Shown one piece after another: positions 1-64,000 of a DNA stretch of 64,000 nt (its first letter is position 1; each line of letters opens with the position of its first letter). Both the position numbers and the translations under genes were made by a program. Origin of the DNA: Lytechinus pictus (lineage: Eukaryota); the NCBI RefSeq assembly GCF_037042905.1, contig NC_087251.1:29018001-29082000 (forward strand), in the 5' to 3' direction. Under the pieces are notes generated by a model that saw only the letters and a list, made by a program, of their open reading frames with translations, did no database searches and was not told where the DNA came from.

Positions 1-3000
1 ATTTCCCCCGAAACCCCCTCAAATCAGCCGTCTTCGCTCCCTGGGATGTTTTAGCATCCTAACCGATTATTACAGCGAGAATCAAGAGAATCAAGAGGAT
101 CCAGGGAGTTTGAATTTTCGACCCCCTCGCCCCACCCGCGACATGGAAAATTGGGCAAAATTGGCCAAAATTGAGCAAAATAATATTTGTTCAATATTTC
201 CCCCGAAACCCCCCCAAATCAGCCGTCTTCGCTCCCTTGGATGTTTTAGCATCCTAACCGATTATTACAGCGAGAATCAAGAGGATCCAGGGAGTTTGAA
301 TTTTCGACCCCCTCGCCCCACCCGCGACATGGAAAATTGGGCAAAATTTGCCAAAATTGAGCAAAATAATATTTGTTCAATATTTCCCCCGAAACCCCCC
401 GAAATCAGCCGTCTTCGCTCCCTGGAATGTTTTAGCATCCTAACCGATTATTACATCGAGAATCAAGAGGATCCAGGGAGTTTGAATTTTCGACCCCCTC
501 ACCCCACCCACGACATGGAAAATTGGGCAAAATTGGCCAAATAGAGCAAAATAATATTTGTTCAATATTTCCCCCGAAACCCCCCCAAATCAGCCGTCTT
601 CGCTCCCTGGGATGTTTTAGCATCCTAACCGATTATTATAGCGAGAATCAAGAGGTTCCAGGGAGTTTGAATTTTCGACCCCCTCGCCCCACCCGCGACA
701 TGGAAAATTGGGCAAAATTGGCCAAAATTGAGCAAAATAATATTTGTTCAATATTTCCCCCGAAACCCCCCCAAATCAGCCGTCTTCGCTCCCTGGAATG
801 TTTTAGCATCCTAACCGATTATTACATCGAGAATCAAGAGGATCCAGGGAGTTTGAATTTTCGACCCCCTCACCCCACCCACGACATGGAAAATTGGACA
901 AAATTGGCCAAAATTGAGCAAAATAATATTTGTTCAATATTTCCCCCGAAACCCCCCCAAATCAGCCGTCTTCACTCCCTGGGATGTTTTAGCATCCTAA
1001 CCGATTATTACAGCGAGAATCATGAGGATCCAGGGAGTTTGAATTTTTGACCCCCTCGCCCCACCCGCGACATGGAAAATTGGGCAAAATTGGCCAAAAT
1101 TGAGCAAAATAATATTTGTTCAATATTTCCCCCGAAACCCCCCCAAATCAGCCGTCTTTGCTCCCTGGAATGTTTTAGCATCCTTACCGATTATTACAGC
1201 GAGAATCCAGAGGATCCAGAGAGTTTGAATTTTCGACCCCTTCGCCCCACCCACGACATGGAAAATTGGGCAAAATTGGGCAAAATTGAGCAAAATAATA
1301 TTTGTTCAATATTTCCCCCGAAACCCCCTCAAATCAGCCGTCTTCGCTCCCTGGGATGTTTTAGCATCCTAACCGATTATTACAGCGAGAATCAAGAGAA
1401 TCAAGAGGATCCAGGGAGTTTGAATTTTCGACCCCCTCGCCCCACCCGCGACATGGAAAATTGGGCAAATTTGGCCAAAATTGAGCAAAATAATATTTGT
1501 TCAATATTTCCCCCGAAACCCCCCCAAATCAGCCGTCTTCGCTCCCTGGGATGTTTTAGCATCCTAACCGATTATTACAGCGAGAATCAAGAGAATCAAG
1601 AGGATCCAGGGAGTTTGAATTTTCGACCCCCTCGCCCCACCCGCGACATGGAAAATTTGGCAAAATTGGGCAAAATTGGCCAAAATTGAGCAAAATAATA
1701 TTTGTTCAATATTCCCCCCGAAACCCCCCCAAATCAGCCGTCTTCGCTCCCTGGGATGTTTTAGCATCCTAACCGATTATTACAGCGAGAATCAAGAGGA
1801 TCCAGGGAGTTTGAATTTTCGACCCCATTGCCCCACCCGCGACATGGAAAACTGGGCAAAATTGGGCAAAATTGAGCAAAATAATATTTGTTTAATATTT
1901 CCCCCGAAACCCCCCCAAATCAGCCGTCTTCGCTCCCTGGGATGTTTTAGCATCCTAACCGATTATTACAGCGAGAATCAACAGGATCCAAGGAGTTTGA
2001 ATTTTCGACCCCCTTGCCCCACCTGCGGCATGGAAAATTTGGCAAAATTGAGCAAAATAACATTTGTTAAATATTTCCCCCGAAAACCCCCCAAATCAGC
2101 CGTCTTCGCTCCCTGGGATGTTTTAGCATCCTAACCGATTATTACAGCGAGAATCAACAGGATCCAGGGAGTTTGAATTTTCGACCCCCTCGCCCCACCC
2201 GCGACATGGAAAATTGGGCAAAATTGGGCAAAATTGAGCAAAATAATATTTGTTCAATATTTCCCCCGAAACCCCCCCAAATCAGCCGTCTTCGCTCCCT
2301 GGGATGTTTTAGCATCCTAACCGATTATTACAGCGAGAATCAAGAGGATCCAGGGAGTTTGAATTTTCGACCCCCTCGCCCCACCCGCGACATGGAAAAT
2401 TGGGCAAAATTGGCCAAATAGAGCAAAATAATATTTGTTCAATATTTCCCCCGAAACCCCCCCAAATCAGCCGTCTTCGCTCCTTGGGATGTTTTAGCAT
2501 CCTAACCGATTATTACAGCTAGAATCAAGAGGATCCAGGGAGTTTGAATTTTCGACCCCCTCGCTCCACCTGCGACATGGAAAATTTGGCAAAATTTGCC
2601 AAAATTGAGCAAAATAATATTTGTTCAGTATTTCCCCCGAAACTCCCCCAAATCAGCCGTCTTTGCTCCCTGGAATGTTTTAGTATCCTAACCGATTATT
2701 ACAGCGAGAATCAACAGGATCCAGGGGGTTTGAATTTTCGACCCCCTCGCCCCACCCGCGACATGGAAAATTGGGCAAAATTGGCCAAAATTGAGCAAAA
2801 TAATATTTGTTCAATATTCCCCCCGAAACCCCCCCAAATCAGCCGTCTTCGCTCCCTGGGATGTTTTAGCATCCTAACCGATTATTACAGCGAGAATCAA
2901 GAGGATCCAGGGAGTTTGAATTTTCGACCCTATTGCCCCACCCGTGACATGGAAAATTGGGCAAAATTGGCCAAAATTGAGCAAAATAATATTTGTTTAA

Positions 3001-6000
3001 TATTTCCCCCGAAACCCCCCAAATCAGCCGTCTTCGCTCCCTGGGATGTTTTAGCATCCTAACCGATTATTACAGCGAGAATCAACAGGATCCAGGGAGT
3101 TTGAATTTTCGACCCCCTCGCCCCACCCGCGACATGGAAAATTGGGCAAAATTGGCCAAAATTGAGCAAAATAATATTTGTTCAATATTTCCCCCGAAAC
3201 CCCCCCAAATCAGCCGTCTTCGCTCCCTGGGATGTTTTAGCATCCTAACCGATTATTACAGCGAGAATCAAGAGGATCCAGGGAGTTCTAATTTTCGACC
3301 CCCTCGCCCCATCCGCGACATGGAAAATTGGGCAAAATTGGCCAAATAGAGCAAAATAATATTTGTTCAATATTTCCCCCGAAACCCCCCCAAATCAGCC
3401 GTCTTCGCTCCCTGGGATGTTTTAGCATCCTAACCGATTATTACAGCGAGAATCAAGAGGATCCAGGGAGTTTGAATTTTCGACCCCCTCGCCCCACCCG
3501 CGACATGGAAAATTGGGCAAAATTGGCCAAATAGAGCAAAATAATATTTGTTCAATATTTCCCCCGAAACCCCCCCAAATCAGCCGTCTTCGCTCCTTGG
3601 GATGTTTTAGCATCCTAACCGATTATTACAGCTAGAATCAAGAGGATCCAGGGAGTTTAAATTTTCGACCCCCTCGCTCCACCTGCGACATGGAAAATTT
3701 GGCAAAATTTGCCAAAATTGAGCAAAATAATATTTGTTCAGTATTTCCCCCGAAACTCCCCCAAATCAGCCGTCTTTGCTCCCTGGAATGTTTTAGTATC
3801 CTAACCGATTATTACAGCGAGAATCAAGAGAATCAAGAGGATCCAGGGAGTTTGAATTTTCGACCCCCTCGCCCCACCCGCGACATGGAAAATTTGGCAA
3901 AATTGGCCAAAATTGAGCAAAATAATATTTGTTCAATATTTCCCCCGAAACCCCCCCAAATCAGCCGTCTTCGCTCCCTGGGATGTTTTAGCATCCTAAC
4001 CGATTATTACAGCGAGAATCAAGAGGATCCAGGGAGTTTGAATTTTCGACCCCATTGCCCCACCCGCGACATGGAAAATTGGGCAAAATTGAGCAAAATA
4101 ACATTTGTTAAATATTTCCCCCGAAAACCCCCCAAATCAGCCGTCTTCGCTCCCTGGGATGTTTTAGCATCCTAACCGATTATTACAGCGAGAATAAACA
4201 GGATCCAGGGAGTTTGAATTTTCGACCCCCTCGCCCCATCCGCGACATGGAAAATTGGGCAAAATTGGCCAAAATTGAGCAAAATAATATTTGTTCAATA
4301 TTTCCCCCAAAACCCCCCCAAATCAGCCGTCTTCGCTCCCTGGGATGTTTTAGCATCCTAACCGATTATTACAGCGAGAATCAAGAGGATCCAGGGAGTT
4401 TGAATTTTCGACCCCCTCGCCCCACCCGCGACATGGAAAATTGGGCAAAATTGGCCAAATAGAGCAAAATAATATTTGTTCAATATTTCCCCCGAAACCC
4501 CCCCAAATCAGCCGTCTTCGCTCCCTGGGATGTTTTAGCATCCTAACCGATTATTACATCGAGAATCAAGAGGATCCAGGGAGTTTGAATTTTCGACCCC
4601 CTCACCCCACCCATGACATGGAAAATTGGGCAAAATTGGCCAAAATTGAGCAAAATAATATTTGTTCAATATTTCCCCCGAAACCCCCCTAAATCAGCCG
4701 TCTTCACTCCCTGGGATGTTTAAGCATCCTAACCGATTATTACAGCGGGAATCATGAGGATCCAGGGAGTTTGAATTTTCGACCCCCTCGCCCCACCCGC
4801 GACATGGAAAATTGGGCAAAATTGGCCAAATAGAGCAAAATAATATTTGTTCAATATTTCCCCCGAAACCCCCCCAAATCAGCCGTCTTCGCTCCTTGGG
4901 ATGTTTTAGCATCCTAACCGATTATTACAGCTAGAATCAAGAGGATCCAGGGAGTTTGAATTTTCGACCCCCTCGCTCCACCTGCGACATGGAAAATTTG
5001 GCAAAATTTGCCAAAATTGAGCAAAATAATATTTGTTCAGTATTTCCCCCGAAACTCCCCCAAATCAGCCGTCTTTGCTCCCTGGAATGTTTTAGTATCC
5101 TAATCGATTATTACAGCGAGAATCAACAGGATCCAGGGGGTTTGAATTTTCGACCCCCTCGCCCAACCCGCGACATGGAAAATTGGGCAAAATTGGCCAA
5201 AATTGAGCAAAATAATATTTGTTTAATATTTCCCCTGAAACCCCCCCAAATCAGCCGTCTTCGCTCCCTGGGATGTTTTAGCATCCTAACCGATTATTAC
5301 AGCGAGAATCAAGAGAATCAAGAGGATCCAGGGAGTTTGAATTTTCGACCCCCTCGCCCCACCCGCGACATGGAAAATTTGGCAAAATTGGCCAAAATTG
5401 AGCAAAATAATATTTGTTCAATATTTCCCCCGAAACCCCCCCAAATCAGCCGTCTTCGCTCCCTGGGATGTTTTAGAATCCTAACCGATTATTACAGCGA
5501 GAATCAAGAGGATCCAGGGAGTTTGAATTTTCGACCCCATTGCCCCACCCGCGACATGGAAAATTGGGCAAAATTGAGCAAAATAACATTTGTTAAATAT
5601 TTCCCCCGAAAACCCCCCAAATCAGCCGTCTTCGCTCCCTGGGATGTTTTAGCATCCTAACCGATTATTACAGCGAGAATAAACAGGATCCAGGGAGTTT
5701 GAATTTTCGACCCCCTCGCCCCACCCGCGACATGGAAAATTGGGCAAAATTGGCCAAAATTGAGCAAAATAATATTTGTTCAATATTTCCCCCAAAACCC
5801 CCCCAAATCAGCCGTCTTCGCTCCCTGGGATGTTTTAGCATCCTAACCGATTATTACAGCGAGAATCAAGAGGATCCAGGGAGTTTGAATTTTCGACCCC
5901 CTCGCCCCACCCGCGACATGGAAAATTGGGCAAAATTGGCCAAATAGAGCAAAATAATATTTGTTCAATATTTCCCCCGAAACCCCCCCAAATCAGCCGT

Positions 6001-9000
6001 CTTCGCTCCCTGGGATGTTTTAGCATCCTAACCGATTATTATAGCGAGAATCAAGAGGTTCCAGGGAGTTTGAATTTTCGACCCCCTCGCCCCACCCGCG
6101 ACATGGAAAATTGGGCAAAATTTGCCAAAATTGAGCAAAATAATAATTGTTCAATATTTCCCCCGAAACCCCCCCCAAATCAGCCGTCTTCACTCCCTGG
6201 GATGTTTAAACATCCTAACCGATTATAACAGCGAGAATCAAGAGGATCCAGGGAGTTTGAATTTTCGACCCCATTGCCCCACCCGCGACATGGAAAATTG
6301 GGCAAAATTTGCCAAAATTGAGCAAAATAATATTTGTTCAATATTTCCCCCGAAACCCCCCCAAATCAGCCGTCTTCACTCCCTGGGATGTTTTAGCATC
6401 CTAACCGATTATTACAGCGAGAATCAACAGGATCCAGGGAGTTTGAATTTTCGACCCCCTCGCCCCACCCGCGACATGGAAAATTGGGCAAAATTGGCCA
6501 AACTTGAGCAAAATAATATTTGTTCAATATTACCCCCGAAACCCCCCCAAATCAGCCGTCTTCGCTCCCTGGGATGTTTTAGCATCCTAACAGATTATTA
6601 CAGCGAGAATCAAGAGGATCCAGGGAGTTTGAATTTTCGACCCCCTCGCCCCATCCGCGACATGGAAAATTGGGCAAAATTGGCCAAAATTGAGCAAAAT
6701 AATATTTGTTCAATATTTCCCCCGAAACCCCCCCAAATCAGCCGTCTTCGCTCCCTGGGATGTTTTAGCATCCTAACCGATTATTACAGCGAGAATCAAG
6801 AGGATCCAGGGAGTTTGAATTTTCGACCCCCTCGCCCCACCCGCGACATGGAAAATTGGGCAAAATTGGCCAAAATTGAGCAAAATAATATTTGTTCAAT
6901 ATTTCCCCCGAAACCCCCCCAAATCAGCCGTCTTCACTCCCTGGGATGTTTTAGCATCCTAACCGATTATTACAGCGAGAATCAAGAGGATCCAGGGAGT
7001 TTGAATTTTCGACCCCATTGCCCCACCCGCGACATGGAAAATTGGGCAAAATTTGCCAAAATTGAGCAAAATAATATTTGTTCAATATTTCCCCCGAAAC
7101 CCCCCAAATCAGCCGTCTTCACTCCCTGGGATGTTTTCGCATCCTAACCGATTATTACAGCGAGAATAAAGAGGATCCAGGGAGTTTGAATTTTCGACCC
7201 CATTGCCCCACCCGCGACATGGAAAATTGGGCAAAATTTGCCAAAATTGAGCAAAATAATATTTGTTCAATATTTCCCCCGAAACACCCCCAAATCAGCC
7301 GTCTTCGCTCCCTGGGATATTTTAGCATCCTAACCGATTATTACAGCGAGAATCAAGAGAATCAAGAGGATCCAGGGAGTTTGAATTTTCGACCCCCTCG
7401 CCCCACCCGCGACATGGAAAATTGGGCAAATTTGGCCAAAATTGAGCAAAATAATATTTGTTCAATATTTCCCCCGAAACCCCCCCAAATCAGCCGTCTT
7501 CGCTCCCTGGGATGTTTTAGCATCCTAACCGATTATTACAGCGAGAATCAAGAGAATCAAGAGGATCCAGGGAGTTTGAATTTTCGACCCCCTCGCCCCA
7601 CCCGCGACATGGAAAATTTGGCAAAATTGGGCAAAATTGGCCAAAATTGAGCAAAATAATATTTGTTCAATATTCCCCCCGAAACCCCCCCAAATCAGCC
7701 GTCTTCGCTCCCTGGGATGTTTTAGCATCCTAACCGATTATTACAGCGAGAATCAAGAGGATCCAGGGAGTTTGAATTTTCGACCCCATTGCCCCACCCG
7801 CGACATGGAAAATTGGGCAAAATTTGCCAAAATTGAGCAAAATAATATTTGTTCAATATTTCCCCCGAAACCCCCCCAAATCAGCCGTCTTCGCTCCCTG
7901 GGATATTTTAGCATCCTAACCGATTATTACAGCGAGAATCAAGAGAATCAAGAGGATCCAGGGAGTTTGAATTTTCGACCCCCTCGCCCCACCCGCGACA
8001 TGGAAAATTTGGCAAAATTGGCCAAAATTGAGCAAAATAATATTTGTTCAATATTTCCCCCGAAACCCCCCCAAATCAGCCGTCTTCGCTCCCTGGGATG
8101 TTTTAGCATCCTAACCGATTATTACAGCGAGAATCAAGAGGATCCAGGGAGTTTGAATTTTCGACCCCATTGCCCCACCCGCGACATGGAAAATTGGGCA
8201 AAATTGAGCAAAATAACATTTGTTAAATATTTCCCCCGAAAACCCCCCAAATCAGCCGTCTTCGCTCCCTGGGATGTTTTAGCATCCTAACCGATTATTA
8301 CAGCGAGAATAAACAGGATCCAGGGAGTTTGAATTTTCGACCCCCTCGCCCCACCCGCGACATGGAAAATTGGGCAAAATTGGCCAAAATTGAGCAAAAT
8401 AATATTTGTTCAATATTTCCCCCAAAACCCCCCCAAATCAGCCGTCTTCGCTCCCTGGGATGTTTTAGCATCCTAACCGATTATTACAGCGAGAATCAAG
8501 AGGATCCAGGGAGTTTGAATTTTCGACCCCCTCGCCCCACCCGCGACATGGAAAATTGGGCAAAATTGGCCAAATAGAGCAAAATAATATTTGTTCAATA
8601 TTTCCCCCGAAACCCCCCCAAATCAGCCGTCTTCGCTCCCTGGGATGTTTTAGCATCCTAACCGATTATTATAGCGAGAATCAAGAGGTTCCAGGGAGTT
8701 TGAATTTTCGACCCCCTCGCCCCACCCGCGACATGGAAAATTGGGCAAAATTGGCCAAAATTGAGCAAAATAATATTTGTTCAATATTTCCCCCGAAACC
8801 CCCCCAAATCAGCCGTCTTTGCTCCCTGGAATGTTTTAGCATCCTTACCGATTATTACAGCGAGAATCCAGAGGATCAAGAGAGTTTGAATTTTCGACCC
8901 CTTCGCCCCACCCACGACATGGAAAATTGGGCAAAATTGAGCAAAATAATATTTGTTCAATATTTCCCCCGAAACCCCCTCAAATCAGCCGTCTTCGCTC

Positions 9001-12000
9001 CCTGGGATGTTTTAGCATCCTAACAGATTATTACAGCGAGAATCAAGAGAATCAAGAGGATCCAGGGAGTTTGAATTTTCGACCCCCTCGCCCCACCCGC
9101 GACATGGAAAATTGGGCAAAATTTGCCAAAATTGAGCAAAATAATAATTGTTCAATATTTCCCCCGAAACCCCCCCAAATCAGCCGTCTTCACTCCCTGG
9201 GATGTTTAAACATCCTAACCGATTATAACAGCGAGAATCAAGAGGATCCAGGGAGTTTGAATTTTCGACACCATTGCCCCACCCGCGACATGGAAAATTG
9301 GGCAAAATTTGCCAAAATTGAGCAAAATAATATTTGTTCAATATTTCCCCAGAAACCCCCCAAATCAGCCGTCTTCACTCCCTGGGATGTTTTAGCATCC
9401 TAACCGATTATTACAGCGAGAATCAAGAGGATCCAGGGAGTTTGAATTTTCGACCCCATTGCCCCACCCGCGACATGGAAAATTGGGCAAAATTTGCCAA
9501 AATTGAGCAAAATAATATTTGTTCAATATTTCCCCCGAAACACCCCCAAATCAGCCGTCTTCGCTCCCTGGGATATTTTAGCATCCTAACCGATTATTAC
9601 AGCGAGAATCAAGAGAATCAAGAGGATCCAGGGAGTTTGAATTTTCGACCCCCTCGCCCCACCCGCGACATGGAAAATTGGGCAAATTTGGCCAAAATTG
9701 AGCAAAATAATATTTGTTCAATATTTCCCCCGAAACCCCCCCAAATCAGCCGTCTTCGCTCCCTGGGATGTTTTAGCATCCTAACCGATTATTACAGCGA
9801 GAATCAAGAGAATCAAGAGGATCCAGGGAGTTTGAATTTTCGACCCCCTCGCCCCACCCGCGACATGGAAAATTTGGCAAAATTGGCCAAAATTGAGCAA
9901 AATAATATTTGTTCAATATTCCCCCCGAAACCCCCCCAAATCAGCCGTCTTCGCTCCCTGGGATGTTTTAGCATCCTAACCGATTATTACAGCGAGAATC
10001 AAGAGGATCCAGGGAGTTTGAATTTTCGACCCCATTGCCCCACCCGCGACATGGAAAATTGGGCAAAATTTGCCAAAATTGAGCAAAATAATATTTGTTC
10101 AATATTTCCCCCGAAACCCCCCCAAATCAGCCGTCTTCGCTCCCTGGGATATTTTAGCATCCTAACCGATTATTACAGCGAGAATCAAGAGAATCAAGAG
10201 GATCCAGGGAGTTTGAATTTTCGACCCCCTCGCCCCACCCGCGACATGGAAAATTGGGCAAAATTGGCCAAAATTGAGCAAAATAATATTTGTTCAATAT
10301 TTCCCCCGAAACCCCCCCAAATCAGCCGTCTTCACTCCCTGGGATGTTTTAGCATCCTAACCGATTATTACAGCGAGAATCATGAGGATCCAGGGAGTTT
10401 GAATTTTTGACCCCCTCGCCCCACCCGCGACATGGAAAATTGGGCAAAATTGGGCAAAATTGAGCAAAATAATATTTGTTTAATATTTCCCCCGAAACCC
10501 CCCCAAATCAGCCGTCTTCGCTCCCTGGGATGTTTTAGCATCCTAACCGATTATTACAGCGAGAATCAACAGGATCCAGGGAGTTTGAATTTTCGACCCC
10601 CTTGCCCCACCTGCGGCATGGAAAATTGGGCAAAATTGGCCAAAATTGAGCAAAATAACTTTTGTTAAATATTTCCCCCGAAAACCCCCCAAATCAGCCG
10701 TCTTCGCTCCCTGGGATGTTTTAGCATCCTAACCGATTATTACAGCGAGAATCAACAGGATCCAGGGAGTTTGAATTTTCGACCCCCTCGCCCCACCCGC
10801 GACATGGAAAATTGGGCAAAATTGGCCAAAATTGAGCAAAATAATATTTGTTCAATATTTCCCCCGAAACCCCCCCAAATCAGCCGTCTTCGCTCCCTGG
10901 GATGTTTTAGCATCCTAACCGATTATTACAGCGAGAATCAAGAGGATCCAGGGAGTTTGAATTTTCGACCCCATTGCCCCACCCGCGACATGGAAAATTG
11001 GGCAAAATTTGCCAAAATTGAGCAAAATAATATTTGTTCAATATTTCCCCCGAAACCCCCCCAAATCAGCCGTCTTCGCTCCCTGGGATATTTTAGCATC
11101 CTAACCGATTATTACAGTCGGAAAATCAAGAGAATCAAGAGGATCCAGGGAGTTTGAATTTTCGACCCCCTCGCCCCACCCGCGACATGGAAAATTTGGC
11201 AAAATTGGCCAAAATTGAGCAAAATAATATTTGTTCAATATTTCCCCCGAAACCCCCCCAAATCAGCCGTCTTCGCTCCCTGGGATGTTTTAGCATCCTA
11301 ACCGATTATTACAGCGAGAATCAAGAGGATCCAGGGAGTTTGAATTTTCGACCCCATTGCCCCACCCGCGACATGGAAAATTGGGCAAAATTGAGCAAAA
11401 TAACATTTGTTAAATATTTCCCCCGAAAACCCCCCAAATCAGCCGTCTTCGCTCCCTGGGATGTTTTAGCATCCTAACCGATTATTACAGCGAGAATAAA
11501 CAGGATCCAGGGAGTTTGAATATTCGACCCCCTCGCCCCACCCGCGACATGGAAAATTGGGCAAAATTGGCCAAAATTGAGCAAAATAATATTTGTTCAA
11601 TATTTCCCCCAAAACCCCCCCAAATCAGCCGTCTTCGCTCCCTGGGATGTTTTAGCATCCTAACCGATTATTACAGCGAGAATCAAGAGGATCCAGGGAG
11701 TTTGAATTTTCGACCCCCTCGCCCCACCCGCGACATGGAAAATTGGGCAAAATTGGCCAAATAGAGCAAAATAATATTTGTTCAATATTTCCCCCGAAAC
11801 CCCCCCAAATCAGCCGTCTTCGCTCCCTGGGATGTTTTAGCATCCTAACCGATTATTATAGCGAGAATCAAGAGGTTCCAGGGAGTTTGAATTTTCGACC
11901 CCCTCGCCCCACCCGCGACATGGAAAATTGGGCAAAATTGGCCAAAATTGAGCAAAATAATATTTGTTCAATATTTCCCCCGAAACCCCCCCAAATCAGC

Positions 12001-15000
12001 CGTCTTTGCTCCCTGGAATGTTTTAGCATCCTTACCGATTATTACAGCGAGAATCCAGAGGATCAAGAGAGTTTGAATTTTCGACCCCTTCGCCCCACCC
12101 ACGACATGGAAAATTGGGCAAAATTGAGCAAAATAATATTTGTTCAATATTTCCCCCGAAACCCCCTCAAATCAGCCGTCTTCGCTCCCTGGGATGTTTT
12201 AGCATCCTAACAGATTATTACAGCGAAAATCAAGAGAATCAAGAGGATCCAGGGAGTTTGAATTTTCGACCCCCTCGCCCCACCCGCGACATGGAAAATT
12301 GGGCAAAATTTGCCAAAATTGAGCAAAATAATAATTGTTCAATATTTCCCCCGAAACCCCCCCAAATCAGCCGTCTTCACTCCCTGGGATGTTTAAACAT
12401 CCTAACCGATTATAACAGCGAGAATCAAGAGGATCCAGGGAGTTTGAATTTTCGACCCCATTGCCCCACCCGCGACATGGAAAATTGGGCAAAATTTGCC
12501 AAAATTGAGCAAAATAATATTTGTTCAATATTTCCCCCGAAACCCCCCCAAATCAGCCGTCTTCACTCCCTGGGATGTTTTAGCATCCTAACCGATTATT
12601 ACAGCGAGAATCAACAGGATCCAGGGAGTTTGAATTTTCGACCCCCTCGCCCCACCCGCGACATGGAAAATTGGGCAAAATTGGCCAAACTTGAGCAAAA
12701 TAATATTTGTTCAATATTTCCCCCGAAACCCCCCCAAATCAGCCGTCTTCGCTCCCTGGGATGTTTTAGCATCCTAACAGATTATTACAGCGAGAATCAA
12801 GAGGATCCAGGGAGTTTGAATTTTCGACCCCCTCGCCCCATCCGCGACATGGAAAATTGGGCAAAATTGGCCAAAATTGAGCAAAATAATATTTGTTCAA
12901 TATTTCCCCCGAAACCCCCCCAAATCAGCCGTCTTCGCTCCCTGGGATGTTTTAGCATCCTAACCGATTATTACAGCGAGAATCAAGAGGATCCAGGGAG
13001 TTTGAATTTTCGACCCCCTCGCCCCACCCGCGACATGGAAAATTGGGCAAAATTTGCCAAAATTGAGCAAAATAATATTTGTTCAATATTTCCCCCGAAA
13101 CCCCCCCAAATCAGCCGTCTTCACTCCCTGGGATGTTTTAGCATCCTAACCGATTATTACAGCGAGAATCAAGAGGATCCAGGGAGTTTGAATTTTCGAC
13201 CCCATTGCCCCACCCGCGACATGGAAAATTGGGCAAAATTTGCCAAAATTGAGCAAAATAATATTTGTTCAATATTTCCCCCGAAACCCCCCAAATCAGC
13301 CGTCTTCACTCCCTGGGATGTTTTAGCATCCTAACCGATTATTACAGCGAGAATCAAGAGGATCCAGGGAGTTTGAATTTTCGACCCCATTGCCCCACCC
13401 GCGACATGGAAAATTGGGCAAAATTTGCCAAAATTGAGCAAAATAATATTTGTTCAATATTTCCCCCGAAACACCCCCAAATCAGCCGTCTTCGCTCCCT
13501 GGGATATTTTAGCATCCTAACCGATTATTACAGCGAGAATCAAGAGAATCAAGAGGATCCAGGGAGTTTGAATTTTCGACCCCCTCGCCCCACCCGCGAC
13601 ATGGAAAATTGGGCAAATTTGGCCAAAATTGAGCAAAATAATATTTGTTCAATATTTCCCCCGAAACCCCCCCAAATCAGCCGTCTTCGCTCCCTGGGAT
13701 GTTTTAGCATCCTAACCGATTATTACAGCGAGAATCAAGAGAATCAAGAGGATCCAGGGAGTTTGAATTTTCGACCCCCTCGCCCCACCCGCGACATGGA
13801 AAATTTGGCAAAATTGGGCAAAATTGGCCAAAATTGAGCAAAATAATATTTGTTCAATATTCCCCCCAAAACCCCCCCAAATCAGCCGTCTTCGCTCCCT
13901 GGGATGTTTTAGCATCCTAACCGATTATTACAGCGAGAATCAAGAGAAACAAGAGGATCCAGGGAGTTTGAATTTTCGACCCCATTGCCCCACCCGCGAC
14001 ATGGAAAATTGGGCAAAATTTGCCAAAATTGAGCAAAATAATATTTGTTCAATATTTCCCCCGAAACCCCCCCAAATCAGCCGTCTTCGCTCCCTGGGAT
14101 ATTTTAGCATCCTAACCGATTATTACAGCGAGAATCAAGAGAATCAAGAGGATCCAGGGAGTTTGAATTTTCGACCCCCTCGCCCCACCCGCGACATGGA
14201 AAATTGGGCAAAATTGGCCAAAATTGAGCAAAATAATATTTGTTCAATATTTCCCCCGAAACCCCCCCAAATCAGCCGTCTTCACTCCCTGGGATGTTTT
14301 AGCATCCTAACCGATTATTACAGCGAGAATCATGAGGATCCAGGGAGTTTGAATTTTTGACCCCCTCGCCCCACCCGCGACATGGAAAATTGGGCAAAAT
14401 TGGGCAAAATTGAGCAAAATAATATTTGTTTAATATTTCCCCCGAAACCCCCCCAAATCAGCCGTCTTCGCTCCCTGGGATGTTTTAGCATCCTAACCGA
14501 TTATTACAGCGAGAATCAACAGGATCCAGGGAGTTTGAATTTTCGACCCCCTTGCCCCACCTGCGGCATGGAAAATTGGGCAAAATTGGCCAAAATTGAG
14601 CAAAATAACATTTGTTAAATATTTCCCCCGAAAACCCCCCAAATCAGCCGTCTTCGCTCCCTGGGATGTTTTAGCATCCTAACCGATTATTACAGCGAGA
14701 ATCAACAGGATCCAGGGAGTTTGAATTTTCGACCCCCTCGCCCCACCCGCGACATGGAAAATTGGGCAAAATTGGCCAAAATTGAGCAAAATAATATTTG
14801 TTCAATATTTCCCCCGAAACCCCCCCAAATCAGCCGTCTTTGCTCCCTGGGATGTTTTAGCATCCTAACCGATTATTACAGCGAGAATCAAGAGGATCCA
14901 GGGAGTTTGAATTTTCGACCCCCTCGCCCCACCCGCGACATGGAAAATTGGGCAAAATTGGCCAAATAGAGCAAAATAATATTTGTTCAATATTTCCCCC

Positions 15001-18000
15001 GAAACCCCCCCAAATCAGCCGTCTTCGCTCCTTGGGATGTTTTAGCATCCTAACCGATTATTACAGCTAGAATCAAGAGGATCCAGGGAGTTTGAATTTT
15101 CGACCCCCTCGCTCCACCTGCGACATGGAAAATTTGGCAAAATTTGCCAAAATTGAGCAAAATAATATTTGTTCAGTATTTCCCCCGAAACTCCCCCAAA
15201 TCAGCCGTCTTTGCTCCCTGGAATGTTTTAGTATCCTAACCGATTATTACAGCGAGAATCAACAGGATCCAGGGGGTTTGAATTTTCGACCCCCTCGCCC
15301 CACCCGCGACATGGAAAATTGGGCAAAATTGGCCAAAATTGAGCAAAATAATATTTGTTCAATATTCCCCCCGAAACCCCCCCAAATCAGCCGTCTTCGC
15401 TCCCTGGGATGTTTTAGCATCCTAACCGATTATTACAGCGAGAATCAAGAGGATCCAGGGAGTTTGAATTTTCGACCCTATTGCCCCACCCGTGACATGG
15501 AAAATTGGGCAAAATTGGCCAAAATTGAGCAAAATAATATTTGTTTAATATTTCCCCCGAAACCCCCCCAAATCAGCCGTCTTCGGCTCCCTGGGATGTT
15601 TTAGCATCCTAACCGATTATTACAGCGAGAATCAACAGGATCCAGGGAGTTTGAATTTTCGACCCCCTTGCCCCACCTGCGGCATGGAAAATTTGGCAAA
15701 ATTGGCCAAAATTGAGCAAAATAATATTTGTTAAATATTTCCCCCGAAAACCCCCCAAATCAGCCGTCTTCGCTCCCTGGGATGTTTTAGCATCCTAACC
15801 GATTATTACAGCGAGAATCAACAGGATCCAGGGAGTTTGAATTTTCGACCCCATTGCCCCACCCGCGACATGGAAAATTGGGCAAAATTTGCCAAAATTG
15901 AGCAAAATAATATTTGTTCAATATTTCCCCCGAAACCCCCCCAAATCAGCCGTCTTCGCTCCCTGGGATATTTTAGCATCCTAACCGATTATTACAGCGA
16001 GAATCAAGAGGATCCAGGGAGTTTGAATTTTCGACCCCCTCGCCCCATCCGCGACATGGAAAATTGGGCAAAATTGGCCAAATAGAGCAAAATAATATTT
16101 GTTCAATATTTCCCCCGAAACCCCCCCAAATCAGCCGTCTTCGCTCCCTGGGATGTTTTAGCATCCTAACCGATTATTACAGCGAGAATCAAGAGGATCC
16201 AGGGAGTTTGAATTTTCGACCCCCTCGCCCCACCCGCGACATGGAAAATTGGGCAAAATTGGCCAAATAGAGCAAAATAATATTTGTTCAATATTTCCCC
16301 CGAAACCCCCCCAAATCAGCCGTCTTCGCTCCTTGGGATGTTTTAGCATCCTAACCGATTATTACAGCTAGAATCAAGAGGATCCAGGGAGTTTGAATTT
16401 TCGACCCCCTCGCTCCACCTGCGACATGGAAAATTTGGCAAAATTTGCCAAAATTGAGCAAAATAATATTTGTTCAGTATTTCCCCCGAAACTCCCCCAA
16501 ATCAGCCGTCTTTGCTCCCTGGAATGTTTTAGTATCCTAACCGATTATTACAGCGAGAATCAACAGGATCCAGGGGGTTTGAATTTTCGACCCCCTCGCC
16601 CAACCCGCGACATGGAAAATTGGGCAAAATTGGCCAAAATTGAGCAAAATAATATTTGTTTAATATTTCCCCTGAAACCCCCCCAAATCAGCCGTCTTCG
16701 CTCCCTGGGATGTTTTAGCATCCTAACCGATTATTACAGCGAGAATCAAGAGAATCAAGAGGATCCAGGGAGTTTGAATTTTCGACCCCCTCGCCCCACC
16801 CGCGACATGGAAAATTTGGCAAAATTGGCCAAAATTGAGCAAAATAATATTTGTTCAATATTTCCCCCGAAACCCCCCCAAATCAGCCGTCTTCGCTCCC
16901 TGGGATGTTTTAGCATCCTAACCGATTATTACAGCGAGAATCAAGAGGATCCAGGTAGTTTGAATTTTCGACCCCCTCGCCCCACCCGCGACATGGAAAA
17001 TTGGGCAAAATTTGCCAAAATTGAGCAAAATAATATTTGTTCAATATTTCCCCCGAAACCCCCCCAAATCAGACGTCTTCGCTCCCTGGAATGTTTTAGC
17101 ATCCTAACCGATTATTACATCGAGAATCAAGAGGATCCAGGGAGTTTGAATTTTCGACCCCCTCACCCCACCCACGACATGGAAAATTGGGCAAAATTGG
17201 CCAAAATTGAGCAAAATAATATTTGTTCAATATTTCCCCCGAAACCCCCCCAAATAAGCCGTCTTCACTCCCTGGGATGTTTTAGCATCCTAACCGATTA
17301 TTACAGCGAGAATCAACAGGATCCAGGGAGTTTGAATTTTCGACCCCCTCGCCCCACCCGCGACATGGAAAATTGGGCAAAATTGAGCAAAATAACATTT
17401 GTTAAATATTTCCCCCGAAAACCCCCCAAATCAGCCGTCTTCGCTCCCTGGGATGTTTTAGCATCCTAACCGATTATTACAGCGAGAATCAACAGGATCC
17501 AGGGAGTTTGAATTTTCGACCCCCTCGCCCCACCCGCGACATGGAAAATTGGGCAAAATTGGCCAAAATTGAGCAAAATAACATTTGTTAAATATTTCCC
17601 CCGAAAACCCTCCAAATCAGCCGTCTTTGCTCCCTGGGATGTTTTAGCATCCTAACCGATTATTACAGCGAGAATCAACAGGATCCAGGGAGTTTGAATT
17701 TTCGACCCCCTCGCCCCAACCGCGACATGGAAAATTGGGCAAAATTGGCCAAACTTGAGCAAAATAATATTTGTTCAATATTTCCCCCGAAACCCCCCCA
17801 AATCAGCCGTCTTCGCTCCCTGGGATGTTTTAGCATCCTAACAGATTATTACAGCGAGAATCAAGAGGATCCAGGAAGTTTGAATTTTCGACCCCCTCGC
17901 CCCACCCGCGATATGGAAAATTTGGCAAAATTGGCCAAAATTGAGCAAAATAATATTTGTTCAATATTCCCCCCGAAACCCCCCCAAATCAGCCGTCTTC

Positions 18001-21000
18001 GCTCCCTGGGATGTTTTAGCATCCTAACCGATTATTACAGCGAGAATCAAGAGGATCCAGGGAGTTTGAATTTTCGACCCCATTGCCCCACCCGCGACAT
18101 GGAAAATTGGGCAAAATTGGCCAAAATTGAGCAAAATAATATTTGTTTAATATTTCCCCCGAAACCCCCCCAAATCAGCCGTCTTCGCTCCCTGGGATGT
18201 TTTAGCATCCTAACCGATTATTACAGCGAGAATCAACAGGATCCAGGGAGTTTGAATTTTCGACCCCCTTGCCCCACCCGCGGCATGGAAAATTTGGCAA
18301 AATTGGCCAAAATTGAGCAAAATAACATTTGTTAAATATTTCCCCCGAAAACCCCCCCAAATCAGCCGTCTTCGCTCCCTGGGATGTTTTAGCATCCTAA
18401 CCGATTATTACAGCGAGAATCAACAGGATCCAGGGAGTTTGAATTTTCGACCCCCTCGCCCCACCCGCGACATGGAAAATTGGGCAAAATTGGCCAAAAT
18501 TGAGCAAAATAATATTTGTTCAATATTTCCCCCGAAACCCCCCCAAATTAGCCGTCTTCCCTCCCTGGGATGTTTTAGCATCCTAACTGATTATTACAGC
18601 GAGAATCAAGAGGATCCAGGGAGTTTGAATTTTCGACCCCCTCGCCCCACCCGCGACATGGAAAATTGGGCAAAATTGGCCAAATAGAGCAAAATAATAT
18701 TTGTTCAATATTTCCCCCGAAACCCCCCCAAATCAGCCGTCTTCGCTCCTTGGGATGTTTTAGCATCCTAACCGATTATTACAGCTAGAATCAAGAGGAT
18801 CCAGGGAGTTTGAATTTTCGACCCCCTCGCTCCACCTGCGACATGGAAAATTTGCCAAAATTGAGCAAAATACTATTTGTTCAGTATTTCCCCCGAAACT
18901 CCCCCAAATCAGCCGTCTTTGCTCCCTGGAATGTTTTAGTATCCTAACCGATTATTACAGCGAGAATCAACAGGATCCAGGGAGTTTGAATTTTCGACCC
19001 CCTCGCCCCACCCGCGACATGGAAAATTGGGCAAAATTGGCCAAAATTGAGCAAAATAATATTTGTTTAATATTTCCCCCGAAACCCCCCCAAATCAGCC
19101 GTCTTCGCTCCCTGGGATGTTTTAGCATCCTAACCGATTATTACAGCGAGAATCAAGAGAATCAAGAGGATCCAGGGAGTTTGAATTTTCGACCCCCTCG
19201 CCCCACCCGCGACATGGAAAATTTGGCAAAATTGGCCAAAATTGAGCAAAATAACATTTGTTAAATATTTCCCCCGAAAACCCCCCAAATCAGCCGTCTT
19301 CGCTCCCTGGGATGTTTTAGCATCCTAACCGATTATTACAGCGAGAATCAAGAGGATCCAGGGAGTTTGAATTTTCGACCCCATTGCCCCACCCGCGACA
19401 TGGAAAATTGGGCAAAATTGGCCAAAATTGAGCAAAATAATATTTGTTCAATATTTCCCCCGAAACCCCCCCAAATCAGCCGTCTTCGCTCCCTGGGATG
19501 TTTTAGCATCCTAACCGATTATTACAGCGAGAATCAAGAGGATCCAGGGAGTTTGAATTTTCGACCCCCTCGCCCCACCCGCGACATGGAAAATTGGGCA
19601 AAATTGGCCAAATAGAGCAAAATAATATTTGTTCAATATTTCCCCCGAAACCCCCCCAAATCAGCCGTCTTTGCTCCCTGGAATGTTTTAGCATCCTAAC
19701 TGATTATTACAGCGAGAATCAAGAGGATCCAGTGAGTTTGAATTTTCGACCCCCTCGCCCCACCCGCGACATGGAAAATCGGGCAAAATTGGCAAAAATT
19801 GAGCAAAATAATATTTGTTCAATATTTCCCCCGAAACCCCCCCAAATCAGCCGTCTTCACTCCCTGGGATGTTTAAGCATCCTAACCGATAATTACAGCG
19901 AGACTCATGAGGATCCAGGGAGTTTGAATTTTTGACCCCCTCGCCCCACCCGCGACATGGAAAATTGGGCAAAATTGGCCAAAATTGAGCAAAATAATAT
20001 TTGTTCAATATTTCCCCCGAAACCCCCCCAAATCAGCCGTCTTCGCTCCCTGGGATGTTTTAGCATCCTAACCGATTATTACAGCGAGAATCAAGAGAAT
20101 CAAGAGGATCCAGGGAGTTTGAATTTTCGACCTCCTCGCCCCACCCGCGACACGGAAAATTTGGGAAAATTGGCCAAAATTGAGCAAAATAATATTTGTT
20201 CAATATTTCCCCCGAAACCCCCCCAAATCAGCCGTCTTCGCTCCCTGGGATGTTTTAGCATCCTAACCGATTATTACAGCGAGAATCAAGAGGATCCAGG
20301 GAGTTTGAATTTTCGACCCCATTGCCCCACCCGCGACATGGAAAATTGGGCAAAATTGGCCAAAATTGAGCAAAATAATATTTGTTTAATATTTCCCCCG
20401 AAACCCCCCCAAATCAGCCGTCTTCGCTCCCTGGGATGTTTTAGCATCCTAACCGATTATTACAGCGAGAATCAACAGGATCCAGGGAGTTTGAATTTTC
20501 GACCCCCTCGCCCCACTTGCGGCATGGAAAATTTGGCAAAATTGGCCAAAATTGAGCAAAATAACATTTGTTAAATATTTCCCCCGAAAACCCCCCAAAT
20601 CAGCCGTCTTCGCTCCCTGGGATGTTTTAGCATCCTAACCGATTATTACAGCGAGAATCAACAGGATCCAGGGAGTTTGAATTTTCGACCCCCTCGCCCC
20701 ACCCGCGACATGGAAAATTGGACAAAATTGGCCAAAATTGAGCAAAATAATATTTGTTCAATATTTCCCCCGAAACCCCCCCAAATCAGCCGTCTTCGCT
20801 CCCTGGGATGTTTTAGCATCCTAACCGATTATTACAGCGAGAATCAAGAGGATCCAGGGAGTTTGAATTTTCGACCCCCTCGCCCCACCCGCGACATGGA
20901 AAATTGGGCAAAATTGGCCAAATAGAGCAAAATAATATTTGTTCAATATTTCCCCCGAAACCCCCCCAAATCAGCCGTCTTTGCTCCCTGGAATGTTTTA

Positions 21001-23235
21001 GCATCCTAACTGATTATTACAGCGAGAATCAAGAGGATCCAGTGAGTTTGAATTTTCGACCCCCTCGCCCCACCCGCGACATGGAAAATCGGGCAAAATT
21101 GGCAAAAATTGAGCAAAATAATATTTGTTCAATATTTCCCCCGAAACCCCCCCCAAATTAGCCGTCTTCACTCCCTGGGATGTTTAAGCATCCTAACCGA
21201 TTATTACAGCGAGACTCATGAGGATCCAGGGAGTTTGAATTTTTGACCCCCTCGCCCCACCCGCGACATGGAAAATTGGGCAAAATTGGCCAAAATTGAG
21301 CAAAATAATATTTGTTCAATATTTCCCCCGAAACCCCCCCAAATCAGCCGTCTTCGCTCCCTGGGATGTTTTAGCATCCTAACCGATTATTACAGCGAGA
21401 ATCAAGAGGATCCAGGGAGTTTGAATTTTCGACCCCCTCGCCCCACCCGCGACATGGAAAATTGGGCAAATTTGGCCAAAATTGAGCAAAATAATATTTG
21501 TTCAATATTTCCCCCGAAACCCCCCCAAATCAGCCGTCTTCGCTCCCTGGGATGTTTTAGCATCCTAACCGATTATTACAGCGAGAATCAAGAGAATCAA
21601 GAGGATCCAGGGAGTTTGAATTTTCGACCCCCTCGCCCCACCCGCGACATGGAAAATTTGGGAAAATTGGCCAAAATTGAGCAAAATAATATTTGTTCAA
21701 TATTTCCCCCGAAACCCCCCCAAATCAGCCGTCTTCGTTCCCTGGGATGTTTTAGCATCTTAACCGATTATTACAGCGAGAATCAAGAGGATCCAGGGAG
21801 TTTGAATTTTCGACCCCATTGCCCCACCCGCGACATGGAAAATTGGGCAAAATTGGCCAAAATTGAGCAAAATAATATTTGTTTAATATTTCCCCCGAAA
21901 CCCCCCCAAATCAGCCGTCTTCGCTCCCTGGGATGTTTTAGCATCCTAACCGATTATTACAGCGAGAATCAACAGGATCCAGGGAGTTTGAATTTTCGAC
22001 CCCCTCGCCCCACCCGCGACATGGAAAATTGGGCAAAATTGGCCAAAATTGAGCAAAATAACATTTGTTAAATATTTCCCCCGAAAACCCTCCAAATCAG
22101 CCGTCTTTGCTCCCTGGGATGTTTTAGCATCCTAACCGATTATTACAGCGAGAATCAACAGGATCCAGGGAGTTTGAATTTTCGACCCCCTCGCCCCACC
22201 CGCGACATGGAAAATTGGGCAAAATTGGCCAAACTTGAGCAAAATAATATTTGTTCAATATTTCCCCCGAAACCCCCCCAAATCAGCCGTCTTCGCTCCC
22301 TGGGATGTTTTAGCATCCTAACAGATTATTACAGCGAGAATCAAGAGGATCCAGGGAGTTTGAATTTTCGACCCCCTCGCCCCACCCGCGACATGGAAAA
22401 TTGGGCAAAATTGGCCAAAATTGAGCAAAATAATATTTGTTCAATATTTCCCCAGAAACCCCCCCAAATCAGCCGTCTTCGCTCCCTGGGATGTTTTAGC
22501 ATCCTAACAGATTATTACAGCGAGAATCAAGAGGATCCAGGGAGTTTGAATTTTCGACCCCCTCGCCCCACCCGCGACATGGAAAATTGGGCAAAATTGG
22601 CCAAAATTGAGCAATATAATATTTGTTCAATATTTCCCCCGAAACCCCCCCAAATCAGCCGTCTTCGCTCCCTGGGATGTTTTAGCATCCTAACCGATTA
22701 TTACAGCGAGAATCAAGAGGATCCAGGGAGTTTGAATTTTCGACCCCCTCGCCCCACCCGCGACATGGAAAATTGGGCAAAATTGGCCAAAATTGAGCAA
22801 AATAATATTTGTTCAATATTTCCCCCGAAACCCCCCCAAATCAGCCGTCTTTGCTCCCTGGGATGTTTAAGCATCCTAACCGATTATTACAGCGAGAATC
22901 AAGAGGATCCAGGGAGTTTGAATTTTCGACCCCCTCGCCCAACCCGCGACATGGAAAATTGGCCAAAATTGAGCAAAATAATATTTGTTCAATATTTCCC
23001 CCGAAACCCCCCCCCCAAATCAGCCGTCTTTGCTCCCTGGGATGTTTTAGCATCCTAACCGATTATTACAGCGAGAATCAAGATGATCCAGGGAGTTTGA
23101 ATTTTCGACCCCCTCGCCCCACCCGCGACATGGAAAATTGGGCAAAATTGGCCAAAATTGAGAAAAATAATTTTTGTTTAATATTGCCCCTGAAACCCCC
23201 CCAAATCAGCCGTCTTCGCTCCCTGGGATGTTTTA
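1..23235 (+). repeat. Satellite array A, ~186-bp monomer (~125 copies; continues beyond the window start)
   Basis: Head-to-tail repeats of AATTTTCGACCCCCTCGCCCCACCCGCGACATGGAAAATTGGGCAAAATTGGCCAAAATTGAGCAAAATAATATTTGTTCAATATTTCCCCCGAAACCCCCCCAAATCAGCCGTCTTCGCTCCCTGGGATGTTTTAGCATCCTAACCGATTATTACAGCGAGAATCAAGAGGATCCAGGGAGTTTG. Length variants are 176, 185, 195 and 196 bp. The array ends abruptly at ...GGATGTTTTA|CATG. Confidence 0.98.
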
Positions 23236-25395
23236 CATGTAGGATTTATAGGAAAGAAAATTGTAGGCCCTATAATTCTATATACAAAACATAGGGATTT
23301 TCTTCATTTCAAATTGCCAAGTTTTTTTTCTAAAAACAACACCCCTTTAATAATTGATCTAAAAATCCTCTTTACAGTAAATAGGTAAAAGAAATAGAAT
23401 ACAGTACGAAAAATTCTTCATAATAGTCACCAAGAGAATTTCAATTATCATGGTTATTTTTATCCACAGATCAGAAACCAAATCCTGTAGTTACCGGTAA
23501 TGGAAATGCTTTTTCTCCATAGAAAAGGCATTTGATAAGGTATTTAACCTGTAAAACAAATCAAAGTACTAAAATGTGTGCTACATCCTCAGAAGTGTAT
23601 TAAACTTATCAAACAGTTAGCTTGTCTACAGGGCAGCGGCCAGCTCTCAGAGAATACATTCAAATCAGAAAACACAAAAGAGGATACATAAATCTATTTT
23701 TTGTTGACTGCCTGTTCAACTTATTGTTTTTGTTAAAAATTGGAAGATGCTAAAATATCCATCAAAGAGGTACGTTAATATCTATATTAGATATTAACAT
23801 ACAATATAGTCATCAGTCTTATCAGACAGTGTTTGACTTAATTAATTCAGTGTGTTTTTTTTTCTTTTATTCCCCTTCTTTCCCTTCCTGTTCAGTAGTC
23901 TCCAGTCTTCGTTAGCACAGAGGGTGACCCAGGATTTTGTGAATTATATTATCACCTTTATTACACACCAACCACTTCGGGTTTTTTTTTAAACAAAGAG
24001 GGACCCCCCACTCACTTCTAGGGTCTTATACTTTACATGTTATTGTAGTGCACATCTACCAACTGATAAATCTTGACTAGATCTAGGCCTCTACCCCTGG
24101 CAATAGAAAACAGTATTATAATATATTAGAGCTACACTACCCTATTCCATAGCTCTATCATAAACCCAGGGGGCTCCACCACCGAAAGCGAAGGCAGCGG
24201 AGGCCCCATCTCCCGAAGGTCTAAGTTAGAACCTACACATGTACATGTACTGGATTCTATTTGAATTTTAATGTCAGAGTTAAAAAGTCAGGTTTAAGAT
24301 AAGACATAGAAGAGATCTAGAGTAACATTTGTGGTTCTAGTAGATCTATAATGTTAGCTTACTAATGATGTAAAGACAGTTTCAATCTTGGGCCCTAGAA
24401 TAGACTAATTACAAGCGATTGATCGTATTGCCTGAGCTAGATATCTATCCTAGATCTCTTGTATTGCTAAACTAGATTAGGTCCCGCATTAGGTCTCGAT
24501 TTTGATCTATAAAGCATGAATGGAAGGAGCCCCAGCCAGACCCAGTCCAGGGGCAGGGCTGCACCACCCCATTCCCTGGCCAGGACCAAGGTCCAAACCG
24601 GGGTAGGCCTAGACTAAAGTAGTAATGCCGGGCCAGCTCAGCTCATCCAAAATTTCTTAGATCAACAAGACAACAGTTAGATATAGACTAAGTCTAAATT
24701 AGATGCTAAGTCCTAGATAGAAAACTATCTACTGTAAATCTAGACTAGGAGTTAAAAGGGGCCAAGCAAGTAGGCCTACTTGCTAGGGCCTGGCCCTGCA
24801 TGGCCATGCCTATTTCATGCTTTTTAAATCTCCGAACAGTTACATAGATAGGCTCAGCCCAACTTATTTAGGCCTGTGCTAGGCCCTAACTTCCGGCTAG
24901 GCCTAGAAATAGTCGAGGGCCTGGCTCTAACGGTCAGTGAGTGATAGAGTAAATTTTGTATAGACTCTAAAGAGAGGGTCTAACAGTTAGTCTAATCTAG
25001 ACTAGGCCTAACGTTGGAACTTAGATCTATTAGGCTGGGTTAGGGAGGAGGGAGCAACAAATTTCTAAATTAATTAATTTGAATATATTTGGTTAGTATG
25101 ATCAGATGTCAAAGTGGAATTTGGCCTAGTCTAATATTAAAGAAAGTTATGATGTTTCAAATACAGTGATAGATAGATCAACAGAAAACAACACCACAAA
25201 TGCTTAATTTAACGTTACTCGTTAGACAATGACTAATAAGATAGAATTGACACAGATTTTATTCAAGATCTATTCTATTTCTAATCCCCAAAACTTCTTT
25301 AGATTTGCACTATCAACATTACACAAATAATTAAAATTATACGCCTGGCTTGCATCAGACTTGCTAGAGAGCATAAGACATAAATCGATCATTAC

Positions 25396-25604
25396 CCATT
25401 CAACAAAACTCCATGAACGACAGTCCTGCCAAATCTCGTCTTAGCAGCATATTCTTCATCGGTATGCAGAGGATTTGTGTCGCCCGAGAGTTCGGCGAAG
25501 AGAAGCACCTCTTCTCCGCTAAACGTCCTGGAGAGAGCGGCTTTATTTCCCTTTTGAAACCATAGCAAGACACTTGATCCTGACGCGTACATTCTTGAAA
25601 ACAT
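25396..25604 (-). CDS. HTD2: Coding exon of a MaoC/hot-dog-fold hydroxyacyl-thioester dehydratase type 2 (mitochondrial FAS II)-like gene; partial
   Basis: Translation ...RTFSGEEVLLFAELSGDTNPLHTDEEYAAKTRFGRTVVHGVLLNG carries the hydratase-2 motif (SGDxNPLHxDxxxA...FG..vHG). The frame ends at GG|GTAATG, a phase-2 splice donor at 25395. A possible acceptor TTTTATATAG|G at 25651 would extend the exon in frame upstream. Confidence 0.85.
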
Positions 25605-26067
25605 GAAGCTGCATCTTTGGAATGATTTGAAAGGGTGGAGAAGACATGTTCCTATATAAAAGACTAAATTAACGCAGAAAACCTAAATTTATTCCGGCTC
25701 GAACTCAGACAAAACTCGTTTCTGTGTTGACTCAAGCAGACTGCCCTCTGTTGACTGAATCCGTGAATTCTAAGGGGAATTCCCGTTCCGACGACGATCA
25801 ATAATCAATGGTTAGAATGATGATTTTCATGTGAGAAATACAGACATATGATAAACGAAGAGAGATCAATCGCAGGACCATGTGACTCGGAAAAGTTCAC
25901 TAGATAGATGGCGCATTGTTGTATTTACTATTTTAAAAAAAATCAGATTTATGTTAGTTGTCTTCATAGAGCAATACCACAACATATACCCTCTAAACAA
26001 AAAGAACGCCTTTATTTTACGTGTGTATATGGAAATGCCCCTGTGAAATTGCAAACAAAGATATTCG

Positions 26068-26247
26068 CAGGGGCCGCGGAACCGGGGAGGCTGGGGGGGG
26101 GGGGGCTGAAGCCACTTTTTTCCAAAACCGTGTACAAAAACGTAAAAATGACCATACGATTGTGATTTTTAGCATGGTCAGCCCCCCCCCCCCACTTTTG
26201 GCTCAGCCCCCCCCCCCCCCACTTTGAAAACCGTTCCGCGGCCCCTG
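26068..26247. mobile_element. 180-bp MITE with CAG...CTG ends (hAT-like, non-autonomous)
   Basis: 15-bp TIR CAGGGGCCGCGGAAC / GTTCCGCGGCCCCTG. Flanked by direct repeat ATTCG (26063-26067, 26248-26252). Internal poly-G and poly-C tracts. Confidence 0.85.
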
Positions 26248-26890
26248 ATTCGTACAGTCCAACATAAAGGGAAAATGTTCGATATAGACTAGAGTTCTGA
26301 TTGATATAATTGTGATGGAAACTAAGTTCATAAAAACAAATTTTGTGACTGGTAAAATAAAGTGTGGCTATAAAAAGAATTACGATTTAATAATACAAAA
26401 ATTTGTAAAATCAACTTTTATATATATTTTCTCATTCTTGATGAATTTCAACTTTCAAAGGAAAATCAAATTATTCTAATACTTATTTAAAGGATATGAT
26501 GGATAAGTGTTTCAACAACGAGGGGTGTTTGGCGTCAGTATGAAGTAGAATTTTATAATTTGATATTAATTGCTATACCCTGAGATAGTCAGCGAACAGA
26601 TACTAAAAAATGATTAATCAACAAACACAGAGAATATCCGGATTTTTTAAAAATAGATACATTCGTTGAGTCGACATAGATGGTTCACATAAATCGGAAA
26701 GATTGAATAAATTGCAAATAATTATTCAATTATTTATGAATTGTTTCAGTTGTAAAACATATCGATAATGAAATTTTAGATTGATTAATTCGTATATTCT
26801 ACAAATTAGTGACTAAAAATACTGATTCATTAAAATCTAGTGACGATAAATCAATTCAGAGGAAACATTACATTTTGAATTGTGTAGTTG

Positions 26891-27278
26891 TGTAGTGATA
26901 TGAATAACAGGTGCAGGCATAACTCTTGGGCATACATGTAGAGCCTGAAGTGAATTGTATTGTATGCCTGTATTGTATGACAGCACCAGGCAAGGTGCTT
27001 ATGAATAGAAACATTCTTGGTTTGGTTTATATGAGGCGTGTCCTGAACAGGACCATTGATACATGTATGTATTGAGAGAGTAGACAAGATGTACCATGCT
27101 AAGTAACCTGGCAGTTGACTCTTCATGCTCTTGTACATGTAGTTGTATGTGAACTCGGTTCTTGTAAAGTCTGAAGACTATATTGGAGTTAAAAGCTGAA
27201 TAAAGTGAATATCAAAATAACTTTCTGATCTGTATCGTTATTTTGTTCCCCGTCTATTTAAACTGGTAGTACGGATGG
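26891..27278 (+). mobile_element. Possible degenerate LTR plus primer-binding site
   Basis: Starts TGTAGTGATATG, has AATAAA at 27199, then TGGTAGTACGGATGG at 27264, which resembles the tRNA-iMet PBS (TGGTAGCAGAGGATGG). No clean CA end, no second LTR and no gag ORF are seen. Confidence 0.3.
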
Positions 27279-28039
27279 GGTCTGAAACTGGATAAAAACT
27301 CCTTGTTTTCAGACAATGTTTCTTCAGTACAATGGCATTGGTGTTCTGTCTCCATGATTGCAACAAATATGGGAATATACAAGAAACTGCTACTGTGTCC
27401 ATACAACTCGGATAACTAGTGAGGATAGAATGCTTTTATGGAAGGCATATAGTGACTATTTATCGCTCCTGCATGCACTGCGTTACTAAAGAGTCATGAC
27501 AACATGTCAGATGGTGCTGTAGCTGAAGTGGAGAAGCCTCCAGGCTAGTCAAGTGGTACAGTAACATCTATCCTCTGTGTCTGCAATATCAACTATCTAA
27601 GGTGGAACTGGAAGTTGCAGTTACGGAATACCGGTGATGTTTACTACTTCTTTTTGAGACTGAGAGTAAATTCTTCGTTCTGTGAAAAGCATTTGCTGAC
27701 TGAGGAGCCCAGCAGAATTTGTTTGAGCTGTCCTAGCTGTTTCGTCATCTAGAGAGTAGCGTGGATATTTAGGGAAGATAAAAATGGTATTTGACCCCAT
27801 TGAACTATGGAACGCGGAAAGGCTAAAATTTGATCACTGTCACTTTTGATTTGATGGACCTCCGTACCAGCCATCATCAAATCAAGTGCAGCCATCAGTA
27901 AATCAAAAGTGGCCATCATCATATCAATTTTCAGCATCATATCCCTCTGTACCAGCCATCATCAAATCAGTTTCTAACATCAAATCAATGTTGTCCTTTC
28001 GGCGTTCCTGATGTGCGCGCCAAAAGGACACCTGTAAGT

Positions 28040-29199
28040 TGATGGCAGCCACTTTTTATTTGATGACGGTTACTTTTGACTTGATGACGGCCACTTTTTA
28101 TTTGATGACGGTTACTTTTGACTTGATGACGGCCACTTTTTACTTGCTTTTTATTTGATGACGGTTACTTTTGACTTCATGACGGCCACTTTTGACTTGA
28201 TGGCGGCTGCTTTTGATTCGATGATGGCTGCTTTTGATTTGATGATGGCTGCTTTTGATTCGATAGTGGCCACTTTTGATTTGATGATGGCTGCTTCTGA
28301 TTTGATGATGGTTGCTTTTGATTCGATAGTGGCCACTTTTGAACTGATGATGGCCACTTTAGATTTGATGATGGTCACTTTCAATTTTTTTATCGCTTTT
28401 CATTTGATGGTCACTTTTTGTTTGATGGTCACTTTTTATTTGATCACTTAATTTGATGGTCACTTTTTATTTGATGGTCACTTTTTATTTGATGGTCACT
28501 TTTCATTTGATGGTCACTTTTCATTTGATGGTCGCTTTTAATTTGATGGGCACCTTTTATTTGATGATCACTTATTTGATGGTCACTTTTAATTTGATGG
28601 TCACTTTTAATTTGATGGTCACTTTTAATTTGATCATCAATTCTTATTTGATGGTCACTTTTAATTTGATGGTCGCTTTTTATTTAATGGTCACTTTTTA
28701 TTTGATGGTCACTTTAAATTTGATGGTCACTTTTAATTTGATGGTCATTTTTAATTTGATGCTCAGTTTTTATTTGATGGTCACTTTTAATTTGATGGTC
28801 GCTTTTTTGTTGCTCACTTTTTATTTGATGGTCACTTTTAATTTGATGGTCACTTTTTATTTGATCATCACTTTTTATCTGATCATCACTTCTTTGACGG
28901 TCACTTTTTATTTGATGGTCGCTTTTTATTTGATGGTTATTTTTTATTTGATGGCTACTTTAAATTTGATGATCACTTTTTATTTGATGGTTACTTTTTA
29001 TTTGATCGTCACTTCTTCTTTGATGGTCACTTTTCTTTTGATCGTCGCTTTTCATTTGATCATCACAATTTAAGTTGATGGTTTCGGCATTCCATACATG
29101 GTCGCTTTATATTTGATGGTCGCTTTTCATTTGATCGTCGCTTTTATTTGATCGGCACTTTTCATTTGGTCGTCGCTTTTCATTTGATCATCACTTTTT
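28040..29199 (+). repeat. Minisatellite in the left palindrome arm: 21-bp units then 18-bp units
   Basis: GATGATGGCYACTTTTGATTT-like units to ~28385, then TTTGATGGTCACTTTTTA-like units. These produce the MVTFYL-type repetitive ORFs. Confidence 0.95.
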
Positions 29200-30398
29200 A
29201 CAGTACGTGCGCATAAACGTGTCGCAGTGAGCATGCACTGAGCAAATCCTCATGTACGTATAGCTAGCGCGCTCTTTTTGCTTCCGAGAATTGAAGTGCA
29301 GGTGCATATATATGAATCTATTGATCGTGAAAAAATAAATCTGGAAAATGGAGGGTATACTTAATAGTTTAGGGATGCCTCAATCAGTTATTAACAACTT
29401 TCAACGGGAAGGGGTAAGTTGAAGTTAGAATTTACTTAGATCTAGACCTACGCTTTAGATCTAACTTTGTTTGTCTATTTTGTTGGTGTGAAACGGTACT
29501 ATAGGCCTTGGCCTAGGCCCTACTCCCTCACAACATTGTCACTGGGGCGTTGCACTGGGGCCTATGCTCTAGTATAGACCGGCTAGGCTAGGGCCCTATC
29601 TATAAGTGTCACTAGGCCTAGTCACTAATAAGCCTAGACCAACCTGACTCCATTGTTGAGAACTGTGCTAGTAACTTAGTGTTAGAGCCAGAGGCTACAC
29701 ACGAAACCCATGCAAATGCAGAAAAAATACAGTTAGTGTTCAGTTCTTAAATATTTTCAGATCTCTAGACCCTAATAATATTAATTTTAGCTGATGATTG
29801 GCATTGCCCATTTTGCAAATGCAGCGCGGCGGGGGCAGAGGGAGGGGGTAACACTAACGAGTAACGTTGAGTCTTATCCATTGTAGTTATACACTCAAGC
29901 CTAGCGCCTATAACATACAGTTCAATTGTTACTGTTAACCCCCTACCCTCTACTCCTGCCCCCGTTGTGTTGAAGAAAACCTTTTTTTTTTTTCTTTTTT
30001 TTTTTTGCTATAGGCTATTCATATTTATATATATATATATAAACAAGGCCATAGATATGAATAACAACAAACCGAGTCGCCCTTTTCCAAAACTCCCAAC
30101 CCCCCTCCCCCCAGAAAATTTGTTGCGTCTATTATTGGGCTTATTTTCTTTTTACCCAAAATTAAGGGGGGGGGGCTGCGTGCGCAACCTCCCAACCCCC
30201 TTGGCGACGGTCATGCAGTTGACCCACAGAAATTTAGAAAATTTATATTTTTCTTGCAAAAATGCATAAAATTTACAAAAAATTGTGCAACAAATCCTTC
30301 AAGTTCTGCTCGATTGCTTCGCTCCCTCACTTTCGAATAGGGTCTATTTTTGAAAATTGCAAGAGTTTTTAACAATGATGGGATGAGGATGTTTTAAA

Positions 30399-30615
30399 CA
30401 CTCTATCAAAAGTAGGTTCAATTTTGCACCTTTACCAATGTCACACCTGGAACACATTTAATGATGCAAATTTGCACCTTTCAGAAAAGAAATCACCTTA
30501 AAAGGTACAGCTTAATTGCACCTATTTTTCTGAAAGGTGCAAATTTGCATCATTAAATGTGTTCCAGGTGTGACATTGGTAAAGGTGCAAAATTGAACCT
30601 ACTTTTGATAGAGTG
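30399..30615. mobile_element. Small inverted-repeat element (CACTC...GAGTG ends) at the palindrome axis
   Basis: CACTCTATCAAAAG...CTTTTGATAGAGTG with a repeated TTGCACCT(T) subterminal motif, one copy of which lies in the asymmetric spacer. Resembles CACTA/EnSpm-type MITE ends. Its symmetry cannot be separated from that of the larger palindrome. Confidence 0.45.
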
Positions 30616-31814
30616 TTTAAAACATCCTCATCCCATCATTGTTAAAAACTCTTGCAATTTTCAAAAATAGACCCTATTCGAAAGTGAGGGAGCGAAGCAA
30701 TCGAGCAGAACTTGAAGGATTTGTTGCACAATTTTTTGTAAATTTTATGCATTTTTGCAAGAAAAATATAAATTTTCTAAATTTCTGTGGGTCAACTGCA
30801 TGACCGTCGCCAAGGGGGTTGGGAGGTTGCGCACGCAGCCCCCCCCCCCCCTTAATTTTGGGTAAAAAGAAAATAAGCCCAATAATAGACGCAACAAATT
30901 TTCTGGGGGGAGGGGGGTTGGGAGTTTTGGAAAAGGGCGACTCGGTTTGTTGTTATTCATATCTATGGCCTTGTTTATATATATATATATAAATATGAAT
31001 AGCCTATAGCAAAAAAAAAAAAAAAAAAAAAGGTTTTCTTCAACACAACGGGGGCAGGAGTAGAGGGTAGGGGGTTAACAGTAACAATTGAACTGTATGT
31101 TATAGGCGCTAGGCTTGAGTGTATAACTACAATGGATAAGACTCAACGTTACTCGTTAGTGTTACCCCCTCCCTCTGCCCCCGCCGCGCTGCATTTGCAA
31201 AATGGGCAATGCCAATCATCAGCTAAAATTAATATTATTAGGGTCTAGAGATCTGAAAATATTTAAGAACTGAACACTAACTGTATTTTTTCTGCATTTG
31301 CATGGGTTTCGTGTGTAGCCTCTGGCTCTAACACTAAGTTACTAGCACAGTTCTCAACAATGGAGTCAGGTTGGTCTAGGCTTATTAGTGACTAGGCCTA
31401 GTGACACTTATAGATAGGGCCCTAGCCTAGCCGGTCTATACTAGAGCATAGGCCCCAGTGCAACGCCCCAGTGACAATGTTGTGAGGGAGTAGGGCCTAG
31501 GCCAAGGCCTATAGTACCGTTTCACACCAACAAAATAGACAAACAAAGTTAGATCTAAAGCGTAGGTCTAGATCTAAGTAAATTCTAACTTCAACTTACC
31601 CCTTCCCGTTGAAAGTTGTTAATAACTGATTGAGGCATCCCTAAACTATTAAGTATACCCTCCATTTTCCAGATTTATTTTTTCACGATCAATAGATTCA
31701 TATATATGCACCTGCACTTCAATTCTCGGAAGCAAAAAGAGCGCGCTAGCTATACGTACATGAGGATTTGCTCAGTGCATGCTCACTGCGACACGTTTAT
31801 GCGCACGTACTGTA

Positions 31815-33027
31815 AAAAGTGATGATCAAATGAAAAGCGACGACCAAATGAAAAGTGCCGATCAAATAAAAGCGACGATCAAATGAAAAGCGACCATCAA
31901 ATATAAAGCGACCATGTATGGAATGCCGAAACCATCAACTTAAATTGTGATGATCAAATGAAAAGCGACGATCAAATAAAAAGTGACCATCAAATAAAAA
32001 GCGACCATCAAATAAAAAGTGAGCATCAAATGAAAAGTGAGCATCAAATAAAAAGTGACCATCAAATAAAAAGTGACCATCAAATAAAAATCTATCATCA
32101 AATTAAAAGTGAGCATCAAATGAAAAATGAGCATAAAATGAAAAGTGAGCATCAAATAAAAAGCGACCATCAAATAAAAAGTGACCGTCAAAGAAGTGAT
32201 GATCAGATAAAAAGTGATGATCAAATAAAAAGTGACCATCAAATTAAAAGTGACCATCAAATAAAAAGTGAGCAACAAAAAAGCGACCATCAAATTAAAA
32301 GTGACCATCAAATAAAAACTGAGCATCAAATTAAAAATGACCATCAAATTAAAAGTGACCATCAAATTTAAAGTGACCATCAAATAAAAAGTGACCATTA
32401 AATAAAAAGTGACCATCAAATAAGAATTGATGATCAAATTAAAAGTGACCATCAAATTAAAAGTGACCATCAAATTAAAAGTGACCATCAAATAAGTGAT
32501 CATCAAATAAAAGGTGCCCATCAAATTAAAAGCGACCATCAAATGAAAAGTGACCATCAAATGAAAAGTGACCATCAAATAAAAAGTGACCATCAAATAA
32601 AAAGTGACCATCAAATTAAGTGATCAAATAAAAAGTGACCATCAAACAAAAAGTGACCATCAAATGAAAAGCGATAAAAAAATTGAAAGTGACCATCATC
32701 AAATCTAAAGTGGCCATCATCAGTTCAAAAGTGGCCACTATCGAATCAAAAGCAACCATCATCAAATCAGAAGCAGCCATCATCAAATCAAAAGTGGCCA
32801 CTATCGAATCAAAAGCAGCCATCATCAAATCAAAAGCAGCCATCATCGAATCAAAAGCAGCCGCCATCAAGTCAAAAGTGGCCGTCATGAAGTCAAAAGT
32901 AACCGTCATCAAATAAAAAGCAAGTAAAAAGTGGCCGTCATCAAGTCAAAAGTAACCGTCATCAAATAAAAAGTGGCCGTCATCAAGTCAAAAGTAACCG
33001 TCATCAAATAAAAAGTGGCTGCCATCA
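31815..33027 (-). repeat. Minisatellite in the right palindrome arm (mirror copy, 54 bp longer)
   Basis: Reverse complement of 28040-29199 with a different unit composition near 31960-32160 (224-aa vs 206-aa pseudo-ORF). Confidence 0.95.
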
Positions 33028-33371
33028 ACTTACAGGTGTCCTTTTGGCGCGCACATCAGGAACGCCGAAAGGACAACATTGATTTGATGTTAGAAACTGA
33101 TTTGATGATGGCTGGTACAGAGGGATATGATGCTGAAAATTGATATGATGATGGCCACTTTTGATTTACTGATGGCTGCACTTGATTTGATGATGGCTGG
33201 TACGGAGGTCCATCAAATCAAAAGTGACAGTGATCAAATTTTAGCCTTTCCGCTGGTACGGAGGTCCATCAAATCAAAAGTGACAGTGATCAAATTTTAG
33301 CCTTTCCGCGTTCCATATTGAACGAGGTTCAACACTGCGTGCGTGAGTAAATCTAGACCACTCACACAACA

Positions 33372-36300
33372 TGTCAGAAATTGGGCAAAATAATTTTTTT
33401 CCAAAAAAGCCCCCCTAAACCCCCCCAAACCAGCCGTCTTCGCTCCGAGGGGTCTTCTGGCATCCGAATGGGTCAATATACAAAGAATAAAGAAGATCGA
33501 TTTCGAAAAGATTTTCGGGTCTCTCGCCCCACCCGCGACCTGGCCATATTGTCAGAAATTGGGCAAAATAATTTTTTTCCAAAAAAGCCCCCCTCAACAC
33601 CCCCAAACCAGCCGTCTTCGCTCCGAGGGGTCTTCTGGCACCCGAATGGGTCAATATACAAAGAATAAAGAAGATCGATTTCGAAAAGATTTTCGGGTCT
33701 CTCGCCCCACCCGCGACCTGGCCAAATTGTCAGAAATTGGGCAAAATAATTTTTTTCCAAAAAAGCCCCCCTAAACCCCCCAAACCAGCCGTCTTCGCTC
33801 CGAGGGGTCTTCTGGCATCCGAATGGGTCAATATACAAAGAATAAAGAAGATCGATTTCGAAAAGATTTTCGGGTCTCTCGCCCCACCCGCGACCTGGCC
33901 AAATTGTCAGAAATTGAGCAAAATAATTTTTTTCCAAAAAAGCCCCCCTAAACCCCCCCAAACCAGCCGTCTTCGCTCCGAGGGGTCTTCTGGCATCCGA
34001 ATGGGTCAATATACAAAGAATAAAGAAGATCGATTTCGAAAAGATTTTCGGGTCTCTCGCCCCACCCGCGACCTGGCCAAATTGTCAGAAATTGAGCAAA
34101 ATAATTTTTTTTCCAAAAAAGCCCCCCTAAACACCCCCAAACATGCCGTCTTCGCTCCGAGGGGTCTTCTGGCATCCGAATGGGTCAATATACAAAGAAT
34201 AAAGAAGATCGATTTCGAAAAGATTTTCGGGTCTCTCGCTCCACCCGCGACCTGGCCAAATTGTCAGAAATTGAGCAAAATAATTTTTTTCCAAAAAAGC
34301 CCCCCTAAACCCCCCCAAACCAGCCGTCTTCGCTCCGAGGGGTCTTCTGGCATCCGAATGGGTCAATATACAAAGAATAAAGAAGATCGATTTCGAAAAG
34401 ATTTTCGGGCCTCTCGCCCCACCCGCGACCTGGCCATATTGTCAGAAATTGGGCAAAATAATTTTTTTCCAAAAAAGCCCCCCTCAACACCCCCAAACCA
34501 GCCGTCTTCGCTCCGAGGGGTCTTCTGGCACCCGAATGGGTCAATATACAAAGAATAAAGAAGATCGATTTCGAAAAGATTTTCGGGTCTCTCGCCCCAC
34601 CCGCGACCTGGCCAAATTGTCAGAAATTGGGCAAAATAATTTTTTTCCAAAAAACCCCCCTAAACCCCCCAAACCAGCCGTCTTCGCTCCGAGGGGTCTT
34701 CTGGCATCCGAATGGGTCAATATACAAAGAATAAAGAAGATCGATTTCGAAAAGATTTTCGGGTCTCTCGCCCCACCCGCGACCTGGCCAAATTGTCAGA
34801 AATTGAGCAAAATAATTTTTTTTCCAAAAAAGCCCCCCTAAACACCCCCAAACATGCCGTCTTCGCTCCGAGGGGTCTTCTGGCATCCGAATGGGTCAAT
34901 ATACAAAGAATAAAGAAGATCGATTTCATGAAGATTTTCGGGTCTCTCGCTCCACCCGCGACCTGGCCAAATTGTCAGAAATTGAGCAAAATAATTTTTT
35001 TCCAAAAAAGCCCCCCTAGACCCCCCCAAACCAGCCGTCTTCGCTCCGAGGGGTCTTTTGGCATCCGAATGGGTCAACATACAAAGAAAAAAGATGATCG
35101 ATTTTGAAAAGATTTTTGGGTCTCTCGCCCCACCCGCGACCTGGCCAAATTGTCAGAAATTGAGCAAAATAATTTTTTTCCAAAAAAGCCCCCCTAAACC
35201 CCCCCAAACAAGCCGTCTTCGCTCCGAGGGGTCTTCTGGCATCCAAATGGGTCAATATACAAAGAATAAAGAAGATTGATTTCGAAAAGATTTTCGGGTC
35301 TCTCGCCCCACCCGCAACCTGGCCAAATTGTCAGAAATTGAGCAAAATAATTTTTTTCCAAAAAAGCCCCCCTAAACCCCCCAAACCAGCCGTCTTCGCT
35401 CCGAGGGGTCGTCTGGCATCCGAATGGGTCAATATACAAAGAATAAAGAAGATCGATTTCGAAAAGTATTTTGGGTCTCTCGCCCCACCCGCGACCTGGC
35501 CAAATTGTCAGAAATTGAGCAAAATAATTTTTTCCAAAAAAGCCCCCCTAAACCCCCCCAAACCATCCGTCTTCGCTCCGAGGGGTCTTCTGGCATCCTA
35601 ATGGGTCAATATACAAAGAATAAAGAAGATAGATTTCGAAAAGATTTTCGGGTCTTTCGCCCCAACCGCGACCTGGCGAAATTGTCAGAAATTGAGCAAA
35701 ATAATTTTTTTCAAAAAAAGCACCCCTAAACCCCCCCAAACCAGCCGTCTTCGCTCCGAGGGGTCTTCTGGCATCCGAATGGGTCAATATACAAAGAATA
35801 AAGAAGATCGATTTCGAAAAGAATTTCGGGTCTCTCGCCCTACCCGCGACCTGGCCAAATTGTCAGAAATTGAGCAAAATAATTTTTTTCCAAAAAAGCC
35901 CCCCTAAACCCCCCCAAACCAGCCGTCTTGCTCCGAGGGGTCTTCTGGCATCCGAATGGGTCAATATACAAAGAATAAAGAAGATCGATTTCAAAAAGAT
36001 TTTCGGGTCTCTCGCCCCACCCGCGACCTGGCCAAATTGTCAGAAATTGGGCAAAATAATTTTTTTCCAAAAAAGCCCCCCTAAACCCCCCCAAACCAGC
36101 CGTCTTCGCTCCGAGGGGTCTTCTGGCATCCGAATTGGTCAATATACAAAGAATAAAGAAGATCGATTTCAAAAAGATTTCCGGGTCTCTCGCCCCTCCC
36201 GCGACCTGGCCAAATTGTCAGAAATTGAGCAAAATAATTTTTTTCCAAAAAAGCCCCCCTAAACCCCCCCCAAACCAGCCGTCTTCGCTCCGAGGGGTCT

Positions 36301-39300
36301 TCTGGCATCCGAATGGGTCAATATACAAAGAATAAAGAAGATCGATTTCGAAAAGATTTTCGGGTCTCTCGCCCCACCCGCGACCTGGCCAAATTGTCAG
36401 AAATTGAGCAAAATAATTTTTTTCCAAAAAAGCCCCCCTAAACCCCCCCAAACCAGCCGTCTTCGCTCCGAGGGGTCTTCTGGCATCCGAATGGGTCAAT
36501 ATACAAAGAATAAAGAAGATCGATTTCGAAAAGATTTTCGGGTCTCTCGCCCCACCCGCGACCTGGCCAAATTGTCAGAAATTGAGCAAAATAATTTTTT
36601 TCCAAAAAAGCCCCCCTAAACCCGCCCAAACCAGCCGTCTTCGCTCCGAGGGGTCTTCTGGCATCCGAATGGGTCAATATACAAAGAATAAAGAAGATCG
36701 ATTTCGAAAAGATTTTCGGGTCTCTCGCCCCATCCGCGACCTGGCCAAATTGTCAGAAATTGAGCAAAATAATTTTTTTCCAAAAAAGCCCCCCTAAACC
36801 CCCCCAAACCAGCCGTCTTCGCTCCGAGGGGTCTTCTGGCATCCGAATTGGTCAATATACAAAGAATAAAGAAGATCGATTTCAAAAAGATTTCCGGGTC
36901 TCTTGCCCCTCCCGCGACCTGGCCAAATTGTCAGAAATTGAGCAAAATAATTTTTTTCCAAAAAAGCCCCCCTAAACCCCCCCCAAACCAGCCGTCTTCG
37001 CTCCGAGGGGTCTTCTGGCATCCGAATGGGTCAATATACAAAGAATAAAGAAGATCGATTTCGAAAAGATTTTCGGGTCTCTCGCCCCACCCGCGACCTG
37101 GCCAAATTGTCAGAAATTGAGCAAAATAATTTTTTTCCAAAAAAGCCCCCCTAAACCCCCCCAAACCAGCCGTCTTCGCTCCGAGGGGTCTTCTGGCATC
37201 CGAATTGGTCAATATACAAAGAATAAAGAAGATCGATTTCAAAAAGATTTCCGGGTCTCTCGCCCCTCCCGCGACCTGGCCAAATTGTCAGAAATTGAGC
37301 AAAATAATTTTTTTCCAAAAAAGCCCCCCTAAACCCCCCCCAAACCAGCCGTCTTCGCTCCGAGGGGTCTTCTGGCATCCGAATGGGTCAATATACAAAG
37401 AATAAAGAAGATCGATTTCGAAAAGATTTTCGGGTCTCTCGCCCCACCCGCGACCTGGCCAAATTGTCAGAAATTGAGCAAAATAATTTTTTTCCAAAAA
37501 AGCCCCCCTAAACCCCCCCAAACCAGCCGTCTTCGCTCCGAGGGGTCTTCTGGCATCCGAATGGGTCAATATACAAAGAATAAAGAAGATCGATTTCGAA
37601 AAGATTTTCGGGTCTCTCGCCCCACCCGCGACCTGGCCAAATTGTCAGAAATTGAGCAAAATAATTTTTTTCCAAAAAAGCCCCCCTAAACCCGCCCAAA
37701 CCAGCCGTCTTCGCTCCGAGGGGTCTTCTGGCATCCGAATGGGTCAATATACAAAGAATAAAGAAGATCGATTTCGAAAAGATTTTCGGGTCTCTCGCCC
37801 CATCCGCGACCTGGCCAAATTGTCAGAAATTGAGCAAAATAATTTTTTTCCAAAAAAGCCCCCCTAAACCCCCCCAAACCAGCCGTCTTCGCTCCGAGGG
37901 TCTTCTGGCATCCGAATTGGTCAATATACAAAGAATAAAGAAGATCGATTTCAAAAAGATTTTCGGGTCTCTCGCCCCTCCCGCGACCTGGCCAAATTGT
38001 CAGAAATTGAGCAAAATAATTTTTTTCCAAAAAAGCCCCCCTAAACCCCCCCCAAACCAGCCGTCTTCGCTCCGAGGGGTCTTCTGGCATCCGAATGGGT
38101 CAATATACAAAGAATAAAGAAGATCGATTTCGAAAAGATTTTCGGGTCTCTCGCCCCACCCGCGACCTGGCCAAATTGTCAGAAATTGAGCAAAATAATT
38201 TTTTTCCAAAAAAGCCCCCCTAAACCCCCCCAAACCAGCCGTCTTCGCTCCGAGGGGTCTTCTGGCATCCGAATTGGTCAATATACAAAGAATAAAGAAG
38301 ATCGATTTCAAAAAGATTTCCGGGTCTCTCGCCCCTCCCGCGACCTGGCCAAATTGTCAGAAATTGAGCAAAATAATTTTTTTCCAAAAAAGCCCCCCTA
38401 AACCCCCCCCAAACCAGCCGTCTTCGCTCCGAGGGGTCTTCTGGCATCCGAATGGGTCAATATACAAAGAATAAAGAAGATCGATTTCGAAAAGATTTTC
38501 GGGTCTCTCGCCCCACCCGCGACCTGGCCAAATTGTCAGAAATTGAGCAAAATAATTTTTTTCCAAAAAAGCCCCCCTAAACCCCCCCAAACCAGCCGTC
38601 TTCGCTCCGAGGGGTCTTCTGGCATCCGAATGGGTCAATATACAAAGAATAAAGAAGATCGATTTCGAAAAGATTTTCGGGTCTCTCGCCCCACCCGCGA
38701 CCTGGCCAAATTGTCAGAAATTGAGCAAAATAATTTTTTTCCAAAAAAGCCCCCCTAAACCCCCCCAAACCAGCCGTCTTCGCTCCGAGGGGTCTTCTGG
38801 CATCCGAATGGGTCAATATACAAAGAATAAAGAAGATCGATTTCGAAAAGATTTTCGGGTCTCTCGCCCCATCCGCGACCTGGCCAAATTGTCAGAAATT
38901 GAGCAAAATAATTTTTTTCCAAAAAAGCCCCCCTAAACCCCCCCAAACCAGCCGTCTTCGCTCCGAGGGGTCTTCTGGCATCCGAATGGGTCAATATACA
39001 AAGAATAAAGAAGATCGATTTCAAAAAGATTTTCGGGTCTCTCGCCCCATCCGCGACCTGGCCAAATTGTCAAAAATTGAGCAAAATAATTTTTTTTCCA
39101 AAAAAGCCCCCCTAAACACCCCCAAACCAGCCGTCTTCGCTCCGAGGGGTCTTCTGGCATCCGAATGGGTCAATATACAAAGAATAAAGAAGATCGATTT
39201 CAAAAAGATTTTCGGGTCTCTCGCCCCACCCGCAACCTGGCCAAATTGTCAGAAATTGGGCAAAATAATTTTTTTCCAAAAAAGCCCCCCTAAACCCCCC

Positions 39301-42300
39301 CAAACCAGCCGTCTTCGCTCCGAGGGGTCTTCTGGCATCCGAATGGGTCAATATACAAAGAATAAAGAAGACCGATTTCAAAAAGATTTTCGGGTCTCTC
39401 GCCCCTCCCGCGACCTGGCCAAATTGTCAGAAATTTAGCAAAATAATTTTTTTCCAAAAAAGCCCCCCTAAACCCCCCCAAACCAGCCGTCTTCGCTCCG
39501 AGGGGTCTTCTGGCATCCGAATGGGTCAATATACAAAGAATAAAGAAGATCGATTTCGAAAAGATTTTCGGGTCTCTCGCCCCATCCGCGACCTGGCCAA
39601 ATTGTCAAAAATTGAGCAAAATAATTTTTTTTCCAAAAAAGCCCCCCTAAACACCCCCAAACCAGCCGTCTTCGCTCCGAGGGGTCTTCTGGCATCCGAA
39701 TGGGTCAATATACAAAGAATAAAGAAGATCGATTTCAAAAAGATTTTCGGGTCTCTCGCCCCACCCGCGACCTGGCCAAATTGTCAGAAATTGGGCAAAA
39801 TAATTTTTTTCCAAAAAAGCCCCCCTAAACCCCCCCAAACCAGCCGTCTTCGCTCCGAGGGGTCTTCTGGCATCCGAATGGGTCAATATACAAAGAATAA
39901 AGAAGATCGATTTCGAAAAGATTTTCGGGTCTCTCGCACTTCCCGCGACCTGGTCAAATTGTCAGAAATTGAGCAAAATAATTTTTTTCCAAAAAAGCCC
40001 CCCTAAACCCCCCCAAACCAGCCGTCTTCGCTCCGAGGGGTCTTCTGGCATCCGAATGGGTCAATATACAAAGAATAAAGAAGATCGATTTCGAAAAGAT
40101 TTTCGGGTCTCTCGCCCCATCCGCGACCTGGCCAAATTGTCAAAAATTGAGCAAAATAATTTTTTTTCCAAAAAAGCCCCCCTAAACACCCCCAAACCAG
40201 CCGTCTTCGCTCCGAGGGGTCTTCTGGCATCCGAATGGGTCAATATACAAAGAATAAAGAAGATCGATTTCAAAAAGATTTTCGGGTCTCTCGCCCCACC
40301 CGCGACCTGGCCAAATTGTCAGAAATTGGGCAAAATAATTTTTTTCCAAAAAAGCCCCCCTAAACCCCCCCAAACCAGCCGTCTTCGCTCCGAGGGGTCT
40401 TCTGGCATCCGAATGGGTCAATATACAAAGAATAAAGAAGATCGATTTCAAAAAGATTTTCGGGTCTCTCGCCCCTCCCGCGACCTGGCCAAATTGTCAT
40501 AAATTGAGCAAAATAATTTTTTTCCAAAAAAGCCCCCCTAAACACCCCCAAACCAGCCGTCTTCGCTCCGAGGGGTCTTCTGGCATCCGAATGGGTCAAT
40601 ATACAAAGAATAAAGAAGATCGATTTCAAAAAGATTTTCGGGTCTCTCGCCCCACCCGCGACCTGGCCAAATTGTCAGAAATTGGGCAAAATAATTTTTT
40701 TCCAAAAAAGCCCCCCTAAACCCCCCCAAACCAGCCGTCTTCGCTCCGAGGGGTCTTCTGGCATCCGAATGGGTCAATATACAAAGAATAAAGAAGATCG
40801 ATTTCAAAAAGATTTTCGGGTCTCTCGCCCCTCCCGCGACCTGGCCAAATTGTCAGAAATTGAGCAAAATAATTTTTTTCCAAAAAAGCCCCCCTAAACC
40901 CCCCCCAAACCAGCCGTCTTCGCTCCGAGGGGTCTTCTGGCATCCGAATGGGTCAATATACAAAGAATAAAGAAGATCGATTTCGAAAAGATTTTCGGGT
41001 CTCTCGCACTTCCCGCGACCTGGTCAAATTGTCAGAAATTGAGCAAAATAATTTTTTTCCAAAAAAGCCCCCCTAAACCCCCCCAAACCAGCCGTCTTCG
41101 CTCCGAGGGGTCTTCTGGCATCCGAATGGGTCAATATACAAAGAATAAAGAAGACCGATTTCAAAAAGATTTTCGGGTCTCTCGCCCCTCCCGCGACCTG
41201 GCCAAATTGTCAGAAATTTAGCAAAATAATTTTTTTCCAAAAAAGCCCCCCTAAACCCCCCCAAACCAGCCGTCTTCGCTCCGAGGGGTCTTCTGGCATC
41301 CGAATGGGTCAATATACAAAGAATAAAGAAGATCGATTTCGAAAAGATTTTCGGGTCTCTCGCCCCATCCGCGACCTGGCCAAATTGTCAAAAATTGAGC
41401 AAAATAATTTTTTTTCCAAAAAAGCCCCCCTAAACACCCCCAAACCAGCCGTCTTCGCTCCGAGGGGTCTTCTGGCATCCGAATGGGTCAATATACAAAG
41501 AATAAAGAAGATCGATTTCAAAAAGATTTTCGGGTCTCTCGCCCCACCCGCGACCTGGCCAAATTGTCAGAAATTGGGCAAAATAATTTTTTTCCAAAAA
41601 AGCCCCCCTAAACCCCCCCAAACCAGCCGTCTTCGCTCCGAGGGGTCTTCTGGCATCCGAATGGGTCAATATACAAAGAATAAAGAAGATCGATTTCGAA
41701 AAGATTTTCGGGTCTCTCGCACTTCCCGCGACCTGGTCAAATTGTCAGAAATTGAGCAAAATAATTTTTTTCCAAAAAAGCCCCCCTAAACCCCCCCAAA
41801 CCAGCCGTCTTCGCTCCGAGGGGTCTTCTGGCATCCGAATGGGTCAATATACAAAGAATAAAGAAGATCGATTTCGAAAAGATTTTCGGGTCTCTCGCCC
41901 CATCCGCGACCTGGCCAAATTGTCAAAAATTGAGCAAAATAATTTTTTTTCCAAAAAAGCCCCCCTAAACACCCCCAAACCAGCCGTCTTCGCTCCGAGG
42001 GGTCTTCTGGCATCCGAATGGGTCAATATACAAAGAATAAAGAAGATCGATTTCAAAAAGATTTTCGGGTCTCTCGCCCCACCCGCGACCTGGCCAAATT
42101 GTCAGAAATTGGGCAAAATAATTTTTTTCCAAAAAAGCCCCCCTAAACCCCCCCAAACCAGCCGTCTTCGCTCCGAGGGGTCTTCTGGCATCCGAATGGG
42201 TCAATATACAAAGAATAAAGAAGATCGATTTCAAAAAGATTTTCGGGTCTCTCGCCCCTCCCGCGACCTGGCCAAATTGTCATAAATTGAGCAAAATAAT

Positions 42301-45300
42301 TTTTTTCCAAAAAAGCCCCCCTAAACACCCCCAAACCAGCCGTCTTCGCTCCGAGGGGTCTTCTGGCATCCGAATGGGTCAATATACAAAGAATAAAGAA
42401 GATCGATTTCAAAAAGATTTTCGGGTCTCTCGCCCCACCCGCGACCTGGCCAAATTGTCAGAAATTGGGCAAAATAATTTTTTTCCAAAAAAGCCCCCCT
42501 AAACCCCCCCAAACCAGCCGTCTTCGCTCCGAGGGGTCTTCTGGCATCCGAATGGGTCAATATACAAAGAATAAAGAAGATCGATTTCAAAAAGATTTTC
42601 GGGTCTCTCGCCCCTCCCGCGACCTGGCCAAATTGTCAGAAATTGAGCAAAATAATTTTTTTCCAAAAAAGCCCCCCTAAACCCCCCCCAAACCAGCCGT
42701 CTTCGCTCCGAGGGGTCTTCTGGCATCCGAATGGGTCAATATACAAAGAATAAAGAAGATCGATTTCGAAAAGATTTTCGGGTCTCTCGCACTTCCCGCG
42801 ACCTGGTCAAATTGTCAGAAATTGAGCAAAATAATTTTTTTCCAAAAAAGCCCCCCTAAACCCCCCCAAACCAGCCGTCTTCGCTCCGAGGGGTCTTCTG
42901 GCATCCGAATGGGTCAATATACAAAGAATAAAGAAGATCGATTTCGAAAAGATTTTCGGGTCTCTCGCCCCATCCGCGACCTGGCCAAATTGTCAAAAAT
43001 TGAGCAAAATAATTTTTTTCTCCAAAAAAGCCCCCCTAAACACCCCCAAACCAGCCGTCTTCGCTCCGAGGGGTCTTCTGGCATCCGAATGGGTCAATAT
43101 ACAAAGAATAAAGAAGATCGATTTCAAAAAGATTTTCGGGTCTCTCGCCCCACCCGCGACCTGGCCAAATTGTCAGAAATTGGGCAAAATAATTTTTTTC
43201 CAAAAAAGCCCCCCTAAACCCCCCCAAACCAGCCGTCTTCGCTCCGAGGGGTCTTCTGGCATCCGAATGGGTCAATATACAAAGAATAAAGAAGATCGAT
43301 TTCAAAAAGATTTTCGGGTCTCTCGCCCCTCCCGCGACCTGGCCAAATTGTCAGAAATTGAGCAAAATAATTTTTCTCCAAAAAAGCCCCCCTAAACACC
43401 CCCAAACCAGCCGTCTTCGCTCCGAGGGGTCTTCTGGCATCCGAATGGGTCAATATACAAAGAATAAAGAAGATCGATTTCGAAAAGATTTTCGGGTCTC
43501 TCGCCCCACCCGCGACCTGGCCAAATTGTCAGAAATTGAGCAAAATAATTTTTTTTCCAAAAAAGCCCCCCTAAACACCCCCAAACCAGCCGTCTTCGCT
43601 CCGAGGGGTCTTCTGGCATCCGAATGGGTCAATATACAAAGAATAAAGAAGATCGATTTCAAAAAGATTTTCGGGTCTCTCGCCCCACCCGCGACCTGGC
43701 CAAATTGTCAAAAATTGAGCAAAATAATTTTTTTTCCAAAAAAGCCCCCCTAAACACCCCCAAACCAGCCGTCTTCGCTCCGAGGGGTCTTCTGGCATCC
43801 GAATGGGTCAATATACAAAGAATAAAGAAGATCGATTTCAAAAAGATTTTCGGGTCTCTCGCCCCACCCGCGACCTGGCCAAATTGTCAGAAATTGGGCA
43901 AAATAATTTTTTTCCAAAAAAGCCCCCCTAAACCCCCCCAAACCAGCCGTCTTCGCTCCGAGGGGTCTTCTGGCATCCGAATGGGTCAATATACAAAGAA
44001 TAAAGAAGATCGATTTCAAAAAGATTTTCGGGTCTCTCGCCCCTCCCGCGACCTGGCCAAATTGTCAGAAATTGGGCAAAATAATTTTTTTCCAAAAAAG
44101 CCCCCCTAAACCCCCCAAACCAGCCGTCTTCGCTCCGAGGGGTCTTCTGGCATCCGAATGGGTCAATATACAAAGAATAAAGAAGATCGATTTCGAAAAG
44201 ATTTTCGGGTCTCTCGCCCCATCCGCGACCTGGCCAAATTGTCAGAAATTGAGCAAAATAATTTTTTTTCCAAAAAAGCCCCCCTAAACACCCCCAAACC
44301 AGCCGTCTTCGCTCCGAGGGGTCTTCTGGCACCCGAATGGGTCAATATACAAAGAATAAAGAAGATCGATTTCGAAAAGATTTTCGGGTCTCTCGCCCCA
44401 CCCGCGACCTGGCCAAATTGTCAGAAATTGGGCAAAATAATTTTTTTCCAAAAAAGCCCCCCTAAACCCCCCAAACCAGCCGTCTTCGCTCCGAGGGGTC
44501 TTCTGGCATCCGAATGGGTCAATATACAAAGAATAAAGAAGATCGATTTCGAAAAGATTTTCGGGTCTCTCGCCCCACCCGCGACCTGGCCAAATTGTCA
44601 GAAATTGAGCAAAATAATTTTTTTCCAAAAAAGCCCCCCTTAACCCCCCCAAACCAGCCGTCTTCGCTCCGAGGGGTCTTCTGGCATCCGAATGGGTCAA
44701 TATACAAAGAATAAAGAAGATCGATTTCGAAAAGATTTTCGGGTCTCTCGCCCCATCCGCGACCTGGCCAAATTGTCAGAAATTGAGCAAAATAATTTTT
44801 TTTCCAAAAAAGCCCCCCTAAACACCCCCAAACCAGCCGTCTTCGCTCCGAGGGGTCTTCTGGCATCCGAATGGGTCAATATACAAAGAATAAAGAAGAT
44901 CGTTTTCGAAAAGATTTTTGGGTCTCTCGCCCCACCCGCGACCTGGCCAAATTGTCAGAAATTGAGCAAAATAATTTTTTTCCAAAAAAGCCCCCCTAAA
45001 CCCCCCCAAACCAGCCGTCTTGCTCCGAGGGGTCTTCTGGCATCCGAATGGGTCAATATACAAAGAATAAAGAAGATCGATTTCAAAAAGATTTTCGGGT
45101 CTCTCGCCCCACCCGCGACCTGGCCAAATTGTCAGAAATTGGGCAAAATAATTTTTTTCCAAAAAAGCCCCCCTAAACCCCCCCAAACCAGCCGTCTTCG
45201 CTCCGAGGGGTCTTCTGGCATCCGAATTGGTCAATATACAAAGAATAAAGAAGATCGATTTCAAAAAGATTTCCGGGTCTCTCGCCCCTCCCGCGACCTG

Positions 45301-48300
45301 GCCAAATTGTCAGAAATTGAGCAAAATAATTTTTTTCCAAAAAAGCCCCCCTAAACCCCCCCCAAACCAGCCGTCTTCGCTCCGAGGGGTCTTCTGGCAT
45401 CCGAATGGGTCAATATACAAAGAATAAAGAAGATCGATTTCGAAAAGATTTTCGGGTCTCTCGCACTTCCCGCGACCTGGTCAAATTGTCAGAAATTGAG
45501 CAAAATAATTTTTTTCCAAAAAGGCCCCCCTAAACCCCCCCAAACCAGCCGTCTTCGCTCCGAGGGGTCTTCTGGCATCCGAATGGGTCAATATACAAAG
45601 AATAAAGAAGATCGATTTCGAAAAGATTTTCGGGTCTCTCGCCCCACCCGCGACCTGGCCAAATTGTCAGAAATTGAGCAAAATAATTTTTTTTCCAAAA
45701 AAGCCCCCCTAAACACCCCCAAACCAGCCGTCTTCGCTCCGAGGGGTCTTCTGGCATCCGAATGGGTCAATATACAAAGAATAAAGAAGATCGATTTCGA
45801 AAAGATTTTCGGGTCTCTCGCCCCACCCGCGACCTGGCCAAATTGTCAGAAATTGAGCAAAATAATTTTTTTCCAAAAAAGCCCCCTAAACCCCCCCAAA
45901 CCAGCCGTCTTCGCTCCGAGGGGTCTTTTGGCATCCGAATGGGTCAATATACAAAGAATAAAGAAGATCGATTTCGAAAAGATTTTCGGGTCTCTCGCCC
46001 CATCCGCGACCTGGCCAAATTGTCAGAAATTGAGCAAAATAATTTTTTTTCCAAAAAAGCCCCCCTAAACACCCCCAAACCAGCCGTCTTCGCTCCGAGA
46101 GGTCTTCTGGCATCCGAATGGGTCAATATACAAAGAATAAAGAAGATCGATTTCAAAAAGATTTTCGGGTCTCTCGCCCCACCCGCGACCTGGCCAAATT
46201 GTCAGAAATTGGGCAAAATAATTTTTTTCCAAAAAAGCCCCCCTAAACCCCCCCAAACCAGCCGTCTTCGCTCCGAGGGGTCTTCTGGCATCCGAATGGG
46301 TCAATATACAAAGAATAAAGAAGATCGATTTCAAAAAGATTTTCGGGTCTCTCGCCCCTCCCGCGACCTGGCCAAATTGTCAGAAATTGAGCAAAATAAT
46401 TTTTTTCCAAAAAAGCCCCCCTAAACCCCCCCCAAACCAGCCGTCTTCGCTCCGAGGGGTCTTCTGGCATCCGAATGGGTCAATATACAAAGAATAAAGA
46501 AGATCGATTTCGAAAAGATTTTCGGGTCTCTCGCACTTCCCGCGACCTGGTCAAATTGTCAGAAATTGAGCAAAATAATTTTTTTCCAAAAAAGCCCCCC
46601 TAAACCCCCCCAAACCAGCTGTCTTCGCTCCGAGGGGTCTTCTGGCATCCGAATGGGTCAATATACAAAGAATAAAGAAGATCGATTTCGAAAAGATTTT
46701 CGGGTCTCTCGCCCCATCCGCGACCTGGCCAAATTGTCAAAAATTGAGCAAAATAATTTTTTTCTCCAAAAAAGCCCCCCTAAACACCCCCAAACCAGCC
46801 GTCTTCGCTCCGAGGGGTCTTCTGGCATCCGAATGGGTCAATATACAAAGAATAAAGAAGATCGATTTCAAAAAGATTTTCGGGTCTCTCGCCCCACCCG
46901 CGACCTGGCCAAATTGTCAGAAATTGGGCAAAATAATTTTTTTCCAAAAAAGCCCCCCTAAACCCCCCCAAACCAGCCGTCTTCGCTCCGAGGGGTCTTC
47001 TGGCATCCGAATGGGTCAATATACAAAGAATAAAGAAGATCGATTTCAAAAAGATTTTCGGGTCTCTCGCCCCTCCCGCGACCTGGCCAAATTGTCAGAA
47101 ATTGGGCAAAATAATTTTTTTCCAAAAAAGCCCCCCTAAACCCCCCAAACCAGCCGTCTTCGCTCCGAGGGGTCTTCTGGCATCCGAATGGGTCAATATA
47201 CAAAGAATAAAGAAGATCGATTTCGAAAAGATTTTCGGGTCTCTCGCCCCATCCGCGACCTGGCCAAATTGTCAGAAATTGAGCAAAATAATTTTTTTTC
47301 CAAAAAAGCCCCCCTAAACACCCCCAAACCAGCCGTCTTCGCTCCGAGGGGTCTTCTGGCACCCGAATGGGTCAATATACAAAGAATAAAGAAGATCGAT
47401 TTCGAAAAGATTTTCGGGTCTCTCGCCCCACCCGCGACCTGGCCAAATTGTCAGAAATTGGGCAAAATAATTTTTTTCCAAAAAAGCCCCCCTAAACCCC
47501 CCAAACCAGCCGTCTTCGCTCCGAGGGGTCTTCTGGCATCCGAATGGGTCAATATACAAAGAATAAAGAAGATCGATTTCGAAAAGATTTTCGGGTCTCT
47601 CGCCCCACCCGCGACCTGGCCAAATTGTCAGAAATTGAGCAAAATAATTTTTTTCCAAAAAAGCCCCCCTTAACCCCCCCAAACCAGCCGTCTTCGCTCC
47701 GAGGGGTCTTCTGGCATCCGAATGGGTCAATATACAAAGAATAAAGAAGATCGATTTCGAAAAGATTTTCGGGTCTCTCGCCCCATCCGCGACCTGGCCA
47801 AATTGTCAGAAATTGAGCAAAATAATTTTTTTTCCAAAAAAGCCCCCCTAAACACCCCCAAACCAGCCGTCTTCGCTCCGAGGGGTCTTCTGGCATCCGA
47901 ATGGGTCAATATACAAAGAATAAAGAAGATCGTTTTCGAAAAGATTTTTGGGTCTCTCGCCCCACCCGCGACCTGGCCAAATTGTCAGAAATTGAGCAAA
48001 ATAATTTTTTTCCAAAAAAGCCCCCCTAAACCCCCCCAAACCAGCCGTCTTGCTCCGAGGGGTCTTCTGGCATCCGAATGGGTCAATATACAAAGAATAA
48101 AGAAGATCGATTTCAAAAAGATTTTCGGGTCTCTCGCCCCACCCGCGACCTGGCCAAATTGTCAGAAATTGGGCAAAATAATTTTTTTCCAAAAAAGCCC
48201 CCCTAAACCCCCCCAAACCAGCCGTCTTCGCTCCGAGGGGTCTTCTGGCATCCGAATTGGTCAATATACAAAGAATAAAGAAGATCGATTTCAAAAAGAT

Positions 48301-50362
48301 TTCCGGGTCTCTCGCCCCTCCCGCGACCTGGCCAAATTGTCAGAAATTGAGCAAAATAATTTTTTTCCAAAAAAGCCCCCCTAAACCCCCCCCAAACCAG
48401 CCGTCTTCGCTCCGAGGGGTCTTCTGGCATCCGAATGGGTCAATATACAAAGAATAAAGAAGATCGATTTCGAAAAGATTTTCGGGTCTCTCGCACTTCC
48501 CGCGACCTGGTCAAATTGTCAGAAATTGAGCAAAATAATTTTTTTCCAAAAAGGCCCCCCTAAACCCCCCCAAACCAGCCGTCTTCGCTCCGAGGGGTCT
48601 TCTGGCATCCGAATGGGTCAATATACAAAGAATAAAGAAGATCGATTTCGAAAAGATTTTCGGGTCTCTCGCCCCACCCGCGACCTGGCCAAATTGTCAG
48701 AAATTGAGCAAAATAATTTTTTTTCCAAAAAAGCCCCCCTAAACACCCCCAAACCAGCCGTCTTCGCTCCGAGGGGTCTTCTGGCATCCGAATGGGTCAA
48801 TATACAAAGAATAAAGAAGATCGATTTCGAAAAGATTTTCGGGTCTCTCGCCCCACCCGCGACCTGGCCAAATTGTCAGAAATTGAGCAAAATAATTTTT
48901 TTCCAAAAAAGCCCCCCTAAACCCCCCCAAACCAGCCGTCTTCGCTCCGAGGGGTCTTTTGGCATCCGAATGGGTCAATATACAAAGAATAAAGAAGATC
49001 GATTTCGAAAAGATTTTCGGGTCTCTCGCCCCATCCGCGACCTGGCCAAATTGTCAGAAATTGAGCAAAATAATTTTTTTTCCAAAAAAGCCCCCCTAAA
49101 CACCCCCAAACCAGCCGTCTTCGCTCCGAGGGGTCTTCTGGCATCCGAATGGGTCAATATACAAAGAATAAAGAAGATCGATTTCGAAAAGATTTTCGGG
49201 TCTCTCGCACTTCCCGCGACCTGGTCAAATTGTCAGAAATTGAGCAAAATAATTTTTTTCCAAAAAGGCCCCCCTAAACCCCCCCAAACCAGCCGTCTTC
49301 GCTCCGAGGGGTCTTCTGGCATCCGAATGGGTCAATATACAAAGAATAAAGAAGATCGATTTCGAAAAGATTTTCGGGTCTCTCGCCCCACCCGCGACCT
49401 GGCCAAATTGTCAGAAATTGAGCAAAATAATTTTTTTCTCCAAAAAAGCCCCCCTAAACACCCCCAAACCAGCCGTCTTCGCTCCGAGGGGTCTTCTGGC
49501 ATCCGAATGGGTCAATATACAAAGAATAAAGAAGATCGATTTCGAAAAGATTTTCGGGTCTCTCGCCCCATACGCGACCTGGCCAAATTGTCAGAAATTG
49601 AGCAAAATAATTTTTTTTCCAAAAAAGCCCCCCTAAACACCCCCAAACCAGCCGTCTTCGCTCCGAGGGGTCTTCTGGCATCCGAATGGGTCAATATACA
49701 AAGAATAAAGAAGATCGATTTCGAAAAGATTTTCGGGTCTCTCGCCCCACCCGCGACCTGGCCAAATTGTCAGAAATTGAGCAAAATAATTTTTTTCCAA
49801 AAAAGCCCCCCTAAACCCCCCCAAACCAGCCGTCTTCGCTCCGAGGGGTCTTCTGGCATCCGAATGGGTCAATATACAAAGAATAAAGAAGATCGATTTC
49901 GAAAAGATTTTCGGGTCTCTCGCCCCATCCGCGACCTGGCCAAATTGTCAGAAATTGAGCAAAATAATTTTTTTTCCAAAAAAGCCCCCCTAAACCCCCC
50001 CAAACCAGCCGTCTTCGCTCCGAGGGGTCTTCTGGCATCCGAATTGGTCAATATACAAAGAATAAAGAAGATCGATTTCAAAAAGATTTTCGGGTCTCTC
50101 GCCCCTCCCGCGACCTGGCCAAATTGTCAGAAATTGAGCAAAATAATTTTTTTCCAAAAAAGCCCCCCTAAACCCCCCCCAAACCAGCCGTCTTCGCTCC
50201 GAGGGGTCTTCTGGCATCCGAATGGGTCAATATACAAAGAATAAAGAAGATCGATTTCGAAAAGATTTTCGGGTCTCTCGCACTTCCCGCGACCTGGCCA
50301 AATTGTCAGAAATTGAGCAAAATAATTTTTTTCCAAAAAGGCCCCCCTAAACCCCCCCAAAC
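33372..50362 (+). repeat. Satellite array B, ~178-bp monomer (~95 copies)
   Basis: Tandem TGTCAGAAATTGAGCAAAATAATTTTTTTCCAAAAAAGCCCCCCTAAACCCCCCCAAACCAGCCGTCTTCGCTCCGAGGGGTCTTCTGGCATCCGAATGGGTCAATATACAAAGAATAAAGAAGATCGATTTCGAAAAGATTTTCGGGTCTCTCGCCCCACCCGCGACCTGGCCAAAT; ORF-track period is 177-180. Confidence 0.98.
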
Positions 50363-50365
50363 ATA

Positions 50366-50401
50366 CGCATGCGCAGCGGAATGGAGTAGGAGCGCCATTT
50401 T
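50366..50401 (+). promoter_or_regulatory. Putative internal promoter motifs at the LINE 5' end
   Basis: CGCATGCGCA (NRF1-like, 50366-50375) and CGCCATTTT (YY1-like, 50393-50401) lie within the first 40 bp of the element. Confidence 0.4.
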
Positions 50402-50533
50402 TGAGTTCTAGTCATGAAATTTTCATAATATGACTTTTATCGTCAGGAACCATTATTTGAGGTAAAGACCGGTTTATTATATCAATATAACATTCGGTGT
50501 ATCATCTGACATATTTTGGGGGATTTTCTCCTC

Positions 50534-51400
50534 ATGAAGAAAGGATACGATCTGAGAAGTAAATCCAGACCCGGTCAACATCAACGCAATACCAGTGCGC
50601 GTGCTAGTGCATCGAGCCAACGCCCACTTCAGGTAGACCCAACGGCGCCACGTAAGCACATGAATGCCGACAACATGCCAGCTATGGAGGCATCGATCGC
50701 GGATCTTCAAAAATCATTCTCCGAGTTCTCTAGTCGGGTATGTGCTAAACTTGATATCATTCACACAGACCTGTCTTCAATAAAGAAAAAAGTATCGGAT
50801 CTAGAAGCGGCTGCTGAAGATAATTCGGTACGAATGCTGAATCTGGAGAAAGAAAAACTGCCTCAATTGGAAAAAAAGTTACAAGATGAGATCGACTCTC
50901 TAAAGGAAAAGCTACTACTATCCGAAATATATCAAAGGAAATCAAATCTCTTGTTTTATGGGTTGGAAAGAAAAGAAAATGAAAATGTTATGAATGTTCT
51001 TCGTGATGCATTTATTTCGCTTGGTTTGAGTGACGAGGAAGCACAGTCCGTAGCCTTGATCAATGCTCACCGTCTCCCATCAACTCGTAGAGCAACCAAC
51101 ACCAACGCACCAGAGCCTATCATCGCCAAGTTTGTTTACATGGCCCAAAGGAATCGGTTGCTATCTGCATTTGAAAGGAGGCCACAACGTCCAGGAAATG
51201 AGCAACCCAGCAAAGCAAGAATCAGTGTTCGCACCGACTTACCCCCAGTGTTGAAAGCTGAGAGAGGAATTCTGGCTGCAAAAGCGTACAAATTCAGGAA
51301 AGAAGACAACCTTTCAACCAAAATAGTTGTTGCCGGCACAAAAGTTATCCTGTACACCAAATCAAAAGAATCAACAGAATGGAAGCGTTACCAAGAATAA
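50534..51400 (+). CDS. LINE ORF1 protein (coiled coil + RRM-type, L1 ORF1/Transposase_22-like), 288 aa from the first ATG
   Basis: Heptad-rich region followed by RKSNLLFYGLE, AHRL, PIIAKF and VRTDLP motifs typical of LINE ORF1 RRM/CTD. The ORF track starts at TTG 50516; the first ATG is at 50534. Confidence 0.85.
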   Translation: MKKGYDLRSKSRPGQHQRNTSARASASSQRPLQVDPTAPRKHMNADNMPAMEASIADLQKSFSEFSSRVCAKLDIIHTDLSSIKKKVSDLEAAAEDNSVRMLNLEKEKLPQLEKKLQDEIDSLKEKLLLSEIYQRKSNLLFYGLERKENENVMNVLRDAFISLGLSDEEAQSVALINAHRLPSTRRATNTNAPEPIIAKFVYMAQRNRLLSAFERRPQRPGNEQPSKARISVRTDLPPVLKAERGILAAKAYKFRKEDNLSTKIVVAGTKVILYTKSKESTEWKRYQE

Positions 51401-51849
51401 AAGAGTAAGAACCCACGATTATTCTTGTTGCCCTAATACTAGAGCAAAGTTGTCTTAAAATAATAATATAATGATCAGCACAAACAATTTTTCCGGAATG
51501 TTCTTCAAATTCTAGTAACTCATATCCTATGTAAAAATCAAACGCCTTAGTTGGATCAAAGCTCACCAACACGGTCATAGGCCTACATACTTTATACACA
51601 GGTGTATGCTGTTTGAATTGCTTACAAGAAGCTAACCTTGTGTTAGTGTCTCTACCAAATATCTGTAATATCGAATTCTTATAGGCCTGGTAGTGTATAA
51701 TCCATATTTTGACATAAACATGGTTTCCAAATCGTTTAGTAAACGAAACACATTTTAATATTCATACAGCTATAATGTAAAGGTTGTAATTTATCCCCCA
51801 AACAAACCAAAACAACAACATCCAAATCTTCATAAGTCCTTCACCTAAA

Positions 51850-53470
51850 GCAAATTAAAAAAAAAAAAAATCTCTGCAATGATTAGTAAACAAAAAATAT
51901 ATATTGTGAGATGCATTCGCCAAAATGTGAGGACTTGTACTAGAATATGAATCTTTTATTTGAAATCTGTCAATTTCTACAGAGATTGCTAAACATAATA
52001 TTATCTTCATACCTTACTATGCACTTATTATGATATCCATTCAGCCAGATGTGCAGATATTATGTGGTTTTGTTGTTTGGGGAAAAGAAAAACTATAAAT
52101 GTCACAATTCATATAGATTGTATAATGGAAGAATATGGAGAAAAAACATTTTGTTAACAAATCAATTTGAATGAATTGAAGATACAGTGTGTATTTCATC
52201 TAACTACATATGAATTTGCACGCGGTTGTATATAGCTTGCTCAAATACATCCGAGTCTGGATCTATCTTTAACTTAAATAGTGACGATTTATGCAGATGT
52301 TAAACACAAGACTATTATAAGTATATAAATCCTTCACTAAATGTGAAATATATATAATCCTAAAATACATCTAATTCAATGTGGAACTTCTGTTTCAAAT
52401 GTGACAATTACTGCAGATATTGTCATCAAAGCATAAGATTATCATTAGTATATAAATCATATCTCACTATATATTATCAGATCCATTCAGCCAAAAGTTG
52501 AAAATATTTGATTGTGTTTTGTTCGAGGAAATTATTAAATGAATTATTTTTGCAAACAACCAAATCTGAATAATTTTACAATATATCGTGAGACTCATAG
52601 ATGTGAATGTTTACACGCGGTTGCATTTTATTAAAATACATTCGATTCATTATCAATCTTTTACTTGGAATGTAACGACTCTGTAGACACTTTTTTTCAA
52701 TCATAACTAAAAAATAAATATGTCATCTTTGTATCAAATATATCTAGCTCCAGTTAAATCTTTTATTTATATGTGATCCGACAATTTATGCAAAAGTTGT
52801 TAAACATTGAACTATCATTAGTATACAAACCATATATACAGTGAGATGCATTTGCCAAATGTGAAGATATGAGGTAATATTTTATCCAAACATATCTAAT
52901 TCTATGTGGATCTAATATTTGAAATTTGTCATTTTCTGCAGATATTTTTTATTAAACATATAAGATTATCATCAATATACAAATTATATTTCAATATACA
53001 TTATTAGATTCAATCAACAACATATGAAAATATTTGGTTGTGTTTTGTTCGAAGGAAAACAACTACCTGTAAGTCTTTATAGAGCTTCAGTTAAATGCGA
53101 TAATTTCTAGATTATCTAGAAGGAAAATATTGAATATATTGTATTGTCTTTGTAAACACCACAATTAAATTTCAATTTCAATATATCATGAGATTCATTT
53201 AGCTAGTTGTGAAAGTGTACGCTAAATCTAGCTCTATGTGAATCTTTCTTTTTTTCATACTGGAGATGCGAAATTTCTGCAGAAATTGTTAAAGAAGTGA
53301 CTACCATTAGTATACTTCATATTTCATCACATATTGTGAGACTCTAATATGAAGACATGTGGATGTATTTTGTAGATCTCGTTTTTTTTTTTTTTATTGC
53401 TGTAGAACTAGAATGTGAAGGTGCACACGCGGATGTAGTTTATTCACCGTGAGCTGATATCAATCTTTTA
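51850..53470 (+). repeat. Old, diverged internal repeats in the LINE inter-ORF spacer
   Basis: Recurring blocks: GTGAGATGCATT(C/T)GCCAAA (~51906, ~52841), ATCCATTCAGCC (~52034, ~52481), CACGCGG (~52219, ~52614, ~53426) and AAGATTATCAT (~52435, ~52962). Confidence 0.65.
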
Positions 53471-54544
53471 CGGAAAAAGTGAACTCTAAATTGGAAGGCT
53501 CGAATTGTTACATTTTATTTTATCTTGTTTTTGGCGCCTCAAGTGAAAAATTAGACAAAATCGATAAACAAAGGGAAGGGAAATACAAAAAAAAAAAAAT
53601 TATGTAATCAACTTCCTGATTGCTGCAATTCACTATATGAGTGAGTTTAGGGACACCTCATTGCTTTGTCCCCGGATAATATCAACTGTGCCTATATGGC
53701 GGTTTACTGGACCGTACCTTTATACATGTTTCTTGCTATCTCGGTGGCCATGTGACGTGACGGGGTGTTCCATTGTTATTAATCGGTGAATAAACTCATC
53801 ACGTTGTCCATGTATTACCCGTTGCCAAGTCAGGGCAGTTTTTATAATAATCATTTGATCGTCCAGACATTTATTGACAATAGTAGCAAATCTATTGGAC
53901 ATTGTGAAATTTTCCCTTTCTTACATCCACCAGCTTTTGCTGAATCAACCTGTATGCAGCCATCATGTGTATAGGCCCTATGCAACCATGCATTATGTGA
54001 TTATACCAGCACGCATGCATTATATCCATTATGGCACCACCCTTTGGTTGTACATGACATTATGTGCTAATTTATCATCCTTTTCACGAACCATCCTTAT
54101 GTTTTCAGAGGTCATGAACTAATTTTGAGAAACTTGTGTTTAATTTCTAGCTTTTAGAATTTAATTTTTATTTTGAATACCAACACAAGTGATCGATCAA
54201 GAAAATAAAAGACAGAAATTTTACGAGATATTCAACAATTGACATCTCATTAGAAATTAACAAATTAAAATTATTCTTTGATTCTGTATTGACTCTGACC
54301 TCTGAGACACTTCGTGATGTCGATGACCAATTATATCAATATATATATAAATGTACATTTTTATTCGATAGGATCGAAACCTTTATTTAGTATCTTTATT
54401 ATTTCAGTGCCACTGATACTTTGTGTTTAAAAGGTTCCTTCGCATACAAATCATGGCTGAGACACTCAGAAATAAGAGTGTTCATTACATTTCGATTATG
54501 AATATTCATTATCAGGTTCAGGTTGTAGGATTTCAATTCTACAA

Positions 54545-54700
54545 TCATCACCTCCATCATCATTGTCATCATTGTCATCTTTTTCATCATCATCATCATC
54601 ATCATAATCACCAACAGCAAATTCGATTTCACATTCATCCTTTATTAGTTTTTTTAAACTTCATCCTCTCTTCATCTCATCACCATTACTACCACCATCT
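54545..54700 (+). repeat. (CAT)n-rich low-complexity tract upstream of ORF2
   Basis: CATCATCAT runs; they give the His-rich and Met-rich pseudo-ORFs. Confidence 0.8.
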
Positions 54701-54795
54701 TGCTGTTATGACACAGAAAATTTACACACAAATCACATATCATAACAATAATCTTAAGTTTTTGGTAATATCAAATTATCCTCCTGAGTAATGAC

Positions 54796-57732
54796 ATGGA
54801 CATTTTTTCTATTTTCAATACAAACAATATATCATCTGATAATAACTATTACTCAACCGAAGATTTTACTTCTAGATTTAGAGACATGGAACATAAATTC
54901 AGTTTGCTTCATATTAATGCTCGTAGTTTGAACAAAAATTTTGAGTCATTGGAATCATTACTTTTCACTTTAAACAATTTCAAATTTTCCATTATTGGTG
55001 TCACGGAAACATGGCTTCACAACACTTCACCTAACATATTCAGTTTGGAAAACTATAATCTCATTAGGCGTGACCGGGAAGATCAAAGAGGAGGAGGTGT
55101 AGCATTTTACATCAGTGAACATTTACAATTCAAAGTAAGGAAAGAAATATCATTAAAACAGAGTGAAACTTTATTCATAGAAATCACGAAGCCAAAAAGC
55201 AAAAATATAATTATTGGATTGATTTACAGACCTCCTCATGATAAAGTAAATTTATTTTGTGAAGACCTTGAAACGTGCCTTCATACTATTAGAAAAGAAG
55301 AAAAACAAATATATTTAATGGGTGATTTTAACATCAACCTGTTATCCCAAAATAATGAACATGATTTATTCCTACACACAATGCATTCATTTGGCTATTA
55401 TCCCCATATAGATAAACCGACCAGAATTGATAGCCATTCATCAACACTTATCGACAACATTTTTTCAAATATATTAAACAGAGATATTACCAGCGGATTG
55501 TTAATATCTGATATATCGGATCATTTGCCGGTTTTTTCATTTTGCGATAATGATATTCCAAAAGAAAATATACTCAAATCGACAATGTATAGAAAAGAAT
55601 CTCAAAATAACATTGAATCGTTTAAAAGGGATCTTGCTATTGAAGAATGGTTGGATGTATTTAATGAGTTTAATTCAAACATTGCATACACAAATTTTAA
55701 CAATAAATTGCAAACATTTTACGAGAAAAATTTTCCTCTGATACCACTGGTCAAAAGAAAGAAGGCAAAAATGCCATGGATTTCTAAAGCAATTTTAAGA
55801 TCCATACGTACCCGAAATAAACTTTACAAGGCATTTTTAAAGAACCCTTCTATTCAAAACAAAAATAAATACAAAACTTATAGAAATAGACTAACCAATA
55901 CAATTCGAGCTTCTCGCAAATTATTTTATTCCGAAAAGCTTTACAAAGTCAAATCAAACATGAAAGCAACATGGGAGATTATAAATGATTTGATTGGCAA
56001 GAAACCCAAAATATTACCCAAAGATAATTTCACAGCTCATGATGTTGCGATAAATTCAGAAGATGTAGCTGATACCTTTAATTCCTTTTTTGTTAACTTA
56101 GGACCCTCATTGGCAAACAAACTTGACAGAACTGATGAAAATTTTGGAAAATTTCTTCCCACACCCATTAACACTTCTTTATTCTTTAACCCAACAAATG
56201 TTCAGGAATTAATTGAAATAACAAAAAATCTCAAATCAAGCAAATCACAGGGAATTGATAGAATTAGTACTTTCCTTCTTAAGCAGATCATACACTATAT
56301 TGCCTCTCCTTTGTGTCATATTTTTAATCTGTCGATTAGCACCGGAATATGTCCTGATTCCCTAAAAATTGCAAAGGTAAATCCTGTTTTAAAAAAAGAC
56401 AATCCGCATGAAATAACAAATTACAGGCCTATTTCTATTCTTCCCAGCATTTCCAAAATATTAGAGAAGATTATTTACAATAGACTTTATAAGTTTCTAG
56501 ATACTTTTCATTTTCTAAATTCTAACCAATATGGATTCAGGAAAGGACATTCGACTGATCAGGCGTTAATACAAATATACGATAAAATTACAAATGCAAT
56601 GGCAAAAAAAGAACATATCATAGGCGTATTCATGGACTTAAGCAAAGCCTTTGACACTCTTGACCACCAGATATTACTTAAAAAACTTGAAAATTGTGGA
56701 ATTCGCGGAATTACACTATCTTGGTTTAAGAGTTATTTGTCCAATAGAAAACAATATGTAATTCACAATAATATTCCTTCTGATTTTCAGTTAATACAAT
56801 GCGGAGTTCCACAAGGATCAATCCTAGGCCCCTTGCTTTTTTTAATATATATCAATGATTTGACTTCTGTAACACCTTTATTATCATATGTATTATTTGC
56901 AGATGACACCAACATTTTTTGTTCACATAATAGCTTAGAAACTTTAGTAGATATAATTAACCGTGAATTACCAAAACTATCTTTGTGGTTTAAGTGTAAT
57001 AAGCTTTCACTCAATATAGATAAAACAAACTTTATATATTTCAAGCATACACACTCACATGATAACGAATTTCCTTACAATATAAACATAGACAATACTC
57101 CTCTCAAAAGGAAAAGAGAAACAAAGTTCTTAGGTGTCACAATAGATGAAAATTTAAATTGGAATGAACATGTACGTTGTATAACTACTAGTATTTCTAG
57201 AAACGTTGGTATACTTTACAAAATGAAAAACATTATTCCACATACAACTCTTGTCATACTCTACAATTCATTAATATTGCCTTATATATCATATTGCAAC
57301 ATAGTTTGGGCAACATGTGCAAAAACTAAAATTAATACAATATACTTATTACAGAAAAAAGCAATTCGAATCTGTACTGATTCCCAATATTTATCACACA
57401 CAAATCCATTATTCCATAAACTAAAGACTCTAACAGTATTTGACATAAATACTCTTCAAAGTTTACTACTTATGTTTAAGTACGTACATAACATGCTCCC
57501 ACCTTCATTCCACAGTTTTTATACTCTGAATACATCTATTCATTCTTACCCTACCCGTAACTCTTCAAATTTCCATTTAATCAACCCTAAATTGCTTATT
57601 GCGCAGAGATCCATAAGACACCATGGTCCAGATTTGTGGAACTCTCTACCAGAGCCTGTAAAACAATCTTCGTCTCTTCACTCATTTAAGGCAAACGTTA
57701 AATCTATGTTATTATCAGAATATTTGAAGTAA
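54796..57732 (+). CDS. LINE ORF2: apurinic-like endonuclease + reverse transcriptase, 978 aa, uninterrupted
   Basis: APE motifs HINARSL, GVTETW, GGGVAFY, IYRPP, GDFN, IDNIFSN, SDH. RT motifs YRPISIL, QYGF, DLSKAFD, GVPQGSILGP, FADD, KFLGV. The C-terminus (HSYPTR...GPDLWNSLP) lacks a CCHC knuckle, as in CR1/L2-group elements. Confidence 0.97.
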   Translation: MDIFSIFNTNNISSDNNYYSTEDFTSRFRDMEHKFSLLHINARSLNKNFESLESLLFTLNNFKFSIIGVTETWLHNTSPNIFSLENYNLIRRDREDQRGGGVAFYISEHLQFKVRKEISLKQSETLFIEITKPKSKNIIIGLIYRPPHDKVNLFCEDLETCLHTIRKEEKQIYLMGDFNINLLSQNNEHDLFLHTMHSFGYYPHIDKPTRIDSHSSTLIDNIFSNILNRDITSGLLISDISDHLPVFSFCDNDIPKENILKSTMYRKESQNNIESFKRDLAIEEWLDVFNEFNSNIAYTNFNNKLQTFYEKNFPLIPLVKRKKAKMPWISKAILRSIRTRNKLYKAFLKNPSIQNKNKYKTYRNRLTNTIRASRKLFYSEKLYKVKSNMKATWEIINDLIGKKPKILPKDNFTAHDVAINSEDVADTFNSFFVNLGPSLANKLDRTDENFGKFLPTPINTSLFFNPTNVQELIEITKNLKSSKSQGIDRISTFLLKQIIHYIASPLCHIFNLSISTGICPDSLKIAKVNPVLKKDNPHEITNYRPISILPSISKILEKIIYNRLYKFLDTFHFLNSNQYGFRKGHSTDQALIQIYDKITNAMAKKEHIIGVFMDLSKAFDTLDHQILLKKLENCGIRGITLSWFKSYLSNRKQYVIHNNIPSDFQLIQCGVPQGSILGPLLFLIYINDLTSVTPLLSYVLFADDTNIFCSHNSLETLVDIINRELPKLSLWFKCNKLSLNIDKTNFIYFKHTHSHDNEFPYNINIDNTPLKRKRETKFLGVTIDENLNWNEHVRCITTSISRNVGILYKMKNIIPHTTLVILYNSLILPYISYCNIVWATCAKTKINTIYLLQKKAIRICTDSQYLSHTNPLFHKLKTLTVFDINTLQSLLLMFKYVHNMLPPSFHSFYTLNTSIHSYPTRNSSNFHLINPKLLIAQRSIRHHGPDLWNSLPEPVKQSSSLHSFKANVKSMLLSEYLK

Positions 57733-57977
57733 AATTTCTGTGTCATATCCTTTTTATCGTGAATTTATTCCTCCTTCGATTTAGTCATTACCAATATCTT
57801 CATCATGACCACCATCATCTCCATGGCCTTCATCATCATCATCATCATCATATCACCGTCACCCTCAGCTGTATCATCTTCATACTTTAATATTGCATGA
57901 ATTCATGTTTCGTATTTGAAAATGTATGCCCATTCTGCTTTATAAATGTATTAATTAATTCAATTAGTATAAGTTAG

Positions 57978-58020
57978 GGATTGTCATTTTTTTCAAGCAA
58001 TCTGCTTATGATGACAATCC
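57978..58020 (+). other. 3' UTR stem-loop of the LINE
   Basis: GGATTGTCAT (57978-57987) pairs with ATGACAATCC (58011-58020) around an inner AAGCA-ATC-TGCTT hairpin. Confidence 0.7.
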
Positions 58021-58201
58021 TTCTCCTGCAAATTGTGAATATCATATAGTTAATCATTTTTGTCTGAAATTATCTTTTTGATACTCTTTATTTATGATTC
58101 ATGCCAAAAATGCTAGCATATTATGTTTATTATGTTATGAAAAATGTATTATACGAATGTTATGGATGCAGAAGAAAACAATAAATCAAATCAAATCAAA
58201 T

Positions 58202-61200
58202 CAAACCAGCCGTCTTCGCTCCGAGGGGTCTTCTGGCATCCGAATGGGTCAATATACAAAGAATAAAGAAGATCGATTTCGAAAAGATTTTCGGGTCTCT
58301 CGCCCCACCCGCGACCTGGCCAAATTGTCAGAAATTGAGCAAAATAATTTTTTTTCCAAAAAAGCCCCCCTAAACACCCCCAAACCAGCCGTCTTCGCTC
58401 CGAGGGGTCTTCTGGCATCCGAATGGGTCAATATACAAAGAATAAAGAAGATCGATTTCGAAAAGATTTTCGGGTCTCTCGCCCCACCCGCGACCTGGCC
58501 AAATTGTCAGAAATTGAGCAAAATAATTTTTTTCCAAAAAAGCCCCCCTAAACCCCCCCAAACCAGCCGTCTTCGCTCCGAGGGGTCTTTTGGCATCCGA
58601 ATGGGTCAATATACAAAGAATAAAGAAGATCGATTTCGAAAAGATTTTCGGGTCTCTCGCCCCATCCGCGACCTGGCCAAATTGTCAGAAATTGAGCAAA
58701 ATAATTTTTTTTCCAAAAAAGCCCCCCTAAACACCCCCAAACCAGCCGTCTTCGCTCCGAGGGGTCTTCTGGCATCCGAATGGGTCAATATACAAAGAAT
58801 AAAGAAGATCGATTTCGAAAAGATTTTCGGGTCTCTCGCACTTCCCGCGACCTGGTCAAATTGTCAGAAATTGAGCAAAATAATTTTTTTCCAAAAAGGC
58901 CCCCCTAAACCCCCCCAAACCAGCCGTCTTCGCTCCGAGGGGTCTTCTGGCATCCGAATGGGTCAATATACAAAGAATAAAGAAGATCGATTTCGAAAAG
59001 ATTTTCGGGTCTCTCGCCCCACCCGCGACCTGGCCAAATTGTCAGAAATTGAGCAAAATAATTTTTTTTCCAAAAAAGCCCCCCTAAACACCCCCAAACC
59101 AGCCGTCTTCGCTCCGAGGGGTCTTCTGGCATCCGAATGGGTCAATATACAAAGAATAAAGAAGATCGATTTCAAAAAGATTTTCGGGTCTCTCGCCCCA
59201 TACGCGACCTGGCCAAATTGTCAGAAATTGAGCAAAATAATTTTTTTCCAAAAAAGCCCCCCTAAACCCCCCCAAACCAGCCGTCTTCGCTCCGAGGGGT
59301 CTTCTGGCATCCGAATGGGTCAATATACAAAGAATAAAGAAGATCGATTTCGAAAAGATTTTCGGGTCTCTCGCCCCATCCGCGACCTGGCCAAATTGTC
59401 AGAAATTGAGCAAAATAATTTTTTTCCAAAAAAGCCCCCCTAAACCCCCCCAAACCAGCCGTCTTCGCTCCGAGGGGTCTTCTGGCATCCGAATGGGTCA
59501 ATATACAAAGAATAAAGAAGATCGATTTCAAAAAGATTTTCGGGTCTCTCGCCCCATCCGCGACCTGGCCAAATTGTCAAAAATTGAGCAAAATAATTTT
59601 TTTTCCAAAAAAGCCCCCCTAAACACCCCCAAACCAGCCGTCTTCGCTCCGAGGGGTCTTCTGGCATCCGAATGGGTCAATATACAAAGAATAAAGAAGA
59701 TCGATTTCAAAAAGATTTTCGGGTCTCTCGCCCCACCCGCAACCTGGCCAAATTGTCAGAAATTGGGCAAAATAATTTTTTTCCAAAAAAGCCCCCCTAA
59801 ACCCCCCCAAACCAGCCGTCTTCGCTCCGAGGGGTCTTCTGGCATCCGAATGGGTCAATATACAAAGAATAAAGAAGATCGATTTCAAAAAGATTTTCGG
59901 GTCTCTCGCCCCTCCCGCGACCTGGCCAAATTGTCAGAAATTGAGCAAAATAATTTTTTTCCAAAAAAGCCCCCCTAAACCCCCCCCAAACCAGCCGTCT
60001 TCGCTCCGAGGGGTCTTCTGGCATCCGAATGGGTCAATATACAAAGAATAAAGAAGATCGATTTCGAAAAGATTTTCGGGTCTCTCGCACTTCCCGCGAC
60101 CTGGTCAAATTGTCAGAAATTGAGCAAAATAATTTTTTTCCAAAAAAGCCCCCCTAAACCCCCCCAAACCAGCCGTCTTCGCTCCGAGGGGTCTTCTGGC
60201 ATCCGAATGGGTCAATATACAAAGAATAAAGAAGATCGATTTCGAAAAGATTTTCGGGTCTCTCGCCCCATCCGCGACCTGGCCAAATTGTCAAAAATTG
60301 AGCAAAATAATTTTTTTTCCAAAAAAGCCCCCCTAAACACCCCCAAACCAGCCGTCTTCGCTCCGAGGGGTCTTCTGGCATCCGAATGGGTCAATATACA
60401 AAGAATAAAGAAGATCGATTTCAAAAAGATTTTCGGGTCTCTCGCCCCACCCGCGACCTGGCCAAATTGTCAGAAATTGGGCAAAATAATTTTTTTCCAA
60501 AAAAGCCCCCCTAAACCCCCCCAAACCAGCCGTCTTCGCTCCGAGGGGTCTTCTGGCATCCGAATGGGTCAATATACAAAGAATAAAGAAGATCGATTTC
60601 AAAAAGATTTTCGGGTCTCTCGCCCCTCCCGCGACCTGGCCAAATTGTCATAAATTGAGCAAAATAATTTTTTTCCAAAAAAGCCCCCCTAAACACCCCC
60701 AAACCAGCCGTCTTCGCTCCGAGGGGTCTTCTGGCATCCGAATGGGTCAATATACAAAGAATAAAGAAGATCGATTTCAAAAAGATTTTCGGGTCTCTCG
60801 CCCCACCCGCGACCTGGCCAAATTGTCAGAAATTGGGCAAAATAATTTTTTTCCAAAAAAGCCCCCCTAAACCCCCCCAAACCAGCCGTCTTCGCTCCGA
60901 GGGGTCTTCTGGCATCCGAATGGGTCAATATACAAAGAATAAAGAAGATCGATTTCAAAAAGATTTTCGGGTCTCTCGCCCCTCCCGCGACCTGGCCAAA
61001 TTGTCAGAAATTGAGCAAAATAATTTTTTTCCAAAAAAGCCCCCCTAAACCCCCCCCAAACCAGCCGTCTTCGCTCCGAGGGGTCTTCTGGCATCCGAAT
61101 GGGTCAATATACAAAGAATAAAGAAGATCGATTTCGAAAAGATTTTCGGGTCTCTCGCACTTCCCGCGACCTGGTCAAATTGTCAGAAATTGAGCAAAAT

Positions 61201-64000
61201 AATTTTTTTCCAAAAAAGCCCCCCTAAACCCCCCCAAACCAGCCGTCTTCGCTCCGAGGGGTCTTCTGGCATCCGAATGGGTCAATATACAAAGAATAAA
61301 GAAGATCGATTTCGAAAAGATTTTCGGGTCTCTCGCCCCATCCGCGACCTGGCCAAATTGTCAAAAATTGAGCAAAATAATTTTTTTCTCCAAAAAAGCC
61401 CCCCTAAACACCCCCAAACCAGCCGTCTTCGCTCCGAGGGGTCTTCTGGCATCCGAATGGGTCAATATACAAAGAATAAAGAAGATCGATTTCAAAAAGA
61501 TTTTCGGGTCTCTCGCCCCACCCGCGACCTGGCCAAATTGTCAGAAATTGGGCAAAATAATTTTTTTCCAAAAAAGCCCCCCTAAACCCCCCCAAACCAG
61601 CCGTCTTCGCTCCGAGGGGTCTTCTGGCATCCGAATGGGTCAATATACAAAGAATAAAGAAGATCGATTTCAAAAAGATTTTCGGGTCTCTCGCCCCTCC
61701 CGCGACCTGGCCAAATTGTCAGAAATTGAGCAAAATAATTTTTCTCCAAAAAAGCCCCCCTAAACACCCCCAAACCAGCCGTCTTCGCTCCGAGGGGTCT
61801 TCTGGCATCCGAATGGGTCAATATACAAAGAATAAAGAAGATCGATTTCGAAAAGATTTTCGGGTCTCTCGCCCCACCCGCGACCTGGCCAAATTGTCAG
61901 AAATTGAGCAAAATAATTTTTTTTCCAAAAAAGCCCCCCTAAACACCCCCAAACCAGCCGTCTTCGCTCCGAGGGGTCTTCTGGCATCCGAATGGGTCAA
62001 TATACAAAGAATAAAGAAGATCGATTTCAAAAAGATTTTCGGGTCTCTCGCCCCACCCGCGACCTGGCCAAATTGTCAGAAATTGGGCAAAATAATTTTT
62101 TTCCAAAAAAGCCCCCCTAAACCCCCCCAAACCAGCCGTCTTCGCTCCGAGGGGTCTTCTGGCATCCGAATGGGTCAATATACAAAGAATAAAGAAGATC
62201 GATTTCAAAAAGATTTTCGGGTCTCTCGCCCCTCCCGCGACCTGGCCAAATTGTCAGAAATTGAGCAAAATAATTTTTTTCCAAAAAAGCCCCCCTAAAC
62301 CCCCCCCAAACCAGCCGTCTTCGCTCCGAGGGGTCTTCTGGCATCCGAATGGGTCAATATACAAAGAATAAAGAAGATCGATTTCGAAAAGATTTTCGGG
62401 TCTCTCGCACTTCCCGCGACCTGGTCAAATTGTCAGAAATTGAGCAAAATAATTTTTTTCCAAAAAAGCCCCCCTAAACCCCCCCAAACCAGCCGTCTTC
62501 GCTCCGAGGGGTCTTCTGGCATCCGAATGGGTCAATATACAAAGAATAAAGAAGATCGATTTCGAAAAGATTTTCGGGTCTCTCGCCCCATCCGCGACCT
62601 GGCCAAATTGTCAAAAATTGAGCAAAATAATTTTTTTTCCAAAAAAGCCCCCCTAAACACCCCCAAACCAGCCGTCTTCGCTCCGAGGGGTCTTCTGGCA
62701 TCCGAATGGGTCAATATACAAAGAATAAAGAAGATCGATTTCAAAAAGATTTTCGGGTCTCTCGCCCCACCCGCGACCTGGCCAAATTGTCAGAAATTGG
62801 GCAAAATAATTTTTTTCCAAAAAAGCCCCCCTAAACCCCCCCAAACCAGCCGTCTTCGCTCCGAGGGGTCTTCTGGCATCCGAATGGGTCAATATACAAA
62901 GAATAAAGAAGATCGATTTCAAAAAGATTTTCGGGTCTCTCGCCCCTCCCGCGACCTGGCCAAATTGTCATAAATTGAGCAAAATAATTTTTTTCCAAAA
63001 AAGCCCCCCTAAACACCCCCAAACCAGCCGTCTTCGCTCCGAGGGGTCTTCTGGCATCCGAATGGGTCAATATACAAAGAATAAAGAAGATCGATTTCAA
63101 AAAGATTTTCGGGTCTCTCGCCCCACCCGCGACCTGGCCAAATTGTCAGAAATTGGGCAAAATAATTTTTTTCCAAAAAAGCCCCCCTAAACCCCCCCAA
63201 ACCAGCCGTCTTCGCTCCGAGGGGTCTTCTGGCATCCGAATGGGTCAATATACAAAGAATAAAGAAGATCGATTTCAAAAAGATTTTCGGGTCTCTCGCC
63301 CCATCCGCGACCTGGCCAAATTGTCAGAAATTGAGCAAAATAATTTTTTTCCAAAAAAGCCCCCCTAAACCCCCCCCAAACCAGCCGTCTTCGCTCCGAG
63401 GGGTCTTCTGGCATCCGAATGGGTCAATATACAAAGAATAAAGAAGATCGATTTCGAAAAGATTTTCGGGTCTCTCGCACTTCCCGCGACCTGGTCAAAT
63501 TGTCAGAAATTGAGCAAAATAATTTTTTTCCAAAAAAGCCCCCCTAAACCCCCCCAAACCAGCCGTCTTCGCTCCGAGGGGTCTTCTGGCATCCGAATGG
63601 GTCAATATACAAAGAATAAAGAAGATCGATTTCGAAAAGATTTTCGGGTCTCTCGCCCCATCCGCGACCTGGCCAAATTGTCAAAAATTGAGCAAAATAA
63701 TTTTTTTTCCAAAAAAGCCCCCCTAAACACCCCCAAACCAGCCGTCTTCGCTCCGAGGGGTCTTCTGGCATCCGAATGGGTCAATATACAAAGAATAAAG
63801 AAGATCGATTTCAAAAAGATTTTCGGGTCTCTCGCCCCACCCGCGACCTGGCCAAATTGTCAGAAATTGGGCAAAATAATTTTTTTCCAAAAAAGCCCCC
63901 CTAAACCCCCCCAAACCAGCCGTCTTCGCTCCGAGGGGTCTTCTGGCATCCGAATGGGTCAATATACAAAGAATAAAGAAGATCGATTTCAAAAAGATTT
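58202..64000 (+). repeat. Satellite array B continued (~32 copies; runs off the window end)
   Basis: Same 178-bp monomer and same variant series as 33372-50362. Confidence 0.98.

Follow-up and report, generated by a model that had tools for sequence, protein, structure and literature searches.

How did a 5.5-kb palindrome with almost no spacer come to lie in the genome of Lytechinus pictus, and is it a genuine mobile element? We analysed the 64,000-nucleotide stretch that contains it (hereafter the window), in which a preliminary description had reported two arms mirrored around a 37-bp spacer, bracketed by the direct repeat TTGAAC, with no symmetry beyond. A global alignment of the arms bears out this description: the element spans 27806-33317, its left arm (27806-30488, 2683 bp) and right arm (30526-33317, 2792 bp) mirror each other across the spacer at 30489-30525, and copies of TTGAAC lie directly outside the TATGG..CCATA ends. 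The flanks are not mirrored, with a best local score of 19 that is at the level of shuffled sequence (mean 18.1, maximum 24 in 200 shuffles). The chance of a 6-bp match exactly at the element ends is about 3.3e-4, given the flank composition and considering this one copy, and two occurrences of the terminal 22-mer lie in the window, against an expectation of 0 from 100 shuffles. We conclude that the palindrome is genuine, lacks genes and has ends of transposon type; its parts are as follows.

27800..27805, + strand: left target-site duplication, TTGAAC, 6 bp (sequence and alignment)
27806..29258, + strand: left outer domain, likely the true TIR1 of the family; TATGG end, 21-bp array at 28039-28381, 18-bp array at 28369-29200 (about 47 units); inner boundary set by the contig branch at 29258
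28929..29036, + strand: left-arm-specific block of six 18-bp units
29259..30398, + strand: left copy of inner sequence A, CpG-richer; probably first-exon and first-intron DNA from a parent-element gene
29348..29413, + strand: probable first exon, 22 codons, from ATG to a GTAAGT donor, pointing inward
30399..30615, strandless: MITE-like element, 217 bp, CACTCT..AGAGTG ends, probable hinge of the palindrome
30489..30525, strandless: spacer, 37 bp, non-palindromic, the middle of the MITE-like element
30616..31754, - strand: inner sequence A, mirror copy, with zero substitutions and two homopolymer length changes
31600..31665, - strand: probable first exon, mirror copy (sequence and arm alignment)
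31755..33317, - strand: right outer domain, likely TIR2 (repeat analysis and arm alignment); 18-bp array at 31813-32698 (about 50 units), 21-bp array at 32686-33028, 56-bp tandem duplication at 33196-33309, then CCATA
31977..32156, - strand: right-arm-specific block of ten 18-bp units
33318..33323, + strand: right target-site duplication, TTGAAC, 6 bp (sequence and alignment)

The aligned arms share 2644 matched columns with 16 mismatches and gaps of 56, 18, 72, 4 and 3 bp, the 56-bp gap corresponding to the tandem duplication close to the right end. All of the mismatches, together with the 72-bp gap, fall within a single block of the 18-bp array. Outward of this block, 827 bp (27814-28640) are exact between the arms, and the inner 1433 bp differ only by the two homopolymer length changes. 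None of the six units in the left-arm block recurs exactly in the right arm, and only four of the ten right-arm units (six lack one) are shared exactly with the left; since these blocks sit in arms that are otherwise free of substitutions, two templates are needed, as retention of the two original TIRs would predict.

The same block bears on whether the palindrome might be a fold-back read or an assembly artefact. Satellite arrays lie on both sides of the window, and among the public-run records there was no independent contig bridging the hairpin with at least 31 letters on both sides. However, neither arm could have obtained its version of the block from the other, which argues against a read artefact; copying of one strand would not yield a block of different, in-register units or the 56-bp duplication, nor would it stop precisely at the element boundary, create the 6-bp direct repeat or leave the flanks unmirrored. 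Furthermore, one contig of public run X1 (record 4) carries the exact spacer with one junction; it reaches 307 bp into one arm and 7 bp into the other, and all 351 nt agree with the window. We therefore consider an artefact highly improbable.

The ends of the element point to a superfamily. IS3EU transposons are described with TAYGG..CCRTA ends and 6-bp target-site duplications (PMC12730594), or with TA..TA termini and a duplication that is usually 6 bp (PMC10045372), and the assignment of the TATGG..CCATA ends and flanking TTGAAC copies to this type agrees with the accessible text of both papers. The element also shares with IS3EU and GingerRoot a TIR longer than 30 bp (PMC10045372, PMC12730594, PMC6839031). 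It differs from them in that it is nearly all palindrome and contains no transposase or other whole gene, and whereas the TIRs of GingerRoot are given in these sources as 100-150 bp, here there is an arrayed TIR of about 1.45 kb within arms of 2.7 kb. A metagenome-contig search with the terminal 17-mer returned 43 loci, none of which extends (of the next 38 bases, no more than 14 agree), and we attribute these to chance.

The list of open reading frames includes no transposase and no long non-repeat frame within the element, in support of the earlier view that it is non-autonomous; the frames of 100 or more residues are mostly translations of the arrays or of low-complexity sequence. The absence of an integrase-like DDE transposase frame is as expected for a non-autonomous copy. 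Searches for other genes gave no Rfam match over 23200-33400 and no ARAGORN gene. Polintons (Mavericks) carry polymerase and integrase genes between long TIRs. They too are listed with a 6-bp duplication (PMC6839031, as far as its accessible text goes), but there are no polymerase or integrase reading frames in the element and we rejected this identity.

To what extent the long arms represent the TIR of the family can be seen from public contigs, for which four of seven listed runs (X1, X2, X4 and X5) were compared and X3, X6 and X7 were left out. Five X1 contigs were compared, of which four are at least 99% identical to the window and the fifth (36 bp with 6 differences) was treated as a chance match; this run is shallow (depth 3.7-11.8), may be the window's own source sample, and its contig depths are not copy numbers. 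The X1 contigs match 29229-29767 and 30182-30488 without difference, 29768-30181 having no X1 cover. Most informative is a 222-nt contig (record 1, depth 11.8) that terminates at 29258, from where one contig (record 2, depth 5.93) follows the window sequence and another (record 3, depth 5.52) enters unlike sequence for at least 255 letters. If record 1 is collinear, its other end is at 29037, the first base inward of the differing arm block. Thus, in X1 the outer ~1.45 kb leads to two inner sequences of similar depth, A and B, and the window copy has A twice; this outer stretch is probably the actual TIR of the family, and the branch at 29258 supports the proposal that the element has two copies of the same end. 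Runs X4 and X5 share 0.37 and 0.25, respectively, of the words of 26900-30560 but gave only matches of 36-48 bp below 90% identity, and contribute no evidence.

Each inner arm probably carries a first exon, a reading drawn from the sequence and from the pattern of substitution. Among the 13 changes listed for 29348-29413 in run X2, which carries another organism label, 8 are at third codon positions (p 0.035) and 6 are synonymous (p 0.031). Against this, a change at 29385 in one X2 contig would alone give a stop, and one contig lacks the base at 29371. The 22-residue product has no Pfam or PDB match, and a possible resemblance to the start of SAM domains found no support in these searches. There was no convincing candidate for a second exon within the inner arm.

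The architecture of the arms, with an outer tandem-repeat domain, an inner unique domain and a non-coding middle, upholds the comparison with foldback elements. Sea-urchin TU elements have the same modular arms. Drosophila FB and Tetris share the long arms, the two domains and the non-coding middle (PMC4079207), but Tetris is assigned to Mutator in the accessible text of that paper and makes 8-10 bp duplications, whereas here the duplication is 6 bp, the ends are of IS3EU type and the middle is only 37 bp; a Tetris or Mutator-type foldback was rejected on the size of the duplication. It is quite unlikely that this is simply an ordinary foldback family with a 2.7-kb TIR that multiplies as a palindrome, with B belonging to a sister family that has a common outer domain. 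The exact 6-bp duplication beside intact ends would fit, but the single truncated exon in each arm would be left unexplained, as would an axis that coincides with the centre of a separate MITE family and has flanks that are mirrored, not duplicated. Such a family would in any case be a later stage, compatible with an origin by repair between ends.

The evidence on the axis comes largely from run X2. The central 217 bp consist of two exact 90-bp inverted halves flanking the 37-bp spacer, and all of it, spacer included, matches an abundant MITE-like family there: the summed depth of 1693 contigs is 13,000-54,000 in 30380-30590 and at most 114 elsewhere, 1263 of these contigs are less than 95% alike to the window, and 147 loose contig ends stop at 30398 with varied flanks (agreement 0.39). 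Two of the X2 contigs (records 12 and 13) align across the spacer. In X2, and in that run only, the 217 bp are short, non-coding, bounded by inverted-repeat ends, present in many copies and set in unrelated flanks; the five X1 contigs include no separate copy. The CACTCT..AGAGTG ends fit the CAC..GTG of EnSpm or CMCT-type non-autonomous elements, described in the available sources with a duplication of 2-3 bp (or TA), and in one X2 loose-end consensus TA precedes CACTCT, the window copy's own duplication having been lost to mirroring. The central 217 bp are an independently mobile small element in the X2 relative and, we infer, in this genome as well. X2 shows majority changes at 30544 and 30550, and none is listed at the mirrored positions 30470 and 30464; this hints that the two halves differ in natural MITE copies, whereas those in the window are exact. 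The bases adjoining the MITE are AA on the left and TT on the right, mirror images and not a direct duplication, so we rejected the explanation that the palindrome already existed when the MITE inserted into it.

Palindromes primed by short inverted repeats provide a precedent for such a hinge. In yeast and hamster cells, large palindromes arise from inverted repeats of 42-229 bp beside a break (PMC7999016), and in the yeast and mammalian examples, as presented in the accessible text of PMC7999016 and PMC10622511, a pre-existing short repeat becomes the centre and its spacer the palindrome spacer, as here; those palindromes are chromosome-scale and unstable, whereas this one has transposon ends as its limits and would be able to move. 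One could accordingly imagine a single fold-back step, in which a break occurs just past the MITE, the two MITE halves fold onto each other and start synthesis of a mirrored version of the entire left end, and the array block comes to differ by later conversion from a family member. Natural inverted repeats close to a break have been shown to prime such fold-backs in yeast (PMC10622511, PMC7999016), the X2 hinge evidence fits equally well, and the arms are otherwise identical, including outward of the block. This route requires a second event to account for the two array blocks, however, and a later excision to free the product of the flank mirrored along with it, which is at odds with the unmirrored flanks seen here; in addition, the likely X1 branch at 29037 suggests that both blocks are standing family variants. 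We regard it as unlikely.

A further parallel is Galileo, for which a TIR1-F1-F1-TIR2 structure formed by repair between ends has been proposed (PMC3573991). Like the 2RT copies of Galileo in Drosophila mojavensis and D. willistoni (PMC3573991, PMC4168063), the element is non-autonomous, probably has the inward sequence of one TIR mirrored at the other end and has tandem repeats inside long TIRs, and repair between ends is the proposed cause in both. The same arrangement is suggested here by the branch at 29258 in X1, with A present twice in mirror image in the window copy and a different inner end, B, in X1, although no contig showed a whole A-B parent. In the accessible text of these papers, Galileo belongs to the P superfamily, makes 7-8 bp duplications and has TIRs up to about 1.26 kb, and elements inserted in it come to form part of both its TIRs, whereas here one palindromic MITE is the axis itself. 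With a 6-bp duplication and no transposase, as against 7-8 bp and a P-type transposase (PMC4168063), the element is not Galileo, although its workings resemble those of the 2RT copies.

On balance, we favour an origin in which this IS3EU-ended, gene-less palindrome probably arose in a normal two-ended parent, when break repair overwrote one of its inner ends with a copy of the other; the inverted halves of the MITE are the likely homology for rejoining. The two inner sequences found beyond the outer ~1.45 kb in X1 suggest a parent of the form TIR1-A...B-TIR2, with the 217-bp MITE-like element residing, in this genome, in an intron-like part of A. After a break, the TIR2 end would have taken TIR1 as template, starting somewhere in 29037-29258; copying would have run inward through A into the near MITE half, followed by annealing to the far half. 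The product would be TIR1-A-MITE-A'-TIR2, with B and all genes deleted, and, as both termini are intact, an IS3EU transposase could mobilise it in trans, with the 18- and 21-bp arrays as predicted binding sites. Against this model, B is known from the loose end of one contig, with no whole A-B parent among the contigs, and the equal depth of A and B also fits two sister palindromic families. The odds are about even between transposition to this site in palindromic form and conversion of a normal copy already inserted there; the 6-bp duplication does not show that the palindrome itself moved, because in-place conversion of a normal element keeps the same duplication. The first interpretation of this locus thus stands with respect to the non-autonomous state, the foldback-like arms, the IS3EU-type ends and the two same ends, but its claim of transposition as a unit interprets the sequence and was not itself observed, and it missed the MITE identity of the spacer, the likely ~1.45-kb TIR, the differing blocks and the probable exons.

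The long inverted arms of foldback transposons are usually attributed loosely to "TIR elongation". Marks of the event are preserved in the copy described here: two different variants of the TIR, a duplicated single inner end, and an axis at the centre of a small nested element. Each ingredient is known (IS3EU ends, Galileo-type TIR extension and repeat-primed palindromes), the MITE hinge is the new part, and the gain is moderate. In the literature searched, from which subscription papers and Repbase reports were mostly out of reach, we found no foldback form of IS3EU and, beyond the Galileo and Tetris papers, no MITE-hinged or two-same-ended palindromic transposon in eukaryotes. The element is also a natural case of a palindrome with 2.7-kb arms whose 37-bp spacer falls between two lengths from work summarised in PMC7999016, where eukaryotic forks stalled at a 12-bp spacer but not at one of 52 bp. 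More tentatively, and with considerable doubt, nested palindromic MITEs might be a general hinge that collapses large two-gene IS3EU transposons into gene-less, still-transposing giant palindromes, with the MITE setting the fold position and donating the spacer; the giant palindromes of this genome might then have formed by the same route, some multiplying despite an unstably short spacer. If parent copies confirm the origin proposed for this copy, the locus would provide a concrete, testable path by which a normal IS3EU transposon becomes a giant palindrome, and MITE-hinged repair, if right, would be a simple birth route for giant palindromic transposons.

The preliminary description had proposed two ~2.7-kb arms around a 37-bp spacer, and this palindrome was borne out by alignment of one arm with the other, which gave 2644 matched columns and 16 mismatches, with gaps of 56, 18, 72, 4 and 3 bp. 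The bracketing direct repeat TTGAAC lies, as had been reported, immediately beyond each element end; the chance probability of such a 6-bp match precisely there is ~3.3e-4. The asymmetry claimed for the surrounding sequence likewise holds, the flanks having no mirror symmetry (score 19; shuffled mean 18.1). The palindromic structure is real.

Features of the palindromic element and its surroundings (window positions)
26068-26247: small element of 180 bp, flanked by a 5-bp direct repeat; inverted ends exact over 15 bp
27806-33317: palindromic element
27806-30488: left arm, 2683 bp
28929-29036: left-arm block, six 18-bp array units
29348-29413: 22-codon stretch, ATG to GTAAGT donor
30399-30615: central 217-bp element, CACTCT..AGAGTG ends, two exact 90-bp halves
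30526-33317: right arm, 2792 bp, reverse complement of the left arm
31977-32156: right-arm block, ten 18-bp array units
50510-51400: non-LTR retrotransposon, 296-residue open frame
54769-57732: non-LTR retrotransposon, 987-residue frame with endonuclease and reverse-transcriptase domains

The element lies within a 10-kb non-satellite block flanked by two related satellite arrays. These arrays (186-bp and 178-bp units; window 1-23235, 33372-50362 and 58202-64000) align with each other with a local score of 107, and the block lies at their junction. The host segment that received the element is enclosed by a 13-bp direct repeat (27499-27511 and 33366-33378), the right copy of which extends into the beginning of the 178-bp satellite; with the element subtracted, this segment measures 349 bp and has LTR-like TG..CA ends. 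Nearby, ~26880-27290 is presumably an LTR-like stretch, with a primer-binding-site-like TGG motif then at ~27264. The non-LTR retrotransposon (~50360-58200) is inserted into the 178-bp satellite, with 3.4 kb separating its two frames and a tail of 5-bp repeats.

Each arm has a short terminal region followed by arrays of 21-bp and 18-bp repeats (the latter with ~47-50 units) and then ~1.3 kb of unique sequence, a foldback-type architecture that we take TU elements to share. The foldback likeness put forward earlier agrees with this layout and with foldback elements generally, as portrayed in the available text of PMC4079207. Searches of the element found no RNA family, no tRNA and no long reading frame outside the repeats. 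Differences between the arms are clustered: they agree perfectly across the 827 bp of 27814-28640, substitutions are absent from the inner 1433 bp, and a single block holds all 16 mismatches and the 72-bp gap. None of the six left-block units has an exact copy in the right arm, and six of the ten right-block units are missing from the left; neither block can derive by copying from the other, which implies two templates and makes a fold-back read artefact highly improbable. The right arm also carries an exact 56-bp tandem duplication (33196-33309), 8 bp inside its end, and the terminal 22-mer is intact.

All contigs from four of the seven public runs listed for 26900-30560 (X1, X2, X4 and X5) were compared with the window over 29205-30590. 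Five contigs matched in X1, four of them 99+% alike; this run is possibly from the sample that yielded the window itself. One (222 nt, depth 11.8) stops at 29258, a second (29229-29767, depth 5.93) continues the window sequence past this point, and a third (depth 5.52) diverges there into unlike sequence. If the first is collinear outside the compared stretch, its other end falls at 29037, immediately inward of the block in which the arms differ. On the simplest reading, the family's true TIR would be ~27806-29258, with two different inner sequences, A and B, as well as two variants of the array, and the window's copy would hold A twice together with both variants; contig depth is no copy number here, and B is known from one loose end. 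Two sister palindromic families would give the same branch picture, and that the element represents a plain long-TIR family seems to us quite unlikely. A fourth X1 contig is identical to 30482-30832 and includes the spacer and one junction; of the other arm it covers just 7 bp, so that the hairpin is unbridged in X1. The terminal 17-mer occurs at 43 loci in metagenome contigs, none of which extends.

In run X2, which carries another organism label, 1693 contigs matched 29205-30590. They pile up at 30380-30590, where the summed depth is 13,000-54,000; elsewhere it never exceeds 114. At 30398 there are 147 loose ends (agreement 0.39), and among the pieces are some at 30397/9-30488 and others that cross the spacer (30471-30571 and 30483-30590). 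Together these features argue that the 217 bp belong to an independent small, MITE-like element. In a relative it is many-copy with unrelated flanks; no separate copy was found among the five X1 contigs. The 37-bp spacer is the middle of this element. Its ends, the only part compared, fit the CAC..GTG given for EnSpm/CMCT in the available text of PMC12730594. Its two neighbouring dinucleotides are mirror images (AA and TT) rather than a duplication, which places formation of the palindrome after arrival of the MITE. Single-step snap-back at the MITE, followed by conversion of the array, is a conceivable but unlikely origin.

X2 also contains a diverged relative of A (29319-29464, 29628-29768, 29816-29862 and 30192-30379), and two of its contigs pass directly from ~29858 to 30216 or to 30268 and lack the homopolymer-rich middle. 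The first of these matches spans the surroundings of the 22-codon stretch, in which, among the 13 changes listed, pooled from 1-5 X2 contigs, eight fall at third positions (p 0.035) and six are synonymous (p 0.031). The stretch, which has no Pfam or PDB match, is probably the first exon of a parent gene, truncated by the fold; counter to this, one X2 change would by itself be a stop and one contig lacks one base.

The origin we favour, with some confidence, is repair between the two ends of a parent TIR1-A...B-TIR2 (TIR1 and TIR2 being the left and right outer domains), with the MITE, inside an intron-like part of A, as hinge. After a break, the TIR2 end would use TIR1 as template, starting in the shared 29037-29258, and copying would proceed inward via A and on into the MITE's near half. 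Rejoining through the far half would yield TIR1-A-MITE-A'-TIR2, where A' mirrors A, with both array variants kept, B and the genes deleted and two intact ends, by which an IS3EU transposase would move the product in trans. The architecture works like that of Galileo extended-TIR copies, for which the available texts of PMC3573991 and PMC4168063 propose TIR1-F1-F1-TIR2 via repair between ends; those of PMC7999016 and PMC10622511 describe large palindromes seeded by short inverted repeats near a break.

The IS3EU-type ends and 6-bp duplication noted in the preliminary description match the TAYGG..CCRTA ends with 6 bp, and the TA..TA ends with usually 6 bp, described respectively in the available texts of PMC12730594 and PMC10045372, and make IS3EU membership probable. 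GingerRoot TIRs are 100-150 bp in that of PMC6839031. Membership in the Galileo or foldback families is ruled out by duplication length. Of the earlier proposal that the palindrome transposed as a unit, insertion here of an element of the same family is proven by the duplication, but its palindromic state at that time is not; a jump as a palindrome and conversion in place have about even odds. In the literature searched, as far as its text was available (subscription papers, Repbase entries and supplements lay outside), no MITE-hinged palindromic transposon or foldback IS3EU is reported. Tentatively, and at rather long odds, nested MITEs may generally serve as the hinge when mobile giant palindromes arise.
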